Shown: positions 1 to 64,000 of the stretch, piece by piece
Position numbering within the stretch: the first letter of the stretch is position 1
Layout: the number at the start of each line of letters is the position of its first letter
DNA from: Shigella phage ESh22
DNA: 64,000 nt
Sequence record: ON528732
Strand: one strand, 5' to 3'
Notes under the pieces: generated by a model
What the model was told of the DNA's origin: nothing
What the model saw: only the letters and a program-made list of their open reading frames with translations
Databases searched by the model: none
Program-made: the position numbers and the translations under genes

Positions 1-253
1 CAATGTCAATACCAATTTTAGCGTAACGCTCTTTGATATCATTATCGTTCATCCAAACGAGACACCAATGATTTCTAACAGACTCTTCAAGCTTATGTAC
101 ACAATCTTGGAATGTTGGGGTATCACCTCTTGTACCAATCATGGCGATTACACCATATAGAAACTCACCATTGCCATATGTCACTTGGGCTACACCAATA
201 TCTTTCTCATTATCTGAGAATACGGCTACAATGGTTTTACCATTAAGTTCCAT
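1..253 (-). CDS. hypothetical protein, partial (N-terminal part only; 3' end lies beyond window start)
   Basis: Minus-strand ATG at 251-253, frame open to position 1; start overlaps the end of the upstream small ORF; no motif recognised. Confidence 0.4.
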   Translation of the reverse strand, partial: MELNGKTIVAVFSDNEKDIGVAQVTYGNGEFLYGVIAMIGTRGDTPTFQDCVHKLEESVRNHWCLVWMNDNDIKERYAKIGIDI

Positions 254-413
254 TAGAGATTACCTCTTTAATTTGTTGTAAGATTGCTTCTGAAGCTTCT
301 TCCCATAAGGTAGAGTTTTCAATTGAATCTTTAACCTGTGCAATACCAATATTAAAACGGGTATCACCATACTCTTCAATCAAGTTAAGAAGCTTCTGTT
401 TGTCCACAATCAT
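243..413 (-). CDS. small hypothetical protein (56 aa)
   Basis: Hand-translated minus-strand ORF (MIVDKQKLLNLIEEYGD...), below the ORF-track size cutoff; its ATG overlaps the TGA of ORF 410..679 (ATGA); same strand as flanking operon. Confidence 0.35.
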   Translation of the reverse strand: MIVDKQKLLNLIEEYGDTRFNIGIAQVKDSIENSTLWEEASEAILQQIKEVISNGT

Positions 414-679
414 TCCCTCGTTTTTAACGTTGCGTAGATTTCTTTGGAATCTTCACCGAACCAGATATAGTGATTCTCTTTGATTTCAGGATGGTTGTCA
501 ACACGAATCTTACATTCTCTTCCAACATGTTTTAACTGTGCCGTGATTCCCTGTATGAATAGGTGACACATGATATCATCCATGATTGTTGGTAAGAAGT
601 CAATTCTCATGTAAGTGTTGCTTGGTCTTGGGAGTAGTAGATAACCTTCTACATAGAACGTTTCATTCTTCTCTGTCAT
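410..679 (-). CDS. hypothetical protein (89 aa)
   Basis: ORF track; ATG at 677-679 overlaps the stop of the upstream o-spanin ORF (ATGA). Confidence 0.5.
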   Translation of the reverse strand: MTEKNETFYVEGYLLLPRPSNTYMRIDFLPTIMDDIMCHLFIQGITAQLKHVGRECKIRVDNHPEIKENHYIWFGEDSKEIYATLKTRE

Positions 680-945
680 TGCTGCTTATTCCCTAACAAA
701 ATCATATCAATCAAATTGTTTGCCTTGATAGCACATTCATAGAATCCATCACGATAAAACTCCATAGCACTAGCAAGGTCTTCACCCTTAGTACCTTTGA
801 CAGTGTACCTAGTTTCTTCCTGAGTGTACTTGTCACTCTCACTTACTTGGGAGTTTTTGAAGGTACTGTTCACCTTGTTCATTGAACACCCTGACATAAG
901 ACTCAGTAGCACAAATATTAAGAAACTCTGTCTTAGTTTTTTCAT
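676..945 (-). CDS. outer-membrane spanin (o-spanin, Rz1-like lipoprotein)
   Basis: 89 aa with signal peptide and lipobox (LSLMSG-C); gene starts inside the 3' part of the i-spanin ORF in another frame (overlap 839-945), the classic overlapped spanin architecture. Confidence 0.65.
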   Translation of the reverse strand: MKKLRQSFLIFVLLSLMSGCSMNKVNSTFKNSQVSESDKYTQEETRYTVKGTKGEDLASAMEFYRDGFYECAIKANNLIDMILLGNKQQ

Positions 946-1186
946 AAGTTAATACCTCTTTTGTGTGTTTGTTTTTAGCAAGCACATCTTTCAAATCGTT
1001 TTTGTAATTAGCGCTAAGGTTTGCTAAACCTTCTTGGTAAGCATCCTTAGCAACACTAACCAATCTCTGATTAGTCAACTCTTTCTCGTTAACTTGGCTG
1101 GTCTTGTAAGTATAACCTCCCCAAGCACCAACACCTAACAGAAACATGATTACAAAAGCAGCTTGACAAAATTCTTTAAATGTCAT
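839..1186 (-). CDS. inner-membrane spanin (i-spanin, Rz-like)
   Basis: 115 aa with N-terminal transmembrane helix (FVIMFLLGVGAWGG) then charged, helix-rich periplasmic domain; contains the embedded lipoprotein ORF; near the endolysin. Confidence 0.65.
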   Translation of the reverse strand: MTFKEFCQAAFVIMFLLGVGAWGGYTYKTSQVNEKELTNQRLVSVAKDAYQEGLANLSANYKNDLKDVLAKNKHTKEVLTYEKTKTEFLNICATESYVRVFNEQGEQYLQKLPSK

Positions 1187-1204
1187 TTAACTTCTCCTAG
1201 AAAT

Positions 1205-1229
1205 GAAAAAGGCTCCCGAAGGAGCCTCT
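1205..1229 (-). terminator. intrinsic terminator (GAGGCTCC-TTCG-GGAGCCTC hairpin + U5), placed directly before the RBS of the next gene
   Basis: Minus-strand reading: perfect 8-bp GC-rich stem, tetraloop, then TTTTT; between ORF 1239..1703 and the i-spanin start. Confidence 0.6.
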
Positions 1230-1238
1230 ATATTAACC

Positions 1239-1703
1239 TTAACCTAGAACTTTAGCAAGCACATTTGCAGCCATTGTTGAGGCTTTAGCAGCAGCGTTAA
1301 CCCCAGCTTTAATGGTGCTGTCCTTGATAGCTGATACCGTTGCAGCATCAGTAAACAGATAAGTGGTAGTCTTTTCACCACTTGTGAAGGAAAGCATAAG
1401 AGCAGTTTCCAGATTGAAGGAACGGTATGGTGCTCCCTGTTTTACAATCCCTGCTGCACCAAGTTCTGAAGCCATACCCATATCATAGATGGTCATCAGA
1501 TTTTCTTTGTGGGCAGTTGTAGAACCAACACCTTTAACGTGTTTAGAAACATTCAGCAGAGCACGATACTCACGAATTTCTCCGTCAGCTTTGACGTTTA
1601 CTGCTCGGAAGATTTTACCTTCAAAGTTGTCTTTGATGATACGACGAACAACTTCAGATTTGTTTCCGGTTGCATCGATAGCTACTGTGATAATATTTTG
1701 CAT
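1239..1703 (-). CDS. hypothetical protein (154 aa)
   Basis: ORF track; followed by an intrinsic terminator; no motif recognised. Confidence 0.55.
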   Translation of the reverse strand: MQNIITVAIDATGNKSEVVRRIIKDNFEGKIFRAVNVKADGEIREYRALLNVSKHVKGVGSTTAHKENLMTIYDMGMASELGAAGIVKQGAPYRSFNLETALMLSFTSGEKTTTYLFTDAATVSAIKDSTIKAGVNAAAKASTMAANVLAKVLG

Positions 1704-1714
1704 GGTTTTATCTC

Positions 1715-2410
1715 TCAGTTTTTAACTAACATTGTTTTAATGTGTGGAAGGATTCTTTCGACCTTTGCCACGTTCTTTACTGTATCTTCTATAAAGCATA
1801 CTACATCATAGTAAGGTAGAATGCAAGACTGAAGCATACGAACTTTCAAACTTTCTGCACTAATCTCATTGTCACCGAATCCACGCATAAATAGTAGGAA
1901 GTCACTGTCTGTGTTCTCATTCAGGAAGAGATGTGTAACCACTCTTTGTGATTCACCACGAGCAGTTAAGAATCCTATATCAGCATTCTGTGAGATTCCA
2001 CATAGGATGTTAAAAACATAAGTTGGTTTAGCCCTGTGAGAGTCTACCAAGTTTGTGTACTGTGAGTAAGTACCATCATCTAACAAGGTTGCATTAAGAC
2101 TTTTGTCAAAGCTTGTAAGAACTCCGTCAATATCTGCCAGAACCATTTTACGTTTTGCTTCTAAGTCTTTTGCAACTAAGATGAGGCTGTTACGATTTAC
2201 ATACACAGTCTTACCAGTTAGCAAATCTTGACAAGGAATCTTTGTCATCGTTGAGTGAAAATCTTCAAAACGACACACAACATATCTTGCTGTATCTGCA
2301 AAGTCAGCTTTAACAGTTTCTGACCAGCTTGCAGAACTGATATCTAAATCCAAAGGTTTGATATCATAAGCATGACACAGCACCTTATCAAATTGTTTTG
2401 ATTCGCTCAT
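1715..2410 (-). CDS. HAD-superfamily-like hydrolase (possible nucleotidase/phosphatase)
   Basis: 231 aa; 'VLADIDGVLT' resembles HAD motif I (DxDG[TV]); assignment by motif only. Confidence 0.4.
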   Translation of the reverse strand: MSESKQFDKVLCHAYDIKPLDLDISSASWSETVKADFADTARYVVCRFEDFHSTMTKIPCQDLLTGKTVYVNRNSLILVAKDLEAKRKMVLADIDGVLTSFDKSLNATLLDDGTYSQYTNLVDSHRAKPTYVFNILCGISQNADIGFLTARGESQRVVTHLFLNENTDSDFLLFMRGFGDNEISAESLKVRMLQSCILPYYDVVCFIEDTVKNVAKVERILPHIKTMLVKN

Positions 2411-2936
2411 ATTTTACCTTTTTAATGTTTGTTGCAAACTCACATTGAGCAAGCAGTTGCATGTTATTGTACACGTCTTGAGAGTATTGTCTAGCCTTTG
2501 GAATCTTATATTTGTAACCAGCATTATAAGATGCTAAGACACGCTTCATAGAATACTTTCCATTTGGGTGACCATGTACATTTGTCCAGAAAAGAAGTTC
2601 CTTGTGAGCCTCTTTAGCTGAGTAATGGAAATCACTGATAAGCTTTCTCTTTGCAACGTTAGGTGAAATCTTGTTACGCTTTACAACAGTCTTCAAATGA
2701 TTCTGGAACACTCCATAATCGTGAGTCTTTTTATTAACAACCTTGACACCTAATTGTGACTCTTGTAAGGCTATAGCTGCTAATGGGATTCCCCAACCTT
2801 GTCCCATCTCTTTCTCGCCATAATTGTAAGCCTTTAACATGTTAACTTTCTGGCTAATTGTTAGTTCTGGACAATCTGACGCTGTAGCAACCTGTGCTGT
2901 TAATAATAAGCACAAACCTAAAATGAATTTCTTCAT
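2388..2936 (-). CDS. endolysin, lytic transglycosylase-like (SLT domain) with N-terminal signal peptide
   Basis: ORF 2388..2960, start trimmed to the ATG (MKKFILGLCLLLTAQVATA) that follows an AGGAGA RBS; 'AIALQESQLG' (catalytic Glu-Ser), 'YGVFQ' and 'SYNAGY' resemble SLT signatures; sits in the lysis cassette with the spanins. Confidence 0.6.
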   Translation of the reverse strand: MKKFILGLCLLLTAQVATASDCPELTISQKVNMLKAYNYGEKEMGQGWGIPLAAIALQESQLGVKVVNKKTHDYGVFQNHLKTVVKRNKISPNVAKRKLISDFHYSAKEAHKELLFWTNVHGHPNGKYSMKRVLASYNAGYKYKIPKARQYSQDVYNNMQLLAQCEFATNIKKVKYERIKTI

Positions 2937-2967
2937 TGGGTCTCCTATTTTGTTAAACATGCAGACA

Positions 2968-2995
2968 ATTATACACCATCCTGCACATTTTTCAA
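2968..2995 (-). promoter_or_regulatory. sigma70-like promoter (-35 TTGAAA, 16-nt spacer, -10 TATAAT) upstream of the endolysin
   Basis: Minus-strand reading of 2968-2995 gives TTGAAA-N16-TATAAT; lies between the terminator at 2997-3021 and the endolysin RBS. Confidence 0.5.
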
Positions 2996-2996
2996 A

Positions 2997-3021
2997 TAAA
3001 AAAGGCTGCCGAAGCAGCCCT
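2997..3021 (-). terminator. intrinsic terminator (GGCTGC-TTCG-GCAGCC + U6) after rIIB
   Basis: GC stem, UUCG loop, U-tract on minus strand immediately 3' of the ORF ending at 3038. Confidence 0.6.
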
Positions 3022-3037
3022 TTAGGATTCTTACTAA

Positions 3038-4147
3038 TTAAACTTCACGTTTACGCTGAGAAATCAGTTCACCAGCAGTACCTACAACTACGTGTAGTGC
3101 TTCTGAACCATCCCACTCTTTAACAACTTCACGACGGCCATTCACGATTGCTGCTACTTCATAACGGGAAGCTCGCATTTTCATATCTTGGTAATCAGTT
3201 GGTACTGATACAACATCTCGTGGGTGTACACGAACTTTCAGGATGGTATCTCCAGAGAAGCTTGTTACATAATCCCAAGCACCAACATGAAGACCCTGAG
3301 AGCAAGTTACGTTACGGTTATTATCAACCATCCAACGTGGCATCTCTACAATGTTACCCAAATCATTAGGAACCTTGCAAGTACGAGAGTCAAACAGTTT
3401 ACCACCACGGCTAGTTACTTTCTTCCAACCAATAATGTAACCTTCTTCGTCAATCTCAACGTCAAGATGTGATACGAATCCCCAAAGTTGTTCTACAGAA
3501 TCTTTGGATGGGTTCTCCATCAGCTTCTCGAAGAACGCTAATAGATGGGTAAATCCTTCATCACCATTCTTCATCATGGTCAGGATACGGTCTACCAGAG
3601 TTGAACGCATCTGAACAGCACCGTAGTACAGGTTATCACCCTTGATAGTGATAGCACCCTGAGTGAAGTTCTCAATAGACTTACGGATATTCATAAGGTC
3701 AAATGCTTTCTTGTACTCACCTGAAACGACTGCTACTTTGATTTCTGCAAAGTTTGGATGAGTTGATTCAACAATCTCAGACTCTGCACCGAAAGTCATG
3801 ATAACAGAATCACCAGTAATCATGTACTCAATCTTGCTGTTACTTTGCATTGCATCATGTAGAGCATTTACTGGTTCGGCTTTGACTTCTTCTTTCTTAA
3901 CAGCTTTTACAACAGTAGTCTTGGAAGTTGCTTTCTTAGAAGTCTTAGCAGCTTTTGCAATAGACTTCAGAGTTTTGGCTAGTTTAGCTGGAGCCTTATC
4001 CAGAGTTGCTTGGTGACGTTCTACAGCACGACCAACAGAACGAGTTGAAGTTTTGTAACGATTTGCAATGGCAGTCTTGGTCAGTTTACCTTCCATTACC
4101 AGTGCATAGATTTCTGCGTCGATTTGTGCTTTAGTTTTAGTAGTCAT
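3038..4147 (-). CDS. rIIB: rIIB-like protein
   Basis: 369 aa, directly downstream of rIIA on the same strand (conserved rIIA-rIIB order); Lys/Ala-rich basic region; assignment mainly by synteny. Confidence 0.5.
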   Translation of the reverse strand: MTTKTKAQIDAEIYALVMEGKLTKTAIANRYKTSTRSVGRAVERHQATLDKAPAKLAKTLKSIAKAAKTSKKATSKTTVVKAVKKEEVKAEPVNALHDAMQSNSKIEYMITGDSVIMTFGAESEIVESTHPNFAEIKVAVVSGEYKKAFDLMNIRKSIENFTQGAITIKGDNLYYGAVQMRSTLVDRILTMMKNGDEGFTHLLAFFEKLMENPSKDSVEQLWGFVSHLDVEIDEEGYIIGWKKVTSRGGKLFDSRTCKVPNDLGNIVEMPRWMVDNNRNVTCSQGLHVGAWDYVTSFSGDTILKVRVHPRDVVSVPTDYQDMKMRASRYEVAAIVNGRREVVKEWDGSEALHVVVGTAGELISQRKREV

Positions 4148-4182
4148 CTTAATATCTCTCTTTAGTTAATTAACAGTTTCGT

Positions 4183-4211
4183 ATTCTAAGGGGCTTTTCA
4201 GCCCCTGTCAA
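4183..4211 (-). promoter_or_regulatory. promoter-like element with hairpin spacer: TTGACA-GGGGCUGAAAAGCCCC-TTAGAAT
   Basis: Minus-strand reading: consensus -35 TTGACA, 17-nt spacer made entirely of a GGGGCUG/CAGCCCC hairpin, -10-like TAGAAT; in the rIIA-rIIB intergenic gap about 30 nt upstream of the rIIB start. Confidence 0.45.
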
Positions 4212-4217
4212 ACTCTT

Positions 4218-6587
4218 TTAAGACCAAGAATTAGTATCTTCTGGGATGTGCTTAACATCAAACCCTAAGAACTTACCAACCTCAACAGGTGATACTTTAT
4301 TCCAGTCTAAGTTAGAAAGCAAGAAGTTTTCTGTGCGACGATGCTCAAAATACTTCTCAATTTTCCTTTTAAGACGGCTCTTAGCTTTGTCAAGAGACTG
4401 TCTCATCTTAGTCTTAGGCCGCATTGCTTTACGTAAGGACTCCAGAACACTGCTAGTACCCTCATAAGCAATAGTCCCAGCAGAGTAAGCCAAACGTCCA
4501 AACATTGCTTCTACAGCGTCTTCGTTACCTTCTAAGAACATCGTAAATTTGATATCCTTGGAGTAAACATAACCTTTAGACTTCTTCTTATTATTAAACG
4601 TAAATTCACGAGAAATAATATGTTTATCAGTCAGGTCACACTTATTTGCAGCCCACTGGTAAATCATGTGACGATGGTAATCTACCCAATGAGAACTGTC
4701 AACATAATCTTTGAAGACTTGTTCAGTTACTTCAATCCAGTCTTCCGGTACTTTCTTCCAGTTTGCTTTACGGAAGACATACACAGACTGCCCAGTTAAC
4801 TCTGTCACGAGTTTAGCAGCAGTCTCTGGAGAACATGAGAACAAGCCACCAATTACTTCATCACTTTGTGCTTTGATGTAAAGTTGTGGTTCTTCAATCT
4901 CATCAAAGTTCTCTTTAACTTCTGAGTAACCTACTTGGTCATCATTGAAGACAAAAGCTTTGTAGAGTTTAACAACTCCACGAGTAATTGTACGTTTCTC
5001 GTAATGGTGCTCTTTAGATGACATATTGTGAACACTTAGCAGACTCTTATCAAGCATGTGTAGCGTTACAAACGCATCAAATTGTTCCTGACTGTTAAAC
5101 AGGAATGCAATACCATTGTAGCGACGGAAGTTTGACTCTTCTTGTTCACGGTCACGGCAAGCACCACGAATAATCTGATTCTTACCAGTTGTCTTTTCAG
5201 TACCATTCTTGTTTCGACGGTCATTGATAAGGAACAGGTAATTGCTCAACTTATCTTTACTCATTGCACCGAAGATACTAAACATTGCAGAGTCTTGTGT
5301 ATGCGTGGCTGAAGTTGCACGAATACGATTCTCAAGACTGCTGTATTTGTAGTATGCAACAGGTTCATACAAGTTACCGATATTAGGAACCTGATTACCA
5401 TCTTTGTCAAGACGGAAGTTACCATTCTCATCTTTTAAGAAGGATGGTGAACCATCAGTCTCAGCCAATTGACCACGGCGAATACCCAAAAGTTTACGTT
5501 CAAGGTCTGCTAAGTTCTGACCTTGCCACTCTAACTTATCATTAACGTGATAGAATATTTCACGAGCATTCTTCCTCATATCATCATAAGCTTGTGCAGC
5601 GTCAATCAACGTGGGTTTGTCTGCAACCTCTTTAATAACATCCTCAACAATAGTTGAAGTAATCTTTTTAACTGCTTCAACAATTTTGTTTTTGGTAGTG
5701 TCGTTCATCTGCAATGCTTCACGAGATGCAGCAATAGCCACTGAACCAATCGGCATGTAGATGTTTACAAGGTCTACAGAACTACGGAAGAACTGAGGCA
5801 GAACCGTTGTAAATTCTGAACCAAGTAATTCACCCATTTCAACAGGGTATGCAATATTCCCCATTACAACGTTGAAGTGAACACTGTTATTGTTTGAGCG
5901 CCAACCCTCTTTGTATTTCATTGCATCATAAACACCATCTTCACGAGAGATTGAAGTCATTGCTGCAAGAATATCGAAGAACTCAATGTTGCAATCTGGT
6001 TTAACTTTAAAGTATGAGAATACATTACTTGCTTCTTCTTGGAACTTAGAAATGCGACTCTCAGAGACTGCTACTCGAACTGCTAAACCATTTGGTTCAG
6101 TTGTTGGGTTAGTAGTCAGTTTAGTAACTTGAGGAATACCATTCTCAAGATATACAGAGTACTTGTTAACAACACCATCAACGTAGCTTGATACAGTGAA
6201 TGATTGAGCAATTGCAAACGGTGACTTTGAACCGATACCCATAGCACCGATGTAGTCATTTGAGTCATTCTTTGTTGACTCTCCGTAGGTCATGTAAAGT
6301 TTCATTACTTTATCATGGGTCAATCCAGTACCAAAGTCTCGAACTTCAAAGTACGGCTCAAAACGAGTTGGTAAGTGAACCAAGAAAGGTTTATCACTAT
6401 TACCTGAATCAATGTGAGCATCTACTGCGTTACAGGATAACTCACGAATTACAGCACGTTCTTTGTAGGTGTATACACCAGAACTCAGAAGACTAAACAT
6501 TTCAGGTGTCATCTTAATCTGAGCTTGAGAAGTTTCTAAAGTGTCTGAACTTTTGATAATCTCTGCGTGGTCATTTACCATACGCAT
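4218..6587 (-). CDS. rIIA: rIIA protein (GHKL/histidine-kinase-like ATPase N-terminal domain)
   Basis: 789 aa; 'IRELSCNAVDAH' (N-box), 'RDFGTGL' (G1 box) and 'GAMGIGSKSPF' (G2 box) match the ATPase motifs recalled for T4 rIIA; followed by an rIIB-like gene. Confidence 0.8.
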   Translation of the reverse strand: MRMVNDHAEIIKSSDTLETSQAQIKMTPEMFSLLSSGVYTYKERAVIRELSCNAVDAHIDSGNSDKPFLVHLPTRFEPYFEVRDFGTGLTHDKVMKLYMTYGESTKNDSNDYIGAMGIGSKSPFAIAQSFTVSSYVDGVVNKYSVYLENGIPQVTKLTTNPTTEPNGLAVRVAVSESRISKFQEEASNVFSYFKVKPDCNIEFFDILAAMTSISREDGVYDAMKYKEGWRSNNNSVHFNVVMGNIAYPVEMGELLGSEFTTVLPQFFRSSVDLVNIYMPIGSVAIAASREALQMNDTTKNKIVEAVKKITSTIVEDVIKEVADKPTLIDAAQAYDDMRKNAREIFYHVNDKLEWQGQNLADLERKLLGIRRGQLAETDGSPSFLKDENGNFRLDKDGNQVPNIGNLYEPVAYYKYSSLENRIRATSATHTQDSAMFSIFGAMSKDKLSNYLFLINDRRNKNGTEKTTGKNQIIRGACRDREQEESNFRRYNGIAFLFNSQEQFDAFVTLHMLDKSLLSVHNMSSKEHHYEKRTITRGVVKLYKAFVFNDDQVGYSEVKENFDEIEEPQLYIKAQSDEVIGGLFSCSPETAAKLVTELTGQSVYVFRKANWKKVPEDWIEVTEQVFKDYVDSSHWVDYHRHMIYQWAANKCDLTDKHIISREFTFNNKKKSKGYVYSKDIKFTMFLEGNEDAVEAMFGRLAYSAGTIAYEGTSSVLESLRKAMRPKTKMRQSLDKAKSRLKRKIEKYFEHRRTENFLLSNLDWNKVSPVEVGKFLGFDVKHIPEDTNSWS

Positions 6588-6619
6588 AACAGGATTCCTC
6601 TTTGTTGTTTGGTGAGGTA

Positions 6620-6649
6620 ACTATATTCTTTTATAGATACCTCTGTCAA
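6620..6649 (-). promoter_or_regulatory. sigma70-like promoter candidate upstream of rIIA (-35 TTGACA, -10 TATAGT)
   Basis: Minus-strand reading TTGACA-N18-TATAGT about 35 nt upstream of the rIIA ATG. Confidence 0.35.
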
Positions 6650-6650
6650 G

Positions 6651-6830
6651 TTACTTTTTAAATTTCTTTCCAGTTCCGTTACAGTAAGGGCAACAATGCC
6701 CAATACCAGCTATTCCAGAACCTTCACACTCATTACATGGTTCAGTCTCTGCAAAGTACTTGCAAAGCAATACTGCAATAGCAACAATACAACCAAGTGA
6801 TAAGATAATCTCTAACCAATAACCTTGCAT
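6651..6830 (-). CDS. small membrane-anchored protein with two CxxCxGxG (DnaJ-type zinc-finger) motifs, 59 aa
   Basis: Hand-translated, absent from the ORF track (<60 aa): MQGYWLEIILSLGCIVAIAVLLCKYFAETEPCNECEGSGIAGIGHCCPYCNGTGKKFKK; hydrophobic N-terminus, then CNECEGSG and CPYCNGTG. Confidence 0.4.
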   Translation of the reverse strand: MQGYWLEIILSLGCIVAIAVLLCKYFAETEPCNECEGSGIAGIGHCCPYCNGTGKKFKK

Positions 6831-7147
6831 ACATTCTCTCCTACAGTTTTGAACAGGATAAAGCTTCTGTCATGAACGATGCTTGAAGAGACTGCAAAAT
6901 TATCTTCAAGGATTCTTTTGTTCGGATTATAGAAGTGTTCACAGAACAGGTCAAGGGCTTCTTGGTGATTTTGTGGAAGACCTTTGATGTAAACCTTCAA
7001 AGTAATCGTTGTATGAATCTCAGAAGCAAGTTGAGTCTGAGCTTCCTGCATAATCTTGTTAACAAACTTATAACCATCTTCAGTACATTTGATGTTTTCC
7101 CAACGTTCTTCTAAGATAAGGTTGATATTCATCTGCTTAATTTTCAT
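6812..7147 (-). CDS. hypothetical protein (111 aa)
   Basis: ORF track; preceded by a terminator-RBS block. Confidence 0.5.
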   Translation of the reverse strand: MKIKQMNINLILEERWENIKCTEDGYKFVNKIMQEAQTQLASEIHTTITLKVYIKGLPQNHQEALDLFCEHFYNPNKRILEDNFAVSSSIVHDRSFILFKTVGENVCKVIG

Positions 7148-7164
7148 AGCATTCTCCAGAAATT

Positions 7165-7187
7165 AAAAAGGCTCCCGTAGGAGCCTC
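7165..7187 (-). terminator. intrinsic terminator (GGCTCC-UACG-GGAGCC + U5); element about 45 nt long, near-identical to the one at 1205-1229
   Basis: Hairpin + U-tract on minus strand after the NAMPT-like gene; flanks (TATTATAAG ... AATTTCTGGAGAA-ATG) conserved with the 1205 copy. Confidence 0.6.
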
Positions 7188-7200
7188 TTATAATACTCAG

Positions 7201-9027
7201 TTAGAGTTGTTTGTCAATGTTATTTCGAACATCACGAAGGTTTACATAACCATATGGTTGAGAGTTGCTAAACACCAACTTCAAAGCACATTCTGGATTA
7301 TCCAGTACACCTTCAAACTCTGCAAAGCCAAAGCCGTCTACAGCTTCCAGTTTATCACCGTCACACATAGGAACTACACCACCAAAAGCAGACTTCTTAA
7401 GACCACTGTCAGTTTTAGGGTCTTTTGCCAGCATGATTTCTTCACCGTCCATCTGAGCAAGAGTAGCCTTGACAGCAAATGCAAAGGTATCACGAGTCAG
7501 GTACTGGTAAGTGTATGAACCAACACCAAAGACCACGTTAGAGCTTGCAAAACCTTTGTCAGCAAGACGACCAAGAATCTCATTAGCTCGCTCAAGGGTG
7601 ATAGAATCACCATAGATTAAACCGATGTGCTCATCCAGTACTTTGTAACCTTTACTGTTCACACGACCACCAAAGATGTTGTAGAGAGTTGGGATAGCCC
7701 CATCAATCTCTGCTGTCAGCATACGCTTAACAACAATATTTCCGGTCTTATTAAAATCTTTCAAGTTAACTGTTTCAGCAGTTTCAAAATCTTCTTTATC
7801 AACAACTAACTCATAACCTTCAGAGATAAGCCATGCAGCAAACCCATAACCCATATCCTGCAACTCACAATACTGAATAAGATTCAGGAGTTTATCATTG
7901 TTCGGTGCAATTTCTTTCATATGTTTGTAGAACATACTCTTGGCATTTTCCCACTCAACAGCACGATAACCAGCAACAATGTGAATGGGGTCTCCAGAGT
8001 CTGGACGTATTACCAGTTTACCTTCACGCTTCAGGATAACTTCACGGAGTTCTGGGAGAATCTCTGTAACAGTACGCCAGAAGTTGTAAGTATCTGAAAC
8101 AACACTTGCAATACCAGTTGGATATACGTCTACCAGTAAATGCTCAAAGGTTTTAACCTCACCACGCCAACGTTTTGCATCCAGCAAGCTATCAGACTGC
8201 ATGATGTACTGTGAATGAATATCTTCCTCTGACAAGTCTTTCATATTCCATGAAATGTTTGCGCACATCACAGAGTGTTCAGTAGCTGGTACAGAGTTGC
8301 CGATATCACTTACTTCCATAAACTGACCATAAGCACGTTTAGCAGTGTAGACAGCAGGGAAGCTGTCAGTACCTTTAAAGCTTGTCAGGTGACCTACAGC
8401 GTTAAAAGCATCATCTGTAAAGCCTGACATACCACGCATTGCAAAATCATGACACTGCCAAGGTAAATGGAAGTCATTATCACAGGTTACATCAGCCCAT
8501 TGCTTACAGATGCGTTTGTAGTGTAATGCAATAGTGGCAATCGTAGAAGCTTTCCAAATTTCAGCAGAGAAAGCATCTTCCAGATATCCAGCTACCCAAT
8601 GGAAGCCCTCTACAGTATTCTTGAAGATAATCATTGGAACACGCATTGGAACCACTGTACCCTCTTCTACAGAGTAGACTTCGACTGGCAGATAGCCTAA
8701 ATCGTGAAGTTCTTCCCAATGCTCACGACCAATCGCATCTGCACCGAGAACACCGTTCATGATTTCTAAGATTTCGTCAACAACTTCTTTCTTATCTCGT
8801 TCAAAGAAGGTAGCATTCCAGTGGTCTACTAAGTAATCTTTAACGAAACGTTGAATACCAAAAGCAACTACACCGTCAATATCAAGTGGAGTGTTAAACC
8901 ACTTATCACCACGAGGTGTAAGATTTAGCATCAGATACTGTGTAGCACTTGGGTACTGGTAGATATGGCCAGCTTTGTAAGCATCCGCATTAAGACCTGC
9001 TGGTACTGCATAAACTGATTTAGACAT
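7201..9027 (-). CDS. nicotinamide phosphoribosyltransferase (NAMPT/NadV)-family protein; possibly a nicotinamide ADP-ribose transferase
   Basis: ORF 7201..9069, start trimmed to the ATG at 9027 (MSKSVYAVPAGLNADAYKAGH...) preceded by a GAGAGAGA RBS; about 609 aa, longer than typical NAMPT; family assigned from N-terminal region and overall pattern recalled for NadV/PncB-like proteins. Confidence 0.7.
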   Translation of the reverse strand: MSKSVYAVPAGLNADAYKAGHIYQYPSATQYLMLNLTPRGDKWFNTPLDIDGVVAFGIQRFVKDYLVDHWNATFFERDKKEVVDEILEIMNGVLGADAIGREHWEELHDLGYLPVEVYSVEEGTVVPMRVPMIIFKNTVEGFHWVAGYLEDAFSAEIWKASTIATIALHYKRICKQWADVTCDNDFHLPWQCHDFAMRGMSGFTDDAFNAVGHLTSFKGTDSFPAVYTAKRAYGQFMEVSDIGNSVPATEHSVMCANISWNMKDLSEEDIHSQYIMQSDSLLDAKRWRGEVKTFEHLLVDVYPTGIASVVSDTYNFWRTVTEILPELREVILKREGKLVIRPDSGDPIHIVAGYRAVEWENAKSMFYKHMKEIAPNNDKLLNLIQYCELQDMGYGFAAWLISEGYELVVDKEDFETAETVNLKDFNKTGNIVVKRMLTAEIDGAIPTLYNIFGGRVNSKGYKVLDEHIGLIYGDSITLERANEILGRLADKGFASSNVVFGVGSYTYQYLTRDTFAFAVKATLAQMDGEEIMLAKDPKTDSGLKKSAFGGVVPMCDGDKLEAVDGFGFAEFEGVLDNPECALKLVFSNSQPYGYVNLRDVRNNIDKQL

Positions 9028-9042
9028 AATTTTATCTCTCTC

Positions 9043-9070
9043 AATAGTGGGGCTTTTCAGCCCCTTCAAA
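9043..9070 (-). promoter_or_regulatory. GGGGCUGAAAAGCCCC hairpin element (identical to the core at 4190-4205), no U-tract
   Basis: Exact 16-nt repeat of the hairpin in the rIIB promoter-like element; sits between the Prs-like gene stop and the NAMPT-like gene start. Confidence 0.4.
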
Positions 9071-9075
9071 GTTTA

Positions 9076-9957
9076 TTACTCAATGTTTGCTACAGTTACT
9101 TGTGAGAACTGATTCAGACCACGGTCTTCAGCATCCCCTAGCGAGTTTGTAGTGTAGATATGGTCAATGCCATTGTCAAGAAGATTTTCAACACCTTTTG
9201 AGAAAATCCCATGAGTTACATAAAGTTCTACACGGCTTGCACCAGCTTCACGAAGATGTTTTGCAGCTTCTACAAAGGTACGACCACCATCACAGATATC
9301 ATCGAGAATCATGACAGCTTTACCAGTTAAGTCTACATCATCAAGGATTCGCATACCAGTGATTTCACCAGTTTTCAGATTACGAATCTTAGCCATTGTG
9401 ATATATGGCTTATCAACCTCTTTAGCAGCCTCTTCAGTCTTCTTGGCTGCACCTGCATCTGGAGCCACTAAGAAATCAATACGTGGGTCACTTGCAAAGT
9501 GTACTGCTGCTTCTTTCTGGGGCAGGTTATGGAAGCACTTAAACAAGTTCTCTGCTACGTTGCTGTGAGTATCTAAAGCACATACTGCATCAAACTCCAT
9601 AGCATTTACCAGATTTGCAAAGACTTTCAATGCTGCTGCATCACCTTTAAACATGTGACGGTCATAACGAGCATTTGGTAAGAAGCCAAATACAGCAGTC
9701 TTCATAGTTGATTTCTGAGGAATTAGTTTGTCAATAGCTTCTTTCGCCAGAGCTAAAGCAAACAGAGTATCTTTGTCGTAACCCTGTACAGTGAGGATTA
9801 CATTCTCAATCTGGGAAGCATTCTGTTCAGCATAGGCTACTAGGTCTTCTGAGAAGTTACCACCAATTTCTCCAGACGGAAACTGGATAATGTTGAACTC
9901 TTCTTGGTGAGCACCTTTTTTACGTGAGTGTAACAGTACACTAATAATAGTTTTCAT
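9076..9957 (-). CDS. ribose-phosphate pyrophosphokinase (Prs)-family protein; PRPP synthetase or ADP-ribose pyrophosphate synthetase-like
   Basis: 293 aa; 'FPSGE', 'FGFLPNARYDR', 'LDTHS' and the PRPP-binding loop 'VMILDDICDGGRTF' follow the Prs pattern; immediately upstream of the NAMPT-like gene. Confidence 0.75.
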   Translation of the reverse strand: MKTIISVLLHSRKKGAHQEEFNIIQFPSGEIGGNFSEDLVAYAEQNASQIENVILTVQGYDKDTLFALALAKEAIDKLIPQKSTMKTAVFGFLPNARYDRHMFKGDAAALKVFANLVNAMEFDAVCALDTHSNVAENLFKCFHNLPQKEAAVHFASDPRIDFLVAPDAGAAKKTEEAAKEVDKPYITMAKIRNLKTGEITGMRILDDVDLTGKAVMILDDICDGGRTFVEAAKHLREAGASRVELYVTHGIFSKGVENLLDNGIDHIYTTNSLGDAEDRGLNQFSQVTVANIE

Positions 9958-9969
9958 ATTTAATATCTC

Positions 9970-10263
9970 TCAATCAAAAGTTACAAAGGTTACAGCCATA
10001 GCTGTTTTGCATTTCTTTGGGTCTACAGTATGATAAATCACTAAACAGTTACCTGTACCGTCTGGAACTGGTTTTGTCCAAGTGCGTTCAATGTTTGGCT
10101 CTCCAAACTCTTTGTAGTAGCCATTAGATTGATGGTCTACCATCTCAAGTGCAAGGGCATCTGGAACGTGACCACGTATCATGTACATTTCACAACCGTT
10201 ACCACCTTCACTAATAAGTTCTTTGATTTCCCATTGTTCTCTAGCCATTATAAGTCGCCTCAT
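9970..10263 (-). CDS. hypothetical protein (97 aa)
   Basis: ORF track; same strand and operon context. Confidence 0.45.
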   Translation of the reverse strand: MRRLIMAREQWEIKELISEGGNGCEMYMIRGHVPDALALEMVDHQSNGYYKEFGEPNIERTWTKPVPDGTGNCLVIYHTVDPKKCKTAMAVTFVTFD

Positions 10264-10756
10264 AAACAGTCTCGAACTTCAACAAGAGAGATATTGCCAG
10301 AACTGCATATTCCTTGTCAAGCATTGGTGGCATATTATTTTTAATATATTCTTTTTGTTCTGCATAGGTCATCTTAGGGGCTTCTAGAAGCTTCTCTCCT
10401 TGCTTCTGGTTATCAAGTTGAGTCTGGATAAACCAGTTAGAGCAATGGTGCTCCCCACCCTTTGTAACGGGCTTATGGTGGCCTAATGTGAAAGATTGCT
10501 TACCAGAGTAACGGCAAAGCTTGTTAAGAGTAGCTATAGTGTTCTTTACAACACAGTACTCATAGAGGTTGTCAATAGTGTAGTGAGGGTAATATGCAAA
10601 GAGGGAACTATCACGGTACTTCCCACGATTCCAAAGAACCATGTGATTAGAGTTTGAAGGGTCATATTGGTGAGACTCAATGAACTCTTGACGCTCATCA
10701 AAATCAAGACGTAAAACAGACATTGCAGCAGCACGTTTAAGGTTTGCGTAGTACAT
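10241..10756 (-). CDS. hypothetical protein (171 aa), His-rich patches (GHHKP, GEHHCS)
   Basis: ORF track; no confident motif. Confidence 0.5.
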   Translation of the reverse strand: MYYANLKRAAAMSVLRLDFDERQEFIESHQYDPSNSNHMVLWNRGKYRDSSLFAYYPHYTIDNLYEYCVVKNTIATLNKLCRYSGKQSFTLGHHKPVTKGGEHHCSNWFIQTQLDNQKQGEKLLEAPKMTYAEQKEYIKNNMPPMLDKEYAVLAISLLLKFETVYEATYNG

Positions 10757-10768
10757 GATTTCTCCAAA

Positions 10769-10796
10769 ATAAAAAGGGAACCTTTTACAGTTCCCT
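10769..10796 (-). terminator. intrinsic terminator (GGGAAC-loop-GUUCCC + U5)
   Basis: Hairpin + U-tract on minus strand between ORF 10809..11120 and ORF 10241..10756. Confidence 0.55.
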
Positions 10797-10808
10797 AATC
10801 ATATACTT

Positions 10809-11120
10809 TTACTGTGTGACTTTCAACACTTTGAAGAAACCTTCTTCACCGATGTTGCTTGTAACGTAATCTGTAGGTTTGATTGAATGGTTCAGACATA
10901 CAATCTTCTTAGCTTTCTTGTCATAAGTCAGCTTAAGTTGTTTTACCTCTTTGTCACTAGCTAGTGACTCATTGTACATCTTTACAGCTTTCTTAAACGG
11001 GATATATTCACCACCAAAAGCTAGAAAACCTGTGCCACAATAATGTGCATTATATTTCTCAACCATAAATTGGCACAGAACTGCAATCTGAATCTTACGA
11101 GTGTTATAAATCTTTTCCAT
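10809..11120 (-). CDS. hypothetical protein (103 aa)
   Basis: ORF track. Confidence 0.45.
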   Translation of the reverse strand: MEKIYNTRKIQIAVLCQFMVEKYNAHYCGTGFLAFGGEYIPFKKAVKMYNESLASDKEVKQLKLTYDKKAKKIVCLNHSIKPTDYVTSNIGEEGFFKVLKVTQ

Positions 11121-11132
11121 GTTGGGTATCCC

Positions 11133-11405
11133 TTATTTGCTACGTTTACGGTTGCGAGCTTTTTTAGCTGCACGTTTAATTGCTGCTGCACCAGACTGAC
11201 GGTGAGCTTGCTTCTTACCACCTTTACCACGTCCAACGTGAATGTAAGGCTGCTGTTCAATCTGGCTTGCAAGAACCTGTGCAACTGCTGAAGCATCTAC
11301 ACCGACCTGCTTACCTGTCATAGAAACAATTGCTGCTGCTTTTGCCAGTGCCGCTAAGAAACCCGCTTTCATGTTACTAAAAATTCCCATTTTAATCTCT
11401 CTCAT
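11133..11405 (-). CDS. hypothetical protein with strongly basic C-terminus (90 aa)
   Basis: ORF track; C-terminal KRAAKKARNRKRSK. Confidence 0.4.
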   Translation of the reverse strand: MREIKMGIFSNMKAGFLAALAKAAAIVSMTGKQVGVDASAVAQVLASQIEQQPYIHVGRGKGGKKQAHRQSGAAAIKRAAKKARNRKRSK

Positions 11406-11726
11406 TTAAAGTTTAATACAGAACTTATTAAGTTCTTCTTCAGTAACTGCGACAACTTTATCATCAACACGTAAGTTTGTCGCGTAAAAATTTGAGAAAT
11501 GTGCTTTGTATTTTACTTTAAATACTCCAGCATCCTCAATACATTTCAATGCTTCCATACCAGTGGAGTCAAACAGACTTTTAGTATAGACTTTCCACTC
11601 TTCAAGGGTTTCTGGATTTACTTTGTAGCTACCAAATAGTGACATGTTACAGTACGACATAACAAACTCACCGCGTTTGAATCCACCGCTACTCTGCTCT
11701 CCATTGACAGTCACCTTGCCAGCCAT
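11406..11726 (-). CDS. hypothetical protein (about 106 aa)
   Basis: ORF 11406..11807 trimmed to the ATG at 11726 (MAGKVTVNGEQ) preceded by GGAGAAAAG; upstream part overlaps nrdG. Confidence 0.4.
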   Translation of the reverse strand: MAGKVTVNGEQSSGGFKRGEFVMSYCNMSLFGSYKVNPETLEEWKVYTKSLFDSTGMEALKCIEDAGVFKVKYKAHFSNFYATNLRVDDKVVAVTEEELNKFCIKL

Positions 11727-12174
11727 ATTCTTTTCTCCACAAGTTTTGGTTGTCTGAACCACGATACGGTTTATTCGTTGGTTTAGAAGCATCATACTTA
11801 CCATCAATCACTACGTCAACATATTTCATCACCTCTTCATTGATTTTTTCATGAAGCTGAAAGCCTGTCCAAAGCCATATAGACTTTTCTGGGTAAACAG
11901 TTTTAATACGTTTACATATGTTGGTGACTTCTTGAATGTTTCTCTCATCCAGAGGCTCTCCACCAAGTATTGACAGCCCACTAATAGCATTATCATTCAT
12001 TAGCTGCATAATGCCATAAAGGTTTGCGTAAGTAAACTCTTTTCCTGCATTAAACTTCCAAGATTCCCTGTTAAAGCAACCCTCACAGTGGTGTCGGCAT
12101 CCAGCTACAAAAAGACTGACACGAGCACCTTCACCGTTAGCTGTATCAAATTTTCGTATTTCCATGTAATTCAT
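11689..12174 (-). CDS. nrdG: anaerobic ribonucleotide reductase activating protein (radical-SAM activase)
   Basis: 161 aa; CxxxCxxC cluster 'CRHHCEGC' near the N-terminus; same region as nrdD. Confidence 0.7.
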   Translation of the reverse strand: MNYMEIRKFDTANGEGARVSLFVAGCRHHCEGCFNRESWKFNAGKEFTYANLYGIMQLMNDNAISGLSILGGEPLDERNIQEVTNICKRIKTVYPEKSIWLWTGFQLHEKINEEVMKYVDVVIDGKYDASKPTNKPYRGSDNQNLWRKEYGWQGDCQWRAE

Positions 12175-12566
12175 TAAATCACCTCAAAATCTACCTTCTC
12201 ATATTTAACAACATACTCTTCACAGTGTTCTTTGATGAAGTCTGTTAGCAATTCATCTTCCTGTGCTCTTGTTATTAAAGCTACGTATTTGGGATTCATG
12301 ATTTGCTGGTGGCTGTGAATCTCGAAGCAACCTACATCTGTACCATCGTCATCAGACCAAGTACCGTGAAGGACTACAACTAACCCGTCAAGTTCTTGAG
12401 GAAGTTGTAGATTGGAATCAATAGCATCTGCAAAGACCTCTGAAGTAATCAAGCACTCTGCTGAGATGTAGAAAGTGCTTCCACGACGATGTTCTTTAGA
12501 AGAACTCCCAAACTCAAGAGCATACTCTACTAAGAACTCTTTCATATCTTTAGTTAGTTTTATCAT
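12174..12566 (-). CDS. hypothetical protein (about 130 aa)
   Basis: ORF 12174..12581 trimmed to the ATG at 12566 (MIKLTK) with AGGAAA RBS. Confidence 0.45.
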   Translation of the reverse strand: MIKLTKDMKEFLVEYALEFGSSSKEHRRGSTFYISAECLITSEVFADAIDSNLQLPQELDGLVVVLHGTWSDDDGTDVGCFEIHSHQQIMNPKYVALITRAQEDELLTDFIKEHCEEYVVKYEKVDFEVI

Positions 12567-12660
12567 TTTTATTTCCTGCAAAGTGTGTGTAAAGTAATCC
12601 TAAACAGAATCCTAGTGTAGTCGAACCTATTAGTGTTATCAATAAAAATTCTTTTATCAT

Positions 12661-12918
12661 TTAGTACCACCATATTGACTGATTGTTATCACAAGTATAC
12701 AAGTACTCTGTACCAGTTTGTGGGACTAGGATTGTTGTATTCCCTGCCTGAACTGACACATAATAAGTGTACTCTCTACTCTGTGAAGTTTGTTGACAGT
12801 GGTTTGCCTCCATCCAGATAGAAGTGTGATAAGCATAGTATGCAGCATAACCTATCATAGCTACTAAGAGAATGCCAATAACCCACATCCAAAAGTTATG
12901 CCAGAAGTCATAACTCAT
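12661..12918 (-). CDS. small membrane protein (85 aa), aromatic-rich transmembrane segment
   Basis: ORF track; WMWVIGILLVAMIGYAAYYAY hydrophobic segment. Confidence 0.45.
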   Translation of the reverse strand: MSYDFWHNFWMWVIGILLVAMIGYAAYYAYHTSIWMEANHCQQTSQSREYTYYVSVQAGNTTILVPQTGTEYLYTCDNNQSIWWY

Positions 12919-13097
12919 GGTGTTACCTCTTGATAGACTTTCCAGAACTCACCTGTTAACTTCTCATCGTACCAAGTGCCATTTGAAGTCTGCCAAGAGA
13001 CTACATAGCCATTGTCAAGAATGTATTTCAGTTTTGCTTCAAGAGTTGTGCCACCAACTTTACCAACAAACAGGTAGACTTTCCCAACTTCCAACAT
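12915..13097 (-). CDS. hypothetical protein (60 aa)
   Basis: ORF track; ATG at 13095-13097 follows a terminator-RBS block. Confidence 0.4.
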   Translation of the reverse strand: MLEVGKVYLFVGKVGGTTLEAKLKYILDNGYVVSWQTSNGTWYDEKLTGEFWKVYQEVTP

Positions 13098-13111
13098 TTT
13101 ATTCTCTCCAA

Positions 13112-13153
13112 TAAAAAAGGTAGTGCAAGCCTATCAAGACCTACACTACCTTG
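13112..13153 (-). terminator. intrinsic terminator (long imperfect hairpin + U6) after nrdD
   Basis: AAGGUAGUG...CACUACCUU stem followed by UUUUUU on minus strand, directly 3' of nrdD. Confidence 0.5.
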
Positions 13154-13161
13154 TCAATTAC

Positions 13162-15306
13162 TTACATAGATTTTCTGTCTTTAATCTCTGCAATTTTTGC
13201 ATCGTTCATTCTTGAGGTTCCCTTGATTTTAGTCCAACCAAGATACCCACAAACACGGTTAATAACAGAGATATCATGTGAGTGACACTTAGGACATTCT
13301 TCAACATCTGCACTTGGACGGTGACCACAATTTTCACAGATTGCTAAGTCAAAGTTAACACCTTGATAGAAGCCCTTACCCATACCCCTTGTAACACATG
13401 CTTCAATAGCTTTATGATTCTCTGGGTTAGCAATACGAACATATTGAATATGCCCTCCATTGCAGGAATGGAAGAAAGGTTCTTCTAAGTCTTGCTTCTC
13501 AAATGGTGTAATATCTGCTGCTACGTTCATGTGGAAGCTGTTTGTAAAGTACTCTTTATCGGAGACACCTTTAATAACTCCAAACATGTGACGAAACTGC
13601 TTCAATTGCGTACCACAAAGGCTCTCAGCAGGTGTACCATAAAGGGCATATAAGAATCCATCTTCTTGCTTAAACTGCTCCAGCTTGGTGTTTAGGTGCT
13701 CCATAACTTGATGTGCAATACCTTCTGAAGATGACTCATGAAGTCTACCTTCTCCAGCCAAAACAGAAAGCTCATCTAGTGCGGTAACACCAAAAGAAGC
13801 TGTGAAGGATTTCACAGTATCCCAACCAATCTTGTCAGTTGGTTTCTTATGACCTTTGTACAGTCCACCTTGAGTAAACGCCAGAGGGTTAGAACTTGCT
13901 GGCATGTTAGCAATCATTTCATAACGCTTCTGGTGGAATGCTCGAATCATTTCAAGGTACTTGTCAATCTCTTCAAAGAAATCAAGTTGATTCTCCTTAG
14001 CATACTGATAAATCATTGGCAAGTTCAGTGAGACAGCACCAATGTTAGCACGTCCTACATAGAACTCTCCACCATCTTCATCAAGGTATGGTGACAGATA
14101 AGCCCTGCAACCCATCGGTGAAATCACTTTACCCGAGCGTTTAAAAGCATCTGCTGCAGCACCATGACCAGATACACTCAGGAAGTCTGGGTACATTGCT
14201 TTAGAGCAACACTCAATAGCTTTTCCATAAAGTTGACCTTGCCAGATATCCAGAGAGTGTCTTTTCTCATCATAGATATATACCAGTTTAGGGAATACTA
14301 CTGGTTTCTTGGCTTTACCTTGACCATTCATACGAACATCCAAGATAGTCTTAGCAATCATATATTGTAGACGGTTATCATGATTTGATATATCTGGTTC
14401 AAGTAATCCAAATGTTAAAGTTGTAAAAGCAAAGTCACCACGACTGCAAGGGACAGTGTTAAGTTTCATCTCAAGGGATTGAAAGCCCTGAGTTAACTCA
14501 ATTTGTAACTGGTTCTTGACATAGTGGTAAATCTTGTCTTGAGGGATTCCATAAGCAATAGCCATTTCCTCATGATACTTCTGAGACTTCTTAGCATATG
14601 GTACTAAAATCTTATCAATCTCTGGGATAGTGAATCCACCAAATTGCTGTGCAGTTGCTGATAGAACAACGTCACCGATAACCTGTAAAGCTGACAGAAC
14701 AGACTTTGGTTCACAGTATTCAATACCAGACATTTCAAAGCCACCTTCCAAGACTTTGCCAATATCAAATAAGCAACAGTTGATTCCACCAAATACCAAG
14801 TCTCTTAGGTCGTGAATGTAGATAAATCCATCTTCAATAGCTCTTATTTCTTCTGGTGTTAAGTGATACTGTTTAAAGATTTCTTTTGTCAGGTATCCAC
14901 GAATAATAGAACCCTTTGTAGAGATTAAGCTACTGTCAAAGTTAGCATTCTCACGGTCACCTAAGAAGAGAGTGTCTTTAGTCTTCTGATACAGATAATC
15001 CCAATTCTGTGCCACCTCTTTACGGTAGTTACGATACGTTGAGTATGACTCATAAATCTCATGGTTAGTGACAGCCAGAGCACCTTCTACAATACTGTGA
15101 ATGTCATCTACAGAGATTAGTAAAGCATTCTGATTAGATGCCTTTGCAAGAATCCTCTTGAAAGCTGCTTCTAAAGCATGGATAACTTCTAGTGGAAGTT
15201 CTTTGTAGCCAACACGATTAGCTGATTTCTCAACGGCTGTCAAGATTTTGTTAATATCTGGTTTTTCCAGTGAGCCGTTCTTTTTGATAATTTGTACTTT
15301 AACCAT
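13162..15306 (-). CDS. nrdD: anaerobic ribonucleoside-triphosphate reductase (class III, glycyl-radical)
   Basis: 714 aa; C-terminal Cys cluster (CENCGH...CPKC) and glycyl-radical motif 'RVCGYLG'. Confidence 0.85.
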   Translation of the reverse strand: MVKVQIIKKNGSLEKPDINKILTAVEKSANRVGYKELPLEVIHALEAAFKRILAKASNQNALLISVDDIHSIVEGALAVTNHEIYESYSTYRNYRKEVAQNWDYLYQKTKDTLFLGDRENANFDSSLISTKGSIIRGYLTKEIFKQYHLTPEEIRAIEDGFIYIHDLRDLVFGGINCCLFDIGKVLEGGFEMSGIEYCEPKSVLSALQVIGDVVLSATAQQFGGFTIPEIDKILVPYAKKSQKYHEEMAIAYGIPQDKIYHYVKNQLQIELTQGFQSLEMKLNTVPCSRGDFAFTTLTFGLLEPDISNHDNRLQYMIAKTILDVRMNGQGKAKKPVVFPKLVYIYDEKRHSLDIWQGQLYGKAIECCSKAMYPDFLSVSGHGAAADAFKRSGKVISPMGCRAYLSPYLDEDGGEFYVGRANIGAVSLNLPMIYQYAKENQLDFFEEIDKYLEMIRAFHQKRYEMIANMPASSNPLAFTQGGLYKGHKKPTDKIGWDTVKSFTASFGVTALDELSVLAGEGRLHESSSEGIAHQVMEHLNTKLEQFKQEDGFLYALYGTPAESLCGTQLKQFRHMFGVIKGVSDKEYFTNSFHMNVAADITPFEKQDLEEPFFHSCNGGHIQYVRIANPENHKAIEACVTRGMGKGFYQGVNFDLAICENCGHRPSADVEECPKCHSHDISVINRVCGYLGWTKIKGTSRMNDAKIAEIKDRKSM

Positions 15307-15322
15307 TCTAACTCCTGATATG

Positions 15323-15345
15323 AAAAAGGTCTCCGAAGAGACCCT
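15323..15345 (-). terminator. intrinsic terminator (GGGUCUC-UUCG-GAGACC + U5) directly before the nrdD RBS
   Basis: Hairpin + U-tract on minus strand; about 17 nt upstream of the nrdD ATG. Confidence 0.55.
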
Positions 15346-15349
15346 TATT

Positions 15350-15556
15350 TTAATTTTTGTTTAAGAGATTATCAAGGAAGTTTTTAACCTTGGTACTCCA
15401 TCCAAACTGAATGTCTAGAATTTCAATGATTAGCCATACTAGCATAAACCCGAACATTAAACCTTGTTTAAAGTCAATGAACATGTTCAGCAAGAAAATT
15501 ACCCAGAGAAGCATAGGAGCATCTTCTTTGAAGCCTTTAAAGATTTTATCCAGCAT
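15350..15556 (-). CDS. small membrane protein (68 aa)
   Basis: ORF track; two hydrophobic segments. Confidence 0.45.
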   Translation of the reverse strand: MLDKIFKGFKEDAPMLLWVIFLLNMFIDFKQGLMFGFMLVWLIIEILDIQFGWSTKVKNFLDNLLNKN

Positions 15557-15791
15557 TATTCACCTCTGCCATGAAGTTTTGTAAAGTACCTACAGGAGTT
15601 AAAACTGTATCTTCCGTTTTCATGATGAACGGCATTTGACGAACTGGCATTTTTGCAATGCCCATCAAATCTTGGAGTTCATAGTCTTTGCCAAGCATTC
15701 TTACAATGTGGTCAATCCCACGAGCTTGAGCAAAATTCTTTGCGGTTACACACTGAGGGCAACCGTCTTTTGAATAAATTACATAAGTCAT
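15546..15791 (-). CDS. glutaredoxin/NrdH-like redoxin
   Basis: 81 aa; CxxC active site 'CPQC' near the N-terminus; sits between nrdB and nrdD. Confidence 0.65.
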   Translation of the reverse strand: MTYVIYSKDGCPQCVTAKNFAQARGIDHIVRMLGKDYELQDLMGIAKMPVRQMPFIMKTEDTVLTPVGTLQNFMAEVNNAG

Positions 15792-16864
15792 TAAGGAACC
15801 TCTAAAAATCCTGAAGATAAATCATCTACAACTGTGTTAAGCAAGTAAGCACCATTTTGCTGTTCTTGGTTAGCATTTTGCTCTTTGTCGATTTCCATCT
15901 TCTTAATCATGTAAGCAAGTGGAGCTTCTTTAGGAGCTACGAAATCTCTTGGGATTCCAAACATATCATACAGCGGTGCAGCATTATAGTAAACCCATTC
16001 GTGAAGAAGTTTTGTGTTTAAACCTACAACTGCTCGACCTTCAGAGAAGATATAGTAAGACCACTTCTCTTCACATTCAACAACTTCGTCCAGAATAACT
16101 TTAATCTCTGGCATAATCTGTCTGAATGCTTCCTGCCAGTTCTCATCCTTCAGAGTTTCTTTCAACACTTCGATATCAATTTTGGTGTGAATAATTTCAT
16201 CAAGCATAATCTTTTGAACAGCTTGTGCAATACCTTGGAACTTATCTTGTGCATCCAGTGCAAAAGTACATGCAAAAGATGCCATGAAGGAAATGCCTTC
16301 CAAAGCAGTCACTGCAAAGAGAGCCTTTAAGATTGCCTTATGGAAATGTAAAGGGTCTTTATCTGTCAGTTCCTGACGAACGTAACTTAAACGATAGTTG
16401 ATACCTTCGTCAAGTAGTTCTTGTAAAGTTCTGTTCACTGTCTTCAGACGGTCTTGAACAGCAACGTTATTGTTAATCTCATCAAGGATTGTTTCAGGAT
16501 TCTTGATACACTGACGAACAATCTCAGAATAAGTTAAAGCATGAAGGTTCTCAATTTCAGATTGCTTCATGATTGCAGTTGCATAAATGTCATCAGAGAT
16601 AAACGGTGCAAAAGCGAATGCTAAACTCTTGGCAACTTGGGTATCTGCTTCCCATTGCCATTTAAGAATTTCAAGCATAACCCCAGACATTGACTGAGGG
16701 ACACTCTCAAAGTCTAAGCGTGATTGCTCAAATGGAAATTCCTCTTCAGACCAGTCTTGAGCTTTCTGCTGCTTATACAGTTCAAAGATTTTTGGATAGT
16801 ATTTATTAAGTGAATCAAAAGTCTTACGTTCTTCACCTAAGAAGATTGGATGTGAATTAATCAT
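15791..16864 (-). CDS. nrdB: ribonucleotide reductase class Ia small subunit
   Basis: 357 aa; ferritin-like di-iron region with spaced Glu/His residues; immediately downstream of nrdA. Confidence 0.8.
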   Translation of the reverse strand: MINSHPIFLGEERKTFDSLNKYYPKIFELYKQQKAQDWSEEEFPFEQSRLDFESVPQSMSGVMLEILKWQWEADTQVAKSLAFAFAPFISDDIYATAIMKQSEIENLHALTYSEIVRQCIKNPETILDEINNNVAVQDRLKTVNRTLQELLDEGINYRLSYVRQELTDKDPLHFHKAILKALFAVTALEGISFMASFACTFALDAQDKFQGIAQAVQKIMLDEIIHTKIDIEVLKETLKDENWQEAFRQIMPEIKVILDEVVECEEKWSYYIFSEGRAVVGLNTKLLHEWVYYNAAPLYDMFGIPRDFVAPKEAPLAYMIKKMEIDKEQNANQEQQNGAYLLNTVVDDLSSGFLEVP

Positions 16865-17136
16865 TCTGGTAATTTTCCTGTTCTGAACATATCTCTCGCA
16901 GCTTGTCTTGTAAGGACTAGCCAGTTTTCCATATTAAATAACTCAGGTGCTCTAACATATTCTTTGCCGCCATTAAAGCAGTCAATATATCTCACACATT
17001 TCTTCCAAGAATCATCATCCTGCTTTACCATTACCTCTGTACTGGCAACATAGTAAAGTGTATTTCTTGGCTTATACATCAGATAAACAGATTTGCCTTC
17101 TGCTTTATTTCTTGCGGATTCTATTAAGTCTATCAT
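16861..17136 (-). CDS. hypothetical protein between nrdA and nrdB (about 92 aa)
   Basis: ORF 16861..17247 trimmed to the ATG at 17136 (MIDLIES) with GGAGAG RBS; upstream part overlaps nrdA. Confidence 0.45.
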   Translation of the reverse strand: MIDLIESARNKAEGKSVYLMYKPRNTLYYVASTEVMVKQDDDSWKKCVRYIDCFNGGKEYVRAPELFNMENWLVLTRQAARDMFRTGKLPE

Positions 17137-17191
17137 AGACTCTCCAAAGTTAATTTTAGAGGGTCTTTTACGACCCTCATAGTTATTGAAA

Positions 17192-19426
17192 CTAAACACC
17201 ACAACCTTCACAGTAAGTATCTTGTAGTGCTGACTTACCAACACCAATACGACTGTTAAGGTAATACATGGTTTTCATACCAACTGAGTTAGCATAAATC
17301 ATGTACTTCAGAGCTTGCTCTAATGATACCTTCTTAGACTTCGAGTAGTCAACATAGAAATCTGAAGAGATAGCTTGACCAGTGAATTTTTGAACAATTG
17401 CATAGCAATCAATCATATCAAATGTGTCAATATCCCAAGCAATTTCATAGACATACTTCAACTCTTCGTAGTCTGGTACGATAAACAGTACGTTACCAGT
17501 TGCAGACTTTTTAGTTAAAATAAAGTCACGGATTGGGTACAAGCCATTTGTCGTATTAGTTGCTAGTGAAGAACTCTCGTTAGGCATGTAAGCTTCTAAT
17601 ACAGAGTTTCGGATTCCACCATTTTCTTTGATACGTTGTGCTAAGTCATCCCAATCATATCTTAGTTTTGCATCATGTTTTTCATCAATCTTCTTGTTAG
17701 CTGTCTTAGTTGGAACCCAACCATCAGGGTACTTAGTAAACTTCATGTACTCAGGTACACCACGCTCTTTAGACAGTCTCAGTGAAGCCTCATGCAGATA
17801 GAATGAGTGCATCTCTGCAAGTTCATGTAGCTTCGTTTTACCAGCCCTTGAAGAGTAGTTCACGTAGTTCTTTGCAAGGTAATGAGCCACATTTGTAAGG
17901 CCAATCCCAACAGAGCGACGTTTCTGTACATGGTTACACATCGACGGATACGGGTAATCCATAAGGTCAATAACGGAGTCAACCATTGCAAGAGCATAAT
18001 AAGCAACGTCAGCGTATTCATCTTCTGAAATTCTCCCTGCAACCAAACTAGCTAGGAAGCAAAGAGCTACTTCACCATCTTCTTTAGCAGCATTGTAGCT
18101 GTAAAGGTCTGTCTCTTTCTCAAATCCATAAACTGGCAATATAATTTCCATGCACAGGTTAGACATTTTCAAAGGTTCTTTGAACGGCGTATGTGTGTTT
18201 GCGTTGTTCGTAAAGAACGGATAAACACGACCAGTTGCATAACGTTGCTGGATAAACAACTTAGCAATCTCACGAGCTTTTACTCGTTTATGTTTAACAC
18301 CAGTGTGAACCGCATGTCCAACAGCCATTGCAAACTCATCTGCACTTGCTGTATAGAACATATCATACAATTTTGGAGCGTCCTTGTAAGAGAACAGTAG
18401 CCAATCTGTATCGTACTGCACACATTGCCAGAAGTAATCGTTTGTTCCAAATGAGTAATCCATCTCATTAATACGCTTTGAAGTAACCGTTGTAGGGTGC
18501 TTCAGACGAAGTAAATCTTCAATCTGAGGGTCAAGAGCAGTGTAGAAGTTGTTCGCTGAACCACCTCGACTCTTTTGTTTATTAGCCTCTACAGCAGCAC
18601 GTACAAGCTTATAATAAGGGAGTTTCCCCATATGCTCAATGGTATTCTGACGAATCCCGTCACCAATCGTTCTGGTCTCCATAAGCATACCAATACCAGC
18701 TTGCTTTGTAGTCATATCATAAGCTACCTTTGTAGCAATACCAAGTGATTCAGCGGTATCGTTAGCTTTAATCAAGCAGCATGAAGCATAACCTGACTTA
18801 GTAGCTCTCAAACCATTCAGGTAAGGAGTTGGAGCATTAATTTTCAAGTCTGACAGATAAGTATACAGCTTGATAACATCCTCTAAGCGACGGTGCTTAG
18901 GCTGTCTCTCAAAGGCTTTCATAGCCATTCCCATAAACATAAACTGAGGTGACTCAAAGAGTTGTCCAGTTTTAATGTCACGGATTCCGTACTTGTCACG
19001 GAACTGTTTCAGTACTGCATAACCATATGAGATATCTTTTGAGTGAACGATGAAGCCTTGAAGGTATTCTAACTCTTCTCGTGAGTAATCCATCTTCTCC
19101 CATAAACCTGACTCTTCCATATTCTTAACAAATACGTAAAGATTTGGAACTTTAGTGAATCCACCAAAAGCTTCTTTATAGATAATACCTAACAGAAGTC
19201 GTCCAGCCATGTCAGAGTATTCTTGACTTTGCTTATCAATACAAACGTCAATCATAGCTTGGTGCATCTCTTTAGTGGTGCAACCTTCATAGACACGTTT
19301 CATAGCTTCCATTGTAACTTCTGACCAGATAATACCTCGTTTGTCAGCCCATGAAGCCCACTTATTCAAACGTTCAGGCTCGAATGTTACAACGTTTCCG
19401 TTAGATTTGCGAATAGTTTTAATCAT
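17192..19426 (-). CDS. nrdA: ribonucleotide reductase class Ia large subunit
   Basis: 744 aa; N-terminal ATP-cone-like segment (MIKTIRKSNGNVVTFEPERL), C-terminal Cys pair '...CEGCGV'. Confidence 0.85.
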   Translation of the reverse strand: MIKTIRKSNGNVVTFEPERLNKWASWADKRGIIWSEVTMEAMKRVYEGCTTKEMHQAMIDVCIDKQSQEYSDMAGRLLLGIIYKEAFGGFTKVPNLYVFVKNMEESGLWEKMDYSREELEYLQGFIVHSKDISYGYAVLKQFRDKYGIRDIKTGQLFESPQFMFMGMAMKAFERQPKHRRLEDVIKLYTYLSDLKINAPTPYLNGLRATKSGYASCCLIKANDTAESLGIATKVAYDMTTKQAGIGMLMETRTIGDGIRQNTIEHMGKLPYYKLVRAAVEANKQKSRGGSANNFYTALDPQIEDLLRLKHPTTVTSKRINEMDYSFGTNDYFWQCVQYDTDWLLFSYKDAPKLYDMFYTASADEFAMAVGHAVHTGVKHKRVKAREIAKLFIQQRYATGRVYPFFTNNANTHTPFKEPLKMSNLCMEIILPVYGFEKETDLYSYNAAKEDGEVALCFLASLVAGRISEDEYADVAYYALAMVDSVIDLMDYPYPSMCNHVQKRRSVGIGLTNVAHYLAKNYVNYSSRAGKTKLHELAEMHSFYLHEASLRLSKERGVPEYMKFTKYPDGWVPTKTANKKIDEKHDAKLRYDWDDLAQRIKENGGIRNSVLEAYMPNESSSLATNTTNGLYPIRDFILTKKSATGNVLFIVPDYEELKYVYEIAWDIDTFDMIDCYAIVQKFTGQAISSDFYVDYSKSKKVSLEQALKYMIYANSVGMKTMYYLNSRIGVGKSALQDTYCEGCGV

Positions 19427-19444
19427 TATTTGAATCCTACAGGT

Positions 19445-19470
19445 GAAAAGGGTCTCCGAAGAGACCCCTT
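19445..19470 (-). terminator. terminator-like hairpin (GGGGUCUC-UUCG-GAGACCC + U4) before the nrdA RBS
   Basis: GC-rich hairpin with short U-tract on minus strand, about 18 nt upstream of the nrdA ATG. Confidence 0.45.
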
Positions 19471-19475
19471 AGAGA

Positions 19476-19811
19476 TTAAATGCTAAAAATCTTTTGATTA
19501 TCCCAGAGTTCGTAGAATCTTTGAGATACTTTGGTAATTGAGCCTTTAGACATTGCATTGCAATACCAGCTACCATATTGGTCACTGAAGATTCTTTCAA
19601 GTTTTTCATGGATATTGTCATCAATCCTTGCAATTGAAAAGTTACCACGAACTTTAGAAACAACACGACCAAACTTAATATCACTACGACCTTTGCAATC
19701 TTCTGTATACATTACAAAGTCACCGAAGTGGAGTGGTTCTCCATATTTGTCAACACCTAGTTCTACACCAGATTTAACATCTTCAATAGTCAACTTTTTA
19801 GCTTTAGACAT
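19476..19811 (-). CDS. hypothetical protein (111 aa)
   Basis: ORF track. Confidence 0.45.
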   Translation of the reverse strand: MSKAKKLTIEDVKSGVELGVDKYGEPLHFGDFVMYTEDCKGRSDIKFGRVVSKVRGNFSIARIDDNIHEKLERIFSDQYGSWYCNAMSKGSITKVSQRFYELWDNQKIFSI

Positions 19812-20127
19812 GGTATCTATCCAGATTTCGTTTTAAATAAGTCCACTGCTCATCTGTGCGTTCTACACCAATAAACAGAGGAGCTACAACTACTTGACCA
19901 TAAGTATTTCTGTGCTGACAAATCTCATAAGAGAACTTTTTATCAATGTTAAAGCCATATTTGTACAGGACAGCTTTAAGAACTTGTTCGTTATCCAGAA
20001 GTGTATCTGGAGTTTCACCATATTTCGCTAACAGTGAATCATTCATGAATACTGTCATAGAAATATTATAGTTTGAGAAATGGCTCTCCTGAGCCACCTC
20101 TGCTTTATTAGTGTTCTGTGAATCCAT
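19804..20127 (-). CDS. hypothetical protein (107 aa)
   Basis: ORF track. Confidence 0.45.
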   Translation of the reverse strand: MDSQNTNKAEVAQESHFSNYNISMTVFMNDSLLAKYGETPDTLLDNEQVLKAVLYKYGFNIDKKFSYEICQHRNTYGQVVVAPLFIGVERTDEQWTYLKRNLDRYHV

Positions 20128-20863
20128 TATAACCTACCCCTTTTAACCAATTCTTCAGGTTATTTGCATCATAGTTCAACTTCGGGTATGAGGTCGTATG
20201 GAACTTCTCACCATCGTAGTAAACGATATCTGCAACCCACAAGTCATTATCTCTACAGAAATCTCTATCAGCTTTAGAACTGATTGGAGTAATTTCTGTG
20301 AAGTTATCTACACCAAGGCTTCTCAGACTTCCTAGTAAGCCCTGACAGATAACACATGTGTCAGATACTACCACGAATAACTCTTTAGATTCAACCTCTG
20401 CGATAAACTCTGCAAGCTGAACTTTTGGGAGATTAGACTGCTTCATAATCTTACCATCTGATTTACGTACTACTGCAAACCACTCTTTACCTTCAACCAT
20501 TGACGGGCGTAGATAGCATTCATCACCAGTACGTTTCTCAATGTCAAACATACGTTGTACAGCTTCTTGATAGTTATCTGTATATTTCAGGTTGTTATTC
20601 TGGCAAACAGCTTCCATAGCACCATCGTGGTCATGCTGTGACAAGAATACCAAACCATCTAAAACATACTGCAAATCAGCCTGAGCATCAAGGGTTTCAA
20701 CAGGGTCTTTTGCTTCAACTGCTGACACTAACTCTTTAGCTTCTTCCAACATACAAAGAGATTGACTCTTCAGTGATTCCCAATATTCAGGGCTGTATAG
20801 AACCTTTGGAGTATTACCACAACGAAGATTCCAATTTACTACGGATTCTCTGGAATTAAACAT
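20108..20863 (-). CDS. two-domain protein: MazG-like NTP pyrophosphohydrolase segment + thioredoxin-like CxxC segment (tentative)
   Basis: 251 aa; N-terminal 'LEEAKELVSAVEAKD...ETLDAQADLQYVLDG' resembles the MazG acidic helix pattern; C-terminal 'VVVSDTCVICQGLLGSL' has a CxxC in a thioredoxin-like context. Confidence 0.35.
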   Translation of the reverse strand: MFNSRESVVNWNLRCGNTPKVLYSPEYWESLKSQSLCMLEEAKELVSAVEAKDPVETLDAQADLQYVLDGLVFLSQHDHDGAMEAVCQNNNLKYTDNYQEAVQRMFDIEKRTGDECYLRPSMVEGKEWFAVVRKSDGKIMKQSNLPKVQLAEFIAEVESKELFVVVSDTCVICQGLLGSLRSLGVDNFTEITPISSKADRDFCRDNDLWVADIVYYDGEKFHTTSYPKLNYDANNLKNWLKGVGYNGFTEH

Positions 20864-21072
20864 TAAACCTCCTGAAACAATTCCTGTTTAGACAAAATAT
20901 AATCCAGACGGGCTTTCAGTTCAACACGTTTGTTAATCAGGTGCTGAATTTGAGACTCCAGAGCATCCATCTCTGTTTCAGTGGCTTCTTTAGCCTTTGC
21001 AATAACCGTCTTCAGATTATCCAAGCCAGCTTCGATTTTAGCTTGATGGTCGTGCTTGATAGATTTAAACAT
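20863..21072 (-). CDS. small coiled-coil protein (69 aa)
   Basis: ORF track; heptad-like charged sequence. Confidence 0.4.
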   Translation of the reverse strand: MFKSIKHDHQAKIEAGLDNLKTVIAKAKEATETEMDALESQIQHLINKRVELKARLDYILSKQELFQEV

Positions 21073-21577
21073 GATTTTCTCTCTCGTTAAGCTTCATGAT
21101 TTTGTTAATACGTTTCTCAGCTTCTTCATAAGTTTCTTTTGTAAGGAACTTGATAGCTGCAATATTGGCATTGTAGAAGAGTCTGAGTTTCGAGTCAATC
21201 CTTTTTGTCATAACATCGAACTTATGTTGGAGATTTGCTTCTCCGTAGACTAATCCACCTCGTGTATAATAGGTTTGCACAATGTAGAAGTCAAACTCTT
21301 TCATACCAAAAGCTTCAATATCTTTCTTAATGTACTCAGAAGAAGTCTGGTAAACCATCCAGTCACTCTCTTTGGTGACAACCTTACGTCTGGTCTTTCC
21401 AGCAACCTTCTTCTTAGTGATACTATTGAACTGTTTTTTACCCAAATAGTACTGACCAGTCTTTTTGCAGTAGACTAGATAAACGAAGCCAAAGTACTTT
21501 GCAGGGTCAATTTCACCACATAATGATACCCAATGTCCGTAAGTAGGGCAATTACCAAAACCTTTAATCTTTATCAT
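21065..21577 (-). CDS. GIY-YIG-like homing endonuclease (tentative)
   Basis: 170 aa; 'GFVYLVYCKKTGQYYLGKK' fits the GIY-(10-11)-YIG spacing; adjacent to an HNH endonuclease. Confidence 0.4.
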   Translation of the reverse strand: MIKIKGFGNCPTYGHWVSLCGEIDPAKYFGFVYLVYCKKTGQYYLGKKQFNSITKKKVAGKTRRKVVTKESDWMVYQTSSEYIKKDIEAFGMKEFDFYIVQTYYTRGGLVYGEANLQHKFDVMTKRIDSKLRLFYNANIAAIKFLTKETYEEAEKRINKIMKLNERENHV

Positions 21578-22110
21578 TCATAAGTTTCTCCGTGATTTGC
21601 AAACTCTCTATGGAGTTCTTCTCTTTTCTTTCTAACAACATTTTCAGCCTCAGCTACAGAATCAAACAGTCCGAGGTGATAGCAAACTTTATTATGTTTA
21701 ACCTGCGCAACCCATCTGCATCTTTGCTTGTGGTAATAGACACCCTTCACACCAGACTTGTTGTCTTTCCTCTTAGTTGCGTTGCAGTTATTATCTGACC
21801 TGCTGCACTCTCTTAAATTGTCGAACCAGTTTTCGTGCCTAATACCGTTCTTATGGTCAACTAATTTAGGTAGGTAACCTTTTATGTATAAAAATGCTAA
21901 CCTGTGTGCTGCGTACCTTTTACCAAAAAGTTTTATATAAACATAGCCGCTATGGTGTTTAACTCCAGCTACAGAGCCAGCTTTAGCCTTACCAGTTCTA
22001 TCTACTAACCAAGTAAAGACCCCTGTTTCGGGGTCATAGTGTAGGTATTCTTTAAGAATCTGCTGAGTTAACATTTGGTGTCCACCCATACTTATCAAAA
22101 GTGAAATCAT
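21574..22110 (-). CDS. HNH homing endonuclease with AP2-type DNA-binding domain
   Basis: 178 aa; 'VDHKNGIRHENWFDNLR' HNH motif; 'GVKGVYYHKQRCRWVAQV...GLFDSVAEAE' AP2-like domain; ORF start overlaps the 3' end of the exonuclease gene, so the true start may be an internal ATG. Confidence 0.7.
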   Translation of the reverse strand: MISLLISMGGHQMLTQQILKEYLHYDPETGVFTWLVDRTGKAKAGSVAGVKHHSGYVYIKLFGKRYAAHRLAFLYIKGYLPKLVDHKNGIRHENWFDNLRECSRSDNNCNATKRKDNKSGVKGVYYHKQRCRWVAQVKHNKVCYHLGLFDSVAEAENVVRKKREELHREFANHGETYE

Positions 22111-23098
22111 CTTTCTTGTTTCTTTCCTGATAGGCTAAGAAGAAGTGTTGCTGCATTAACTCTAAAGGTGTTCTGGTAATTGTCTGGCCATCCCATGAAA
22201 CATAAGTATAAGAGTCTTTCTTAGCGTAGAGTTCGTAAATTGCATCAAGACATTCTTTATAAGTGGTTTTACCTTCAAGAGCTTTCATTACTGCAACTTT
22301 ACCAGCACCTTTTAAACCAAAGTAGTTATCTGCATTATCACCAGCGACAGCTTGGTAGCAGAGGAATTTAAATCCCACTCCGACCGCCTTCTTAGCTTTT
22401 GGTGTAGATTTTATTGGACAATCCCAAATCTCACCAACGTTATTATCAGCAATAAAAATCAATGGGTTTTTCTCATAAGTCATATCAATGCAATAAGTAC
22501 CTTCAGCTTGACGAAGGTCTTTGTCAATACTCATGAGGGCAGCTTTTTTACCCATCTTCTCAGCTTTCGCAATAACGATAGAGTCAGCTTCAAATCCATC
22601 AAGAATCAGCTTAAACTCAGGTCGTGACAGAAGATACTCACGACAAGCAACTAGGTGCGTAGGTGTCACCGCTTCTTTTCTGTTACCTTGATATTGGTGT
22701 TCAAGACCTTTGATATCCTTGTGTTTGTGAACACCTTTCTCAGTAAGGTAACCCATCCATTTTCGCTCTTTACCAACGACTTTCAACCACTCCTGAAGAA
22801 CCTGCTGAGTCGCCATAATAGCTTCTTTTTCACTCTTGGCTTCCTTCCAAGTCTGTCTTTCCCATTCATCTTCATCAAAGTCAAGTCCAAGTTCCTCTGT
22901 AAGAACTCTCTGGTCAGCTAACCATTGTGAAGATAACTTAGCACTATCAAAGTCATCAGACTCTTCAGCGGTAAGTTTATTCACATACTTGTACTTTGCT
23001 TTTTCAACTACACAAGCACCCTTGTAAGCAATGCTGTCTGCGTCAATGAAGACGTGTGTAACGCTTTCTGGGAGCTTTGTAAGTGTATACTGATTCAT
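22052..23098 (-). CDS. 5'-3' exonuclease / flap endonuclease (FEN/RNase H-like)
   Basis: 348 aa; N-terminal 'VFIDADSIAYKGA' acidic motif typical of FEN family; in the replication block. Confidence 0.5.
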   Translation of the reverse strand: MNQYTLTKLPESVTHVFIDADSIAYKGACVVEKAKYKYVNKLTAEESDDFDSAKLSSQWLADQRVLTEELGLDFDEDEWERQTWKEAKSEKEAIMATQQVLQEWLKVVGKERKWMGYLTEKGVHKHKDIKGLEHQYQGNRKEAVTPTHLVACREYLLSRPEFKLILDGFEADSIVIAKAEKMGKKAALMSIDKDLRQAEGTYCIDMTYEKNPLIFIADNNVGEIWDCPIKSTPKAKKAVGVGFKFLCYQAVAGDNADNYFGLKGAGKVAVMKALEGKTTYKECLDAIYELYAKKDSYTYVSWDGQTITRTPLELMQQHFFLAYQERNKKDDFTFDKYGWTPNVNSADS

Positions 23099-23111
23099 TG
23101 TACCTCCATAC

Positions 23112-23143
23112 GAAAAAGCCCTATACGTTCTGTACAGGGCTTT
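23112..23143 (-). terminator. intrinsic terminator (AGCCCU-loop-AGGGCU + U5)
   Basis: Hairpin + U-tract on minus strand between the SSB-like gene and the exonuclease gene. Confidence 0.5.
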
Positions 23144-23160
23144 GTAGTAACTACTGAGAA

Positions 23161-24006
23161 TTAATCTTCAGTATCGAAATCATCATCATCATCCGGTGTT
23201 GGTAGGTCGTCATCGTCATCACCACCTTTATCATCATCAGAATCTTTTGCATCTTCTTCAGAGATTTCACCGTTGTCTTCAACACCTGCGAGACCAAGCA
23301 GTGCCAGTTCGTCTTCATCAAGTTCAGTCTCGGTTGCACCACCAGTACCACCAGTGTATGGAACCAGAGTATCAATGATAAACTGCTCCTGAATTGGCTT
23401 AGTCAGAACGTTACCTTCGAAGGTGTAGAAGTGAGTCGAAAGAATCACACTACCAAAAGAACCATTACCGACTGCAATATCTGGACAGACAACATCGTAA
23501 GTCTTGTCATCGTCATGCTTGTCAGATTTTGCTGCCTTAATTTTCTTCATAGGTTGCTTAACCGCAACACGTTTACCGTTCAGTTCTTCAACCAGCATCA
23601 CAGGAAAACTCTGTTTTGCTGACCATACAGCACCATCTTTGTAAGCTGCTGAACGGCTAACCTTCAGGATGTAATAAGTGTCAGCTTCGAATGGAGGCTC
23701 ACAACCAAACTTCTCTTCAAAGTCATCTGCATCAACAGTCTCTGTAGTGACCTTATCCCAACCATCTGGATTTTTTTTAGACTTGGTGAACTCTTTAAAG
23801 AGCTTGTTACCGTCTTTTGCCAGAATTGAAACGCTGTAATTACAGTCTTTGCCTGGGAAATGTTTGTCTACAGACTTGCCCTTCTGAGGGCGTGGAATAG
23901 TATTCAGGTAGTAGAACCAAACATCTTTCAGCAGGTAACGATAAGTTTCAAGTTCTTTACCGTTGTATTTTTCTACCGGAGATTTCATTTTAACAACTTT
24001 AGACAT
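23161..24006 (-). CDS. candidate single-stranded DNA-binding protein with poly-acidic C-terminal tail
   Basis: 281 aa; C-terminus '...DDDKGGDDDDDLPTPDDDDDFDTED' resembles the acidic tails of T7 gp2.5/T4 gp32-type SSBs; in the replication block. Confidence 0.35.
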   Translation of the reverse strand: MSKVVKMKSPVEKYNGKELETYRYLLKDVWFYYLNTIPRPQKGKSVDKHFPGKDCNYSVSILAKDGNKLFKEFTKSKKNPDGWDKVTTETVDADDFEEKFGCEPPFEADTYYILKVSRSAAYKDGAVWSAKQSFPVMLVEELNGKRVAVKQPMKKIKAAKSDKHDDDKTYDVVCPDIAVGNGSFGSVILSTHFYTFEGNVLTKPIQEQFIIDTLVPYTGGTGGATETELDEDELALLGLAGVEDNGEISEEDAKDSDDDKGGDDDDDLPTPDDDDDFDTED

Positions 24007-24095
24007 TTTAATACCTCTTTCTCAAATTAACTATCAATTCAAATCTTATTGGGAGTACAATCTTACATGCTTCATACCCCCATGTCAAACATTTT

Positions 24096-24233
24096 AAGCA
24101 GCTTTCTTGGCAGCTTTACGAGCAGTCTTACCAGTGCGAACTCGCTTCGTTTCGTAATGTTCAGCAGACTTACCAGCAGTTGCTTTCAGGGAATCACCAA
24201 ATACTGCTTCAAATGCTTTAGAGTGTTTCATTT
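24096..24233 (-). CDS. small basic protein (45 aa)
   Basis: Hand-translated MKHSKAFEAVFGDSLKATAGKSAEHYETKRVRTGKTARKAAKKAA; its ATG overlaps the stop of the upstream ORF (ATGA). Confidence 0.3.
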
Positions 24234-24506
24234 TGTGCTCCGATATATTTCATATTCAAATGTTTTTAAAGTCAAGGTAAAAAGATAAATTGTTTCAGCT
24301 TTGTCAATTGACAGTGCAAACAAGTCTTTATCTTCACGGCTTTCATGTTCATAAGTAACATCATGCCCCTTGTTGATTAGTACTTTAGCGAACTCTTCAA
24401 TCTTAGTCAAGCAATCTTTTGCAAATTTTTTAGTGCTATTTTCTGAATAGAAGGGCGTGATGCCCTCCTTCAGATAACTATCAGTCAGTTTCAAACGGGC
24501 AGTCAT
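24228..24506 (-). CDS. hypothetical protein (about 92 aa)
   Basis: Downstream part of ORF-track 24228..24773; only the segment after the primase-helicase stop (24481) is likely coding; candidate ATGs at 24506/24509/24515. Confidence 0.35.
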   Translation of the reverse strand: MTARLKLTDSYLKEGITPFYSENSTKKFAKDCLTKIEEFAKVLINKGHDVTYEHESREDKDLFALSIDKAETIYLFTLTLKTFEYEIYRSTK

Positions 24507-26469
24507 CATCACCATCCTCATTGATTGCAGGAGGAATTGTAGAACTCTGACGTTGCTCTTGAGTATACAACTCTCCAGTGTCACGGTCAAATGCTTCATC
24601 TTCATAGTGTGGCATGGTATCATCGTAATGGTCTTCAGCATCACCAATACCATACTGCTGACGGATATTCTCTGCTGCACCATCAATATCAACACCACAA
24701 CCAGCAGCCTTGATAAGACGGCCTGTTTCTGGATTATACCAAGTGTGACCAGCAATACCAGTGGATTTACCATGACGACGACATTTAGTTAACTTGATTT
24801 TTGTCAAGTTTTTCTTAACAGGGTCTGGGTCAACCTTGTTGCGCATTAACAAAATGTTGTTCATAGAAATCTGGAAGTATGCACCAGAACCCTTGATATC
24901 TTCTTCAGAGATATCTCCACCTTCAGAGTTAGCTTTCTGACCACCTGCACTCTTACGAACGTGACAGACGTTTACCTGAGCATACTGATAACGCTTGCAA
25001 CGACGCAACAGTTCAGACAGGACTTCTTCTTCGTCAGTATCAGAGCGTGACAAAGCCAATGTAATTGGGTCAAGGATGATAATCTTACAATCAAGACTAT
25101 TAACAAGATAGTCAACAAATTCTAGCAAGTTGTCTTGGTCAATTGCCCCTTGATGGTCTACGATGTGAATACGACGACCTTTTGACAAATCCGCATGTGC
25201 TCCTTTTAGCTCATCCCAATCTCGCTCATCGTAAGGAATCTCTGAAATCTGCTTACTTAGATGGATTGCACAGAGCATTTCCATAAGTTCTTCGTAAGTA
25301 TCTTCTACAGGAATTACACCAATGTTGTACTCAGTATCTTTCCATGCTGTATAAATCATTTCACGAGTATAGGCAGATTTACCAACAGATGACGGTGCAG
25401 CCAGTGTAGTGATTTCGCCTAACCCATAACCACCATAAGTTAACTTGTTCAAATCCCCGAAAGATTCTGGAAAAGGAATCAAAGGAATCTGACCACGATT
25501 CTTCATTGCTTCGAAACCATCTGCAAAGTTCTTAATACCAGCAGGGCAGTAACGAGGTGCATTATAGATTCTCTGCTTAAACCCTTCTAAGACTGTATCT
25601 TTGTCTTTAAAGAATTTAGTCCACCACTCACTAAGGTCTTTGACACCTTCAGGGTACTGGAACAGTCGAACCTTTTCAATAGGAAGGATACCAGCAGCTT
25701 CCTTAGTTACCTTGGCACCTGCTTCATCGTTGTCGAAGCAAAGGTAAATCTCATCAAAGGATGTGATGTACTGATAATTCTCCTTGATAGACTTAACGTT
25801 TGCACCAGATGGGACAGATACGTGACAGTAGTTCTTTCTACGTGACTTATCCTTAATTGCCAAAGAAGTCATATAGACTGCTGTAGCACACTCCATCTCA
25901 CCTTCCCAGATGAATAAGCGATTACCACCTTCAGGTGCAATCCATGAACCGAACATAGCCAGTTCACCTTTGATATCACCTACACCACCTGAGAAGTCTT
26001 TTAACTTACCACGAAGCTGTTCTTTAGGGTGGTCATCAGGGTATTTGTGACGAACTCGATAACCAACATGCTTCAATTTCCCATCTTCATCCTTCTTATA
26101 AGTTGGATAGAAATGAGCGTCAATATCTCCATTCTCATCTACGTCAACTTTAATACCAAGACGTTCTAAAACCTTTGCAGGAATCTTCCTGTCTTTTAAA
26201 TCCATTGCTTCGAGGTTTTCTTTAACATCATCTAAATCCATACCACGAAACTTACGATTTTTACTATCAGAACCTGTAGACATTGTGCTAACAATTTGAC
26301 CTTTATCAAAATCCCACTCTGGAAAACCTTTACCACAACTAAAACAAGTCATTGAATATGAGTCGTCGTCGTGATGATAAATTGAACCTGCATCTGAAGA
26401 ATCACATTTAGGACATGCACAATGTCCTACAAATTGACCAGCTTCTTTTAATTTTCTTGGTTTAGCCAT
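24481..26469 (-). CDS. DNA primase-helicase (T7 gp4-like: zinc-ribbon primase + DnaB-type helicase)
   Basis: ORF 24481..26511 trimmed to the ATG at 26469 (MAKPRKL) with AGAGGTG RBS; N-terminal Cys4 cluster (CACPKC...CFSCGKGF); helicase P-loop 'AAPSSVGKSA'. Confidence 0.75.
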   Translation of the reverse strand: MAKPRKLKEAGQFVGHCACPKCDSSDAGSIYHHDDDSYSMTCFSCGKGFPEWDFDKGQIVSTMSTGSDSKNRKFRGMDLDDVKENLEAMDLKDRKIPAKVLERLGIKVDVDENGDIDAHFYPTYKKDEDGKLKHVGYRVRHKYPDDHPKEQLRGKLKDFSGGVGDIKGELAMFGSWIAPEGGNRLFIWEGEMECATAVYMTSLAIKDKSRRKNYCHVSVPSGANVKSIKENYQYITSFDEIYLCFDNDEAGAKVTKEAAGILPIEKVRLFQYPEGVKDLSEWWTKFFKDKDTVLEGFKQRIYNAPRYCPAGIKNFADGFEAMKNRGQIPLIPFPESFGDLNKLTYGGYGLGEITTLAAPSSVGKSAYTREMIYTAWKDTEYNIGVIPVEDTYEELMEMLCAIHLSKQISEIPYDERDWDELKGAHADLSKGRRIHIVDHQGAIDQDNLLEFVDYLVNSLDCKIIILDPITLALSRSDTDEEEVLSELLRRCKRYQYAQVNVCHVRKSAGGQKANSEGGDISEEDIKGSGAYFQISMNNILLMRNKVDPDPVKKNLTKIKLTKCRRHGKSTGIAGHTWYNPETGRLIKAAGCGVDIDGAAENIRQQYGIGDAEDHYDDTMPHYEDEAFDRDTGELYTQEQRQSSTIPPAINEDGDDDCPFETD

Positions 26470-26659
26470 TGACACCTCTACGACGCAGTTCTGCTTTAAG
26501 ACCATTCTCAATCTTATCTAATTCATGAATTTCTTCTGCAATCTCTTTCCGACGAGAAGCGACCCTTTCAAGTCGCTCCATCATTACTTCTTTAGAAAGA
26601 GATGAGAGTTCTACACTACGGTGGTCAACAACTTTCAAGTTATTATCTCTCATCTTCAA
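26462..26659 (-). CDS. small coiled-coil protein (65 aa)
   Basis: ORF track. Confidence 0.4.
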   Translation of the reverse strand: MKMRDNNLKVVDHRSVELSSLSKEVMMERLERVASRRKEIAEEIHELDKIENGLKAELRRRGVNG

Positions 26660-26666
26660 TATCTCT

Positions 26667-27404
26667 CTATTTTATGATGACTTTCAGTTTATCTGCAAGT
26701 TCATCTATTGTTCCGTTGTTCTGAATAATATCTCTTTCGAAGCGTGTAGAGATACCTTTTTCAGAATGGTGTGAAGCAACCTGCTCAATACCATTTCTGG
26801 TCACTTCGATGATTTGACTATTATAGCTCTTGATAAATTCCGCTTCAATATCAAACCTCAAATCACAAATTAGGATTACTGGAATGTGGCCTTTTCTTTC
26901 TGTTTCACCATAAAACTTTTCTATTCTTTCTGCAAGGTCAATAATCCAGAAACGCTCCCCAAGGATTTTACGAATAACCTCACTACCCCAAACTTGTTGG
27001 ATTTGTCGTGAAGAGAAGATGTATTCATTCCTGAAACCCATCCTTGTCAAGAGAGTCGGTTTAGCAACCTTCTTCAGTTCTTTGATAAGTCTGTCTGTGA
27101 TTTCACCACAAAGTTTCTCATCATTATGTATACCTTTATCTTTCAAGTGTCTGAAGAAAGAATATTTAACGTTACTATGCACATTTGAGAATGTTAAGTC
27201 AAATTTCTGAGGTTTCTCTTTGGTGTCGCCATACAAGTCTTGCCAATCTAAGTCAAAGATATCTCCAGCAGTTGCTTTAAGATTATCTGCGAACGCAAAG
27301 ACTTTAACAGTGTAGCCTTCTTCAATCAAGTGGTTCTTAACGATGGTGCAGGAAGTATCTTTACCAGAACGTGCCTTACCAGTGAATGCAATAATACTCT
27401 TCAT
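26667..27404 (-). CDS. P-loop nucleotide kinase (dNMP kinase-like)
   Basis: ORF 26667..27434 trimmed to the ATG at 27404 (MKSIIAFTGKARSGKDT) with GAGAGG RBS; Walker A 'GKARSGKDT'. Confidence 0.55.
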   Translation of the reverse strand: MKSIIAFTGKARSGKDTSCTIVKNHLIEEGYTVKVFAFADNLKATAGDIFDLDWQDLYGDTKEKPQKFDLTFSNVHSNVKYSFFRHLKDKGIHNDEKLCGEITDRLIKELKKVAKPTLLTRMGFRNEYIFSSRQIQQVWGSEVIRKILGERFWIIDLAERIEKFYGETERKGHIPVILICDLRFDIEAEFIKSYNSQIIEVTRNGIEQVASHHSEKGISTRFERDIIQNNGTIDELADKLKVIIK

Positions 27405-27421
27405 AATATACCTCTCATAAT

Positions 27422-27452
27422 AAAAAGCCCCCAATTAAGGAGGCTTGGGGAA
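27422..27452 (-). terminator. intrinsic terminator (CCCCAA-loop-UUGGGG + U5) before the kinase RBS
   Basis: Hairpin + U-tract on minus strand. Confidence 0.5.
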
Positions 27453-27462
27453 AACAATTGTA

Positions 27463-28266
27463 TTAGTGAATCTGGTTAGAGTCCAGTTTTTCTTTTTCAG
27501 AGATAGCCTGAAGAGTCTCAACAAACTCATCACCGAAGTGGATAGCAATTTTCTCTTGGAGTACTGCTGCACCAGTCTGCATAATGACTTCGCGTAGTGC
27601 TTCACCACTTACATCACCAGCAATCTGTTCAACAAACTCGATAGGTGCATCAATCAGTTGAGCGACTTCAAACAGAGCGTGGATACCCATTACAGTGATG
27701 ATTGATGGGACCAATGCGGTAAGTTTAACCTGAATCTCATCAAGTCCATGTTCAGCTTCACGCGCAACAACCTCTTTAAGTTGCTCACTAGTAAGGGCCA
27801 CCATCTCCAGCACTCGCTCAAAGATATCTACGAATCCCCAATCAAGTTGTTCATAGCGTGGAAGTTTATCTTGAACACGCTTCTCAAGAACAGCCATAAC
27901 ACTTGCAATTGAGTTGATAATCAGTTCAAAGGTAGCATCTTCAGAGAAGTTAAGGATTCCTTCTTTCTCTTCCTCAGAAAGAACTTTGAAGTCACCAGTC
28001 TGCATGTTGTCAAAGATATAACCAGCAAAGGCATCTACACCAACCGCTACAGATGCCAGAGCTAGTTTACGGTCACTTAGAAGGAGTTTAACTTGCGAGC
28101 GAAACGATGACTCATCAGAGATATCTCCATTAACCTGATATGATTCAGGCATTACCTTGGAACTAAATGTGTTGCTACGCATTACAATAGCAAGACTTTC
28201 AATTGTATTGAGCATAAAGTTGCTATCAATACCTTTTGAGGACAGCATTTCATTTACAGTAGTCAT
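27463..28266 (-). CDS. hypothetical protein (267 aa)
   Basis: ORF track; first or second gene of the minus-strand transcription unit leaving the divergent region. Confidence 0.5.
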   Translation of the reverse strand: MTTVNEMLSSKGIDSNFMLNTIESLAIVMRSNTFSSKVMPESYQVNGDISDESSFRSQVKLLLSDRKLALASVAVGVDAFAGYIFDNMQTGDFKVLSEEEKEGILNFSEDATFELIINSIASVMAVLEKRVQDKLPRYEQLDWGFVDIFERVLEMVALTSEQLKEVVAREAEHGLDEIQVKLTALVPSIITVMGIHALFEVAQLIDAPIEFVEQIAGDVSGEALREVIMQTGAAVLQEKIAIHFGDEFVETLQAISEKEKLDSNQIH

Positions 28267-28267
28267 A

Positions 28268-28690
28268 TTAATTCTCTCTTATTTTGTTAATAGTTAGTCG
28301 TGATAATCTTAAGCTTTCTTGTGAAGAGAAGTCAAGTCCTTTTTCAGACCTTGGGAAGTAATTCCTGTCCCATGTATTCTCTGCATCCTGAAGCAGTTGT
28401 GATAGACTATCTAAATCCGTTCCATTTTGCAACTTATTTTTTAAGGTATCTATCAAAAAGATAGTATCTTTTGCTTTACGTCTTTCTGAAGATATCTCTT
28501 TCATGTGCTCAAAGACTGAACACTTCATCTTATCGTCGTACCCTTCTGACAACTCTATCTCATGCTGCACATCAACCATACGTCGATGATGGAAAGCATA
28601 TTCCTTCTGTGCTTCTAAGTCAAGCCTTTCAAGTTTCTCTAAAGCATCAATGAAGTTTTGTATATCTGGGTGAATGTACATCCTCTGCAT
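28268..28690 (-). CDS. hypothetical protein (140 aa)
   Basis: ORF track. Confidence 0.5.
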   Translation of the reverse strand: MQRMYIHPDIQNFIDALEKLERLDLEAQKEYAFHHRRMVDVQHEIELSEGYDDKMKCSVFEHMKEISSERRKAKDTIFLIDTLKNKLQNGTDLDSLSQLLQDAENTWDRNYFPRSEKGLDFSSQESLRLSRLTINKIREN

Positions 28691-28949
28691 AATTGCCTCT
28701 ACTAAGTTTCTATAAAGATTTTAATCTCTTATCTTTACGTATTCTATACGTATAACTTTAAAGCTTTTAAAAGACTATTAAAAATCTTTTAAGGGTTTTA
28801 AAGAATCTGTATAGTTAACCTGTAAAGAGAGTCTATTAAGATAAAACCCACTCCGCAAAGATTAACACCTTGTCAAGTGCTTTGTCAACTTGCTTTTTCA
28901 TAAAAATTGGAGTAGGGTATTAAGCAGTATGATTTGAGAGGGAGTTAAA
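28691..28949. promoter_or_regulatory. divergent intergenic control region (259 nt, AT-rich) between the minus-strand early block and the plus-strand polymerase block
   Basis: Strand switch; two TTGTCAA direct repeats 10 nt apart (TTGACA on the minus strand), several TTTAAAG repeats; GAGGGAG RBS before the polymerase ATG. Confidence 0.45.
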
Positions 28950-31649
28950 ATGAACAATGTAGATTTTGAGAACTTACATTTGGTTGGTGATACAGAAACT
29001 GACGGGTTGCTGCTTGAGTTTACAAAAGCTCACGTTATGGCATTCGCAGATTACAAAGATGATAGTGATGAACCTGCTGTGTGGGTTTTCACTGATGAGC
29101 CTATCCTTGGTCACAAGTATACAAAATACATCAAAGGTGGTTTGCGTGAAGGTGTGGAGTTTGCATTGAAAGCCAAACGCCTTTGTATCCACAATGGTCT
29201 TGGTTATGACTGGTGGGTGTTCAACCATATTGCACCTGACCTGTGGAACTTTGATAATCCTAAGTGTAAACCTTGGAGTGACTTCTTTCAGGATTCACTT
29301 ATCCAATCTCGTGTGCAGTGGATGGATAGACCTACACCAAAAGGCTACAAGGGTGCTCATGGCTTGGCTGCATGGGGTGCTCGTGTCGGTGTTCGTAAAC
29401 CAGAGATTGAAGAGTGGGGTGTGTGGAACGCTGATATTCTTAACCGTGTTGTTGAGGATATTCGAATCAACGCCAAAGCAAAACGTGCTATGGATAATGA
29501 ATACCTTAAGCTTAAGAAGTGTGGTGTAGATACTTACGAAACCTACATGCGAGCTAAAGAGACTTCTTTCTGGATGAGTCAACAAGCTATTAATGGTTGG
29601 AAAGCTAACATTGACCTTATGAAGTCCTGTGTAGAAGAACTGGATAAGATGACTTCTGAGTTAGCCTCTGAAGTTGAACCGTTCCTACCTCCGACTATTA
29701 AGACGAAAGGTAAAGTAACTGGTGAAGAGTTTGCCAAGGCATGGAATGAGTATGTTGAAACATTTGGTCATGTAGATGGTTTGAAACGTATCACAAAGTA
29801 TCCAAAGACAAAGTATCGTGAGCAGATGCGTGAAGGGGAACTGAAGACGTACCCTATCAAGCCATATGGGAAACCAACTACAAAGATTTTCAACATTGAG
29901 AAACGTAATTGCTACACTCCAACTAACACTGTCACTGGCGAAGAGTACAGGGAAGGTTTTGTAGCAATGAAAGATGCTCGTGCAATCTGCAATGAGTTGA
30001 ATGCTAAGGTTGGCAAGAAGTGTAAGGATTGGAAGCCAGTTAAGACAGTTAAAACTGTGAAGTACTACAATAACCACGTAGTAAATCACTTTGAAATGGA
30101 GTCAAGCCGTTACACAGGTCTTGTTGATGCACCTTATACACCAATTGAGTTTGAAGTTTCACGTATGACTCAAGTTGCAGTGGTGAAGGAATACTTGAAA
30201 TCTGTTGGCTGGATTCCTGATGATTGGAACTACAAAAAGGATTCTGATAACCGTCCAATCAAGGTATGCCGCTTCAAAGATAATAAGAAGATGATTCGTA
30301 AACATCCTAAGTGGGATGAGATGGTTGAACGTTGTGGATTGAACTACATTGAGCATGAAGGGGTTCATTACATTGAGTATAACTGGTCTGTTAGGAAGTA
30401 CACAGATTTGCTTGAGCCTTGCTTGATTCGTACTTCACCTAAACTTACTGAATCTTCTTATGACACCATTGAAGGTGAACTTGGACAAAAGATTGCGAAG
30501 TACTATACTTTGATGCACCGACGTAGAACTATTGAGAACTCAAAAGATGACGAGAAAGGTTGGTTAAACCAGATTCGTCCAGATGGTCGCTTGAGTGCTG
30601 GTGCAATGGTGTTTGGTACTTCAACTGGTCGTATGACACAGTATGGTATTGTGAACGTACCTTCTGGGGCTGCTGTTTACGGGGAACCAATGAGGGCAGT
30701 CTGGATTTGTGAAGAAGGAACCAACGTAGTATCCGTTGATATGAACTCTGCACAGCTTGTGTTACTGTGTAACTTTATGGGTGATAAAGAGTTCACCAAA
30801 GCAGTAACAGAAGGTAAGGAAGAAATTGAGTTTATTCGTCAAGAAGATGGTCGCTATTACTGCAAACACTTCGACGAATACCTTAACCCAGAAGTTGACA
30901 AGTATCTGCGTTATGACTCTGAAAACGACTTGTACGTAGTCTATTCAGGCACTGATGCTCACACACTGAACAGTATTTACTTCAGCTTGAATGATGAGCA
31001 GGATATCTTGACTTGTCGTATGACTCAGGATGAGAATCTTCTCCATGAGATTAGTAAGGGTCGTAAGAAAGCTAAGAACGGTATCTATGCACTGCTGTTC
31101 GGTGCGGGTGATGAGAAGTTTGCTAAGACCATCAAAGCTTCAACTACTCAAGAAGGTGCATTGACTAAGCAGACTTACTTTGTTCGTTTGCCGAAGATTA
31201 AGAAACTGATTGATAACTTAGAAGCTGACTTTAAAGCAACTAAGAAAGCTCTTGAAGAGGTCTTTGGTAAAACTGCTGCAATTGCTAAAGGTGGATTTGT
31301 TCAGGTTGCTGGGGCGTGGTTGTGGTGTAAATCTCCACACAAACTCTTGAACTATCTGTTGATGGGTTCAGAAGCACAAGTTCAGAATGAAGCAATCAAC
31401 CTTGCTTGTCGTCGTATGATTGATGAAGGTTTGATGAAACTAAATGGTCGTAAGCCAGCTATCGGTGCTCGTTTACTTTGTGCTTACCACGACGAAACAA
31501 GCTGGGAATGTCCAGAAAGCATGACAGCAGAAGTTAAGGCAGTAACTGACTGGTATTATGGTCAAGCTTCTAAAAACTTGGGACTGAAGAAGGATACTTT
31601 GGTAACGGGTACTGGTAAGGTTGGTAAATCGTGGCTTGAAGTCCACTAA
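28950..31649 (+). CDS. DNA polymerase, family A (Pol I-like) with 3'-5' exonuclease domain
   Basis: 899 aa; Exo I 'GDTETDGL'; polymerase motif A 'VVSVDMNSAQLVLL', motif B 'RKKAKNGIYALLFGAG', motif C 'YHDE'. Confidence 0.85.
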   Translation: MNNVDFENLHLVGDTETDGLLLEFTKAHVMAFADYKDDSDEPAVWVFTDEPILGHKYTKYIKGGLREGVEFALKAKRLCIHNGLGYDWWVFNHIAPDLWNFDNPKCKPWSDFFQDSLIQSRVQWMDRPTPKGYKGAHGLAAWGARVGVRKPEIEEWGVWNADILNRVVEDIRINAKAKRAMDNEYLKLKKCGVDTYETYMRAKETSFWMSQQAINGWKANIDLMKSCVEELDKMTSELASEVEPFLPPTIKTKGKVTGEEFAKAWNEYVETFGHVDGLKRITKYPKTKYREQMREGELKTYPIKPYGKPTTKIFNIEKRNCYTPTNTVTGEEYREGFVAMKDARAICNELNAKVGKKCKDWKPVKTVKTVKYYNNHVVNHFEMESSRYTGLVDAPYTPIEFEVSRMTQVAVVKEYLKSVGWIPDDWNYKKDSDNRPIKVCRFKDNKKMIRKHPKWDEMVERCGLNYIEHEGVHYIEYNWSVRKYTDLLEPCLIRTSPKLTESSYDTIEGELGQKIAKYYTLMHRRRTIENSKDDEKGWLNQIRPDGRLSAGAMVFGTSTGRMTQYGIVNVPSGAAVYGEPMRAVWICEEGTNVVSVDMNSAQLVLLCNFMGDKEFTKAVTEGKEEIEFIRQEDGRYYCKHFDEYLNPEVDKYLRYDSENDLYVVYSGTDAHTLNSIYFSLNDEQDILTCRMTQDENLLHEISKGRKKAKNGIYALLFGAGDEKFAKTIKASTTQEGALTKQTYFVRLPKIKKLIDNLEADFKATKKALEEVFGKTAAIAKGGFVQVAGAWLWCKSPHKLLNYLLMGSEAQVQNEAINLACRRMIDEGLMKLNGRKPAIGARLLCAYHDETSWECPESMTAEVKAVTDWYYGQASKNLGLKKDTLVTGTGKVGKSWLEVH

Positions 31650-31710
31650 TAGTGTTGACAAGGTGCTCATGGAAGAGTACCATATACTCTATATTGTATA
31701 GGAGACTTGT

Positions 31711-31911
31711 ATGACTATTTCAGAAATTGAAGTTCAACTGCAATGTGCTGGATATTCTCAAAGTGAGATTGAGGCTATGTGCATCATCATTTGCAGTAGC
31801 CATAAGCACCTCAAGCTTTCTAATGAAAATCTTTTCAAGGTTGATATTTTTATCGCTGGGGGCAAGATTATCAAGGATAAGACAGGCTACCTTAAAGGTG
31901 AACGTCTATGA
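31711..31911 (+). CDS. hypothetical protein (66 aa)
   Basis: ORF track; AGGAGA RBS. Confidence 0.45.
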   Translation: MTISEIEVQLQCAGYSQSEIEAMCIIICSSHKHLKLSNENLFKVDIFIAGGKIIKDKTGYLKGERL

Positions 31912-32120
31912 GCCACCGTGGAAGAACCCATCTCGCCATGATGCAAGGTGCTTCAAAAGATACTATCAAGAATCGGAAGAAAACTCTTTTTGACAGAATG
32001 AATAGACTCATTGATAATGCGAGCCTACCTAACTCTGAAAAGGTTTTCTTGAAAGGGAATCTGAAGAGTATTGCACAGGAACTTATTGACATTGAATTTT
32101 GGAGAAATCAAAATGAGTAA
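31908..32120 (+). CDS. hypothetical protein (70 aa)
   Basis: ORF track; ATGA start/stop overlap with the upstream gene. Confidence 0.45.
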   Translation: MSHRGRTHLAMMQGASKDTIKNRKKTLFDRMNRLIDNASLPNSEKVFLKGNLKSIAQELIDIEFWRNQNE

Positions 32121-32361
32121 AGAGCAAGAAGCAATAGATATCTTTAAAAATGACGATAAGTCAATAGCTTATATCTCAGAAGCTTGGTGCAGAGGGCTAG
32201 GTTATGACTGGTATCTTTTCCTATGTGCTAAAAAGGATGTTAAACCAGTTGATGAAACCAGATTCAAAGAACTGTATAATATCTGTCAAGAAGGTTATGA
32301 AGAACATTACGAAGGTTCTTTGAATCCTGTAAATTCAAAAGCTTCAGATTTATTTTATTGA
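32113..32361 (+). CDS. hypothetical protein (82 aa)
   Basis: ORF 32071..32361 trimmed to the ATG at 32113 (MSKEQEA) with GGAGAAA RBS. Confidence 0.45.
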   Translation: MSKEQEAIDIFKNDDKSIAYISEAWCRGLGYDWYLFLCAKKDVKPVDETRFKELYNICQEGYEEHYEGSLNPVNSKASDLFY

Positions 32362-32371
32362 GAGGTTTGAA

Positions 32372-32617
32372 ATGTTAAAATTATTGATACCAGCTTTAGT
32401 AGTCCTACTGGTTGGATGTAACCCTTCTTATGAGAATAAGGATGCTTCTTACAGACTTCCTCCAGAAATGCAAGACTGCAAGATTTATAAACTTAATGGT
32501 GATGCCATTAGCAGGGATGTTATTGTAGTTCGCTGCCCAAATTCTCAGACTACAACTTCTTACAAGTATGGAAAGAATAGTCAGTCACACACCACAGTTT
32601 TTGATGGAGGATATTGA
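32372..32617 (+). CDS. small lipoprotein (81 aa)
   Basis: Signal peptide with lipobox 'LLVG-C'; GAGAGG RBS. Confidence 0.5.
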   Translation: MLKLLIPALVVLLVGCNPSYENKDASYRLPPEMQDCKIYKLNGDAISRDVIVVRCPNSQTTTSYKYGKNSQSHTTVFDGGY

Positions 32618-32618
32618 T

Positions 32619-32825
32619 ATGCAGGTTCTGGTAAACTTTATCTATAAGTATGAAAACATCTTCAGCACTATGACTGAAGGTCAACGCAATCCAGTTATCC
32701 CACGAGAAGGGGAGACTGTTGAGATTAATGATTGGAACCACAGAGTTGCAGAGGTCAAGCATAAACTTAAAGATGATTATGACCACCAAGTTGTAAATGT
32801 GTATTTAGAAGGTAAGTGGCAATGA
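32619..32825 (+). CDS. hypothetical protein (68 aa)
   Basis: ORF 32568..32825 trimmed to the ATG at 32619 (MQVLVNF) with GGAGGA RBS. Confidence 0.4.
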   Translation: MQVLVNFIYKYENIFSTMTEGQRNPVIPREGETVEINDWNHRVAEVKHKLKDDYDHQVVNVYLEGKWQ

Positions 32826-32916
32826 GAATCTTACATATCATCTCTGAAGATTTTGGAGGGTGCTCTTGGCACTCATTTTTCACAAAAGGTTGTCTAGCTT
32901 GTGAGGCACGTAATAA

Positions 32917-34017
32917 ATGACAATTCTGTACAAACAAAATAAAGATGGTTCTTTCAACGTCTGGTCATGTGTTGCTGTAGGTGATAAAGTCGTCACAACT
33001 TATGGTAAAGAAAATGGCAAGATGATGTTTGAAGAGTACACAGCAGAATCTAAGAACATCGGTAAGAAGAATGAGCGTAATGCTGAACAGCAAGCTCTCT
33101 TTGAAGTTTCTGCAAAGTACAAGAAGCAAGTAGACCGTAAAGGTTATGCTTACACAAAGTCTGAAGCAGAGAACGTTGAAAAGGTTGGTGTACAGCTTGC
33201 TCACGATGCTGTAAAGATTAGTCACGCAAAATACCTGAAGTTCCCTGCTGACGCTCAACCTAAACTTGATGGTGTTCGTTGCAGGATTTCAAGAGATGTT
33301 GATACAGTAAGCTTCACGGCTTATTCTCGTGAAAACACTGTTTATAATGTACCAGCAGAGCTAATCCCAGATTTGTTCCTAATGCTGAAGTGTCACCCAC
33401 AAGTTGAAGATTTTGATGGTGAGATTTACGCTCATGGTTGGGACTTAGAGGATATTGTATCCATGATTAAGAATACTGACAATCCAGACCGTCACCTTCT
33501 TAAGTTCTACTGGTATGATATCTGTGATAATACCAAGACTTGGCCTGAGCGTCGTGAAGTTATTGACAATTCACCTCTTGTTGAACTTGGTGAAGCTTGC
33601 AGGGTTGTTCCTGTACAGACTATCCGTGTTAATTCTTGGGAAGAGTTCGACAAAGCACATGATAATTGGGTTAAGCTGAAGTTTGAAGGGGCAATGTACC
33701 GTTCAATCTCCCCAGAATCCTTCTATGAGTGTGGTCACCGTTCTTACTTCCTGATTAAACACAAGAAGATGCACACTCAGGAGTTTAAAGTCACTGGTGT
33801 GAAGACTGACAAACGGGGTCATGGTAAGTTCGTTGTAGAGACTCTTCCTAACGTCTTTGTAGATGTTTCATGGAAAACTACCCATGAGAAGAAGAAGTAT
33901 CTTGCTGAACATCCTGAAGAGTTTATCGGTAAACCTCTGACGGTTCAGTTCCAGAAGATGACTCGTAAGGGGTCTTTACAGTTCCCTGTTGGGCTTGTTA
34001 TTAGAGATTATGAGTGA
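32917..34017 (+). CDS. ATP-dependent DNA ligase
   Basis: 366 aa; adenylation motif I 'KLDGVRC' (KxDGxR); size similar to T7-type ligase. Confidence 0.7.
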   Translation: MTILYKQNKDGSFNVWSCVAVGDKVVTTYGKENGKMMFEEYTAESKNIGKKNERNAEQQALFEVSAKYKKQVDRKGYAYTKSEAENVEKVGVQLAHDAVKISHAKYLKFPADAQPKLDGVRCRISRDVDTVSFTAYSRENTVYNVPAELIPDLFLMLKCHPQVEDFDGEIYAHGWDLEDIVSMIKNTDNPDRHLLKFYWYDICDNTKTWPERREVIDNSPLVELGEACRVVPVQTIRVNSWEEFDKAHDNWVKLKFEGAMYRSISPESFYECGHRSYFLIKHKKMHTQEFKVTGVKTDKRGHGKFVVETLPNVFVDVSWKTTHEKKKYLAEHPEEFIGKPLTVQFQKMTRKGSLQFPVGLVIRDYE

Positions 34018-34174
34018 TTACACTATGGGGATTGCAATTGCAGTAGTGATTATCGGTATCTTATTTTTCTCTTGGTTATACATGTAGAAAGTTGTTGACA
34101 TGAGATTCTTAGTGGGTATACTAGCAATATACAAGATATTATATAGGAACCCACTAGTTAGTTTGGAGGTAATT

Positions 34175-34555
34175 ATGAAAAAGCTTGCACTATGTCTCTT
34201 TGCAGTACTAAGCTTCAATGCTTATGCGGTTATGCCAAATATGGACTACGGTAAAGTTAAACTGGAGTCTTGTGAGCTTTCTCAAAAGATTGTTTCTAAG
34301 TCTGGAGAGTTAACTAAACCAATCACTCAAGAAACTTTTCAGGAAATGACAGACCGTACAACTGACCTCATCTACCACACTATGGGTGGTTACTACAACG
34401 ATGTGGCTGATATGATGGTTTCTGAGAATATTGATGTGCTAAGTTCTGAACAGATTTCTGAAACTAAAGCTGTAGAAGAACGTGTTACACAGTCTGTTTT
34501 AGATGGGTTTGAGTACTTTATCATTAACCGTCACTGCATGGGTCTGCCACAATGA
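34175..34555 (+). CDS. secreted/periplasmic hypothetical protein (126 aa)
   Basis: ORF 34100..34555 trimmed to the ATG at 34175 with GGAGGT RBS; signal peptide MKKLALCLFAVLSFNAYA. Confidence 0.45.
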   Translation: MKKLALCLFAVLSFNAYAVMPNMDYGKVKLESCELSQKIVSKSGELTKPITQETFQEMTDRTTDLIYHTMGGYYNDVADMMVSENIDVLSSEQISETKAVEERVTQSVLDGFEYFIINRHCMGLPQ

Positions 34556-34755
34556 AAAAGAACATCTGTAGAATCGACTATGGTGAAGTTGTTGACGACG
34601 ATGGAGTAGTTATTTACAGAGTTTGGGCTAAGGATTTTAATACAGTTGTAGAGGCTCTAGACCACTTCGTCAACGGGACTCGTGAGAATGTAAGAGCAAC
34701 CAGTATAGATTCCTTAATAGACACTTCGCGTAAACGGAGGAAGAAGGATGAATAA
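34552..34755 (+). CDS. hypothetical protein (67 aa), basic C-terminus
   Basis: ORF track; ATGA overlap. Confidence 0.4.
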   Translation: MKKNICRIDYGEVVDDDGVVIYRVWAKDFNTVVEALDHFVNGTRENVRATSIDSLIDTSRKRRKKDE

Positions 34756-35047
34756 AGTCTTCGACCCTTATGCACCCCAAGATGATTGGGAAGCTGATAG
34801 AGAGTCTGAAATGGAAGCATACATAGCTGGAATGGATGTGGATGAGATGAAGTTCTATATCTCTGAGAAACTACACATTCACATGAAAAGAAACAATCTA
34901 TCACAAGTTCAGGTAGCAAAGATTTGTGAGATTTCTCAAGCAAGAGTTTCAAACATCTTAAACGGTAGCGGTAAAGTTTCTCTTGACTACATGATTAGTG
35001 TTTGTGATAAACTTGGTTTAAACTTCAACTTAAGTAAGGCAGATTGA
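34748..35047 (+). CDS. helix-turn-helix DNA-binding protein (XRE/Cro-like HTH)
   Basis: 99 aa; 'LSQVQVAKICEISQARVSNILNG' matches the HTH_XRE pattern. Confidence 0.5.
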   Translation: MNKVFDPYAPQDDWEADRESEMEAYIAGMDVDEMKFYISEKLHIHMKRNNLSQVQVAKICEISQARVSNILNGSGKVSLDYMISVCDKLGLNFNLSKAD

Positions 35048-35049
35048 TT

Positions 35050-35409
35050 ATGAAACGTAAGAATGCAATTTTCAACGACAACTTTGCACTTGGTTTCTAC
35101 GGGAAACCGACGAGTGCTGAGAAGTCATTTGGTGAAGAACTCTTGGGAGTCCTGAAGCAGATGTATCAAGAAGGAAGAATCAAGCATACTGAGAAGAGGC
35201 GTATTGCTGGTTATATGACAATTGGCTCCGCTATCTCTAACATTAAGCTTGAGACAACTTGTGCTCATGATGTTCGTAACAAGTTCATCAAAGAACTGGT
35301 TGGCAATATTGATGGTGTATCTGTTAAGGCTATCTGGCTAAATGTTGATGGGACTAACTACACCACGTTCACCTTTAAAAATGAGGATATTAAATGTCTC
35401 TTCCCGTAA
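35050..35409 (+). CDS. hypothetical protein (119 aa)
   Basis: ORF 35044..35409 trimmed to the first ATG. Confidence 0.45.
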   Translation: MKRKNAIFNDNFALGFYGKPTSAEKSFGEELLGVLKQMYQEGRIKHTEKRRIAGYMTIGSAISNIKLETTCAHDVRNKFIKELVGNIDGVSVKAIWLNVDGTNYTTFTFKNEDIKCLFP

Positions 35410-35897
35410 AACTGAACTTGTACTTTGGATACAATGTATTACAAGATTGTATTCTAAGCCTCCCTAAATCAGATTATCGTGCTGATTTAGGTTCTGTGAA
35501 ACGTGCTGCTCACTTCAACAACGTGATTTTTGGTCTCCAGAGTCTTTATCGTTGGCTTGAAGAAGACGGTCGCCTTAACGAGTACCTTCATAACCTAAAG
35601 ATTGCCAGAGAGAAAGGTCAAATGGGTTATGAGCTTCTTCCAAGACTCTACAAAGTTGGTAGTGTTAGTGAGCAACGTTGGAATGAGCAAGCTGTTGAGA
35701 GCTATAAGAGAGCCAATATAACTATTGGTACAAGAGCTTGGAAGGAATATGACGCTCTGCGTGAAATTATCTATCAAACAGTTGGTAAGAGAGTCTCTCA
35801 AGGTCTTTCTTATGACCAAAAGATTGACTGGAAGACTCAGAAGTGTATAAAATTCTTCAAGTTTGATAATGACAAAAACACCTTTGTAGAGGTATGA
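35394..35897 (+). CDS. hypothetical protein (167 aa)
   Basis: ORF track. Confidence 0.45.
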   Translation: MSLPVKLNLYFGYNVLQDCILSLPKSDYRADLGSVKRAAHFNNVIFGLQSLYRWLEEDGRLNEYLHNLKIAREKGQMGYELLPRLYKVGSVSEQRWNEQAVESYKRANITIGTRAWKEYDALREIIYQTVGKRVSQGLSYDQKIDWKTQKCIKFFKFDNDKNTFVEV

Positions 35898-35898
35898 C

Positions 35899-36420
35899 AT
35901 GCAAAAGATTGGAATCAACTTACTGCTCCCAGAAGCATCAATGTTGAGAGGTATTATCACCACTCACCTTGAAACCAAAAAGTCACAAGAAGGTGAAATA
36001 CTGATTAAAACAAACTATGATGCAGGAACTATTGAGTTGGTTGATGAAGATACTGGGGACTCACTTTGTATTCTTCCTGCTCATCTGTTCGCAACTGAGT
36101 TCAGAGATGCTAAATCAATCTCTGTAAAGACTGAAGCAAGCATTGACTTGTATGAAGGGACTCAGTACCCTAAATCCTTCAAAGCTCTTTTGAACATCTT
36201 CATAGATGATATCAGAGAGGTTGTGAAGCCATACATAGGCCGACATGTAGTTAACGCAACCTGTGAAAACAATTATTACATTCGCTTAGTAGGTGACTTA
36301 GGTTCTATGGACTTCCTAAGCTTTATACCCAAGCACTTTGAAGATTTCTTATCAAGTGAGTGTGATGATTTAGACTTCGTAGTTGATATCCAGCAAACTT
36401 TTAAGGTAAACAAAAAATGA
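35899..36420 (+). CDS. hypothetical protein (173 aa)
   Basis: ORF track. Confidence 0.45.
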   Translation: MQKIGINLLLPEASMLRGIITTHLETKKSQEGEILIKTNYDAGTIELVDEDTGDSLCILPAHLFATEFRDAKSISVKTEASIDLYEGTQYPKSFKALLNIFIDDIREVVKPYIGRHVVNATCENNYYIRLVGDLGSMDFLSFIPKHFEDFLSSECDDLDFVVDIQQTFKVNKK

Positions 36421-36689
36421 AACTTTTTGAGAAGTTTGAGCAATGCTACAACCAAGATGGTGAACCTCTAAAATGCCCCCATTGTGGGGGTACAAATTTC
36501 CAAGGTGAGATTACAGAGATTGTGGCAGGGAACGTAGCAGAAGAGTACACACGTTGCACTGATTGTGACAACATCATCTCTTTCTGGGCTTATGGCAGTT
36601 ATCAACCACAACCACGCTTAGTATTCCATCCAGTAAAAACTGTGAAGAATATTGCTAACTGGTTTATTGTAAAAGGGTTCACACAATGA
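36417..36689 (+). CDS. small zinc-ribbon protein (90 aa)
   Basis: CPHCGG ... CTDCD Cys4 arrangement. Confidence 0.45.
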   Translation: MKLFEKFEQCYNQDGEPLKCPHCGGTNFQGEITEIVAGNVAEEYTRCTDCDNIISFWAYGSYQPQPRLVFHPVKTVKNIANWFIVKGFTQ

Positions 36690-37231
36690 TTAAATTGGTT
36701 TTTGCAAACGGTCTTAACGGGGAGTTTGGTTGCCCCTCTGGTATGCCTTGGCCTCGTAATAAGCAAGATATGCAAGAGTTCAAGAGGATTACTACAGGTC
36801 AATTGGTAGTTATGGGTAATGACACTTTCAAGAGTCTTGGAAGTAAACCTTTACCAGACCGTGATAATCTTGTTCTGACAAACTCATTACCGTATGAAGG
36901 TATAGATTTTGGTAGAGAAGATGTAATGTTTGCTAAGGTTCACCCAGACGCTTTTGGGGCATTCTTAAAACATCTGGATAGTAGTATTGAGCAAGATGTT
37001 TGTATAATTGGTGGAGCAGGTATTCTTATCCAAGCTTTACCATATGCAGATGCAATTTGTCAAACATATATCCGTGAAGTGACTGAAGAAGCAACTGTTA
37101 AGCTGCCTTATAAGGGTTTCTTTGAGCACTTGTATGACGAGTCAACTTTTGCTAGAATACAGTCAAAACCGTCGAAAGATGACAGCGTTGTATTCAACAT
37201 TTATGTTCCACAAGTAAGAGGACGTTTCTAA
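36686..37231 (+). CDS. frd: dihydrofolate reductase
   Basis: 181 aa; N-terminal 'MIKLVFANGLNGEFGCPSGMPW' DHFR signature; immediately upstream of thymidylate synthase. Confidence 0.8.
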   Translation: MIKLVFANGLNGEFGCPSGMPWPRNKQDMQEFKRITTGQLVVMGNDTFKSLGSKPLPDRDNLVLTNSLPYEGIDFGREDVMFAKVHPDAFGAFLKHLDSSIEQDVCIIGGAGILIQALPYADAICQTYIREVTEEATVKLPYKGFFEHLYDESTFARIQSKPSKDDSVVFNIYVPQVRGRF

Positions 37232-37232
37232 T

Positions 37233-38132
37233 ATGTCACAAGCAGATGTAAGCTACAAAGGGATTCTCAACCATGTTCTTTCTGTTGGTGAAGAACGTAA
37301 AACCAGAACTGGAAAGGTTATTACAACGTTTGCACCTCCAGAGTTTCGTTTTGACATGCGTAGTGGTTTCCCATTAATTACTTCAAAGCAAACCTTCATG
37401 CGTCAAGTTTTAGGTGAAGCATTGTGGTTTTTGAATGGTGAAAACAAGTTGGGTGATTTACGCTACAGAACTTGGGGAGAGAACGATGGAGAGCGTTGGA
37501 CTATCTGGACAGATGATTTTGAACGTTGGTTAAAGACAACCTATGCAACTGAAAATGATTGGTTGGAAGACGCAGGTGGGCGAATCTATGGTGTCCAATG
37601 GAGGTCTTTTGAGGGGCATGGTGGGGTTGTCGTTGACCAGTTGAGTAATCTTGTGGATAAGATGAAAAAGTCTCCTACAGACCGTTACATGCTGGTTAAC
37701 GCATGGAATGCAGCAGATATCTCAAGCAACTCTATGGCATTAGCACCTTGTCATGTTCTTTTCCAGATTTATATCTCGAATACTGGAGAGGTTGACTTGA
37801 AATGGTATCAACGTTCATGTGATACGTTCTTAGGTTTACCATTTAACATTGCTTCTTATGGGTTTATCTTGCAAGTTCTTTGTAAGATGACAGGATTAAC
37901 TCCACGTTATCTTGTTGGTACTTTTGGTGATACCCAGATTTATCTGAACCATATGCAGCAAGTTTATCAGTTGTTAGGTAACGAAGATTACCCAGCACCT
38001 AAGTTTGAGATTGATGTTGAGTTAAACAGTATTGATGACCTGAAGCACTTAACAGCAAGTGACTTTATAGGTGGTTTGAAAGATTACCGACATGCTGGTA
38101 AGATTGAAGCTCCCTTGTCAGTAGGTAAGTAG
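37233..38132 (+). CDS. td: thymidylate synthase
   Basis: 299 aa; active-site region 'LAPCHVLFQIY' with catalytic Cys; uninterrupted ORF (no intron). Confidence 0.85.
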   Translation: MSQADVSYKGILNHVLSVGEERKTRTGKVITTFAPPEFRFDMRSGFPLITSKQTFMRQVLGEALWFLNGENKLGDLRYRTWGENDGERWTIWTDDFERWLKTTYATENDWLEDAGGRIYGVQWRSFEGHGGVVVDQLSNLVDKMKKSPTDRYMLVNAWNAADISSNSMALAPCHVLFQIYISNTGEVDLKWYQRSCDTFLGLPFNIASYGFILQVLCKMTGLTPRYLVGTFGDTQIYLNHMQQVYQLLGNEDYPAPKFEIDVELNSIDDLKHLTASDFIGGLKDYRHAGKIEAPLSVGK

Positions 38133-38135
38133 ATA

Positions 38136-38166
38136 CAAAAAAGGCTCCTTTTTACGGGAGCCTTAG
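38136..38166. terminator. bidirectional intrinsic terminator between convergent td (+) and the minus-strand late genes
   Basis: AAGGCUCC-loop-GGGAGCCUU hairpin flanked by A6 on one side and U-rich sequence on the other. Confidence 0.55.
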
Positions 38167-38168
38167 CA

Positions 38169-38543
38169 TTATTTCTTTTTAACATTCTGTGTATTTTGTT
38201 CGGTAATTGCTTGTAAAGCTGATACAGACTGTGCTAAGTTGTTCACACTATCTGAGAATTTATCAAGGGTTTTGGTCAACTTAGCGTTTTCCCCTTTAAC
38301 GTTCTCTAACTGCACTTTCTGGTTTTCCATCCCTAACTGAAGGAGTTTCATATCAGACTGTAAATCACGAATAGCTGAATAGTTACCTTTTGAGTAACCA
38401 TCCAACTGTTGTAACTTTGTGTTGATAGAAACTTCTTGCTTTCCATCAGAGACCTGCATCGTAGTGTACATACCAATTACACTGAAAATACCTACAACAA
38501 TTGCGCCAATGTTGTTCTTAAAAGCCTCTTCAATCCACTTCAT
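38169..38543 (-). CDS. membrane protein with N-terminal TM helix and coiled-coil periplasmic domain (124 aa); lysis-related candidate
   Basis: TM 'IGAIVVGIFSVIGMYTTM' then heptad-rich charged sequence; directly follows a small membrane protein, downstream of the tail-fibre genes. Confidence 0.4.
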   Translation of the reverse strand: MKWIEEAFKNNIGAIVVGIFSVIGMYTTMQVSDGKQEVSINTKLQQLDGYSKGNYSAIRDLQSDMKLLQLGMENQKVQLENVKGENAKLTKTLDKFSDSVNNLAQSVSALQAITEQNTQNVKKK

Positions 38544-38737
38544 TATTTTTCACCCTTAAAAGCCTTTTCCAAGGTATCTACAAATTCATCATCAATAGGT
38601 GTGTCTGTTTTACTCGCAAGGTATCTTGCAAGCTTGAAGAACACTTTTTCAATCATGTATTCGCTAAGAAGAGAAAGTAGAAGCTTCCAGAAGAATGCCC
38701 CAAGATTTTTCAAGAGGATTGCTAGAATGGTTGGCAT
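38543..38737 (-). CDS. small hydrophobic membrane protein (64 aa); holin candidate
   Basis: N-terminal hydrophobic segment 'ILAILLKNLGAFFWKLLLSLL', charged C-terminus; AAGGTGA RBS. Confidence 0.35.
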   Translation of the reverse strand: MPTILAILLKNLGAFFWKLLLSLLSEYMIEKVFFKLARYLASKTDTPIDDEFVDTLEKAFKGEK

Positions 38738-38759
38738 TTAATCACCTTACTTCTTAAGC

Positions 38760-38815
38760 CAAGATGGTGAGAATACCTACTAAGAAATATTAACACCATC
38801 TTGACAGTTAGTCAA
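38760..38815. repeat. inverted repeat (10-bp arms CAAGATGGTG / CACCATCTTG, 24-nt loop) followed by palindrome TTGAC-agtta-GTCAA
   Basis: Perfect 10-bp inverted repeat at 38760-38769 / 38794-38803; palindrome at 38801-38815; intergenic between the tail-fibre stop and the next gene. Confidence 0.5.
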
Positions 38816-38823
38816 CAAGGTAA

Positions 38824-41199
38824 TTATGCAGTTCTTACCCAAGCCATTAGTTTAATGTAAGTGTTAAGAACACTGAATGCTGCACCAGAACCAGTCGCAC
38901 CAGTGTCACCACTGAATGTGTGGTTGTGTCCACCAATGCCTACACCGTGAGCATGAGCACCTACCCAACTTGTTCTACCTGTCCAAGTTCTGGAAGCATA
39001 GAAGTTAACTGGCGCACCATAAGTGAAGTTAGAACCTGTCCAGCTATGCAAACCTTGGCTACCACTCATTGCAAAAGCACCGTCTGCAACGTAGAACGAG
39101 TTATTATCACTTCTAAACCATCCAAAGTTACCAGAGATTTCCATATTACCTCTGTCATGGTCGTGAGCACCCTGACCATCTGTGTACTTAGTTCCATAGT
39201 CAAACCAAGAAGTTGTCCCAGAGAAGCCGTGAGTGTGTGCAGGGATGTGACCAACACTTAATGCAACCGTATCAGCACCACCAAGACCTTTCACATCAGA
39301 GCCATTTTCAGAACCAATCCTAATAGTTCTGTTTGCACCCTCAGTTAAGTAAGTCCAAGTAGTGCCTGGGAAAGCTGTATTTGGGTTGACATTAGAAGCA
39401 AAGAACGTCACAATACCAACTGGATACACTTTCTTAAGGTCTGTAGCATCAGTTACAGCGGAAGCAATACGTTGGTCTACTTCAGCCTTGGTGTAAGCAC
39501 CAAGTTCAGAAGGTGTAGGCTTAGCCTTATCTGTATAGATTTTAGTCCAAAACTCTTCAAAACCAACACTATCCCTTGCTGTTCTATAGTAGATTCCACC
39601 ATTTTTGTATTCGAACCTAAGCTGTGCAGAAGGTGTAGATGCACCAATTCCAAGGTGCATTTGGTAAACTAAGTGAGATGAACCACCACTTGCACTTGTA
39701 ACATTGTACAAACCTGTTTTTGCATCCCAAGCAACACCTGTGCCATCACCTACTTCTGTTCCAGTTCCAGATACACCAGACAACATATATCTTGAGTTTG
39801 CAGCAGATTGTGTGTAGTATCTTGAGTCAAAGTTTGACCAATCGCTTGGTCTTACTTGTCCAACAATATTCACATGTGTATTCACATCTAAATCAGTACC
39901 AATATTGATTGCCTTTCCTGTTACATCATTGTTAAGTACCACATTGTTTTGACCAGCATCACCAATACCCAACCACCATCTCCTGCTCCCATTAGCATTA
40001 TGTGCAGACATGTAGATTCCAGAGTCTTGTACTGTTGCCTGTAGTCTAAAAGGATTGTCGCTGTCAGTATTGATAGTCTGTGGACTAGTAAAAACGTTTG
40101 CAGCATTAGTTCTTGCAAGAACGTTCGTCAAAGAGCTTGGAACATATCTTGTATCAAAGTTAGAAAAGTCACTTGGTTTTACCTGACCAGCTACATTGAT
40201 AGCTTTGTTAAATGAAAACTCTGTAGCAATTTTCAAGTTAACATTTGTCATCTGGTTTGCTAAAACAATCTCAGACTGCGTACCATCTGGTTGACCTACA
40301 TACCAAGTTCCTGTCCCAGCACTGTTATAACCACGCATAAATAATGCAGCATTCTCTGTAACCGCTCTTAAGTTAAGTGCATTACTATCTGCAATAACAT
40401 AAGTCTTACCATTGAAGTTGTTAACCCCAACAAAGTTATTACTTGCATTAAGTTTTGCAAATCTCTGGTCAGCAGCAGTCTGTGTAAAGAATCTTGCATC
40501 AAGGTTATTCCAGTTATTAGGCTGAACCTGTCCATTGATTTCAAAATTCTTATCAACACTAACAGAGTTTGTGCCAAGAGTCAACGTAGCACCCTTGCTA
40601 TTAACTAATGTAACATCAGTACTAGAAGTCAAGTTACCAACTGTGAATCTTAAAGCATTATTTGAATCCCTTGCTTCAATATATGCTCCACCATCTGGTA
40701 AGATACTTTTAAGTGTTAGACCAACACCGTTGATATTAATGATTTGTCTTGCCAAGAAAGTATTTTCAGTTTCCTTCATAGCATATCTTGCATCATTTTC
40801 AATATTAGTTCTCATACCTAATTCATTAGGAGATGGTTTATTAAGTGTGTGATAAACTGTTGCAGACCTTGTGGCATCGTTTACAGTTAATCTTAAAGCA
40901 CTCGCATTAATTCTAAAGGTTTTGGCAGTGTCACCAAGAATAACCTCAGAAGAACCTGTTGGGTCTAATAAGTCTTTTCCACCGTATCTTAATTTAACGA
41001 TTCCAAGATTCCCTACCATATCTCCACCAGTTAGTTGTAAGAATCTTTCTAGTTTGAAAGAGGCAAGGAAATTTGCATAGGTCATTTTACGGTCTTCATC
41101 ACCAAGCATATCAGACCTTTTGATAACTCTTAGGTGAAGTAAATCTTCTGAGCGAACTGTGTCAATACTGTTTAGCTCACTTAGCTTATATTCAGCCAT
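38824..41199 (-). CDS. tail fibre protein (long, His-rich C-terminal receptor-binding region)
   Basis: 791 aa; Gly/Ser/Thr/Asn-rich repetitive body; C-terminal HxH repeats (HIPAHTHGF, GAHDHD, GAHAHGVGIGGHNHTF); ends '...MAWVRTA' like the neighbouring fibre. Confidence 0.7.
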   Translation of the reverse strand: MAEYKLSELNSIDTVRSEDLLHLRVIKRSDMLGDEDRKMTYANFLASFKLERFLQLTGGDMVGNLGIVKLRYGGKDLLDPTGSSEVILGDTAKTFRINASALRLTVNDATRSATVYHTLNKPSPNELGMRTNIENDARYAMKETENTFLARQIININGVGLTLKSILPDGGAYIEARDSNNALRFTVGNLTSSTDVTLVNSKGATLTLGTNSVSVDKNFEINGQVQPNNWNNLDARFFTQTAADQRFAKLNASNNFVGVNNFNGKTYVIADSNALNLRAVTENAALFMRGYNSAGTGTWYVGQPDGTQSEIVLANQMTNVNLKIATEFSFNKAINVAGQVKPSDFSNFDTRYVPSSLTNVLARTNAANVFTSPQTINTDSDNPFRLQATVQDSGIYMSAHNANGSRRWWLGIGDAGQNNVVLNNDVTGKAINIGTDLDVNTHVNIVGQVRPSDWSNFDSRYYTQSAANSRYMLSGVSGTGTEVGDGTGVAWDAKTGLYNVTSASGGSSHLVYQMHLGIGASTPSAQLRFEYKNGGIYYRTARDSVGFEEFWTKIYTDKAKPTPSELGAYTKAEVDQRIASAVTDATDLKKVYPVGIVTFFASNVNPNTAFPGTTWTYLTEGANRTIRIGSENGSDVKGLGGADTVALSVGHIPAHTHGFSGTTSWFDYGTKYTDGQGAHDHDRGNMEISGNFGWFRSDNNSFYVADGAFAMSGSQGLHSWTGSNFTYGAPVNFYASRTWTGRTSWVGAHAHGVGIGGHNHTFSGDTGATGSGAAFSVLNTYIKLMAWVRTA

Positions 41200-41211
41200 T
41201 TATAAATCCTC

Positions 41212-41242
41212 TTTCTAGGGGCTGTGCAGCCCCTTATAAAAT
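41212..41242 (-). promoter_or_regulatory. GGGGCUG-CAC-CAGCCCC hairpin element between the two tail-fibre genes (no U-tract)
   Basis: Same GGGGCUG/CAGCCCC stem as the elements at 4190 and 9049; flanked by a TAGAAAG box and the AAGAGG RBS. Confidence 0.4.
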
Positions 41243-41244
41243 AA

Positions 41245-42420
41245 TTACGCAGTTCTCTTCCAAACATATACAACATAAGAAGGTTGCTCAATATTAAATG
41301 CTTGTCCAGCACCAAATGCACCAGTTGTGCCTGAGTGAGTGTGTTCAGAAGATTGAACTGTCACAGTACCAGAGTGTCCATGCGAACCAATTACAACACT
41401 GTGTCCATGTGCTCCAATATACACACTGTGAGAGTGGTTACCACCAACTGAAGAGTTAACGTTGAATGTATGTGTATGAACCCCATCAAAGTCTGTATAT
41501 GACGCATTACCAATACCTGCATCAGCCGATGCTGTGATAGCGTTCACACCACCCCTGTCAGAACCCCTCAATGGAATCCTGTGGCTGTGACTACCAGCAC
41601 TGCTTACAGAACCATTAACGTTATGAGCGTGGCTTCCAGAGTCATTTGTGGCCTTAGAATCATAATCAAAACTTGATGTGTTCCTAATCCCATAGTCAAA
41701 GCTAGAAATTACTACTGTTGCATTATGAGAGTGCCCACCACCAGTTAGCAACACAGAGTGTGTGTGACTTGGAATGTTATTTTGTGTAAGTGTTGCAGTA
41801 GCAGAACCAAATACTGATTCTACAGGTCTTGTATCTGTGTCATAACCAACAAGAGACCTTCCTTTAGAAACTAACTCCCAAGTACCACCACAAAGTAAAT
41901 ATGTAGTTGGGTTCGCAGGGTTAACTGATAAATGAATAGTACCAATTGGATAGCTATCCTGAATAGCTCTGTATAAAGCATTCACAGCTTTTGCAGTAGC
42001 ATACTTATCAGCATCTTCAGAATAAGAGTTTGAATATGTCCAGTTTTGGATATTAGACAAACCTACTTGAATCTTGTTGGTGTTGTGAGGATTATTCTTG
42101 TCATTAATGTGGTTCTGGATAAGAGTATTGACTTCATCACTTGATAGAATATTAAGATTCTGTCTAGCCTCTTCAACACTGACCACATCTGACAAGTTAT
42201 TAGCAGCCACTAATTGGAGTGCGTTAACAACATTCCCAAGGTCTACGTGAACCTTTGTAACACCGTGTGGGTTATTTCTCAAAGATGCGTGTGGAGCAAG
42301 TAATTGCTCAAGTGTGCATCGCCTATCCTCAATACCTTGCTTAAGGTGAAAGATATCACTTAAATCAATAGGTAATGAGGCTTGAGGTAATGCACTAATT
42401 TGAATTTCACCGACTGCCAT
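41245..42420 (-). CDS. tail fibre / receptor-binding protein with dense HxH repeats
   Basis: 391 aa; 'GGGHSHNATV', 'GSHAHNVNG', 'GSHSHRIP', 'VHTHTFNVN', 'GNHSHSVYIGAHGHSVVIGSHGHSG', 'EHTHSG'; C-terminus '...YVVYVWKRTA'. Confidence 0.7.
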   Translation of the reverse strand: MAVGEIQISALPQASLPIDLSDIFHLKQGIEDRRCTLEQLLAPHASLRNNPHGVTKVHVDLGNVVNALQLVAANNLSDVVSVEEARQNLNILSSDEVNTLIQNHINDKNNPHNTNKIQVGLSNIQNWTYSNSYSEDADKYATAKAVNALYRAIQDSYPIGTIHLSVNPANPTTYLLCGGTWELVSKGRSLVGYDTDTRPVESVFGSATATLTQNNIPSHTHSVLLTGGGHSHNATVVISSFDYGIRNTSSFDYDSKATNDSGSHAHNVNGSVSSAGSHSHRIPLRGSDRGGVNAITASADAGIGNASYTDFDGVHTHTFNVNSSVGGNHSHSVYIGAHGHSVVIGSHGHSGTVTVQSSEHTHSGTTGAFGAGQAFNIEQPSYVVYVWKRTA

Positions 42421-42422
42421 TA

Positions 42423-42722
42423 TTAGCTCCCTTTATATTCATATGTGTAAAGGTTAGTAGTGCTGGTGTGTGCAGTCCCTGTTACTGTGTCAATTAATTC
42501 CCAACCATTGGCAACTAAATCAGGTTGCTCCGTAGCAAATGAACGAACCTCTCCAACCGTACCATTTACTTTATTAAGCAAATAGTTGATAATATAGTTG
42601 AACCACTGACGACCCATAGGCTCACCCCTTAATAGGCCAGTGGCTTGAATTTCTGGAGGTGGTAAAACTTTAAGCTGGTTACCATCAGCATCCACTGTGT
42701 CTGTAGACCATGAAAGAGACAT
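42423..42722 (-). CDS. hypothetical tail/baseplate-associated protein (99 aa)
   Basis: ORF track; inside the structural operon. Confidence 0.45.
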
Positions 42723-43618
42723 TATGAACTTCCTTCTTGTTGAGATTTATCTTTTCTGCCTTTGACGATTTGGGCGACTTCTGCCATAACCCCATAATCA
42801 CCACCCGCTACTGTTTCTTTACCAGCAATAAAATAGTCGTTGCTATTGTTTGTTTTGCTGACTTTTAAATAATCTTTACTGGCACTGCCACCAGTTTTAT
42901 CAACTCTGACATAACCATCTCTTACACCTGCATCTGCAAAACTACCTAATTTATTTGCTTCTAGGGAGCCACCTGTGTTGTTCGTAATTAGACCCTTGTT
43001 AGTGTTGGTTACGAACCAGTTGTTGCTCTCATCAGTGATTGCCAGAGATGAATCAGCAACCTCTACAGGAGTCCAAGCAGTACCATTTAAGGTAACATCT
43101 CTAAGGATAACTGCTGAACCAATAGTTGTTGCAGCAATCTTAGAAAGCGTGTATGCTGTATCTAACACATTATTACGAGTGTTTACACGGACAACAATCC
43201 CACCAGTCTTTGGCGTAATATGCTCAAAAATCTGGCTGAATGAGGCATCGTAAAGAGTCATGACAGCTTTTTGTAAAAAGCTTGGTGTAGTGTCAGAACG
43301 TCTTAAGAAAATTTGAATGTAGAGGATAGCTCTGTAAGTGTCATCATCAGCACCAATAGGTCTAGGGACTTTAATTAAAGCCCCGATGTTATCAAGTTGT
43401 GTGCCAACACCTACACGAATATTCCTTTCAGTATATAACTGATTACTAATATCCTCTAATAATTGTAACTCATCTGTGATAGATTTCAATAGGCTTGTGT
43501 AGATAAACTTGTCTTTGAATTGAGTTACAGTTCTTTCGTCCAATGTTTTCTCATAAAAGTTTTCAATCTTTTTAAACATTGTTACTCCTTGGCAATTGTA
43601 TACTGTGAGCTTTCCCAA
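42722..43618 (-). CDS. baseplate/tail-fibre-associated structural protein (298 aa)
   Basis: ORF track; position between the baseplate J-like gene and the fibres. Confidence 0.45.
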
Positions 43619-45051
43619 ACAGTGTACTGGTCACCATCAATAGTGATTCTTGAAGTAGTGTACTGGCCCTCAGCAGGTGAGATTGCTTGGTTATTTGAGA
43701 GTGCAACCTTAATCTCATTAATTTCAATACCTTGAAGCACATCATAGATATGTCCATAGATTCTATTAGGGATTACATCATTACCCACTTTCAATGTTCT
43801 ACCATAGGCATTAATGCCTTGAACAATCCTGTCGTGAATATCCTGTTCAGGGATGTTAAGAGTTTCTTCATCGTAAAGAGAGTAAGCAACCTTGACAAAA
43901 ACATATTTAGGCATTGGTCTGCTAAAGTAAACATCATGAGGGAGAGAACCTAAGTCATATGCAGTCCCAAAGATTGAACCAAATGGGCGAATACCAGCAG
44001 GTTTCGTGTCCCAGATTGCCTGTGCAATATTATCATTCTGACCACCAACTACAACAATCTTAAAAGACTTCGGAGGAAGACCATCAGAGTTTGTTGTCTC
44101 AGTGTCATTCTCTACACCAGAAGCGTCAGACACACCTTGAACTCTCTTTACAGCAGCTACAATAGCATCCAGAGTACCCACACCAGTAACAGCCAAAGAT
44201 TCTAAGTAACGTTGTCTCAGTTCTGTGTCAGTTTCCTCATCACGACCAGTTGTCAAGTCATATCTGTTGAAAACACTGTCAAGACCATCTACAGTTGTTT
44301 CAATCTCAATCAAGGTTCCTGCCAGAGTCTGGATAGCTCCAGTTTCATCTGCTACAACGTCACTGATTGAGGTAATCTTTGTAAATGTTAAGAATGTCGT
44401 TGCAGTCACAACCATAGGGTTAGTTCTGGCAATGATATCTCCAGTGTCTTTATAAATTCTTAGCACTGAACCATCATTAATAACTTCAGCCTTTGCAACA
44501 ATACCACCATTGATAGAGTCTGCAAGTTTCTGTAGCAATGTTGTAATGGTGTCAGAGCTAGTCGGCTGATATGAATACTCAATGTTGTCAATGATAATGA
44601 CATAGTTTGCATCTGTTCGTAAAGAGTTAACTTCTAAGTTTGCCTCTACACAATAAGATGGAGTCAGTGTGAAAGTTGACACAGGGTAAAAGATGTTACC
44701 TGCTGTGCTTCTTAATCTTGTAGTGGCTGGTACAGGAGCACCAGAATTACCAGTGAACTCAGCTTGACCTCTTGTAGCCTGTGCCACATATCTGTATACA
44801 GCATTCAAAGCTGTTACATCATCTAAACTGAATCCTTCAGCTTTGTCAATAGTACCACCATCATAGATTTCTGACAAGATTTCATGAACGTCTGCAAGAC
44901 CTCGGCAAACAGAAGCTAAGAATAACCCAAGTTCGCTATCTTCAGAAACATCAAGGTTTGGTGAGATATCTCTATACAGACTTGCTTTAACATCATCCAA
45001 GATTTCTTGATATCTTTTTGTTTGTAAACCTGTATTTGTTAATCCAGCCAT
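43582..45051 (-). CDS. baseplate wedge protein (J-like), tentative
   Basis: 489 aa; size and position downstream of small baseplate genes; no motif verified. Confidence 0.45.
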
Positions 45052-45466
45052 TAAATGTTTACCTCTGTATTAATTTCAACATTGTCAGCAGTTGTCGTTG
45101 CATTAAATCTGACTGACACTTTTCTCATTGCATTGTCCATTGTTGAAGAGTAGTTGTAGATGTTTGTTACATCTCTCGTTTCAACAAGGTAACCTTTCAT
45201 ATAATTATCAAAAATAGAGGTCTTCTGTTTAAACTTAGCAAGCTGCAAATAAGGGAACCCAGCAGAGGTATTAAAGAATACTTCTCCAGCCCTTAGAAGA
45301 CACCTAATATGTAATCTCTGTGCTACCTGTGTAGCTTTATCATCTTCTGGGATAATTCTAATTTGATTACCCGTAATTTTTAAATCTCCGTGAGCTACGT
45401 ATACAGAGTCATTACCCATTTTTGCTACGTAGTCTCCACCAAGATTAATTGCAAAATCTGTCTTCA

Positions 45467-45467
<1 letters not shown>
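45051..45467 (-). CDS. baseplate wedge protein (gp25/W-like), tentative
   Basis: 138 aa; position immediately upstream of the J-like gene. Confidence 0.4.
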
Positions 45468-47422
<1,955 letters not shown>

Positions 47423-47423
<1 letters not shown>

Positions 47424-48229
47424 TAGTAAGTTCCTTTTTTGTTAGGGTTTACAGAATGAGTCTTAAGTGCATTACCTTCACCAGCAGTAAGTTGAGACTG
47501 CCTAATTGCACTTGCAGCATCAGCGTTAGCTTTATCACTAAATGATGTGACACCTTTACTAGTGTTTGCAGAAAGACCGCAATTACCTAAAGCTTTCTGT
47601 TCTGCACTAGAAAGTGGTCTTACTCCGTTAGCTCGCAAGTCATATAATAGTTGACAGTTCAGTTTACCATTTCCAATAGATGTTGTAGTGTTACCTGTAT
47701 TCTTCTTAGAAGTAACTCCATCATCTTTTGTCGTCGCTGTTTTACCAGTTGCAGCAGAAACATCAGTTGTCCCAACTACAGCTTTAAAGTTAATTTCTTG
47801 AAAGGTCATCTGAATACGAAGACCATTAGCAATTGTATGTTCCTTCGAAGCTTTAAACTGTGTAATAATAGAATCATCAATCTTGATACCATCTTTACAG
47901 ACAATTGAAATAATCTGTTTCTGGTCTCTCCACGTTTCAACTGTGCTAATGAAGTTCTCTACAAGTTGACCTTGACGAGTTAATAGAAGGCTACCTTCGT
48001 AGCCCACTACAACAACACCACTAATGGAAATAGTCTTTGGAGAACGCTGTACGTTATCTGTGACTGTTTGACCACTTTGAACCGATTGAGTTGTCACCAA
48101 CATAGGTGAGTCATACTCCATGTTTTCTGTTGCAGATAGTGTAAGGAAAGCATCTACATTATCCCTCAGATGGAAATAAATACCATCCTTTCCAGAATAC
48201 TTGATTTGCATGTTGTTATCCCATAACAT
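47423..48229 (-). CDS. tail/baseplate protein (268 aa) directly after the tape measure
   Basis: ORF track; position. Confidence 0.45.
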
Positions 48230-50463
48230 TATTCATCCTCTGGGTAGCTAGAACTTAACAGAATATCTTCCTGACTCTTATTAGTGATATCCACCATTTT
48301 ATTAGCAATCTGCTTACCATCCAGATTAAAGGAAACATTAAGCGTCTGCTTAGTTTGTAATGGGAATCCAGATGGACTCATCATCATTGGTGTCTGGTTA
48401 AACTTAGTTGCAAAGTTGTTTAAAGACTCAGACAGGTTGTTCATGATGATATCCCAATTTGACAATCCATTATCCACTCTCTGAATATTTCCAGAAGTGT
48501 CAGTGGTATATTGTGCGAACCTCAACTGTCCATTTTGGTCAAAGAACATCGGACGTTTAGCATTGGTAACTCCAGCAATAGCTTCGTTGAAAGGGTTTGG
48601 TGTATTAACATCACTAAATCTCTTCCCAGCATTTGGGTCAGCCGAACTTGAAAGCATAAGTGCAGAACCACCTACACCAAGAGCCATTCTAGTTCCTGTT
48701 ACACCAGCCGTTGTAGCTACTGTCTCTGCTGCTGTTGTCAGACCAAGCTTTTGAGCAATCTTAGCCAAAATACCTTCTTCAAAAATACTCTTGACAAATG
48801 CTACAGTACCACCGAAGATTTTAGCAACTTTCGTGATAGCTGCAATTGCAACACCGATAGCAGTGAACGTTGCAACTAACTCAGCAGAGTCCTTGATAAG
48901 TTTCTGTTGACTTGCACCTAAATCACTGTAATATCCCATTGCTAGGTAGTACAGTCCAGAGATTCGATACATGATATCTGTGATGAAGTCCAGAAGGTTA
49001 CTAGCACCTTTTAACAGGTAGTCAATACCAGTACCAAGAGCTTCAGTAGTCCCAAGGGAACCTTGCAAGAACATTGCAACGGAGTTAGACAACTGTGAGA
49101 TACCATTACTAGAGTTGTTGAAGAGAGCCACTAAGGTGTTATCCCACATCGCTTTTGCTTGACCCATTGATGTAGCAGTCTGCTTAGATACAGCATTCAT
49201 ACCACCTGCTGCGTCAACCAATTCTCTCATCTTCTCAGAGACTTTTGGAAGAACGTCTTTAGCAAGTAGCTTACCATCCTGCATCAACTTATCAAGTTCT
49301 TGTGGAGTCTTACCAATAGCATCAGAGAACAACTGAACAGCACCTGCCAAACGGTCACCTAACTGACCACGAAGTTCTTCAGCCTGAACTTTACCCTTAG
49401 ATGCCATTTGCTGGAAAGCAACCATGATACCTTTCAAGTCTTCATCAGATGCCCCTCTAATACGAGAGAACATTGCAGCGTTCTTATAGAACTCCTGAGT
49501 ACCTTTGAAACCAAGTGCAGGTTGAGCACCAGCAGCAAAGTTTGAGTACTGCTTCATAGTGTCTGTGTAGTTCTGACCAATCTGGTGAGAGAATGCAGCA
49601 GCGAACATTCTAGCTTGCTGTGTATCTGCTCCAAAGATAGCTGTAGAGGCTAACTGTGCAGACTGTCTTTTAACACCTGCATCAATGGTCTTCTGAGCTA
49701 ATTCTAACAAAGCATAGGCAGAAACAAAACCACCAATTAACTGTCTTAGTGAAGAGTTTGCTCTATCCTGTAGCCAAGCTGATTCTTTGACTGCCTTGAT
49801 TCTAGCATTTTCTGCAATAACCCAACGTTTGGTTGTGTCAATGAGTTTTTTAACTTCCATCTCATATTCACCAACCTTACCACTCCCTTTATACTTGTTA
49901 TAGATTCCTTGCAAGTTGCCTCTGAAAGAAGCAGCCATTTGGTTACCCTGTCCACCAATAGTTTCAAGACGACGAGTAAGACCAGAGTAGAAGTTGTTAT
50001 TAAACATCCTTTCCATTTGTCTCTGAGCAATATCAGGTCTAACTCTTGGTGAACCTCCACCCATTGGGGGAACGGTATTCCCACGACCTCTACCAGCACC
50101 ACCACGAATATTAACTTTACCGTCAACGTTCATAGCTTGTCTTAGAGCCTTATTAATTTCTTTGGCTGTCTTCTTCCCTTGTGTCTCTAATTTACGTAGA
50201 GATTTAACACCTTGAGAATCTAAATTGAGAGCGTTGTTTAGGGATTTATTGATTCTGCCCGAAGCAGTCTGAGCGTTTTTAACAAGTCTGTTTAGAGCTT
50301 CTTGAGAACTTTTATTAGGCTTCACGTCAAAGGCTTTGTTAATGTTTCTTTCGATGCGTTGAGCAGATTGCATAGCCATCTTTTCAACTCTCTGTAAACC
50401 TTTTACAACCTTTTCACTGAATCCAAGTTCCACAATAAAACTATCAACTGTATACTGTGCCAT
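48229..50463 (-). CDS. tail tape measure protein
   Basis: 744 aa, Ala/Gln/Lys-rich low-complexity helical sequence; immediately downstream of the chaperone pair and tail tube/sheath. Confidence 0.7.
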
Positions 50464-50690
50464 TAAATTTTACCTGCCTTTCTGAGTTCGTTATAGGCCA
50501 TTTCTTCTTTGTATGACTTCTGGATTTCCAGATATTGACGAAGAGATAATAGGTCAACGAAAGTCATTGAGAAAAGTTGGTCGAGTGTTTCTTTACACCC
50601 TTCCATTCCATAAATGGCAAGCACAAATTTCATCTCATCTGCTTCTTCATAAGTTGATTCTACAGCCCCGTCAGTCAGCGGGGTCTGCAT
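50463..50690 (-). CDS. tail assembly chaperone, -1 frame extension ORF (T-like part of a G/GT pair)
   Basis: 75 aa ORF in the -1 frame relative to ORF 50699..51106; that frame is open from the slippery site into this ORF. Confidence 0.5.
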   Translation of the reverse strand: MQTPLTDGAVESTYEEADEMKFVLAIYGMEGCKETLDQLFSMTFVDLLSLRQYLEIQKSYKEEMAYNELRKAGKI

Positions 50691-50698
50691 AACATACT

Positions 50699-51106
50699 TT
50701 AAGCTTCCTGAGAAGTTAGGCTTTTGAAAATGCTTGCCTCGAAAAAACTTCCGAAGTTTGCCTCCAAAGCAAAGGCTAAGAAGTCAATAAATTCACCGTA
50801 GTTTGCTTGGAAGTAACTATCAATTTTCAGTGGGAAGTCATCAACAGTTGCCCCCTGAAATAGTAATTCTGCCATTGAGTCAATATCTAACTCATCAATT
50901 CTGTCAAAGCAAGCTTCTACCAGTTCTTTGAAAGGAACTTTAGGAGCTTCTGGATTCTCATCTTTACCAGCAAGACTAGTAATCATCTGAGCAAAGGTGG
51001 GTACAACGACCTTACCAAGCTTCATAGAAATTTTGATACCATCTCTTGCACCAAGAAGGATAATTGTCACCTTCTTACCATTAATATGTTTTGTTTCAGT
51101 CTTCAT
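50699..51106 (-). CDS. tail assembly chaperone (G-like)
   Basis: 135 aa between tail tube and tape measure; contains slippery heptamer U_UUU_UUC near its 3' end. Confidence 0.55.
   Translation of the reverse strand: MKTETKHINGKKVTIILLGARDGIKISMKLGKVVVPTFAQMITSLAGKDENPEAPKVPFKELVEACFDRIDELDIDSMAELLFQGATVDDFPLKIDSYFQANYGEFIDFLAFALEANFGSFFEASIFKSLTSQEA
50741..50747 (-). other. candidate -1 programmed ribosomal frameshift slippery site (T_TTT_TTC)
   Basis: Heptamer in the zero frame of ORF 50699..51106 (codons AGT TTT TTC); the -1 frame from here is stop-free and runs in frame into ORF 50463..50690. Confidence 0.5.
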
Positions 51107-51137
51107 TGTGATTCCTTAAAAGTTATGCTATAAAAAC

Positions 51138-51170
51138 ACAAAAGGGGAAGACCTTTTACAGTCTCCCCCT
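51138..51170 (-). terminator. intrinsic terminator after the tail tube gene (GGGGGAGAC-loop-GGUCUUCCCC + U4)
   Basis: Hairpin + U-tract on minus strand between the tail tube and chaperone genes. Confidence 0.5.
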
Positions 51171-51182
51171 TATTAGGATTTG

Positions 51183-51629
51183 TTAAACGTTTGATGCAGG
51201 GATTGTTGAAGTGTAATCTAACTTCTCACAACCGAAAATCCAAGTTTTCGAGTTCTGGTCACGACCTAATTCAATCTGTGGAAGCTCTTGCAACCAAGCA
51301 TTAATACCTGTTGCCAGAACTGAACCAGATGGGTCATAAATTACAAAGTTAGATGAGATATCTTCTTCAAGTTCCATGTCATCTTGTTTAGCTTGAATTG
51401 CAGAAAGCATCTGGTTAGAGAGAGAAGTCTGCATTAGCTCAATCTCAATAGTACCTGTCTTATCTGCATTTCTTGTCAGAGCTACTTGACCACCTGCACC
51501 TACAACTGGCGTAACAAGTGGAGAAGTTCTCTGTAGACGCAAGAATGAGTCTGGGGCAAAGCCTTCAATAGCAATGCCGTTCCAGCTACATACAACGTCT
51601 TTAGGGGAATATTGCTGATACATAGCCAT
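51183..51629 (-). CDS. tail tube protein
   Basis: 148 aa, immediately downstream of the sheath gene (conserved myovirus order). Confidence 0.55.
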   Translation of the reverse strand: MAMYQQYSPKDVVCSWNGIAIEGFAPDSFLRLQRTSPLVTPVVGAGGQVALTRNADKTGTIEIELMQTSLSNQMLSAIQAKQDDMELEEDISSNFVIYDPSGSVLATGINAWLQELPQIELGRDQNSKTWIFGCEKLDYTSTIPASNV

Positions 51630-51644
51630 TCCAATTTACCTCTA

Positions 51645-52997
51645 TTATTCGTAAGCCACTGTACCTTTCAAGTCAACATCCAAGATAGCTCCTGCTAAGA
51701 TACCTGCGAAGGTAACATCTTTCAGGATACGAGCTTTCTTATCTGCCAAAGCAACTTGAGAGGCTTTAGGAACATTAACTGTGTAAGATGACAGGAAGTT
51801 TCTGTTAACTGCTCTTTGTAGAGAGGTTTCAATGACTTGACGAATACGGGTAATACCAGTATCATCATAAGTAATCTTACCACCCTTCTGGTTAATTAGC
51901 AAGTCTCTCAGAGATGTTTTCAAATCAGATTCAAGCCAATCAACACCACGTACAATATCAATCCATTCACCACCAGAAGTGATACCTCTACGCACTACAG
52001 GAACTCCACCATCAAGGTCAATGAAGTTACAGTTACGAGTGTCCAAAGCTGACTTCTGAATACTTGTCAGTGGTCTCTGGTTAGCAGGTTGTAGAGATGC
52101 TGCAACACCAGTTAATTGAGCATTACCCCAAGCAATTGAACCTGCATCATATGGTGCTCCATATGCGATGTAAGCCATTTCTGGGTAGTCATACTCAGAT
52201 TTGTGATGCCACAAGCAAACTGTACGAGTGTACTTATTTTTAGCTAACTGTGCCGGAACATCGGTTGCAGAGGTTAATTCAGTTCCTTGCAAAGCTTTAA
52301 CGTCAGCATTAGCTGTGAAGAAAATCTTCTTACGAGCCTGAATCTCTGAAGCCATTGCCAAGACAAACTGTTGAGTTCTGTCTTCTGCTGAGATGAAGTA
52401 CCAATCTGTTGAATAAGTTTCGATGGACGCCAGAGCAGCGGAAGCTGTGTCAGCAGTTGTAGCTGCAATAGATGTTGTAGCCGTGATAGATGTTACTTTT
52501 ACGAAATCATTATCACCAGCTTTAGTAATAATCATCGTCGCAGAAGCACCAGTACCTGTTACACTAACATTCACACCATCTTTAATTGTTGGGCTTGCTT
52601 CAATCTGTGATTTAAACTCACTCAAGACAATAAGTGCTGTGTCACTTTCTTTTGCAGTGTATTGGAATGGCTGAGAAACACCACCACCAATAGCAACTGT
52701 TAATGAATATTCACTTCCTTCAGCAACTGTATCAGGAATAGAAACGGTATATTGCATAGTTCTTCTACCAATATACAGTTGAGTTACTTTTGGAGTTTGG
52801 CTCCATAGCTGTTTTGCAGCTTTATATGCAGCAGTACTTTCATCAAAGTCTTCAGCCACTTCTGTTAATGAAGTATAACCACGGATTCTTTCTTCAAAGT
52901 TATCTGTTGAAGCAAGGAATAATGGTAAACCAAAACCTTCTCTTGTAGTCCCTGCTGTGTTCAATGTAATATCTACATTAACAATTGGATTCCACAT
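51645..52997 (-). CDS. tail sheath protein
   Basis: 450 aa, directly upstream of the tube/chaperone/tape-measure genes. Confidence 0.6.
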   Translation of the reverse strand: MWNPIVNVDITLNTAGTTREGFGLPLFLASTDNFEERIRGYTSLTEVAEDFDESTAAYKAAKQLWSQTPKVTQLYIGRRTMQYTVSIPDTVAEGSEYSLTVAIGGGVSQPFQYTAKESDTALIVLSEFKSQIEASPTIKDGVNVSVTGTGASATMIITKAGDNDFVKVTSITATTSIAATTADTASAALASIETYSTDWYFISAEDRTQQFVLAMASEIQARKKIFFTANADVKALQGTELTSATDVPAQLAKNKYTRTVCLWHHKSEYDYPEMAYIAYGAPYDAGSIAWGNAQLTGVAASLQPANQRPLTSIQKSALDTRNCNFIDLDGGVPVVRRGITSGGEWIDIVRGVDWLESDLKTSLRDLLINQKGGKITYDDTGITRIRQVIETSLQRAVNRNFLSSYTVNVPKASQVALADKKARILKDVTFAGILAGAILDVDLKGTVAYE

Positions 52998-53597
52998 TTA
53001 TTTTACCCCTTTGGAGTCTACATCTAGATGGATAGTATATTCTGGTGGCTCCTGTCCTTCCTCGTAAACCAATTCACCATCCACAATGACATGTTCAATA
53101 ATACTCCCATGTTCATCTTTTAATACTGAATTTTTTACAAGGGTTACAACAAGAGGTGCAGAATTTTCAAAGTCTGTGTTGAGATAAGTGTAGTCATTTG
53201 GGATAGCCCCTGTGTCAAGTACTGAAGCACCTGTCTCTTGAGCTAATAAATCTCTTGTCGTACTCATCTCTAATCTTTGTTTTAGCTCCAGCATAATACT
53301 GTGAGCACCTTTACCATTTACGGTAATTAATACTGGAATCTGAAAAGCAATTCTGTAACAAACTACATCGTCTTCCACAAACTTATCAAGAACCCATCCA
53401 TAAGGAGTGGTAGCATCTTGACAATAAACCGTAATAAATGGCTGGTCAGGTTTTAAACCTTTGTCATTAGAATTGTCAGAAGGGTAAGCCCTAATAACGT
53501 TTGGTCTGTTATTCTTATCTCTTGCTAAACGGTGACCGATAACATCTACCAAAGTTCTAACAATCCCCTTTTCAAGTTCTGCTGTTTCTAACTGCAT
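52998..53597 (-). CDS. tail completion / sheath terminator protein, tentative
   Basis: 199 aa; position between the head-completion genes and the sheath. Confidence 0.4.
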   Translation of the reverse strand: MQLETAELEKGIVRTLVDVIGHRLARDKNNRPNVIRAYPSDNSNDKGLKPDQPFITVYCQDATTPYGWVLDKFVEDDVVCYRIAFQIPVLITVNGKGAHSIMLELKQRLEMSTTRDLLAQETGASVLDTGAIPNDYTYLNTDFENSAPLVVTLVKNSVLKDEHGSIIEHVIVDGELVYEEGQEPPEYTIHLDVDSKGVK

Positions 53598-53973
53598 TCA
53601 TCTTATCCCTTCTAATGATGATATATTCATAATGGGATGTGTGAGCTAATTGTTCAGACCAATCCATCGTCATGAAGACTTCGTATTCGTGTCCATCAAT
53701 CATAACAATGTCAGATTCAGTCCAATCAACGTCATCAGACGTTCTTAATTTAGCTACAGTGAAAAGGATTCTTGTATCTGTTAATCTGATACCTTCAGGT
53801 AAAACAATCTGAGTACCATTCTTTACAGAACCCTTGATATAAGGTTGAATATTACCTTTGCAGTTAATTGCTACAATATCCTGAGAAGCTACCCAATCAC
53901 CATCGTTATTGTAATAACCATCTTCAGAAACCTTACGTTTAACTACAAAACTGTGTCTGTTCAAGAGCCTCAT
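53572..53973 (-). CDS. neck / tail completion protein, tentative
   Basis: 133 aa; position. Confidence 0.4.
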   Translation of the reverse strand: MRLLNRHSFVVKRKVSEDGYYNNDGDWVASQDIVAINCKGNIQPYIKGSVKNGTQIVLPEGIRLTDTRILFTVAKLRTSDDVDWTESDIVMIDGHEYEVFMTMDWSEQLAHTSHYEYIIIRRDKMNAVRNSRT

Positions 53974-54452
53974 TTCTTAATACCTTTCTTTGTAGAAATT
54001 TTATAAGCAAGGTTATCTCGTAAATCTCCAGTTTCCACAAGAGGGGCATTAAAGCCTTTCTTTTTAACTGTAGATGGAGCGTTAGGAGGCAATATAGCCG
54101 TATTACCAAAACCTCTTTTAATTGCTTTCTGAGCACTCTTTGCAAACGCTTCTAAAGTATCTGAGGGGTCAGTATTAAGACTGTTTAATTGCTTATAGAG
54201 ATTCTTCTTAGTCTGCTCTAACAAGGTCTGTCGAGATAACATCATAGTAATTTCAAACAGCCTACGATAAACTTTACCAGAAGCAGAGGGAACCCCAATA
54301 ACTTCGTGTAAATACATTAAAGCAGGATAAGAAAAACCAGAGCTATGTTGACCTTGTTCTTGAAAATACCCAACTTGAGCATTAGCCGTATGCAAGTTCT
54401 TCATAGCCCCGACTAATTTAGCTCTAGCGGGGTGAATAACCCTTTTAACCAT
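53970..54452 (-). CDS. head completion / neck protein, tentative
   Basis: 160 aa; position. Confidence 0.4.
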   Translation of the reverse strand: MVKRVIHPARAKLVGAMKNLHTANAQVGYFQEQGQHSSGFSYPALMYLHEVIGVPSASGKVYRRLFEITMMLSRQTLLEQTKKNLYKQLNSLNTDPSDTLEAFAKSAQKAIKRGFGNTAILPPNAPSTVKKKGFNAPLVETGDLRDNLAYKISTKKGIKK

Positions 54453-54901
54453 TATTCATCTCGCTCGATAACAAATACACCATTCACACGTTCACAGTAA
54501 TCTCTACCATAATAACGTGCAGCATCACCGTATTCAGTATATTTCTTGACAGAGCAAGGATTTTGACGACGCATATCAATGTCGCACTGATTAATACCTC
54601 CCGCATAAGGGATTCCATTAACAGAGCTTTTAACTAGGTCGTCATATGCAGCTTTTAGAGATTTGAATCTGGAAGAGTTACGTAAATAAACACCACCAAC
54701 TTTCTCATCTCCCATCTTGGCTACTTGAAAGAGTAAATATTTAAGAGCTTTGATGGCTGCTTTATTTTCATCCTTTCCAGATTCTTGGTAGAACCACTCA
54801 AGCACCGACTGTTCAATAAGTAATTCATTATTGTCAGTATCGGTGCAGAGGATTCTAACTCTATCAAGAGGGTTATTGGCTGGGTCGCCTGTGTAACACA
54901 T
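54452..54901 (-). CDS. head-tail adaptor/connector protein, tentative
   Basis: 149 aa; first gene after the major capsid gene. Confidence 0.4.
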   Translation of the reverse strand: MCYTGDPANNPLDRVRILCTDTDNNELLIEQSVLEWFYQESGKDENKAAIKALKYLLFQVAKMGDEKVGGVYLRNSSRFKSLKAAYDDLVKSSVNGIPYAGGINQCDIDMRRQNPCSVKKYTEYGDAARYYGRDYCERVNGVFVIERDE

Positions 54902-54922
54902 TAATAACCCTCCTTATCTGTA

Positions 54923-56029
54923 TTAAGCAGCATCTGAACGAACGTCAACCAGTAACTGAGGACGTGTGCAGTATGGAAGCATGTAAGAGTGAGCTTCGAA
55001 GTCAATACCTTCGTCACGGTCTTTTTCATATTCGAATACGTACAGTTCCTGACCAAGAGTGTTTGCGTAACCCATCTTAGGACATGGAGCATAAGCCACT
55101 TCAAAGATGTTGTTTGCTTCACCCAGCATTGCAACGTTAGGGAAAGCGTGACCTACACCGATATTAACATCGGACACACCGTCAATGCTCACCAGAGTGT
55201 GAGTCTTGTTACGCTTGTCTTTGAACTTACCGTTGTACTGGACAAACTTAACACCACCGTAGTAGAATGTGTTCATATGAGCCTGAACACCATCAGAACC
55301 ACCAGTTCTTAGAGAACCAGTAATCTGCTGCCAAGCCAGAGGGGTCTGCTGTGCAAGGTATGCGTCACGAATCTTCGGATGCTTGGTAAGTTTGCTGAAG
55401 AAAGTTCTGTCAACAACGATGTGAATTTCTTCACCGTTAATTACAGTACCTGTCTTAGCTTCGTCTTCCATGTGCATACGCAGGTCTTCAATGTGCGCAT
55501 CGATATCAGAGTTCGGGTTGTCAAGGTCGAAGTAGATAGTCTTCTTAGTTACATCGAACTGCTTGTACAGGTCTGCGTACAGAACACCGTTAGCGTCAAT
55601 TACTTTACCCTTCAGGGCTTGCATGAACAAGAACTCACGAGTAATATCGAACTTGGTACGAATCTTCATCAGCTTCTTAGCACGTACAACTGCTTCAGTA
55701 GTCAGTTCATTTGCAGTGCCTGGCTGACGTACACCCTGAATTTCGTCAGGAGTGATGCTTTCAACTTCCTTGAAGTACATCATTGGGAAGCTAATCTGCT
55801 TAACACGTTCAGGTGCACTTGTTTCAGCTTTACGACTAGTGCGGTCTACAGCGTCAAGCAAGCTGATATCCCAATCTGTCAAGTCCATCAGGAAAGTAGT
55901 TTGAGTCTGTGGAGCAGAACGGAACAGTCCCAAACCGGAAATATAACCGTAAGTATTTGGGATAGACTGGACTTCACCAGTCAGGTCAGCAAGGAAAAAT
56001 CTGCTTTTTTCAGAATTAGTTAATGCCAT
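54923..56029 (-). CDS. major capsid protein
   Basis: 368 aa; follows protease/scaffold and decoration genes; size typical of HK97-fold capsid proteins. Confidence 0.6.
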   Translation of the reverse strand: MALTNSEKSRFFLADLTGEVQSIPNTYGYISGLGLFRSAPQTQTTFLMDLTDWDISLLDAVDRTSRKAETSAPERVKQISFPMMYFKEVESITPDEIQGVRQPGTANELTTEAVVRAKKLMKIRTKFDITREFLFMQALKGKVIDANGVLYADLYKQFDVTKKTIYFDLDNPNSDIDAHIEDLRMHMEDEAKTGTVINGEEIHIVVDRTFFSKLTKHPKIRDAYLAQQTPLAWQQITGSLRTGGSDGVQAHMNTFYYGGVKFVQYNGKFKDKRNKTHTLVSIDGVSDVNIGVGHAFPNVAMLGEANNIFEVAYAPCPKMGYANTLGQELYVFEYEKDRDEGIDFEAHSYMLPYCTRPQLLVDVRSDAA

Positions 56030-56060
56030 TATAAAATTCTCCAGAATGTCTTATTATTAA

Positions 56061-56438
56061 TTACAGGCCAGTTGGTACGAAATCAATACCTTTTGCTTTC
56101 AGGGCAGACTTAACAGCAGCAGCATCAACACCATCTGCTAATGTCAGTAAGTCCTTGAGTTCAGCGTCACGGTAGATACCAACAACTTTCAACTGACCGT
56201 GGTAAGACAGTTGCAGGTCTGCATAGAAGTTTACGATACAAACAGAGTCAGCCTGAGCTTCTTGACCAGCAGCTACTTTAGAGCCGTCAGCTTTCAGAAC
56301 TTCACCTACACGGTATTCTGTGCTGGCTACAGGAGCATACTCTTTACGAGAGTGACCAGTTGGTGTAATCTGTTCCCATAGAATGATATCATTCAGAGGT
56401 TCTCTTTCACCTAATTTAGTAAAACCTTGATATGCCAT
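56061..56438 (-). CDS. head decoration / capsid accessory protein, tentative
   Basis: 125 aa between protease/scaffold and the major capsid gene. Confidence 0.4.
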   Translation of the reverse strand: MAYQGFTKLGEREPLNDIILWEQITPTGHSRKEYAPVASTEYRVGEVLKADGSKVAAGQEAQADSVCIVNFYADLQLSYHGQLKVVGIYRDAELKDLLTLADGVDAAAVKSALKAKGIDFVPTGL

Positions 56439-56450
56439 TATTTGTGTTCC

Positions 56451-57788
56451 TTATTTGATAAGAGATTTCAAAGCATTCTGGAGAGCCAGTTTGCGTTGGT
56501 CGGTGTTTGCATCAGCATTTGGAGCTTCTTGTTCTTCTTCCAAATCTGCTTCACCGTTATTGCCAATTTCTTCCATTGCTGTAGAATGTTCCAGAACAGC
56601 ACCAGCAGTTTCTTTCAGCTTAGTGATTTCTGAGTCCTTCTCAGACATTGCAGAAGCATGGGACGCGATAGTTTCATTAAGTTTCTGGTTAGCACCTTCC
56701 ATAGCATTCATAAACAGAACACTCAGAGGGTTGTCAAGACCAGCACCTAAAATAGCTGTTGCAGCTTCTTTTGCATCAAACCCAAAAGCTTCAGCAGAAG
56801 CAGAAATCTTGCCAGTTAAATCTGACAGAGTAGCTTCCTGTTCTTTAGCTTTCATTTGAGCAACCTGAAGACGCAAAGCTTCTAGTTCTTGCTTTTCTTG
56901 TTCAGTCATTTCTTCACCTGAATTGTCAACGTTTAAACTTACAGGAGCCTCTTCAGAACCTTGTAAGTAATTTAAGAAATCATCTTGAGACATGATTGAA
57001 TTGATTAAACCAAGTTCAAGAGCTTCCTGAGCAGAATAAACATTCGCCTCAGTATTCTTTACAGCTTCTTCAGAGAGATTACGAGATTCAGCTACAAAAC
57101 CTGTAAAGGTTGAATAGGTGTCATTAATTCTCTTTTGAAGTCTTTCTTTGCTTTCTTCTGAAAGTGCTTGGAAGGGAGAACCCATACCTTTAAACTCACC
57201 AGCTTTAATAACGTTAATTGTAACGCCATTTTTTTCAAAAGCCTTTGTTAATTCTTGGTGAACCATAATTACACCGATTGAACCAACGTCTGCGTCTGGT
57301 GATGAAATAATTTCTTCGGCAGAAGATGCAAGAGCATATGCAGCGGAACAAGCGAACTCATCTACATAAGCGATAATTTTCTTTTGGCCTCTTGAAGCCA
57401 TGATGTGACGTGCCAACTCAAAGCAACCTGACGCTTCACCACCACCTGAGTCAACATGCAGTACGATAGTCTTAATAGATTCATCTGCTAAAGCTTCGTC
57501 GAAGCCTCTGCGTAAACCTTCATAAGAACTCAGACCACCAGTACACATAGCATCCATAAATGTCATACGATGTGTTAGGCCACCCATAATAGGGATAATA
57601 GCAATATCGTCTTTAACTTTTAAAAGACTTCTTGCTTCACCTTTAGGTTTGTCGAAGTTTACTGCTGCTTGTACTTCACCTAGCAAGCGGTTATTTACAT
57701 AAGTCGCTGCTGAGTGAGCTAATGATTCAGTGGCTAGTAAAGGTTGGTTGAATAATCTATCAGCAAGTCTGAAGATATTCGAACTCAT
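56451..57788 (-). CDS. prohead protease (S49/ClpP-like) fused to a scaffold-like coiled-coil C-terminal region
   Basis: 445 aa; 'IVLHVDSGGGEASGCFELARHI' and 'DEFACSAAYALA' resemble the S49 family core; C-terminal half Glu/Ala/Lys-rich coiled coil. Confidence 0.7.
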   Translation of the reverse strand: MSSNIFRLADRLFNQPLLATESLAHSAATYVNNRLLGEVQAAVNFDKPKGEARSLLKVKDDIAIIPIMGGLTHRMTFMDAMCTGGLSSYEGLRRGFDEALADESIKTIVLHVDSGGGEASGCFELARHIMASRGQKKIIAYVDEFACSAAYALASSAEEIISSPDADVGSIGVIMVHQELTKAFEKNGVTINVIKAGEFKGMGSPFQALSEESKERLQKRINDTYSTFTGFVAESRNLSEEAVKNTEANVYSAQEALELGLINSIMSQDDFLNYLQGSEEAPVSLNVDNSGEEMTEQEKQELEALRLQVAQMKAKEQEATLSDLTGKISASAEAFGFDAKEAATAILGAGLDNPLSVLFMNAMEGANQKLNETIASHASAMSEKDSEITKLKETAGAVLEHSTAMEEIGNNGEADLEEEQEAPNADANTDQRKLALQNALKSLIK

Positions 57789-57799
57789 TATTACTCACC

Positions 57800-58132
57800 C
57801 TATTTGTTTAAGTCAACGGACACTGAAGAGATAACATAGATACCTTCTTCAGCAAAGAACTGAGGTTTACTCAAAGCACCTGTTGCCACGCACTTGATAT
57901 TCTCATCCCATAGGCTATAATGTGAAACCGTTGCAGAAGCCGGAACAGTAATGTTTACCGTATCTTCTGAGGCAATTAGACCGTTATCAGGTTCCGAAAA
58001 GAAGATAGCCACTGGCTGAGTAACCTTATTTGCTGTAGGGTCTGCCGTTGGGTCTACATTGTGTAATACAATAGTCGTCGGGGTTAGTGTGGCTAGGATT
58101 TTATTCTTACCATCAATAGTTAATGTTCCCAT
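57800..58132 (-). CDS. hypothetical head protein (110 aa)
   Basis: ORF track; between portal and protease. Confidence 0.45.
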   Translation of the reverse strand: MGTLTIDGKNKILATLTPTTIVLHNVDPTADPTANKVTQPVAIFFSEPDNGLIASEDTVNITVPASATVSHYSLWDENIKCVATGALSKPQFFAEEGIYVISSVSVDLNK

Positions 58133-58632
58133 TAATTAAACCTTACTTTTTGTTTAAGGACTGTTGAATGGTTACCAGATTCATCCACCACATTTACAAT
58201 CATATCATAAACTTTACCTTTGACAAGTACTTTGTAATCATTTTGTGAAAAAATGTATTCAAGTCTGTTAGTAGACTTGTTTACTGTCATTGGAGATTGA
58301 AATGCTGTATCAATGGTAATGAAAGCAGCTTCAACACTATTAACGTTAACACGTTTATTCTCACAGTTATATAACTTTACACCCAAAAGGCATGAACTGT
58401 CAAATGGAATTTTAACAATTTCGCTACAATTGTTTGAAATAAACGGATTTCCGTTCATTGGAGCATCAAGTAACCTGCAAATAGTGAAAACGTCAGAGGT
58501 TCCACCACCACTAATATACCCTGATAGGCTGACTCTTGAGCCAGCCTCTATAGTTAAATCATCAGTGATAATTAAGACACCTCTATAGGAATGCACTCTA
58601 GTAGCATTTGAAATAGAGATAACTTCTGCCAT
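58132..58632 (-). CDS. hypothetical head protein (166 aa)
   Basis: ORF track; directly downstream of portal. Confidence 0.45.
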   Translation of the reverse strand: MAEVISISNATRVHSYRGVLIITDDLTIEAGSRVSLSGYISGGGTSDVFTICRLLDAPMNGNPFISNNCSEIVKIPFDSSCLLGVKLYNCENKRVNVNSVEAAFITIDTAFQSPMTVNKSTNRLEYIFSQNDYKVLVKGKVYDMIVNVVDESGNHSTVLKQKVRFN

Positions 58633-60098
58633 TATTTGTTTGCCTTGTTAGCTGTACTTGGGTCTTTTGCTGAAGGAGTCTTAGCAGTTCCATCTCCAGC
58701 AGTCTTATAACCATCTCCAGAACGACTTTGAGTGTTAGGAGATAATTCTTCAGATACAGGTTTAGATGAATCAGCAGGTGGTAAACCAATATGTTCTCTT
58801 AACTTATCAGACAATGGCTTATCAACTTCCATAGCCCCAACTGCAACGGTCTTCTGAATATAAGCACCAATAGCTTCTAGGTCTGGAGTTTCAATATCAT
58901 CATAAACAATCTCAACGTGTTCTTCGTCATCCCACATATTCAGAGCGTAAGTCTGTGCTACTAGGTCACGGTTAATAACGTTCTTGATTTGCTTCAGAAG
59001 AATATCTACAGACATTGCTAACAAGCTTGTCTTAGAGTCTGCCAAAGAGAATGAACCATATTTTGATTGCCCCATAGCAAGAACATCTGACATAAAGGCC
59101 ATCATAATCTGCTTAGAATATCTGTCAATGATTGAACCTGTATCATAAGCCTTAGCACCCTGTCTAGAAACTAATGAGAACTCAAAGATATCTTCTTTAG
59201 TTTCTGGGTCGATAAATCTAGGCCAGATAATACCTGCTCTATCATTTGCAATTAAATCATTCACGATATCTTTGCAATACTTCACGAAAGCTTTCTTTTC
59301 AGGTTCTGCATTCTCATCCAGATAATCTGGTGGAAGACCAATCTTAGGCATACCCACTAAGTCTCTTGATACACCAACTGCTTCATACTCTTCAATCTGA
59401 ACCTTATATTTCCAAGGTACATAAGCATTAAGGAGTGGTGAACGTCCCTCTGGGTTTCCATATTCATCATCGTACTTGAATAGCAAGAATTTACTTCTAG
59501 GGAGTTTTCTTGTCAATGGTTGTTCTGCAAGATTAATTGCACCAGTAATATAAGAGACATTTCTCAGGTTCTGTCTAACTCCAGTAACTTTTCTGTAGTC
59601 AGCATCAAAATACCACTTATCCAGTGTTGACTGATTTCTGATTGGTAACTTAGCCCAACCAATTAAACCATCATTGTACTTGGAAGGATATTTACCTTTC
59701 TTACCTTGACGTTTCTTATAAACCTTTTCATTTACGCAGAAGCCATAAGTACAGAATGACATAACAGAGTTAATAAAGTCAGCCCAATCATGCTCCATGT
59801 CATTCATTAATGAGTTGAAGAACTCTGCTCTTTCAATTAGCTTCGCATCTTTCTCTTTACCCTTCGGTGGTACGAATCTCCAGTTAACCTTTCTGACAAA
59901 CATTTTAATAATGTTCACAGATGCAGCTACTGCTGGGTCTCGCATCATAAGTTGGAAAGTCTTAATACTTTCTGGGAATCTTAAAGCCTGTCTAGGTTCT
60001 TCATAGATTCTTCCTGAACGAACTTTAAGGCCAAGACTCCCAACCTCACCCATTCTGAATGGAGGAAGGCTTTCTTGTGTTTCTGTGATATCTGCCAT
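58632..60098 (-). CDS. portal protein
   Basis: 488 aa, immediately downstream of the terminase large subunit; size typical of portals. Confidence 0.6.
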   Translation of the reverse strand: MADITETQESLPPFRMGEVGSLGLKVRSGRIYEEPRQALRFPESIKTFQLMMRDPAVAASVNIIKMFVRKVNWRFVPPKGKEKDAKLIERAEFFNSLMNDMEHDWADFINSVMSFCTYGFCVNEKVYKKRQGKKGKYPSKYNDGLIGWAKLPIRNQSTLDKWYFDADYRKVTGVRQNLRNVSYITGAINLAEQPLTRKLPRSKFLLFKYDDEYGNPEGRSPLLNAYVPWKYKVQIEEYEAVGVSRDLVGMPKIGLPPDYLDENAEPEKKAFVKYCKDIVNDLIANDRAGIIWPRFIDPETKEDIFEFSLVSRQGAKAYDTGSIIDRYSKQIMMAFMSDVLAMGQSKYGSFSLADSKTSLLAMSVDILLKQIKNVINRDLVAQTYALNMWDDEEHVEIVYDDIETPDLEAIGAYIQKTVAVGAMEVDKPLSDKLREHIGLPPADSSKPVSEELSPNTQSRSGDGYKTAGDGTAKTPSAKDPSTANKANK

Positions 60099-60110
60099 TC
60101 TTTCTACCTA

Positions 60111-61712
60111 TTAGAATCTCAGCCCTTCGTATGGATTACTTCTTACAATATCTGTATGAGTACCCATTGAAGGTGGCTTGAATAGTTTAACTTCATTAAG
60201 ACTGTTGAAAGCATCACTGGTAGCGTCCACTTGGTCATCCTTAGTACGACCATCACCACAAAAACCTTCTAGTTCTTGGAAATAAGCTTCATTCCAAGAG
60301 CCTCTAACAATTTTAACAAGACCAGCTTCTGAAGCAGCAGAGAAACCCGCAAAACGGGTAACTTTATCTTTATTGGTAGGTTTAGCTCTTGCTCTATAGC
60401 CTTTCTCAGCAAGTTTTCTAATAAGAGATGTTGCGTAGGATTTACCAGCAGCGCCTGGGTCTTGTGGGATAAAAATACCAGTACGTTTACCATCACCTTC
60501 AGCAGTCATATTAATTTGTGTTTCAACTCCAGAAGGTCTATCTCTAAATCTTACTACGTTAATTACATAATAGCAACCATCTTTTTTAGATTTACCCATT
60601 TTCACACCTGCTGTCCAGTCAGGATTAGGGTTAACTTCTGAGGGTAATGTTGCTGCTAAGTCCCAAGCACGAACATCAAATACGTCTGCTGGAACACTAT
60701 CAACAATCTCACACCATTGTCTTTGCCAATAGTTTGAACCTTCTGCACGAGCTTTCCAGTTACCAAAACGAAGACGAGCAACGTTAACTGGTGTGTTGTT
60801 TTCCAATTTACCACGATACTTAGGTTCTAAGAAATCAAGAATTGGGTTGTCATCAATCGTACCAGAAATAAAGGTATATGTTTGAGGAATCTCTAGAGGG
60901 AACATTTCAAGAATCTTATTCTTGTCCCAATCAGAAACCATTACACCATCACTCATAACATACCAACGAATCCTGCCGCATTTAGCTGGGTCTGGATAAC
61001 CTTCTTCATCTAGGAAAGGTTCTACCCAATCATAAATAAAGTGGTCTCTGTCGGGGTTCATTGAGATTTTCATATATGAGTCACCTTCAGCGCCAGAACG
61101 TAAACGTGTCTGAAGATATGAAATCTGTGAAGCCGAGAAGTGTGTACCTTCATCGAAGTAAATAGCTGAGTATTCGATACCTTGGTGACCTTCTGAGTGT
61201 TTTTCAAGTTCCAAATAAGTAAACTTAATAGTCGCCCCTGAAGGGAACGTAATAGTCATTTTCTGTTCGTGTGGGATTCCACCAAACTTACCAAATAGCT
61301 TTTTAGCTGCTGGCCATAAACCACCTTGTAACTGTGTAGTATTTCGACGGAAATATACAGCGTTATAGTTAGGGTCATCAATGAATCTCAAAGAGTCCAT
61401 TAAAAGGGCAGCAGTCTTACCAGCACCAGCAGCACCACCATATAACACCAAGTCAGCATTGGTATTCAAGAATACCTCTTGAGAGCCAGGCTGTGGAGCT
61501 ACATAGTTCTTGTCAGTCATCAATTTAAAGATGAGTCTTACTTGGTCTGGGGTATATCTTAATAAAGTCAGAATTTGAGTTGGAAGGAATTTAGAGGGGT
61601 CTTTACCAAAGGATTTGATAATATCTTTTACTTCTTCAGAAAGCCCCAACTCACCTGCTAGGACTTTCCTTACATCTTCCACTCGCTTCTGCTTAATAAC
61701 ATTTAAGTCCAT
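60111..61712 (-). CDS. terminase large subunit
   Basis: ORF 60111..61727 trimmed to the ATG at 61712 (MDLNVIK) with GAGGTG RBS; Walker A 'LYGGAAGAGKTAAL'; C-terminal nuclease-like acidic residues. Confidence 0.8.
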   Translation of the reverse strand: MDLNVIKQKRVEDVRKVLAGELGLSEEVKDIIKSFGKDPSKFLPTQILTLLRYTPDQVRLIFKLMTDKNYVAPQPGSQEVFLNTNADLVLYGGAAGAGKTAALLMDSLRFIDDPNYNAVYFRRNTTQLQGGLWPAAKKLFGKFGGIPHEQKMTITFPSGATIKFTYLELEKHSEGHQGIEYSAIYFDEGTHFSASQISYLQTRLRSGAEGDSYMKISMNPDRDHFIYDWVEPFLDEEGYPDPAKCGRIRWYVMSDGVMVSDWDKNKILEMFPLEIPQTYTFISGTIDDNPILDFLEPKYRGKLENNTPVNVARLRFGNWKARAEGSNYWQRQWCEIVDSVPADVFDVRAWDLAATLPSEVNPNPDWTAGVKMGKSKKDGCYYVINVVRFRDRPSGVETQINMTAEGDGKRTGIFIPQDPGAAGKSYATSLIRKLAEKGYRARAKPTNKDKVTRFAGFSAASEAGLVKIVRGSWNEAYFQELEGFCGDGRTKDDQVDATSDAFNSLNEVKLFKPPSMGTHTDIVRSNPYEGLRF

Positions 61713-61733
61713 TAAGCACCTCTGCAAATAGAA

Positions 61734-61940
61734 TTATTCAGAAACTTCTTCAGATTCCTGTTTAGGTTCTACACCAAACTTTTCATCTACTAAATTAAGA
61801 AGTTTATCCATCGTTGCTTCTTGTGGGTTAATACCAGTTGCAACAATTAAACGTTCAGCCACAGCCATTACAGTTGCTTGAAGCATTTGAGCCTGTTTCT
61901 GAGTTTCATATAGTTCTTTGTAAACATTAGTCTCGTTCAT
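61734..61940 (-). CDS. small protein upstream of terminase (68 aa); possible small terminase-associated protein
   Basis: ORF track; first gene after the terminator that closes the tRNA cluster. Confidence 0.4.
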   Translation of the reverse strand: MNETNVYKELYETQKQAQMLQATVMAVAERLIVATGINPQEATMDKLLNLVDEKFGVEPKQESEEVSE

Positions 61941-61978
61941 TGTATTTCTCCAAAATTAAAGTTATAGTGATTCTCCTG

Positions 61979-62003
61979 AAAAAAGACGGTGCAGAGACCG
62001 TCA
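61979..62003 (-). terminator. intrinsic terminator (GACGGU-CUCUGC-ACCGUC + U6) between the tRNA cluster and the terminase operon
   Basis: Hairpin + UUUUUU on minus strand, downstream of tRNA-Cys. Confidence 0.55.
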
Positions 62004-62160
62004 AGGAGAAACCACAATGTATGCCAGAGACATACTGTATAGGTCTTCCCATAAAGTATAACTCTACAAAAAAGCCCTGTCTAAAAATACTCTCCGGTAG
62101 CGAAAGGGAGAATACTCATAGCAGGGCATATAATAACTTTGAGAGAGATATTATTTAAAT

Positions 62161-62237
62161 TGGAGTATCGGAAGGGACTTGAACCCTTATATACCTGTTT
62201 TGCAGACAGGCGCATAATCCATTTCTGCCACCGACAC
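62161..62237 (-). tRNA. tRNA-Cys (anticodon GCA)
   Basis: Hand-folded cloverleaf: acceptor GUGUCGG/CCGAUAC, anticodon stem CCUGU/ACAGG with loop CUGCAAA, T-arm AAGGG-UUCAAGU-CCCUU, encoded CCA. Confidence 0.75.
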
Positions 62238-62244
62238 ATTAATT

Positions 62245-62337
62245 TGGAGGAAGATACCAGACTTGAACTGGTACGCCGATTTCTCGGTTACTGGCAGTTT
62301 AGCAAACTGCTCCCTTACCTTTTAGGGTTAATCTTCC
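62245..62337 (-). tRNA. tRNA-Ser (anticodon GCU), type II with long variable arm
   Basis: 93 nt; acceptor GGAAGAU/AUCUUCC perfect 7 bp, anticodon loop UUGCUAA, variable-arm hairpin CCGA-GAAA-UCGG, T-arm ACCAG-UUCAAGU-CUGGU, encoded CCA. Confidence 0.75.
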
Positions 62338-62340
62338 AAA

Positions 62341-63066
62341 TTATTTGTTTAGAGCATCTTTCATCTCTGGAGTTGCGATTGTATCAATCACACCAGTTTT
62401 ACAAGCATCATCAAACCAATCTGGTAAGACATTAGCAAGAAAACCGTTAATATTCGTTTTAAGGTAGTCAGCAATCAGGGCTGCTTCATCTGCAATCATC
62501 TGAGCCACTTCATTAGCGTAGGCAGTAATCTTTGCCATACCCTCATTAATCGCTGTAACAGCTTGTGTAGCGAGTTCAGAGATAGTGTCTAGTCCTTTAT
62601 CAATCGCATCTTGTAAATCGCTTAGAACGCCATTTACAGCGTCTATGGATGTATTAATCAAATCCATAGCTTTGTTACCGTACTCTGTAGCAACTCCCAT
62701 GATTCCACTAAACGGTGTACAACCGACTTGTTCACCTGCTGCTCCCATAACGTTAGAGTAACCTTTAGCTACTTGCATACGTTGTGAAAACTCATCTACA
62801 GACTTCTGTCCATAGTCAGTTAAAGTAGTTGTCGTTGAAGTGGTGCTACCAAGGCTTGTTGTAAAGCTGCTTAGTAAGGCAGTTGTCAAGCCAGCAGCAA
62901 TAAGAATTTGCTGGGTAGCTGGGTCTGATACAGAACCAATAGAAGTTACTAATGACTGAGAAGCAGCAACTGTACCACCAAGAACTGCTGCACCAGTAAT
63001 AAGAGGGTTAGAGAACCCGTTACCGGATTTAAGGAGACTGAAAATCTCTTTACCTTGTCCTGTCAT
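62341..63066 (-). CDS. hypothetical Ser/Thr/Ala-rich protein (242 aa) embedded in the tRNA cluster
   Basis: ORF 62341..63138 trimmed to the ATG at 63066 (MTGQGKEIF) because the upstream part overlaps a tRNA-like gene; stop lies 3 nt from tRNA-Ser. Confidence 0.5.
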   Translation of the reverse strand: MTGQGKEIFSLLKSGNGFSNPLITGAAVLGGTVAASQSLVTSIGSVSDPATQQILIAAGLTTALLSSFTTSLGSTTSTTTTLTDYGQKSVDEFSQRMQVAKGYSNVMGAAGEQVGCTPFSGIMGVATEYGNKAMDLINTSIDAVNGVLSDLQDAIDKGLDTISELATQAVTAINEGMAKITAYANEVAQMIADEAALIADYLKTNINGFLANVLPDWFDDACKTGVIDTIATPEMKDALNK

Positions 63067-63091
63067 CTCTTTCATTATGCACCTATAAAAT

Positions 63092-63167
63092 TGGTAGCCC
63101 ATCGGGATTTGAACCCTGTTCTCATGTTTTTCAGACACGCGCTTTAACCATATAAGCTAATTGAGCT
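63092..63167 (-). tRNA. aberrant tRNA-like gene (anticodon-loop candidate CUGAAAA, GAA/Phe-like); possible pseudo-tRNA
   Basis: Clear T-arm/3' end (GGG-UUCAAAU-CCC ... CCA) and anticodon hairpin CGUGU-CUGAAAA-ACAUG, but no hand-fold gives consistent acceptor and D-arm pairing (5' half and 3' half imply different acceptor stems); 5' boundary uncertain. Confidence 0.35.
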
Positions 63168-63174
63168 GTTGAAT

Positions 63175-63251
63175 TGGGGTGACCTACGGGAATCGAACCC
63201 GTATAGACCATGTTCACAGCATGGGTCATTATCCATTTATGATAAGGCCAC
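63175..63251 (-). tRNA. tRNA-His (anticodon GUG)
   Basis: Acceptor GUGGCCU/AGGUCAC, D-stem UCAU/AUGA, anticodon stem CCAUG/CAUGG with loop CUGUGAA, T-arm ACGGG-UUCGAUU-CCCGU, encoded CCA; no encoded G-1. Confidence 0.75.
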
Positions 63252-63282
63252 ATTTAAGGACTCTCGTAAGAACCCTTAGAAG

Positions 63283-63358
63283 TGGCAGCAGCGTAAGGAT
63301 TTGAACCTTAATCGTTCAGCTTCAGAGGCTGGAGCATTGCCAGTTATGCTACACTGCT
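63283..63358 (-). tRNA. tRNA-Gln (anticodon CUG), isotype by anticodon only
   Basis: 76 nt; acceptor AGCAGUG/CGCUGCU, D-stem GCAU/AUGC, anticodon loop CUCUGAA, T-arm UAAGG-UUCAAAU-CCUUA, discriminator G, CCA. Confidence 0.6.
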
Positions 63359-63364
63359 AATATT

Positions 63365-63443
63365 TGGTACTCCATATCGGATTCGAACCGATACATAACA
63401 CAGATTTTAAGTCTGGCCTCTCTGCCAATTGGAGTAATGGAGT
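63365..63443 (-). tRNA. tRNA with anticodon UAA (Leu-like) but short variable region; atypical, isotype uncertain
   Basis: 79 nt; acceptor ACUCCAU/AUGGAGU perfect 7 bp, T-arm AUCGG-UUCGAAU-CCGAU, anticodon loop CUUAAAA; 7-nt variable region instead of the long arm expected for Leu. Confidence 0.5.
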
Positions 63444-63445
63444 AT

Positions 63446-63521
63446 TGGCGGGGGATGTTGGAATTGAACCAACTTCTTCGATTTCAAAGACCGAGGTTTT
63501 AACCTTGTAAACTAATCCCCT
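63446..63521 (-). tRNA. tRNA-Gln (anticodon UUG)
   Basis: 76 nt; acceptor AGGGGAU/AUCCCCC with G73 discriminator (as recalled for E. coli tRNA-Gln), D-stem GUUU/AAAC, anticodon loop CUUUGAA, T-arm GUUGG-UUCAAUU-CCAAC, CCA. Confidence 0.7.
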
Positions 63522-63747
63522 AACGAACTCTTGTCAGGACATATGCGTTATTACACGTATCCTGATTTTCTGGTAATAGCGTTTCAAATATGATTTGATT
63601 AAATTCAATTCCTGCAAAACCATGAACAACCTTCATAGCTGCTATTGGGTCACATTTCCAACCTACAAGAATGAAGTCAGTGTCCCCAACTTGTGTTGTT
63701 TCAATCTTGTCAGCATCTTTATGCTTTTCAATAATGAGTTTACGCAT
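63520..63747 (-). CDS. hypothetical protein (75 aa) between tRNA genes
   Basis: ORF track; GAAGG RBS upstream of the ATG at 63747; stop abuts the 5' end of tRNA-Gln(UUG). Confidence 0.45.
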   Translation of the reverse strand: MRKLIIEKHKDADKIETTQVGDTDFILVGWKCDPIAAMKVVHGFAGIEFNQIIFETLLPENQDTCNNAYVLTRVR

Positions 63748-63766
63748 ATAATTACCTTCTAGTAAT

Positions 63767-63843
63767 TGGTGCAGAATAAGGGATTCGAACCCCTAACAAA
63801 CAACTTCGTAGGCTGCTGCTCTATCCGTTTGAACTAATTCTGC
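63767..63843 (-). tRNA. tRNA-Arg (anticodon ACG)
   Basis: Acceptor GCAGAAU/AUUCUGC perfect 7 bp, D-stem GUUC/GAGC, anticodon loop CUACGAA, T-arm AGGGG-UUCGAAU-CCCUU, CCA. Confidence 0.75.
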
Positions 63844-64000
63844 AATATTATTTCGAGATTCCTGTCTAGCTTTCTTCTTATCTCTTCTGAGAAAGCGTCT
63901 ACGATGGTCTGTACGCCACTTGTAGTAATCTTCTTCACCATCGTGAGAAGCACAGCAACCACAACTTGCAATTTCAACTTTACCATGTCTACCATAAGGC
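63834..64000 (-). CDS. partial ORF at window end (3' portion only; frame ambiguous)
   Basis: Two minus-strand frames are stop-free over 63844-64000; one encodes a Cys/His-containing segment (GRHGKVEIASCGCCASHDG...), both terminate only inside the tRNA-Arg gene; start lies beyond the window. Confidence 0.2.
   Translation of the reverse strand, partial: LMVDMVKLKLQVVVAVLLTMVKKITTSGVQTIVDAFSEEIRRKLDRNLEIILQN

Follow-up and report, generated by a model that had tools for sequence, protein, structure and literature searches.

Two adjoining genes on the minus strand of Shigella phage ESh22 (ON528732) very probably constitute NAD+ reconstitution pathway 1 (NARP1) of an Ounavirinae phage. The 64,000-nucleotide stretch that was analysed, hereafter the window, contains the gene adps at 9076..9957(-), predicted from its ORF, Pfam matches, and homology to encode a 293-residue Prs-family ADP-ribose pyrophosphate synthetase. 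It is followed by namat at 7201..9027(-), whose 608-residue product is assigned as a NAMPT-family nicotinamide ADP-ribose transferase from the ORF starting at ATG, homology, and a structure model. The first-pass annotation had described neighbouring Prs-like and NAMPT-like genes on this strand, and both ORFs were found where it had placed them. The Prs-like protein has the 293 residues and the motifs FPSGE, FGFLPNARYDR, and VMILDDICDGGRTF that had been listed for it. The NAMPT-family gene is also present, but its product, given as 609 residues long, has 608 when read from the ATG, which is the start used in the GenBank annotation as well; an in-frame TTG located upstream at 9069 would yield a protein of 622 residues. 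The matches to Pfam families are far above chance for both the 293-residue protein (Pribosyl_synth/Pribosyltran, E 1e-10) and the 608-residue protein (NAPRTase/NAMPT_N, E 4e-29).

The region of adps and namat is 100% identical to that of Shigella phage ESh21 (ON528731, Ounavirinae), and the identity over the whole window is 99.5%. In GenBank, the two genes are labelled "ribose-phosphate pyrophosphokinase" and "nicotinamide phosphoribosyltransferase". Nevertheless, the reading as adps-namat is already known, since the same gene pair is in the tables of the original NARP1 paper. The identical Adps protein is entry ON528731_00024 of Osterman Supplementary Table 1, where it is classed as a Prs/Adps homolog and marked 'Namat within 10 genes: Yes', and the identical Namat protein is ON528731_00025, an 'Adps-associated' Namat in the set of Supplementary Tables 1 and 2. 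A megablast search with adps found no match in any complete E. coli genome, and the gene is therefore not of recent host or prophage origin.

Based on the published properties of orthologous and homologous proteins, the pathway can be outlined. Defence systems with NADase activity (SIR2-HerA, DSR, type I Thoeris, Kongming, and SPARSA-type) would cleave NAD+ to ADP-ribose and nicotinamide. Adps would then use ATP to pyrophosphorylate ADP-ribose at its 1'' position, producing ADPR-PP, and Namat would replace the pyrophosphate of ADPR-PP with nicotinamide to form NAD+ directly. Such a route would require neither an NMN adenylyltransferase nor the consumption of PRPP. NARP1 was discovered and genetically validated in the Adps/Namat pair gp79/gp80 of Escherichia phage Bas63 (JohannRWettstein, MZ501086), which lost the ability to overcome SIR2-HerA after the deletion of genes 79-80 (Osterman et al. 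2024, bioRxiv 10.1101/2024.02.11.579819). In an independent screen, the deletion of g79 or g80 of Bas63 reduced plating on Sir2-HerA by 1e4-1e6. The two-step conversion of ADPR through ADPR-PP to NAD+ was shown for enzymes from SpβL1, DyoEdafos, and P. foliorum. The original authors were unable to purify Adps of the Bas63 type (bioRxiv 10.1101/2024.02.11.579819), and the chemistry therefore rests on the SpβL1 enzyme, which is 32% identical to the protein studied here, together with in vivo metabolite data. The ESh21 proteins share 82% and 74% identity with the validated Bas63 pair and are syntenic with it, from which we infer by orthology that they have the same chemistry and counter-defence role. 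The proposal that the cassette serves counter-defence reconstitution of NAD+ rather than housekeeping salvage thus agrees with what was demonstrated experimentally for Bas63 genes 79-80.

The range of defences countered may be broader, and NARP1 could also relieve the Ec86 retron or hhe through the supply of adenine derived from NAD+. We consider this possible but doubtful. The Δg79 and Δg80 mutants of Bas63 were less fit on hosts carrying the Ec86 retron and hhe too; however, the effects were less pronounced, and the source itself offers the mechanism as speculation. Furthermore, NARP1 did not counter type II Thoeris, a defence without NAD+ depletion.

Bas63 and the phage analysed here share the subfamily Ounavirinae and differ in genus, Felixounavirus and Mooglevirus, respectively. 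The order of genes is identical in the two genomes (nrd...77-78-79-80...rIIA-rIIB), and the flanking genes are alike. The long form of Namat with both of its insertions, the SCL loop with lysine followed by tryptophan, the SCH motif, the intergenic hairpin, and the terminator are common to both. The first insertion of Namat is 15 residues longer in the present phage than in Bas63.

The 293-residue protein is assigned to the Adps clade and not to housekeeping Prs. It is 82% identical to Bas63 gp79, a seed of the Adps clade, whereas housekeeping Prs chains from the PDB match it far more weakly, with at most 68 bits. Its Prs fold and the catalytic lysine in the flexible loop are common to bacterial Prs. 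In a BLASTP alignment, K190 is positioned opposite the essential K162 of the biochemically tested SpβL1 Adps, which is the equivalent of K197 of B. subtilis Prs. Of the curated Prs models, the subfamily-level TIGR01251 is the only one passed (127.5 bits, cutoff 113), and the protein fails all equivalog-level ones, for example NF002095 (105.9, cutoff 296). A literature search found no published structure or sequence signature separating Adps from Prs, and the assignment to the clade is therefore based on orthology and the published tree.

The 608-residue protein is 74% identical to Bas63 gp80. Its best match in a sequence search of the PDB is SpβL1 Namat (9W5W/9W5X, E 6e-126), compared with about 1e-38 to 1e-49 for true Nampts. 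An AF2 model of the protein (pLDDT 92) gave the same SpβL1 crystals, 9W5X/9W5W, as the top Foldseek matches, with a TM score of 0.95. The SCH motif of the selectivity clamp reads GSYTYQYLTRD (residues 503-513), including Y505 and Y509. Taken together, the sequence and structure matches and the clamp motif identify the protein as a Namat and not a NAMPT, a distinction that had been proposed as a check. The SCL loop reads G40-D41-K42-W43 and is of the same type as the S-D-K-W of Bas63. According to the rule established for SCL, the third residue is R, K, or Y, and adenine is stacked by the fourth residue if the third is K or Y. The Nampt-like catalytic core comprises F195, R198, D221, H251, R341, and D343, as aligned by HMMER to 9W5X, in which the corresponding residues in SpβL1 numbering are F189, R192, D215, the catalytic histidine, R306, and D308. 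All mapped NAD+ contacts are conserved or conservatively replaced (D15, Y17, F195, R198, D221, A248, H251, R341, D343, G473, D474, G503, S504, Y505, Y509, T511, R512, and D513). The SpβL1 system (9W5W/9W5X, PMC12774641) resembles the present one in its two-gene pathway, catalytic core, and adenine clamp; however, its proteins are only about 36% (Namat) and 32% (Adps) identical to those described here, its 491-residue Namat does not contain the two insertions, and its SCL uses Arg40 directly instead of Lys42 followed by Trp43.

In the simplest alternative, housekeeping salvage, the Prs-like enzyme would make PRPP, the NAMPT-like enzyme would convert it to NMN, and host NadD/NadR would complete the synthesis of NAD+, boosting its supply during infection. 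Such a function would agree with the GenBank annotation of both genes and with the generic Prs and Nampt family models, which both proteins pass; the 608-residue protein also scores above the cutoff of the curated nicotinate/nicotinamide PRTase model NF006629 (461, cutoff 405). Since TIGR01251 and NF006629 are both passed, sequence-family tools alone do not separate Adps/Namat from Prs/Nampt. Namat homologs also retain the capacity to form NMN from PRPP in vitro. However, when PRPP and ADPR-PP were offered together, Namat produced NAD+ only. The SpβL1 enzymes convert ADPR, ATP, and nicotinamide to NAD+, and no product was formed when SpβL1 Adps was supplied with ribose-5-phosphate; in Bas63-infected SIR2-HerA cells, ADPR-PP accumulated only if genes 79-80 were present (bioRxiv 10.1101/2024.02.11.579819). 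The failure of the 293-residue protein to reach any equivalog-level Prs cutoff and the presence in the 608-residue protein of a clamp motif specific to ADPR-PP users also argue against salvage, which makes it very improbable.

A second alternative is a NARP2-type pathway, in which a true Nampt would be paired with an NMN adenylyltransferase encoded by the phage, as happens in the classical NadV-NadM salvage of Vibrio phage KVP40. A nicotinamide-using enzyme with the NAMPT-family fold is common to that pathway and the phage studied here. However, NARP2 needs NMNAT and PRPP, whereas the protein described here carries the Namat clamp and falls under 'Adps-associated' rather than 'Nmnat-associated' in the published listing. 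No CTP_transf_like/NMNAT or Nudix family was detected when all non-shadow ORFs with 140 or more residues, in the window and the rest of the ESh21 genome, were scanned with Pfam; the lists of families, which contained 24, 16, and 20 entries, were complete. The claim that no NMN adenylyltransferase is recognisable in the window holds and extends, within this scope, to the rest of the ESh21 genome. A NARP2-type pathway is effectively refuted by the Pfam lists for ORFs of this length and the 'Adps-associated' listing.

The approximately 115 additional residues of Namat correspond to two lineage-specific insertions located outside the mapped ligand contacts. Insertion 1 (residues ~258-289, 8161..8256(-)), identified from alignments, is a variable helical segment positioned after that of the catalytic histidine, and is modelled with lower confidence (pLDDT 66-83). 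Insertion 2 (residues ~356-445, 7693..7962(-)) is an extra α/β subdomain that is absent from SpβL1 Namat and NAMPT. The subdomain, of about 90 residues, is conserved and confidently folded, and no structural relative of it was found in the PDB. The first-pass annotation had suggested that the extra length reflects altered substrate specificity. We reject this explanation, since SpβL1 Namat, with 491 residues equal in length to human NAMPT, already prefers ADPR-PP and thus the insertions are not needed for this specificity. The subdomain of insertion 2 could have a regulatory role or serve as a docking site for Adps.

The two genes are separated by a 48-nt spacer and transcribed from the same strand, and the sole terminator of the pair is located after namat. 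This intrinsic terminator (7166..7189(-)), expected from the first reading, is real, with a stem of 10 bp and a T-run behind it (z = -4.85), and is conserved in Bas63. A promoter-like site, TTGACA-16-TATTAT (7217-7190(-)), directly precedes it. A hairpin, GGGGCU-GAAA-AGCCCC (9049..9064(-), RNA fold z = -3.1), is located in the spacer separating the stop of adps from the start of namat and is conserved in Bas63 too. Because it does not have a proper T-run, its probable role is that of a stabiliser or attenuator. A hairpin element belonging to the pair itself had also been reported upstream, but none is located directly 5' of adps, which starts only 12 nt after the preceding ORF. The element, a promoter-like site with a hairpin and T-run (10775..10826(-)), is positioned two genes further upstream and is conserved in front of Bas63 gene 77. 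It probably starts the predicted transcription unit containing adps and namat. The two additional small genes of the unit are orthologs of Bas63 gp77 and gp78. The gp77 ortholog (171 residues, 10241..10756(-), 80% identity) belongs to PHROG 3500 (function unknown), has a weak HNH-like match, and is not a NARP1 enzyme; Bas63 gp77 was reported to counter the Ec67 retron. The gp78 ortholog (92 residues, 9970..10248(-), 70% identity) has no Pfam match and belongs to PHROG 4726 (function unknown).

The operon has core enzymes of the same kind as NARP1-AP (Adps-Adpp-Namat) of Vibrio phage Gary (bioRxiv 10.64898/2026.01.28.702374). NARP1-AP and RyDEP-extended NARP1 are recognised by a Macro or RyR gene within two genes of the operon; here, neither lies inside it or within that distance, and the four flanking ORFs gave no Macro or RyR Pfam match at E <1. 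The ESh21 genome nevertheless encodes an Adpp-like macro-domain protein ~7.7 kb downstream of the operon and outside the window, a distance at which it escapes the 'within two genes' rule. The protein, encoded at 24371-25165 of the ESh21 record and corresponding to Bas63 gp95, shares 27% identity with Gary Adpp (E 2e-15) and 36% with the macro protein of phage PN09, and has an additional C-terminal region of ~105 residues. It matches the DarG model, but this was rejected as an argument against a role as Adpp, because verified Adpp matches the model as well. The macro protein could dephosphorylate ADPR-1''-phosphate, so that aRES-type defence would also be overcome by an unlinked NARP1-AP. We speculate that Ounavirinae NARP1 may in this manner, and through a function of the Namat insertion subdomain, exceed the two-enzyme core, which we regard as unlikely.

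NARP1 was published in 2024 and is present in about 4% of sequenced phages (bioRxiv 10.1101/2024.02.11.579819), and the adps-namat pair reveals no new biology. Its practical worth is in annotation, since the names given by GenBank and curated HMMs mask a counter-defence module that is relevant when therapeutic phages are selected against Shigella or E. coli hosts with SIR2, Thoeris, or DSR. Modest but testable leads are provided by the unlinked Adpp-like gene, the Namat insertion subdomain, and bacterial Adps/Namat-like operons linked to NrtR. The latter were observed on enterobacterial chromosomes, where pairs of prs-like and nadV-like genes beside nrtR are the closest short-form relatives of the phage genes (48% and 45% identical); one such locus is that of Klebsiella. 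Operons of prs-nadV regulated by NrtR were described previously (Rodionov 2008, PMC2330246).

The Prs-like gene (9957..9076, minus strand) and the NAMPT-like gene (9027..7201, minus strand) are open reading frames encoding proteins of 293 and 608 residues. The Prs-like protein contains the motifs FPSGE, FGFLPNARYDR and VMILDDICDGGRTF and belongs to the Pfam families Pribosyl_synth/Pribosyltran, and the NAMPT-like protein belongs to NAPRTase and NAMPT_N. ORF calling and Pfam searches recovered the adjacent minus-strand genes, the 293-residue length and the motifs described in the first-pass annotation, and its observation stands, with two minor amendments. Counted from the ATG, which is the start used in GenBank, the NAMPT-like protein has 608 residues rather than 609; starting from the in-frame TTG at position 9069 would extend it to 622 residues.

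NAD+ reconstitution pathway 1 (NARP1), formed by the enzymes Adps and Namat, was discovered in the Felixounavirus Bas63, which infects E. coli and carries the pathway as its genes 79-80 (Osterman et al. 2024, bioRxiv 10.1101/2024.02.11.579819). The same study showed that Bas63 without these genes cannot escape SIR2-HerA, and that ADP-ribose pyrophosphate (ADPR-PP) is present in infected cells only when the two genes are. Adps of SpβL1 converts ADPR and ATP to ADPR-PP, from which SpβL1 Namat and nicotinamide produce NAD+; the SpβL1 enzymes do not use ribose-5-phosphate and prefer ADPR-PP over PRPP. In an independent knockout screen, loss of g79 or g80 reduced the plating of Bas63 on Sir2-HerA by a factor of 1e4-1e6. 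The 293- and 608-residue proteins are 82% and 74% identical over their full lengths to gp79 and gp80 of Bas63 (MZ501086), and the gene order of Bas63 is the same as in the window: nrdA/B/D/G, 77, 78, 79, 80, followed by rIIA and rIIB. In the supplementary tables of the discovery study, Shigella phage ESh21 is represented by ON528731_00024, marked "Namat within 10 genes: Yes" (Supplementary Table 1), and by ON528731_00025, classed as "Adps-associated" (Supplementary Table 2). The window translations are identical to both sequences. The proposal that the pair is an anti-defence NAD+ reconstitution module is supported by this match to published NARP1, with the enzymology and phenotypes coming from homologous systems. 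The system itself has been described before, and this very gene pair is among the catalogued cases.

Comparison of the 608-residue protein with Namat and Nampt favoured Namat at the level of both sequence and structure. Among PDB sequences it matches the crystallised SpβL1 Namat (9W5W/9W5X) best, at E 6e-126, and the Xanthomonas, human and mouse Nampt follow at 1e-49 or weaker. A structure search with an AlphaFold2 model (pLDDT 92, pTM 0.90) gave the two SpβL1 Namat entries as its top hits (E 1e-52, target TM 0.95), ahead of Haemophilus NadV and mammalian NAMPT. The selectivity-clamp motif SCH is GSYTYQYLTRD (residues 503-513), and the clamp loop SCL, which supplies an adenine-stacking residue, is G-D-K-W. 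This loop is of the type seen in Bas63, where stacking falls to the residue that follows the lysine. The catalytic histidine and all mapped NAD+ contacts are present (D15, Y17, F195, R198, D221, A248, H251, R341, D343, G473, D474, G503, S504, Y505, Y509, T511, R512 and D513), with conservative replacements at two contact positions (A196 for S190 and S475 for A362).

K190 of the putative Adps takes the position of K162 in the alignment with SpβL1 Adps, where that lysine is essential. The protein scores below every equivalog-level Prs model and above the subfamily model only. Since no published Adps structure or signature was found in the literature searched, its probable membership in the Adps clade is based on orthology together with the published tree.

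The suggestion that the extra length of the NAMPT-like protein reflects altered specificity was not supported, because the short SpβL1 Namat (491 residues) is already ADPR-PP-specific. The surplus relative to SpβL1 Namat and NAMPT consists of two insertions (residues ~258-289 and about 355-442) confined to phage Namat forms of 555-610 residues, which include those of Ounavirinae and related Yersinia, Pectobacterium and Salmonella myoviruses. Relatives of ~496 residues with the same clamp motif have neither insertion.

The absence of a recognisable NMNAT from the window was borne out and extended to the whole genome. All non-shadow ORFs of 140 residues or more in the window and in the 23 kb of ESh21 outside it were scanned against Pfam, and CTP_transf_like/NMNAT was absent from all three resulting lists (24, 16 and 20 families, each complete).

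A strong intrinsic terminator follows the Namat gene, as proposed (7189-7166, minus strand; 10-bp stem and T-run, fold z-score -4.85). The hairpin assigned to the pair's own upstream region is not directly 5' of the Prs-like gene, which starts 12 nt from the preceding ORF with no hairpin in the gap. The nearest promoter-like site with a hairpin and T-run lies two genes further upstream (10826-10775, minus strand), before genes for 171 and 92 residues, so the predicted transcription unit comprises four genes and not two. The two enzyme genes are separated by a GC-rich hairpin (9064-9049, minus strand, z = -3.1), and all three elements are conserved in Bas63. Recurrent intergenic cassettes on the minus strand (13152-13117, 10796-10775, 7189-7166, 3023-3000 and 1229-1208) consist of a promoter of sigma-70-like type and a GC-rich tetraloop hairpin that begins directly at its -10 box, followed by a T-run and GGAG. 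These cassettes, also conserved in Bas63, mark the borders of small gene blocks, including that of NARP1, and look similar to the promoter-early-stem-loop cassettes of T4-type phages.

The neighbourhood is rich in counter-defence genes, because it includes orthologs of gp77, for which activity against the Ec67 retron has been reported, and of rIIA/rIIB (Bas63 g84/g85), which reportedly act against QatABCD. The gp77 ortholog (80% identical) is the 171-residue first gene of the predicted unit (10241-10756, minus strand), and the rIIA and rIIB orthologs lie just downstream of the pair (4218-6587 and the next gene downstream, minus strand). Bas63 gp77 was described as GIY-YIG; the 171-residue protein has an HNH-like motif, HHKPVTKGGEHHCSNWFIQTQLDNQKQG, instead, with weak PHROG HNH and IscB-HNH matches and no Pfam match found.

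Some phages extend NARP1 with a macro-domain ADPR-1''-phosphate phosphatase, Adpp, forming NARP1-AP, which counters aRES (bioRxiv 10.64898/2026.01.28.702374), and others with an RyR-domain glycosidase (RyDEP). Neither gene was found within two genes of the window operon. ESh21 encodes a 264-residue macro-domain protein (ON528731.1 24371-25165, plus strand; Pfam Macro score 29.9 bits, cutoff 22; PHROG 335, "phosphatase") ~7.7 kb downstream of the operon on the same strand, ~500 bp beyond window position 1. Its ortholog is Bas63 gp95 ("putative phosphatase", 66% identical). Its N-terminal 158 residues align over their full length with two phage proteins: the Adpp of Vibrio phage Gary, which is verified and Adps-linked (27% identity, E 2e-15), and a homolog from Pseudomonas phage PN09 (36% identity, E 9e-20). 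The protein's best sequence match in the PDB is an ADPR-1''-phosphatase from yeast, Poa1p. Since the protein also matches the DarG macro model, as verified Adpp does, it may instead have a DarG-like, anti-DarT role. At ~14 genes from the operon, the gene is too distant to count as NARP1-AP, and the 2026 preprint does not include the protein in its table of Adpp. Its sequence makes a function as an unlinked Adpp-like partner a lead, not a result.

The closest short-form relatives of the two phage enzymes, 48% and 45% identical, are encoded by a chromosomal prs-like/nadV-like operon beside nrtR in Klebsiella and relatives. In a Klebsiella-type chromosome (GCA_023685665.1, locus-extract coordinates 2211-5491), nrtR is divergent from genes for a 289-residue prs-like protein, 48% identical to the window Adps, and a 496-residue nadV-like protein with a Namat-type SCH motif, GSFTYQYNTRD. 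NrtR is an ADP-ribose-sensing repressor whose control of prs-nadV operons was termed puzzling (Rodionov 2008, PMC2330246), and no joint mention of NrtR and NARP1 was found in the literature searched. The enterobacterial nrtR-linked operons may be bacterial NARP1 systems induced by their own substrate.

In Megablast searches, ESh21 (ON528731.1; Ounavirinae, Mooglevirus) was 100% identical over the gene pair, and ~210 other Ounavirinae records matched the region at 80-90%. The whole window aligns with ESh21 as a circular permutation at about 99.5% identity. The sole sizeable difference is a stretch of ~500 nt with no counterpart (21583-22081), followed by a segment of only 95% identity (22082-24364). 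SegE-type GIY-YIG and HNH_3/AP2 endonuclease matches occur in the first third of the window, and therefore mobile endonuclease turnover is a likely cause. A MazG-like PRA-PH (PF01503) nucleotide pyrophosphohydrolase ORF, located within 1-28720, and a deoxynucleotide monophosphate kinase are both among the early/middle genes.

Follow-up and report, generated by a model that had tools for sequence, protein, structure and literature searches.

A conserved block of small accessory genes beside the NARP1 genes of Shigella phage ESh22 includes an ortholog of Bas63 gene 77 predicted to encode an HNH-type protein

What do the small genes that lie between the NAD module and nrdD of Shigella phage ESh22 do, and are they anti-defence or host-takeover factors? 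We addressed this question in a window of 64,000 nucleotides (the whole stretch analysed; sequence record ON528732). The window is of Mooglevirus type (Ounavirinae, Felix-O1-type) and shares 99% identity with Shigella phage ESh21. The original prediction had placed at least eight short ORFs at 9970-13097, and this observation was confirmed, with all of them present and every one on the minus strand (Table 1). Profile searches matched each of the 8 to a PHROG family (E 1e-25 to 1e-90), and all are carried as annotated genes in ESh21, Sf17 and Michonne. Codon-level comparisons with four relatives placed pN well below pS, with dN/dS of 0.05-0.2 in most cases, a range that resembles nrdG, Adps and Namat. 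The exceptions were ORF E (up to 0.57) and ORF G (pN 0.31-0.40, with pS saturated at 0.77-0.86). Because of the PHROG matches and the low pN relative to pS, we consider the ORFs to be real genes, and the block to be a genuine, conserved set of small accessory genes. A housekeeping or auxiliary metabolic gene, nrdG, sits inside it. Knock-outs of g69-g81 in Bas63, a related phage, had mostly positive fitness on laboratory E. coli, with g74 and g76 noisy (PhageMaP; bioRxiv 10.1101/2024.10.10.617714); the region is therefore dispensable in that phage. The Bas63 orthologs of the set A, C, D, E, G, H and I are non-essential.

Table 1. Coordinates of the genes and predicted regulatory cassettes discussed in the text (positions in the window)
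Feature	Position	Strand	Properties
Namat-end cassette	7166-7217	minus	Promoter TTGACA-16-TATTAT and stem-loop; predicted to close the B-A-Adps-Namat unit
Namat	7201-9069	minus	Second NARP1 enzyme; 74% identity to Bas63 gp80
Adps	9076-9957	minus	First NARP1 enzyme (Pfam domains); 82% identity to Bas63 gp79
ORF A	9970-10248	minus	92 aa, acidic (pI 5.1); phrog_4726 (E 1e-56)
ORF B	10241-10756	minus	171 aa; predicted HNH/His-Me-finger protein; Bas63 gp77 ortholog
B/C cassette	10775-10826	minus	Sigma70-like promoter TTGAAA-17-TATGAT abutting a T-run stem-loop, then SD and ATG of B
ORF C	10809-11120	minus	103 aa, basic (pI 9.3); Pfam DUF7390 (E 2.4e-16); phrog_4462
ORF D	11133-11405	minus	90 aa, probably 85 aa from ATG at 11390; phrog_4425 (E 5e-48)
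ORF E	11406-11726	minus	106 aa, or 84 aa from 11660; phrog_5082 (E 3e-44)
nrdG	11689-12174	minus	Anaerobic ribonucleotide reductase activase; Pfam Fer4_12 (E 3e-44); phrog_626 (E 1e-67)
ORF G	12174-12566	minus	130 aa, very acidic (pI 4.5, net -15); compact alpha/beta protein
ORF H	12661-12918	minus	85 aa; one N-terminal transmembrane helix; 55-aa C-terminal domain with two Cys; phrog_8826
ORF I	12915-13097	minus	60 aa; phrog_24391 (E 3.5e-25)
nrdD/ORF I cassette	13117-13156	minus	TTGACA box, then 16-bp stem-loop and T-run
Five small ORFs after DNA polymerase	31711-32825	plus	Each matches a PHROG lacking an assigned function
ORF of this group	31711-31911	plus	
ORF of this group	31908-32120	plus	
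ORF of this group	32113-32361	plus	No Bas63 ortholog
ORF of this group	32372-32617	plus	Lipoprotein; lipobox LVGC
ORF of this group	32619-32825	plus	
ATP-dependent DNA ligase	32917-34017	plus	Pfam DNA_ligase_A_M (E 1.6e-8); 86% identity to Bas63 gp39
Seven ORFs	34175-36689	plus	Family and orthology searches
Secreted protein	34175-34555	plus	Signal peptide
ORF	34552-34755	plus	
XRE HTH	34748-35047	plus	Pfam HTH_3 (E 2e-8); ortholog of Bas63-035
ORF	35050-35409	plus	
ORF	35394-35897	plus	No Bas63 counterpart
ORF	35899-36420	plus	
Zinc ribbon	36417-36689	plus	CxxC...CxxC; ortholog of Bas63 g32, which is labelled 'Lar'

Our analyses identify ORF B, by sequence and structural model, as a nuclease-like HNH/His-Me-finger protein. 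It had been described as His-rich, and its histidines belong to the HNH motif; the statement that none of the small ORFs could be assigned by motif is thus wrong for this one. The motif, G-H-[HY]-x-P-x3-G-G-x-H-x3-N-W-x-I-Q-x4-N, has a predicted beta-beta-alpha topology, and the AF2 model places strands at residues 89-93 and 108-112 and a helix at 113-121. The protein combines a family-specific N-terminal helical domain with an HNH (beta-beta-alpha-metal) core at H93...N107...N116. In the family alignment, H93, G100, G101 and N107 are invariant, as are R22, D62, E66 and N78 of the N-terminal domain. Profile matches were obtained to the PHROG HNH family (E 3e-5), to the NCBIfam IscB HNH region (E 0.0016) and, in three family members, to Pfam HNH (E 0.0085-0.035), and a profile match, P0053, has a bona fide Pfam HNH domain (E 8e-13). 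The family comprises 18 representatives in 1.84 billion proteins, similar in size except for one triple-HNH outlier. ORF B's matches to established HNH/His-Me finger nucleases (Pfam HNH and HNH_5, IscB/Cas9 HNH, PDB 4h9d) are weak but repeated. In contrast to these nucleases, it scores under the curated thresholds, is without the Cys4 zinc site, adds the conserved N-terminal helical domain and forms a small family of its own.

ORF B is 79.5% identical to Bas63 gp77 (bas63_0077), is equal to it in length and lies at the corresponding position, ahead of A, Adps and Namat. The PhageMaP preprint names gp77, via BLASTp, a 'GIY-YIG catalytic domain protein'. Our tests did not support this name, as Pfam, PHROG, NCBIfam and the alignment gave the HNH motif instead and no GIY-YIG signal. 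In Bas63 (Escherichia phage JohannRWettstein), deletion of gp77 lowered fitness only on a host carrying retron-Ec67, and complementation in trans was successful (bioRxiv 10.1101/2024.10.10.617714). There, g77 scored -0.3 to -0.6 on the Ec67 host and approximately +0.8 to +1.2 on the other hosts compared, and its neighbours were unaffected on the Ec67 host, except for the noisy g69 and g76. Plating efficiency fell 10-fold without gp77 and was regained on complementation, a modest effect reported in a single preprint. The counter to retron Ec67 was shown in Bas63, and ORF B, as the ortholog, would be a putative counter. As the most likely mechanism, we propose that the N-terminal helical domain of ORF B would recognise a retron component. 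This may be msDNA or its RNA/DNA precursor, as suggested in the PhageMaP preprint, or else the effector complex of RT and Toprim. Cleavage of this target at the HNH site, with H93 acting as general base, N116 as metal ligand and N107 as a further site residue, would disarm the retron.

The genes downstream, called Prs and NAMPT in the original prediction, encode Adps and Namat. Anti-defence activity of NARP1 (Adps and Namat) has been established experimentally for the Bas63 orthologs (bioRxiv 10.1101/2024.02.11.579819). On a Sir2-HerA host, PhageMaP gives scores of -2.1 to -3.0 for g79 and -3.0 to -3.3 for g80. In this pathway the two enzymes restore NAD+ out of ADP-ribose and nicotinamide. 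The ESh21 Namat CDS is annotated as 1827 nt, so the true start of Namat is probably an internal ATG near 9027. The gene order B-X-Adps-Namat is kept across Ounavirinae genera, as in Kolesnikvirus Roscha1 and Pectobacterium phage Wc4-1, where B identity is 37-44%. The B/A slot itself is variable; SP4 has a DNA methylase there and BPS17L1 lacks both genes, and B and A are therefore accessory in nature. In the PhageMaP data, the Bas63 orthologs of B and A were not required for NARP1 action against Sir2-HerA, and we therefore regard the two genes as co-located anti-defence cargo rather than established members of the pathway. ORF B and NARP1 would work independently of one another. Extra genes are likewise found in extended forms of NARP1 (NARP1-AP with a Macro-domain phosphatase, and RyDEP inside NARP1), and B and A are apparently co-transcribed with Adps and Namat; however, a Pfam search gave neither a Macro domain nor a RyR domain for B or A.

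Consensus scans, on which the transcription units are based, found four cassettes under strict criteria against approximately one expected. The B/C cassette is conserved in ESh21, Sf17, Michonne, mistaenkt and Bas63, the same architecture is present in Erwinia phage Roscha1, and the Michonne record has a terminator annotated at this position. We predict that it marks the border of two transcription units. The nrdD/ORF I cassette, whose equivalent place in Michonne also has an annotated terminator, is predicted to be the nrdD terminator and the start of the I-to-C unit. The cassette at the end of Namat is conserved in Bas63, mistaenkt and BPS17L1. Two sigma70-type units bounded by cassettes are thus predicted, [I, H, G, nrdG, E, D, C] and [B, A, Adps, Namat], and the latter would form a multi-purpose counter-defence operon. 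The 'early gene' status originally given to the block was overstated, as it is inferred from sigma70-like promoters only. Hyperplastic regions of T4-type phages, with their promoter-early stem-loop (PeSL) cassettes (PMC2839356, PMC4122927), likewise hold fast-evolving small ORFs between core genes, flanked by cassettes. However, ESh22 belongs to another subfamily, the sequences are unrelated, and, of shuffling by cassettes, nothing beyond gene replacement in the B/A slot was observed.

The remaining small ORFs are best described as conserved accessory proteins. ORF A shares its first 8 nt with the end of B, and Adps follows immediately downstream. ORF A has dN/dS of 0.07-0.2 in relatives and is found in 230 phage records at an identity of at least 66%, all Felixouna-, Moogle- or Susp-type. 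Searches of Pfam, NCBIfam and PDB gave no match for it. Its Bas63 ortholog, g78, is non-essential and was not needed on Ec67 or Sir2-HerA hosts (bioRxiv 10.1101/2024.10.10.617714). ORF C scored 60.6 bits for DUF7390 (cut-off 28.4) and has dN/dS of 0.12-0.17. Its homologs form 16 clusters, all of DUF7390 proteins of approximately 103 aa, the named ones Ounavirinae-type. The basic-tailed protein reported earlier is ORF D, whose N-terminus is amphipathic and rich in alanine and whose C-terminal tail is very basic (pI 11.7, net +16). It is the most conserved small ORF of the block (identity of 98% to the Sf17 and Michonne proteins and of 90% to that of Bas63; dN/dS there 0.05-0.1), gave no PDB match and has a non-essential Bas63 ortholog, g75 (same preprint). 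ORF E, which in its long form shares 38 nt with the 3' end of nrdG, diverges quickly (33-68% identity and dN/dS of 0.1-0.57 in relatives), and its PDB search returned designed repeat proteins only, with no single stretch significant. ORF G gave a confident predicted model with weak fold resemblance to BECR-type RNase toxins (e.g. CdiA-CT of Klebsiella pneumoniae 342, PDB 6cp9), and may be an RNase-like or RNase-mimicking protein. Two membrane proteins had been claimed for the block. ORF H is clearly one (19-residue hydropathy 1.91 at residues 9-27), probably a small inner-membrane protein, but in ORF D the N-terminal helix is no more than moderately hydrophobic (1.36). Sf17, Michonne, BPS17L1 and Wc4-1 carry ORF H (dN/dS 0.14-0.18), and Bas63 and mistaenkt lack it; its position in Bas63 holds other small membrane proteins. 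ORF I looks like a small beta-rich protein on sequence inspection. Its counterparts in Sf17 and Michonne share 59-64% identity with it (dN/dS 0.13); it is absent from Bas63, mistaenkt, SP4 and BPS17L1, and is thus specific to the Mooglevirus group among the relatives examined.

Could B instead be a selfish HNH homing endonuclease, with neutral ORFan cargo around it and an incidental Ec67 phenotype? Homing endonucleases are common in related genomes (Bas63 has one inside nrdD and another beside the polymerase), many records name a gene of the block 'HNH homing endonuclease', and B and A are lost or replaced in some relatives. However, these labels sit on ORF C, where the name has been propagated without domain support and Pfam gives DUF7390. 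The B slot is syntenic in Felixounavirus, Mooglevirus, Suspvirus, Kolesnikvirus and the unclassified Wc4-1, and B identity falls in step with that of Adps, Namat and nrdG (37-44% vs 44-50%). Codon-level dN/dS of B in relatives is 0.08-0.13, the small ORFs also evolve under purifying selection, and no known DNA-binding module was detected in B, whose N-terminal domain is specific to its family. We consider a homing origin very improbable.

It is somewhat less improbable, yet still unlikely, that E, G and perhaps D and C help anaerobic ribonucleotide reductase or nucleotide metabolism through reductant delivery, assembly or regulation. Small genes are interleaved with nrdG and nrdD, which could mean such a role for some; nrdG is overlapped at its start by the G stop and at its end by E, and C-like and H-like genes lie beside nrdG even in Wc4-1. 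PhageMaP also pairs g74, the E ortholog, with glutaredoxin g65, with distinct essentiality in BW25113 (bioRxiv 10.1101/2024.10.10.617714), but the label 'RNR activating protein' on g74 is a BLAST artefact of gene overlap. Further, Pfam, NCBIfam and PDB searches detected no resemblance to flavodoxin, thioredoxin, NrdH/I or further helpers of this kind, Bas63 g72 separates the G ortholog from nrdG, and the candidate proteins evolve much faster than nrdG (33-57% vs 80-93% identity). We give a similarly low chance to D, G, H, I and A being toxic takeover effectors, which would shut down host functions instead of inhibiting dedicated defence systems. The strongly basic, nucleic-acid-binding-like tail and high conservation of D, the invariant His, Arg, Lys and Glu residues of G together with its weak likeness to RNase toxins, the membrane location predicted for H, and the sigma70-like promoters suggestive of early expression are all consistent with such a role.

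The original prediction had added a second set of candidates, a plus-strand island after the polymerase. The lipoprotein, secreted protein, XRE-type HTH and zinc ribbon named there are all present, as is the DNA ligase, a housekeeping gene outside the set of unknowns. Four members of the five-ORF group have Bas63 orthologs (g44, g45, g42 and g41), and homologs of the mature lipoprotein sequence occur in 569 phage records, 290 of them from Vibrio phages. The reading of the island as an anti-defence or takeover cluster fared poorly, as several orthologs are important for growth in Bas63 (g35 approximately -1.2, g34 -1.0 and g32 -0.8, with g33 and g37 near 0; bioRxiv 10.1101/2024.10.10.617714) and the XRE ortholog, Bas63-035, is a trigger of DRT7 defence and no inhibitor (bioRxiv 10.64898/2026.04.18.719102). 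The zinc ribbon and Bas63 g32 share a CxxC...CxxC ribbon and weak matches with the restriction-alleviation protein Lar. This assignment was not supported, with all Lar scores under the curated cut-offs (18 vs 28.6 bits; 17.3 vs 39.6); the best NCBIfam match was another CxxC family (ECs_2282), likewise below its cut-off. In Erwinia phage Roscha1, a homolog of the zinc ribbon lies between B and Adps. The island would be a mixture of replication genes, growth-important regulators and accessory genes.

Taken together, the anti-defence interpretation of the block is partly supported. The block adjoins NARP1, is dispensable in Bas63 and contains the gp77 ortholog, but nothing ties A, C, D, E, G, H or I to anti-defence, and in PhageMaP their Bas63 orthologs had no defence-specific phenotype on the two hosts compared, Ec67 and Sir2-HerA. 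We assign a probability of roughly 0.6 to the reading as a whole, namely an accessory arm with two transcription units, a counter-defence operon of B and NARP1, and B as a retron-cutting nuclease; for seven of the eight small ORFs it amounts to little beyond 'accessory'. The region is ordinary overall, its accessory and counter-defence character having largely been described already. In the biology of the Ounavirinae, the block would be one piece of a dispensable accessory arm, with small genes that appear to be vertically inherited, differ in how fast they diverge (several outpace the neighbouring enzymes) and would serve host interaction and not core replication.

A megablast search with window 9000-14000 found ESh21 (Ounavirinae, Mooglevirus) 99% identical across the entire query and about 250 further Felix-O1-type phages matched at lower identity, so this phage group can be regarded as well sampled. 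Reading of the ORFs bore out the original prediction of at least eight small ORFs lying with nrdG between the Prs gene and nrdD: there are eight, all on the minus strand, their coordinates being exactly as claimed. Every small ORF matched PHROG families of unknown function (E 1e-25 to 1e-90), and all are annotated in the ESh21, Sf17 and Michonne records. When pN/pS was estimated by the Nei-Gojobori method using orthologs from Sf17, Michonne, mistaenkt and Bas63 (Escherichia phage JohannRWettstein, a relative with fitness data), pN was far below pS in all small ORFs, and dN/dS lay mostly at 0.05-0.2, the range of nrdG, Adps and Namat. Constraint was loosest in ORF E (dN/dS up to 0.57), and pS was saturated in ORF G. 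Based on the PHROG matches, the annotation in relatives and the low pN, these ORFs are real protein-coding genes. A repeat search found no meaningful DNA repeats in the block, and Rfam returned tRNAs only, at 62-64 kb, where seven tRNA genes (39-58 bits) are clustered near the window end. In the gap between ORFs G and H, ESh21 annotates a 34-aa ORF that is without an obvious SD and is possibly spurious. The nrdD gene is intact in the window; that of Bas63 (L003 7719-10605) is annotated as a two-piece joined CDS split by a putative homing-endonuclease gene, and nrdD is likewise split in BPS17L1 and SP4.

Coordinates of the block, its flanks and the other features discussed
Feature	Position	Strand	Length	Remark
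Namat ("NAMPT")	7201-9069	minus		mechanical ORF
Adps ("Prs")	9076-9957	minus		
ORF A	9970-10248	minus	92 aa	found just in Felixouna-, Moogle- and Susp-type phages, at least 66% identity
ORF B	10241-10756	minus	171 aa	
ORF C	10809-11120	minus	103 aa	bona fide DUF7390 member, Pfam PF24116
ORF D	11133-11405	minus	90 aa	best conserved small ORF, 90-98% in most relatives
ORF E	11406-11726	minus	106 aa	fast divergence
nrdG	11689-12174	minus		
ORF G	12174-12566	minus		
34-aa ORF annotated by ESh21 in the space between G and H	12569-12673	minus		
ORF H	12661-12918	minus	85 aa	varies by lineage; Bas63 position holds different small membrane proteins
ORF I	12915-13097	minus	60 aa	among relatives examined, Mooglevirus ones only
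nrdD	13162-15306		714 aa	
Terminator-like hairpin	7189-7166	coding strand		
Terminator-like hairpin	10796-10775	coding strand		
Terminator-like hairpin	13152-13117	coding strand		
Promoter-hairpin cassette	7166-7217	minus		
Promoter-hairpin cassette	10775-10826	minus		
Promoter-hairpin cassette	13117-13156	minus		
Promoter-hairpin cassette	15326-15375	minus		
Promoter-hairpin cassette	27429-27485	minus		
Plus-strand island	31711-36689	plus		
Island ORF	32113-32361	plus		without Bas63 counterpart (ortholog mapping)
Lipoprotein	32372-32617	plus		lipobox LVGC
XRE protein	34748-35047	plus		
Island ORF	35394-35897	plus		without Bas63 counterpart (ortholog mapping)
Zinc ribbon	36417-36689	plus		
tRNA cluster	62164-63843	minus		

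ORF B can be given a function by orthology. It is 79.5% identical to bas63_0077 over 171/171 residues, and the Bas63 gene order g78-g77-g76-g75-g74-nrdG is that of the window, with the same neighbours around B. Judged by this full-length high identity and conserved position, B qualifies on sequence as the ortholog of gp77, the Bas63 counter to retron Ec67. Plating efficiency fell 10-fold without gp77, and the defect was complemented in trans (PhageMaP, bioRxiv 10.1101/2024.10.10.617714). On the Ec67 host, g77 had fitness scores of -0.29, -0.63 and -0.51 (PhageMaP supplementary tables, bioRxiv 10.1101/2024.10.10.617714), and elsewhere, on S17, MG1655, TerY-P, AVAST4 and Sir2-HerA, about +0.8 to +1.2 (PhageMaP tables). 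Genes g71-g75 and g78-g80 remain positive on the Ec67 host, where g69 and g76 are noisy (PhageMaP tables); the effect is gene-specific. gp77 is absent from the EVADES tables, and the Ounavirinae fall outside the coverage of HIDEN-SEQ and of the transposon mutagenesis paper. The B protein is 92% identical to that of ESh21, compared with 98-100% for all neighbouring genes, and forms a local mosaic patch; 98%-identical B proteins occur in other assemblies (P0001, P0002).

In the preprint, gp77 is labelled a "GIY-YIG catalytic domain protein", with an asterisk marking a name taken from BLASTp (PhageMaP, bioRxiv 10.1101/2024.10.10.617714). No Pfam GIY-YIG match was obtained in B, 10 close or 10 distant relatives, even at E values up to 1-10, and the N-terminal 88 residues of B are modelled as helical, which counts against the N-terminal three-stranded sheet of GIY-YIG domains. 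B instead carries an HNH motif, FTLGHHKPVTKGGEHHCSNWFIQTQLDNQKQG, and matched the PHROG HNH family (E 2.9e-5) and the NCBIfam IscB HNH region (E 0.0016); PDB entry 4h9d, "HNH endonuclease", matched the same residues weakly. Pfam HNH was detected in three B-family members (E 0.0085-0.035), and B itself gave no Pfam HNH match at E < 0.5. A full HMMER search returned just 18 B-family proteins among 1.84 billion representatives. Among these, P0053 has three HNH domains (Pfam HNH_5, 8e-13); it matches B profile positions 84-146, and its HNH repeats align with the B motif. In 14 B-family sequences, down to 23% identity, H93, G100, G101 and N107 are invariant, as are R22, D62, E66 and N78 of the N-terminal domain; P96, H103, W108, Q111 and N116 are nearly so. 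This pattern includes the residues expected of an HNH domain, namely a catalytic His ending the first strand, an Asn, and, in the helix, an Asn or His as metal ligand. We conclude that B is probably a small, distinctive HNH/His-Me-finger protein with a presumed nuclease activity and substrate. The earlier view that none of the small ORFs could be assigned by motif does not hold for B, which is also the source of the histidines in the protein described as His-rich. Residues 16-45 of B (window 10620-10709) contain a stretch, LDFDERQEFIESHQYDPSNSN, that is similar to the domain motif of staphylococcal protein A, with E 1.8e-9 to engineered tandem repeats and non-significant matches to single domains. 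Because this score is the sum of sub-significant repeats and fades with a broader profile, the likeness is probably due to chance.

The cassette flanking the block, first described as "NAMPT/Prs", is NARP1. Namat shares 74% identity with Bas63 gp80 and Adps 82% with gp79; the two form an adjacent ortholog pair, and both contain the expected Pfam domains. Adps and Namat use ADP-ribose and nicotinamide to restore NAD+ and thereby overcome defences that deplete it (bioRxiv 10.1101/2024.02.11.579819), a counter-defence function confirmed in PhageMaP (bioRxiv 10.1101/2024.10.10.617714). On the Sir2-HerA host, the scores of g79 and g80 drop to between -2 and -3.3 (PhageMaP raw data), and those of g77 and g78 are +0.75 to +0.87 and +0.10 to +0.38, respectively (PhageMaP data). 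These Bas63 scores give no support to a role for A or B as components of the NARP1 pathway. The Namat ORF starts with TTG and has 622 aa; the 1827-nt CDS of ESh21 (608 aa) would place the start at an internal ATG near 9027. The protein exceeds typical NAMPTs in length.

Using tblastn, the B family was found in 428 phage records, and B-bearing Ounavirinae have Escherichia, Salmonella, Shigella, Citrobacter, Erwinia and Pectobacterium as hosts. The association between B and NARP1 is old, and the family is present in Stephanstirmvirinae as well, for example in phage muut, where the gene adjoins a helicase. If B were a homing endonuclease, sporadic spread, insertion into or by a conserved target and relaxed selection would be expected. 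B is instead syntenic in several Ounavirinae lineages, has diverged in parallel with its neighbours and shows a dN/dS of 0.08-0.13. Its movement together with NARP1 across the subfamily also argues against a homing endonuclease. In a 259-aa protein from a single 1.3-kb metagenomic contig (P0013), a shortened C (DUF7390) is joined in frame to the whole of B, apparently through a deletion that removed the C tail and the intergenic cassette. As a single such variant on one short contig, P0013 was rejected as Rosetta-stone evidence for a C-B link.

The gene position between B and Adps, here termed slot X, is filled differently among these phages. Erwinia phage Roscha1 (Kolesnikvirus, without nrdDG) has the order B-homolog, 98-aa zinc-ribbon protein, Adps, Namat. 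A is not homologous to this slot-X protein (L010 5479-5775); the latter matches the zinc ribbon of the window's plus-strand island instead (42 bits). The window copy of the zinc ribbon lies 26 kb from the B-Adps slot and adjoins DHFR. Pectobacterium phage Wc4-1 has, in this order, an H-like gene, nrdG, a C-like and a B-like gene, a gap that contains an unannotated Cys-rich ORF, and then Adps and Namat, with identities of 37% for B, 44% for Adps and 50% for Namat; the Cys-rich ORF has no significant similarity to A or to the Roscha1 zinc ribbon. Salmonella phage SP4 (SHa-2019; L007 3004-3913, corresponding to window 9970-10756) has a DNA adenine methylase in place of most of A and B. The methylase is annotated as two ORFs and is flanked by remnants of the A C-terminus and of B. 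Both A and B are missing from BPS17L1 (L008). The A/B position next to NARP1 is a plastic slot for interchangeable cargo.

A scan of the coding strand located three terminator-like hairpins, and reading of the sequence revealed a recurring cassette in which a sigma70-like promoter, its -10 box abutting a stem-loop, is followed by a T-run, an SD and an ATG. A strict search counted four cassettes in the window versus ~1.1 in Markov shuffles, and one further site fits a relaxed definition. Those 5' of B and 3' of Namat are kept in five relatives, a like architecture occurs in Roscha1, and the Michonne record annotates terminators at matching spots. The hairpins and cassettes suggest two transcription units, one predicted to comprise I, H, G, nrdG, E, D and C and the other B, A, Adps and Namat. 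In appearance, these predicted promoter-hairpin pairs resemble PeSL cassettes, in which an early (sigma70) promoter with a stem-loop right behind it lies between gene modules in the hyperplastic regions of T4-type phages.

The remaining small ORFs are less easily interpreted. Single-sequence PDB searches with A, C, D and G gave no match, and a search with E returned designed propeller repeats only. ORF A was also without a profile match; its ortholog g78 is dispensable in Bas63 and unneeded on Ec67 or Sir2-HerA hosts (PhageMaP data). ORF C scored 60.6 bits against PF24116 (cut-off 28.4, E 2.4e-16), every homolog cluster carries this domain, and the "HNH/homing endonuclease" labels on C originate from one record. 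ORF D, the basic-tailed protein recognized earlier (pI 11.7), has records in Felix-O1-type phages only, bar one labelled Staphylococcus phage SA1. ORF G is strongly acidic (pI 4.5), and a structure model of it was predicted with confidence. Two membrane proteins had been proposed, but only ORF H, with one strong transmembrane helix, is clearly membrane-embedded. On laboratory hosts, g69-g78 have mostly positive fitness, g74 and g76 being noisy, and the authors describe a "uniformly non-essential" segment (PhageMaP). The proposal of an anti-defence block is upheld in part: the region is dispensable and defence-facing, and among its small ORFs functional support is confined to B, which has an experimentally supported anti-defence ortholog.

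The plus-strand island was also put forward as a candidate anti-defence cluster. The predicted lipoprotein, signal peptide, XRE HTH and zinc ribbon are all present, together with a DNA ligase. The XRE protein has an XRE/Cro-type HTH (Pfam HTH_3, 34.6 bits, cut-off 23, E 2e-8) and is 65% identical to Bas63-035. Bas63 escapes DRT7 through mutations in this gene, and expressing the gene together with DRT7 is toxic (bioRxiv 10.64898/2026.04.18.719102), which indicates that it is a defence trigger. Bas63-035 (about -1.2), g34 (about -1.0) and g32 (about -0.8) are important for growth of Bas63 (PhageMaP). Part of the island is not accessory at all, and the proposed cluster is better described as a mix of replication, regulatory and accessory genes. 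The zinc ribbon, whose ortholog g32 is named "lar*", was rejected as Lar, scoring 18.0 bits against PF14354 (cut-off 28.6) and 17.3 against TIGR03655 (39.6); g32 itself has a Lar score of 13.8 bits. Homologs of the lipoprotein's mature part occur in 569 phage records, 290 of them from Vibrio phages and others from phages of Acinetobacter, Klebsiella, Aeromonas and Pseudomonas, and every one is annotated as hypothetical. This family is widespread among phages.

Taken together, the region is the expected accessory arm of a Felix-O1-type phage, with no new principle and no departure from the known biology of this group. A more far-reaching reading, to which we assign a probability of roughly 15%, is that B-X-Adps-Namat is a composite anti-defence operon. 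B, as a new small HNH subfamily, would destroy retron msDNA or another nucleic-acid component of immunity, and slot X would supply a further defence inhibitor (the enterobacterial phages have A here and the Erwinia phages a Lar-like zinc ribbon, and the SP4 methylase replaces A and B). ORF G would found a family of acidic proteins with an RNase-toxin-like fold, directed by many phages at RNAs of the host or of its defences.

This analysis reassigns the gp77 family to the HNH proteins and describes the B-X-Adps-Namat unit, which has an interchangeable slot and is kept throughout the subfamily, as well as the promoter-hairpin cassettes and a confident model of G. Two propagated names are also corrected, GIY-YIG on gp77 and "HNH" misplaced on the neighbouring DUF7390 gene. 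ORFs A, C, D, E, G, H and I provide a shortlist of conserved, non-essential genes for targeted screens. A Bas63 counter is reported to have been moved into T7 (PhageMaP, bioRxiv 10.1101/2024.10.10.617714). Since there are few retron inhibitors so far, a compact HNH-type anti-retron protein would, if confirmed, be of use both in work on how retrons confer immunity and in equipping phages for therapy.

What the first reader, a model, noticed from the sequence alone, without database searches (positions are those of the whole stretch)
20108..20863. Possible MazG-like pyrophosphohydrolase fused to a thioredoxin-like CxxC domain
The N-terminal half has an acidic helix pattern reminiscent of MazG/HisE NTP pyrophosphohydrolases (EEAKELVSAVEAKD ... 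ETLDAQADLQYVLDG); the C-terminal half has VVVSDTCVICQGLLGSL, resembling a thioredoxin-fold CxxC. If real, this fusion could link nucleotide-pool sanitation or alarmone hydrolysis to redox control next to the nrd genes.
Basis: inference. Interest (0 to 1): 0.4.

Follow-up and report, generated by a model that had tools for sequence, protein, structure and literature searches.

The report
Phage MazG-like pyrophosphatase fused to glutaredoxin-like domain

Summary
The ORF is real (window 20108..20863, minus strand, 251 aa). It has a strong ribosome-binding site and is conserved in about 300 Ounavirinae phage genomes.

- **N-terminal module (residues 1-152):** it passes Pfam's PRA-PH (HisE/MazG-superfamily) threshold, and its acidic metal-binding residues are invariant. 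Many records already call it "MazG-like pyrophosphatase" or "phosphoribosyl-ATP pyrophosphohydrolase".
- **Active-site features:** the CxxC is invariant, but the cis-proline that is otherwise near-universal in this fold is absent in every member.
- **Distribution:** the domain was found only in this fusion. Stand-alone versions of the N-terminal module exist in other phages, one followed directly by a separate thioredoxin gene. All sit beside thymidylate synthase and RNR genes.

The architecture is therefore supported. The proposed function, a (d)NTP pyrophosphohydrolase serving dNTP supply with a thiol-redox or metal-sensing accessory domain, is inference. This is a new variant of a known kind, of moderate interest.

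The parts
20108..20863 (-). Complete ORF, 251 aa: MazG/PRA-PH-like pyrophosphohydrolase fused to a glutaredoxin-like domain
   Evidence: ORF list. PHROG 2144 E=1e-91 over the full length. Full-length homologues from 99% down to 33% identity.
20408..20863 (-). N-terminal catalytic module (residues 1-152): four or five helices, then a helix and beta-hairpin extension with invariant R133, K138, K141 and P146
   Evidence: Pfam PRA-PH hit on residues 17-86. phrog_671 'nucleotide pyrophosphohydrolase' on residues 6-160, E=1.5e-15. Secondary structure from the model. Invariant columns. Stand-alone homologues of 158-175 aa cover this module.
20606..20815 (-). Core PRA-PH/MazG-type region (residues 17-86) holding the acidic motif E40-E41-x-x-E44 ... 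E56-x-x-D59-x-x-x-D63
20387..20407 (-). Inter-domain linker (residues 153-159), variable in sequence
   Evidence: pLDDT below 50 at residues 154-158. Poorly conserved, gap-containing columns.
20129..20386 (-). C-terminal thioredoxin-fold (glutaredoxin-like) domain, residues 160-245: b1 161-165, a1 171-182, b2 189-191, a2 197-205, b3 212-216, b4 221-225, a3 233-242
20345..20356 (-). CxxC motif (C170-V-I-C173), invariant cysteines at the b1/a1 junction
   Evidence: Invariant in 15 sequences down to about 30% domain identity, seen as CVIC, CIIC, CAIC, CEIC, CSMC, CFIC, CTQC and CSLC.
20228..20245 (-). a2-b3 loop (residues 207-212, DLWVAD), where the canonical cis-proline should be. It holds Ala211-Asp212 instead.
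   Evidence: The HMMER alignment to NrdH 4fiw places the query's 'gD' on NrdH's 'AP'. No member has a proline anywhere in residues 200-226.
20868..20873 (-). Shine-Dalgarno AGGAGG, 4 nt upstream of the ATG. The start overlaps the upstream ORF's stop (TAATG).
   Evidence: Read directly from the sequence.
19804..20127 (-). Downstream partner ORF (107 aa, phrog_4007, function unknown), overlapping the target's 3' end by 20 nt
   Evidence: phrog_4007 E=1.9e-59. A homologue directly follows a stand-alone MazG-like gene in L008 (BLASTP E=5e-12).

Best explanation
The gene encodes a two-domain phage nucleotide-metabolism protein.

Shown:
- The N-terminal 152 residues are an all-alpha NTP pyrophosphohydrolase of the PRA-PH/HisE-MazG superfamily with an intact acidic metal-binding motif.
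- Residues about 160-245, joined by a flexible linker, form a minimal thioredoxin/glutaredoxin fold with an invariant CxxC at the usual active-site position.
- The fusion is conserved in Felix O1-type (Ounavirinae) phages. It always sits in the exonuclease ... NrdA-NrdB-Grx-NrdD replication and dNTP-supply block.

Inferred:
- The N-domain hydrolyses (d)NTPs to (d)NMP + PPi as part of phage dNTP-pool management. The most plausible roles are supplying dUMP or excluding dUTP or non-canonical dNTPs, because these phages encode ThyA, DHFR, dNMP kinase and RNR but have no annotated dUTPase or dCMP deaminase.
- The tethered redoxin-like domain uses its two cysteines as a thiol-redox module. It would either couple the enzyme to the RNR/redoxin system or switch its activity with the redox state.
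- Because the cis-proline is missing, it is probably not a standard broad-specificity disulfide reductase.
For: - **C-domain sequence link:** sub-threshold PDB sequence hits are enriched for NrdH, Grx and Trx and align in register. The P0023 C-terminus scores 25.6 bits on Pfam Glutaredoxin against a 22.9 cutoff, and hits phrog_22 'thioredoxin domain' at E=1.9e-4. P0023 is linked to the window's domain at E=1e-11. CxxC is invariant.
- **Gene-split evidence:** stand-alone N-modules of 158-175 aa exist. In L005 one is followed directly by a separate 95-aa WCPNC thioredoxin, then ThyX and RNR.
- **Context:** L002 and L006 show MazG-like, kinase, ThyX, RNR, Grx. Fused members keep exonuclease ... 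MazG-Trx ... NrdA-NrdB-Grx-NrdD.
- **No competing enzyme annotated:** the InterPro-based whole-genome annotation of Silverhawkium lists no dUTPase or dCMP deaminase. The Felix O1 genome paper lists none either (PMC3185647).
Against: - No enzymatic or redox activity has been measured, and substrate specificity cannot be read from the sequence.
- The window protein's C-domain has no direct significant hit in Pfam, NCBIfam, PHROG redoxin families or PDB sequences. The link to glutaredoxins is structural plus transitive.
- The cis-proline is absent in all members. It is more conserved across Trx-fold groups than the CxxC itself (PMC2757866). The glutaredoxin GSH-binding motifs and the NrdH WSGFRP motif are also missing.
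- The phage already has a canonical glutaredoxin next to nrdB (15546..15791, CPQC), so a second RNR reductant is not obviously needed.
- 'No dUTPase' rests on annotation, not on an exhaustive search.
- The N-domain model is only moderately confident (pLDDT 54-93 by block).
Confidence: 0.6

Rival explanations
1. The C-terminal domain is not a thiol-disulfide oxidoreductase. It would be a metal-binding module (Zn or a bridged [2Fe-2S] cluster) that senses iron, oxygen or redox state, or that dimerises the pyrophosphohydrolase. It would use the CxxC thiolates left exposed by the loss of the cis-proline, possibly with the invariant D199 and the polar residue at 212.
For: - No proline occurs between a2 and b4 in any member. 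The cis-Pro position holds a small residue followed by a polar one: AD, GD, SD, GS, GC or GQ.
- No CxxC variant in the family has the proline typical of Grx (CPYC) or Trx (CGPC).
[quoted passage not shown] 2007 (PMC2757866).
- A198-D199 at the start of a2 are invariant, which is unusual for redoxins.
Against: - Only two cysteines are invariant. C203 is lost in P0022 and P0023, so a mononuclear four-ligand site needs dimerisation or non-Cys ligands.
- No model coordinates were available to test whether D199 and D212 lie close to the CxxC.
- The closest structural and sequence neighbours are ordinary dithiol redoxins.
Confidence: 0.22
2. The N-domain's physiological substrate is not a DNA precursor but a signalling nucleotide, such as (p)ppGpp or an immune second messenger, or a nucleotide used by a host defence system. 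On this reading the protein is a host-takeover or counter-defence factor, with the redoxin domain as an accessory.
For: - MazG proteins are discussed as (p)ppGpp hydrolases and counter-defence candidates.
- The mazG-like gene of the Felixounavirus P10 acquired mutations during phage-bacteria coevolution (PMC13155118).
Against: - In every locus examined, fused and stand-alone forms are embedded among dNMP kinase, ThyX or ThyA, RNR, exonuclease and replication genes. They are not among early host-takeover or anti-defence genes.
- The P10 authors themselves say the role remains to be demonstrated, and the mutations occurred both with and without oxidative stress.
Confidence: 0.13
3. It is a genuine HisE (phosphoribosyl-ATP pyrophosphohydrolase) acting in histidine biosynthesis, as many deposited annotations state.
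For: The best Pfam family is PRA-PH. The best PDB sequence and fold hits for the N-domain are HisE 1yvw and HisIE 6j22. Several records are named accordingly.
Against: - No other his gene is present in the phage, and the context is dNTP metabolism.
- The similarity to HisE is marginal (E=0.011).
- The protein carries a helix and beta-hairpin extension and a redoxin domain that the 115-aa HisE chain 1yvw has no room for (HisE otherwise from my own knowledge).
- The closest wider relatives are about 134 aa long and named generic 'nucleoside triphosphate pyrophosphohydrolase family protein'.
Confidence: 0.03
4. The C-terminal domain is a redox-dead structural or docking domain. It would serve oligomerisation or binding to RNR or the replisome, as E. 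coli thioredoxin serves T7 DNA polymerase independently of redox chemistry. The CxxC would be kept for stability only.
For: The cis-Pro, GSH-binding and NrdH motifs are missing. A canonical Grx is already encoded. The C-domain evolves faster than the N-domain: 30-39% against 34-54% identity in distant members.
Against: Both cysteines are strictly invariant while nearly everything around them varies. That argues for chemistry at the thiols. A purely structural role would not usually preserve an exposed CxxC at the helix N-terminus.
Confidence: 0.1

Closest known systems
Stand-alone phage PRA-PH-like NTP pyrophosphohydrolases (158-175 aa, e.g. P0039, P0043, P0047, P0049) and the wider family of about 134 aa ('nucleoside triphosphate pyrophosphohydrolase family protein', e.g. 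P0064)
   Same: They share the N-terminal module, including EExxE...LDxxxD, V-C-x-N-N-x-x-K and the R...K-x-x-K hairpin extension, with E from 1e-35 to 4e-19. They share the neighbourhood of exonuclease, dNMP kinase, ThyX and RNR.
   Different: They have no C-terminal redoxin domain. In L005 a canonical thioredoxin (WCPNC, with cis-Pro) is a separate adjacent gene. The 134-aa family has a shorter hairpin region.
HisE / HisIE phosphoribosyl-ATP pyrophosphatase (PDB 1yvw, 6j22) and MazG (Pfam PF03819) of the all-alpha NTP pyrophosphohydrolase superfamily
   Different: There is no histidine-biosynthesis context. The protein has an extra helix and beta-hairpin extension and a fused redoxin domain. 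The MazG Pfam model is not reached by the window protein itself.
Short dithiol glutaredoxin-like proteins: cGrx1 (7c10), BC3987 (3zij), XcR50/DUF836 (1xpv), mycoredoxin-1 (2lqq) and NrdH (1h75, 4fiw, 1r7h)
   Different: No cis-proline before b3. No GSH-binding TVP or GG-D motifs, and no NrdH WSGFRP motif. Family-specific invariant A198-D199 and W239-L240. It never occurs as a free-standing protein.
The phage's own stand-alone glutaredoxin (window 15546..15791; phrog_22)
   Same: Thioredoxin fold with a CxxC, encoded in the same nucleotide-metabolism block.
   Different: It has a canonical CPQC and a cis-Pro ('QMP'). hhalign to the C-domain profile is weak and restricted to b1-CxxC-a1 (probability 18%), so the fused domain is not a recent copy of it.
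Redoxin domains fused to nucleotide-metabolism enzymes, such as the glutaredoxin-NrdB fusion of Facklamia ignava, and T4 gp56 dCTPase/dUTPase (both recalled from my own knowledge, not tested here)
   Same: A precedent for tethering a glutaredoxin to a dNTP-synthesis enzyme, and for a phage all-alpha NTP pyrophosphatase feeding dUMP or dCMP into thymidylate synthesis.
   Different: The partner enzyme is different (pyrophosphohydrolase, not RNR). No detectable sequence relationship to gp56 was sought or found here.

Membership tests
Pfam PRA-PH (PF01503) / all-alpha NTP pyrophosphohydrolase superfamily | Profile HMM score above the curated gathering threshold | tested here: met
   30.2 bits against a 21.3 cutoff, E=6.2e-7, residues 17-86. 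Homologues score 38.3 and 25.6 bits.
Pfam PRA-PH (PF01503) / all-alpha NTP pyrophosphohydrolase superfamily | Conserved acidic metal-binding residues on two adjacent helices (EExxE ... E/DxxD) | tested here: met
   E40, E41, E44 and D63 are invariant. D53, E56 and D59 are nearly invariant in 15 sequences.
Pfam PRA-PH (PF01503) / all-alpha NTP pyrophosphohydrolase superfamily | Helical-bundle fold similar to solved members | tested here: inconclusive
Pfam PRA-PH (PF01503) / all-alpha NTP pyrophosphohydrolase superfamily | Mg-dependent hydrolysis of NTP to NMP + PPi | not testable with these tools
   Needs an enzyme assay.
MazG proper (Pfam PF03819) | Profile HMM score above the gathering threshold | tested here: not met
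   The window protein has no PF03819 hit. Homologue P0018 scores 19.2 bits, below the 22 cutoff. Only P0022 carries a precomputed PF03819 hit.
HisE (EC 3.6.1.31, histidine biosynthesis) | Association with other his genes or the his pathway | tested here: not met
   No his genes appear in the annotated genome of a close relative. The context is dNTP metabolism and replication.
Thioredoxin-fold class | b-a-b-a-b-b-a topology, a four-stranded mixed sheet flanked by three helices | tested here: met
Thioredoxin-fold class | CxxC dyad at the N-terminus of helix 1 | tested here: met
   C170 and C173 lie between b1 (161-165) and a1 (171-182). They are invariant in all 15 members.
Thioredoxin-fold class | [quoted passage not shown] | tested here: not met
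   The position holds A211-D212. The NrdH alignment puts 'gD' on 'AP'. No member has a Pro in residues 200-226. The atlas says this Pro is more conserved than the CxxC (PMC2757866).
Glutaredoxin (Pfam PF00462) | Profile HMM score above the gathering threshold | tested here: inconclusive
   The window domain has no hit. The C-domain of relative P0023 scores 25.6 bits against a 22.9 cutoff, E=1.4e-5. P0036 scores 21.1 bits. The matches cover only profile positions 1-40 of 60.
Glutaredoxin (Pfam PF00462) | Glutathione-binding motifs (TVP loop, GG-x-D-D before the last helix) | tested here: not met
   Read from the alignment: WVAD replaces TVP, and TTSYPKLNYD replaces the GG-D motif. The motif definitions come from my own knowledge.
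NrdH-redoxin | C-V/M-Q-C active site plus the WSGFRP motif | tested here: not met
Redox-active thiol-disulfide oxidoreductase (functional class) | Reversible disulfide at the CxxC, with reduction of RNR, insulin or HED | not testable with these tools
   Needs biochemical assays.

The most novel reading that the evidence does not exclude
The C-terminal domain would be a natural cis-proline-less thioredoxin fold whose CxxC, helped by the family-specific invariant Asp residues, binds a metal or an Fe-S cluster. It would make a phage dNTP pyrophosphohydrolase respond to the iron, oxygen or redox state of the infected cell. That would coordinate precursor supply with the switch between the phage's aerobic (NrdAB) and anaerobic (NrdDG) reductases. 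It would be a new kind of regulatory module on an NTP pyrophosphatase, present in a classical model phage.
Probability: 0.12. Interest if true: 0.7.

Novelty: new variant of a known kind. Interest (0 to 1): 0.4.

Why it matters
Felix O1-type phages are classical typing and biocontrol phages with hundreds of sequenced genomes. About a third of this conserved protein has gone unannotated: records call it MazG-like, PRA-PH or "hypothetical", and none of the records listed calls it a redoxin. Recognising a tethered glutaredoxin-like domain gives three things:

- A concrete, testable link between dNTP-pool hydrolysis and the thiol-redox/RNR system in a phage that carries its own dNTP-supply genes.
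- A gene fusion/split pair (fusion here, adjacent genes in L005) supporting a functional partnership between this pyrophosphatase family and thioredoxin-fold proteins.
- A natural example of a CxxC thioredoxin fold without the near-universal cis-proline, which is relevant to how that residue controls catalysis versus metal binding.

It also corrects the misleading [quoted passage not shown] labels in the databases.

Tried and rejected
- **Direct profile searches of the C-terminal half:** Pfam, NCBIfam and PDB sequences with the window sequence or the close-homologue profile gave nothing significant. The link needed structure prediction and more distant members.
- **hhalign to the phage's own Grx:** the C-domain profile against the window's glutaredoxin, the L005 thioredoxin and a five-member phage Grx alignment gave only weak in-register matches around the CxxC. 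I therefore do not claim that the domain derives from the phage Grx.
- **Full-length phmmer against the PDB:** only spurious weak hits (TRAPPC3, MvcA).
- **Repeat proteins in the deep search:** P0025-P0028 are repetitive proteins with many short matched stretches, confirmed by sequence only for P0026. I discarded them as spurious.
- **A regulatory disulfide between the redoxin and invariant C87:** not supported. C87 is also conserved in stand-alone forms without a redoxin, and it is Ala in P0049, the one with an adjacent thioredoxin.
- **Promoter and terminator scan around the gene:** counts were at the shuffled expectation and uninformative.
- **Literature searches** for the fusion or for a characterised Felix O1 MazG-like protein found no description.

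Full report
**1. The observation**

The window holds an ATG-to-TAA ORF of 251 aa at exactly 20108..20863, on the minus strand. The sequence shows an AGGAGG ribosome-binding site 4 nt upstream of the ATG. The start overlaps the stop of the upstream 69-aa ORF as TAATG, and the 3' end overlaps the next ORF (19804..20127) by 20 nt. This is a tightly packed, translationally coupled gene string.

The window is a Felix O1-type (Ounavirinae) myophage. The region is 98.6% identical to Shigella phage ESh21 and 80-88% identical to Silverhawkium, Moogle, Sf14 and others. nrdA lies two small ORFs downstream. It is followed by nrdB, an 81-aa CPQC glutaredoxin, nrdD and nrdG.

**2. N-terminal half**

- Pfam PRA-PH (PF01503) matches residues 17-86 at 30.2 bits, above the 21.3 cutoff, E=6e-7.
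- PHROG 2144 "MazG-like pyrophosphatase" matches the whole protein at E=1e-91. phrog_671 "nucleotide pyrophosphohydrolase" matches residues 6-160.
- In 15 sequences down to 33% identity, the acidic residues E40, E41, E44 and D63 are invariant. So are H79, C87, N89, N90 and K93, and the basic residues of a helix and beta-hairpin extension (R133, K138, K141).
- Several deposited records already name the gene "MazG-like pyrophosphatase" or "phosphoribosyl-ATP pyrophosphohydrolase". This half of the finding is correct but not new.

**3. C-terminal half**

The window's C-terminal sequence gets no direct hit in Pfam, NCBIfam or PDB sequences.

Fold evidence:
- AlphaFold2 on an 11-sequence alignment gave two domains joined by a low-confidence linker (residues 154-158). 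The C-terminal domain has pLDDT of about 90.
- The domain modelled alone gave pLDDT 88.5 and pTM 0.79. Its elements are b1(161-165), CxxC, a1(171-182), b2(189-191), a2(197-205), b3(212-216), b4(221-225), a3(233-242). This is the textbook minimal thioredoxin/glutaredoxin topology.
- The Foldseek top 50 PDB hits are all thioredoxin-fold proteins apart from one entry, 5xoc_B.

Sequence evidence:
- A profile that includes remote members gives sub-threshold PDB hits enriched for NrdH, Grx and Trx, aligned in register from b1 to b3.
- The C-domain of family member P0023 passes Pfam Glutaredoxin (25.6 bits against 22.9, E=1.4e-5). Erwinia phage Rouille's scores 21.1 bits, and four members touch Glrx-like/DUF836.
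- The P0023 domain also hits phrog_22 "thioredoxin domain". This is the PHROG of the phage's own glutaredoxin.
- P0023 is tied to the window's domain at E=1e-11, so homology to glutaredoxins is supported transitively as well as structurally.

**4. What is unusual**

- C170 and C173 are invariant. The motif appears as CVIC, CIIC, CAIC, CEIC, CSMC, CFIC, CTQC and CSLC.
- The cis-proline that precedes b3 in Trx, Grx, NrdH and Dsb proteins is missing. The loop reads WVAD (A211-D212), and GD, SD, GS, GC or GQ in remote members.
- The NrdH alignment puts "gD" on NrdH's "AP". No member has any proline in residues 200-226.
- The glutaredoxin GSH-binding motifs and the NrdH WSGFRP motif are also absent.
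- A198-D199 and W239-L240 are family-specific invariants.

The domain therefore has the fold and the dyad of a redoxin but fails one defining feature of the classical catalysts. I do not file it as a bona fide glutaredoxin or NrdH.

**5. Distribution and evolution**

- An exhaustive HMM search with the C-domain profile over 1.84 billion representative proteins found only six genuine clusters. All are 244-251 aa proteins with the domain at the C-terminus. At HMMER sensitivity the domain exists only in this fusion.
- tblastn finds it in 302 phage records. Going by organism names and the genome sizes of the listed records (about 85-90 kb), these are Ounavirinae-type phages of Escherichia, Salmonella, Shigella, Citrobacter, Erwinia, Pectobacterium, Hafnia and others. 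None of the listed records annotates it as a redoxin.
- A search with the N-module profile found the fused forms. It also found stand-alone versions of 158-175 aa (E from 1e-35 to 4e-19) and then the broad PRA-PH-like family of about 134 aa.
- In L005 the stand-alone gene is followed directly by a separate 95-aa canonical thioredoxin (WCPNC, with cis-Pro), then ThyX and RNR. This is a fusion/split pair.
- In L002 and L006 the order is RNase H-like exonuclease, MazG-like, kinase, ThyX, RNR, Grx.
- In L008 the stand-alone gene is followed directly by a homologue of the window's downstream ORF (phrog_4007; BLASTP E=5e-12). The redoxin domain is therefore exactly the piece that differs at that junction.
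- Distant fused members keep the synteny primase/helicase, exonuclease, GIY-YIG, small ORF, MazG-Trx, small ORF(s), NrdA, NrdB, Grx, NrdD.

**6. How it most likely works**

Shown: a two-domain protein with an intact NTP-pyrophosphohydrolase motif and a tethered CxxC thioredoxin fold, embedded in the phage's dNTP-supply and replication block.

Inferred:
- The N-domain hydrolyses (d)NTPs to (d)NMP + PPi.
- These phages encode ThyA, DHFR, dNMP kinase, NrdAB and NrdDG. Neither Silverhawkium's InterPro-based annotation nor the Felix O1 genome paper (PMC3185647) lists a dUTPase or dCMP deaminase.
- The most economical role is therefore dUTP/dCTP to dUMP/dCMP conversion, or removal of non-canonical dNTPs. 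This would be analogous to other all-alpha NTP pyrophosphatases (an analogy from my own knowledge).
- The redoxin-like domain probably uses its thiols either to couple the enzyme to the RNR/redoxin system or to switch its activity with redox state.

Rivals:
- The cis-Pro-less CxxC binds a metal or Fe-S cluster and acts as a sensor or dimerisation module.
- The substrate is a signalling nucleotide and the protein is a counter-defence factor. A Felixounavirus mazG-like gene mutated during coevolution, but its role is undemonstrated (PMC13155118).
- The domain is a redox-dead docking module.
- It is a true HisE. This is very unlikely, because no his context exists.

**7. Verdict**

The functional reading is plausible but untested.

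The MazG-like identity is already in the databases. What is new is the divergent glutaredoxin-like domain: its restriction to this fusion, the split-gene counterpart, and the missing cis-proline. I found no literature describing it.

This is a new variant of a known kind, of moderate interest. It rises to high interest only if the cis-Pro-less CxxC proves to be a metal or redox sensor controlling nucleotide hydrolysis.

Noticed in passing
window 21065..21577 (-): This 170-aa ORF is a SegE-type GIY-YIG homing endonuclease (Pfam PF19835, E=3e-26). PHROG 447 and RefSeq records of relatives label it 'NAD synthetase', an apparent propagated misannotation.
   Followed up: partly
window 21574..22110 (-): An HNH + AP2-domain homing endonuclease (178 aa) sits between the GIY-YIG gene and the exonuclease gene, and its 5' end overlaps the exonuclease ORF (22052..23098) by about 59 nt. 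Silverhawkium has no gene at this position and Moogle has a shorter one, so this looks like a mobile insertion.
   Followed up: partly
window 19804..20127 (-); L008 1422..1685: The 107-aa ORF that overlaps the target's 3' end (phrog_4007, unknown function) has a homologue directly downstream of a stand-alone MazG-like gene in an unrelated metagenomic contig (E=5e-12). This suggests a conserved gene pair and a possible functional partner. It also has a weak hit to a PHROG labelled 'thymidylate synthase' (phrog_3506, E=1e-12).
   Followed up: partly
window 15546..15791 (-): A stand-alone 81-aa glutaredoxin (CPQC, canonical cis-Pro 'QMP') lies between nrdB and nrdD. It is the presumed RNR reductant according to the Felix O1 genome paper. 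The NrdA C-terminus ends in YCEGCGV, the usual redoxin-accepting tail.
   Followed up: partly
window 7201..9069 (-) and 9076..9957 (-): By position and length these two ORFs correspond to Silverhawkium's nicotinamide phosphoribosyltransferase and ribose-phosphate pyrophosphokinase, a phage NAD+-salvage pair. They may be relevant to NAD-depleting host defences. The window ORFs themselves were not scanned.
   Followed up: no
window 16861..17247 (-): The mechanical ORF list gives a 128-aa TTG-started ORF that overlaps the 3' end of nrdA by 56 nt. The homologous gene in Silverhawkium is only 91 aa, so the true start is probably an internal ATG (MIDLIESARNK...).
   Followed up: no
L005 8134..10983: In this metagenomic phage contig the RNR large-subunit gene is split into two ORFs (369 and 253 aa) by an inserted gene with a faint NUMOD3 hit, probably a homing-endonuclease or intron-type interruption.
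   Followed up: no
H46, Listeria phage LPML1 (OK283618.1) 78892..79164: An 87-kb record attributed to a Listeria host carries the C-terminal domain at 36% identity. All other hits are phages of Enterobacterales, so the host attribution or the phage's relationships look odd.
   Followed up: no
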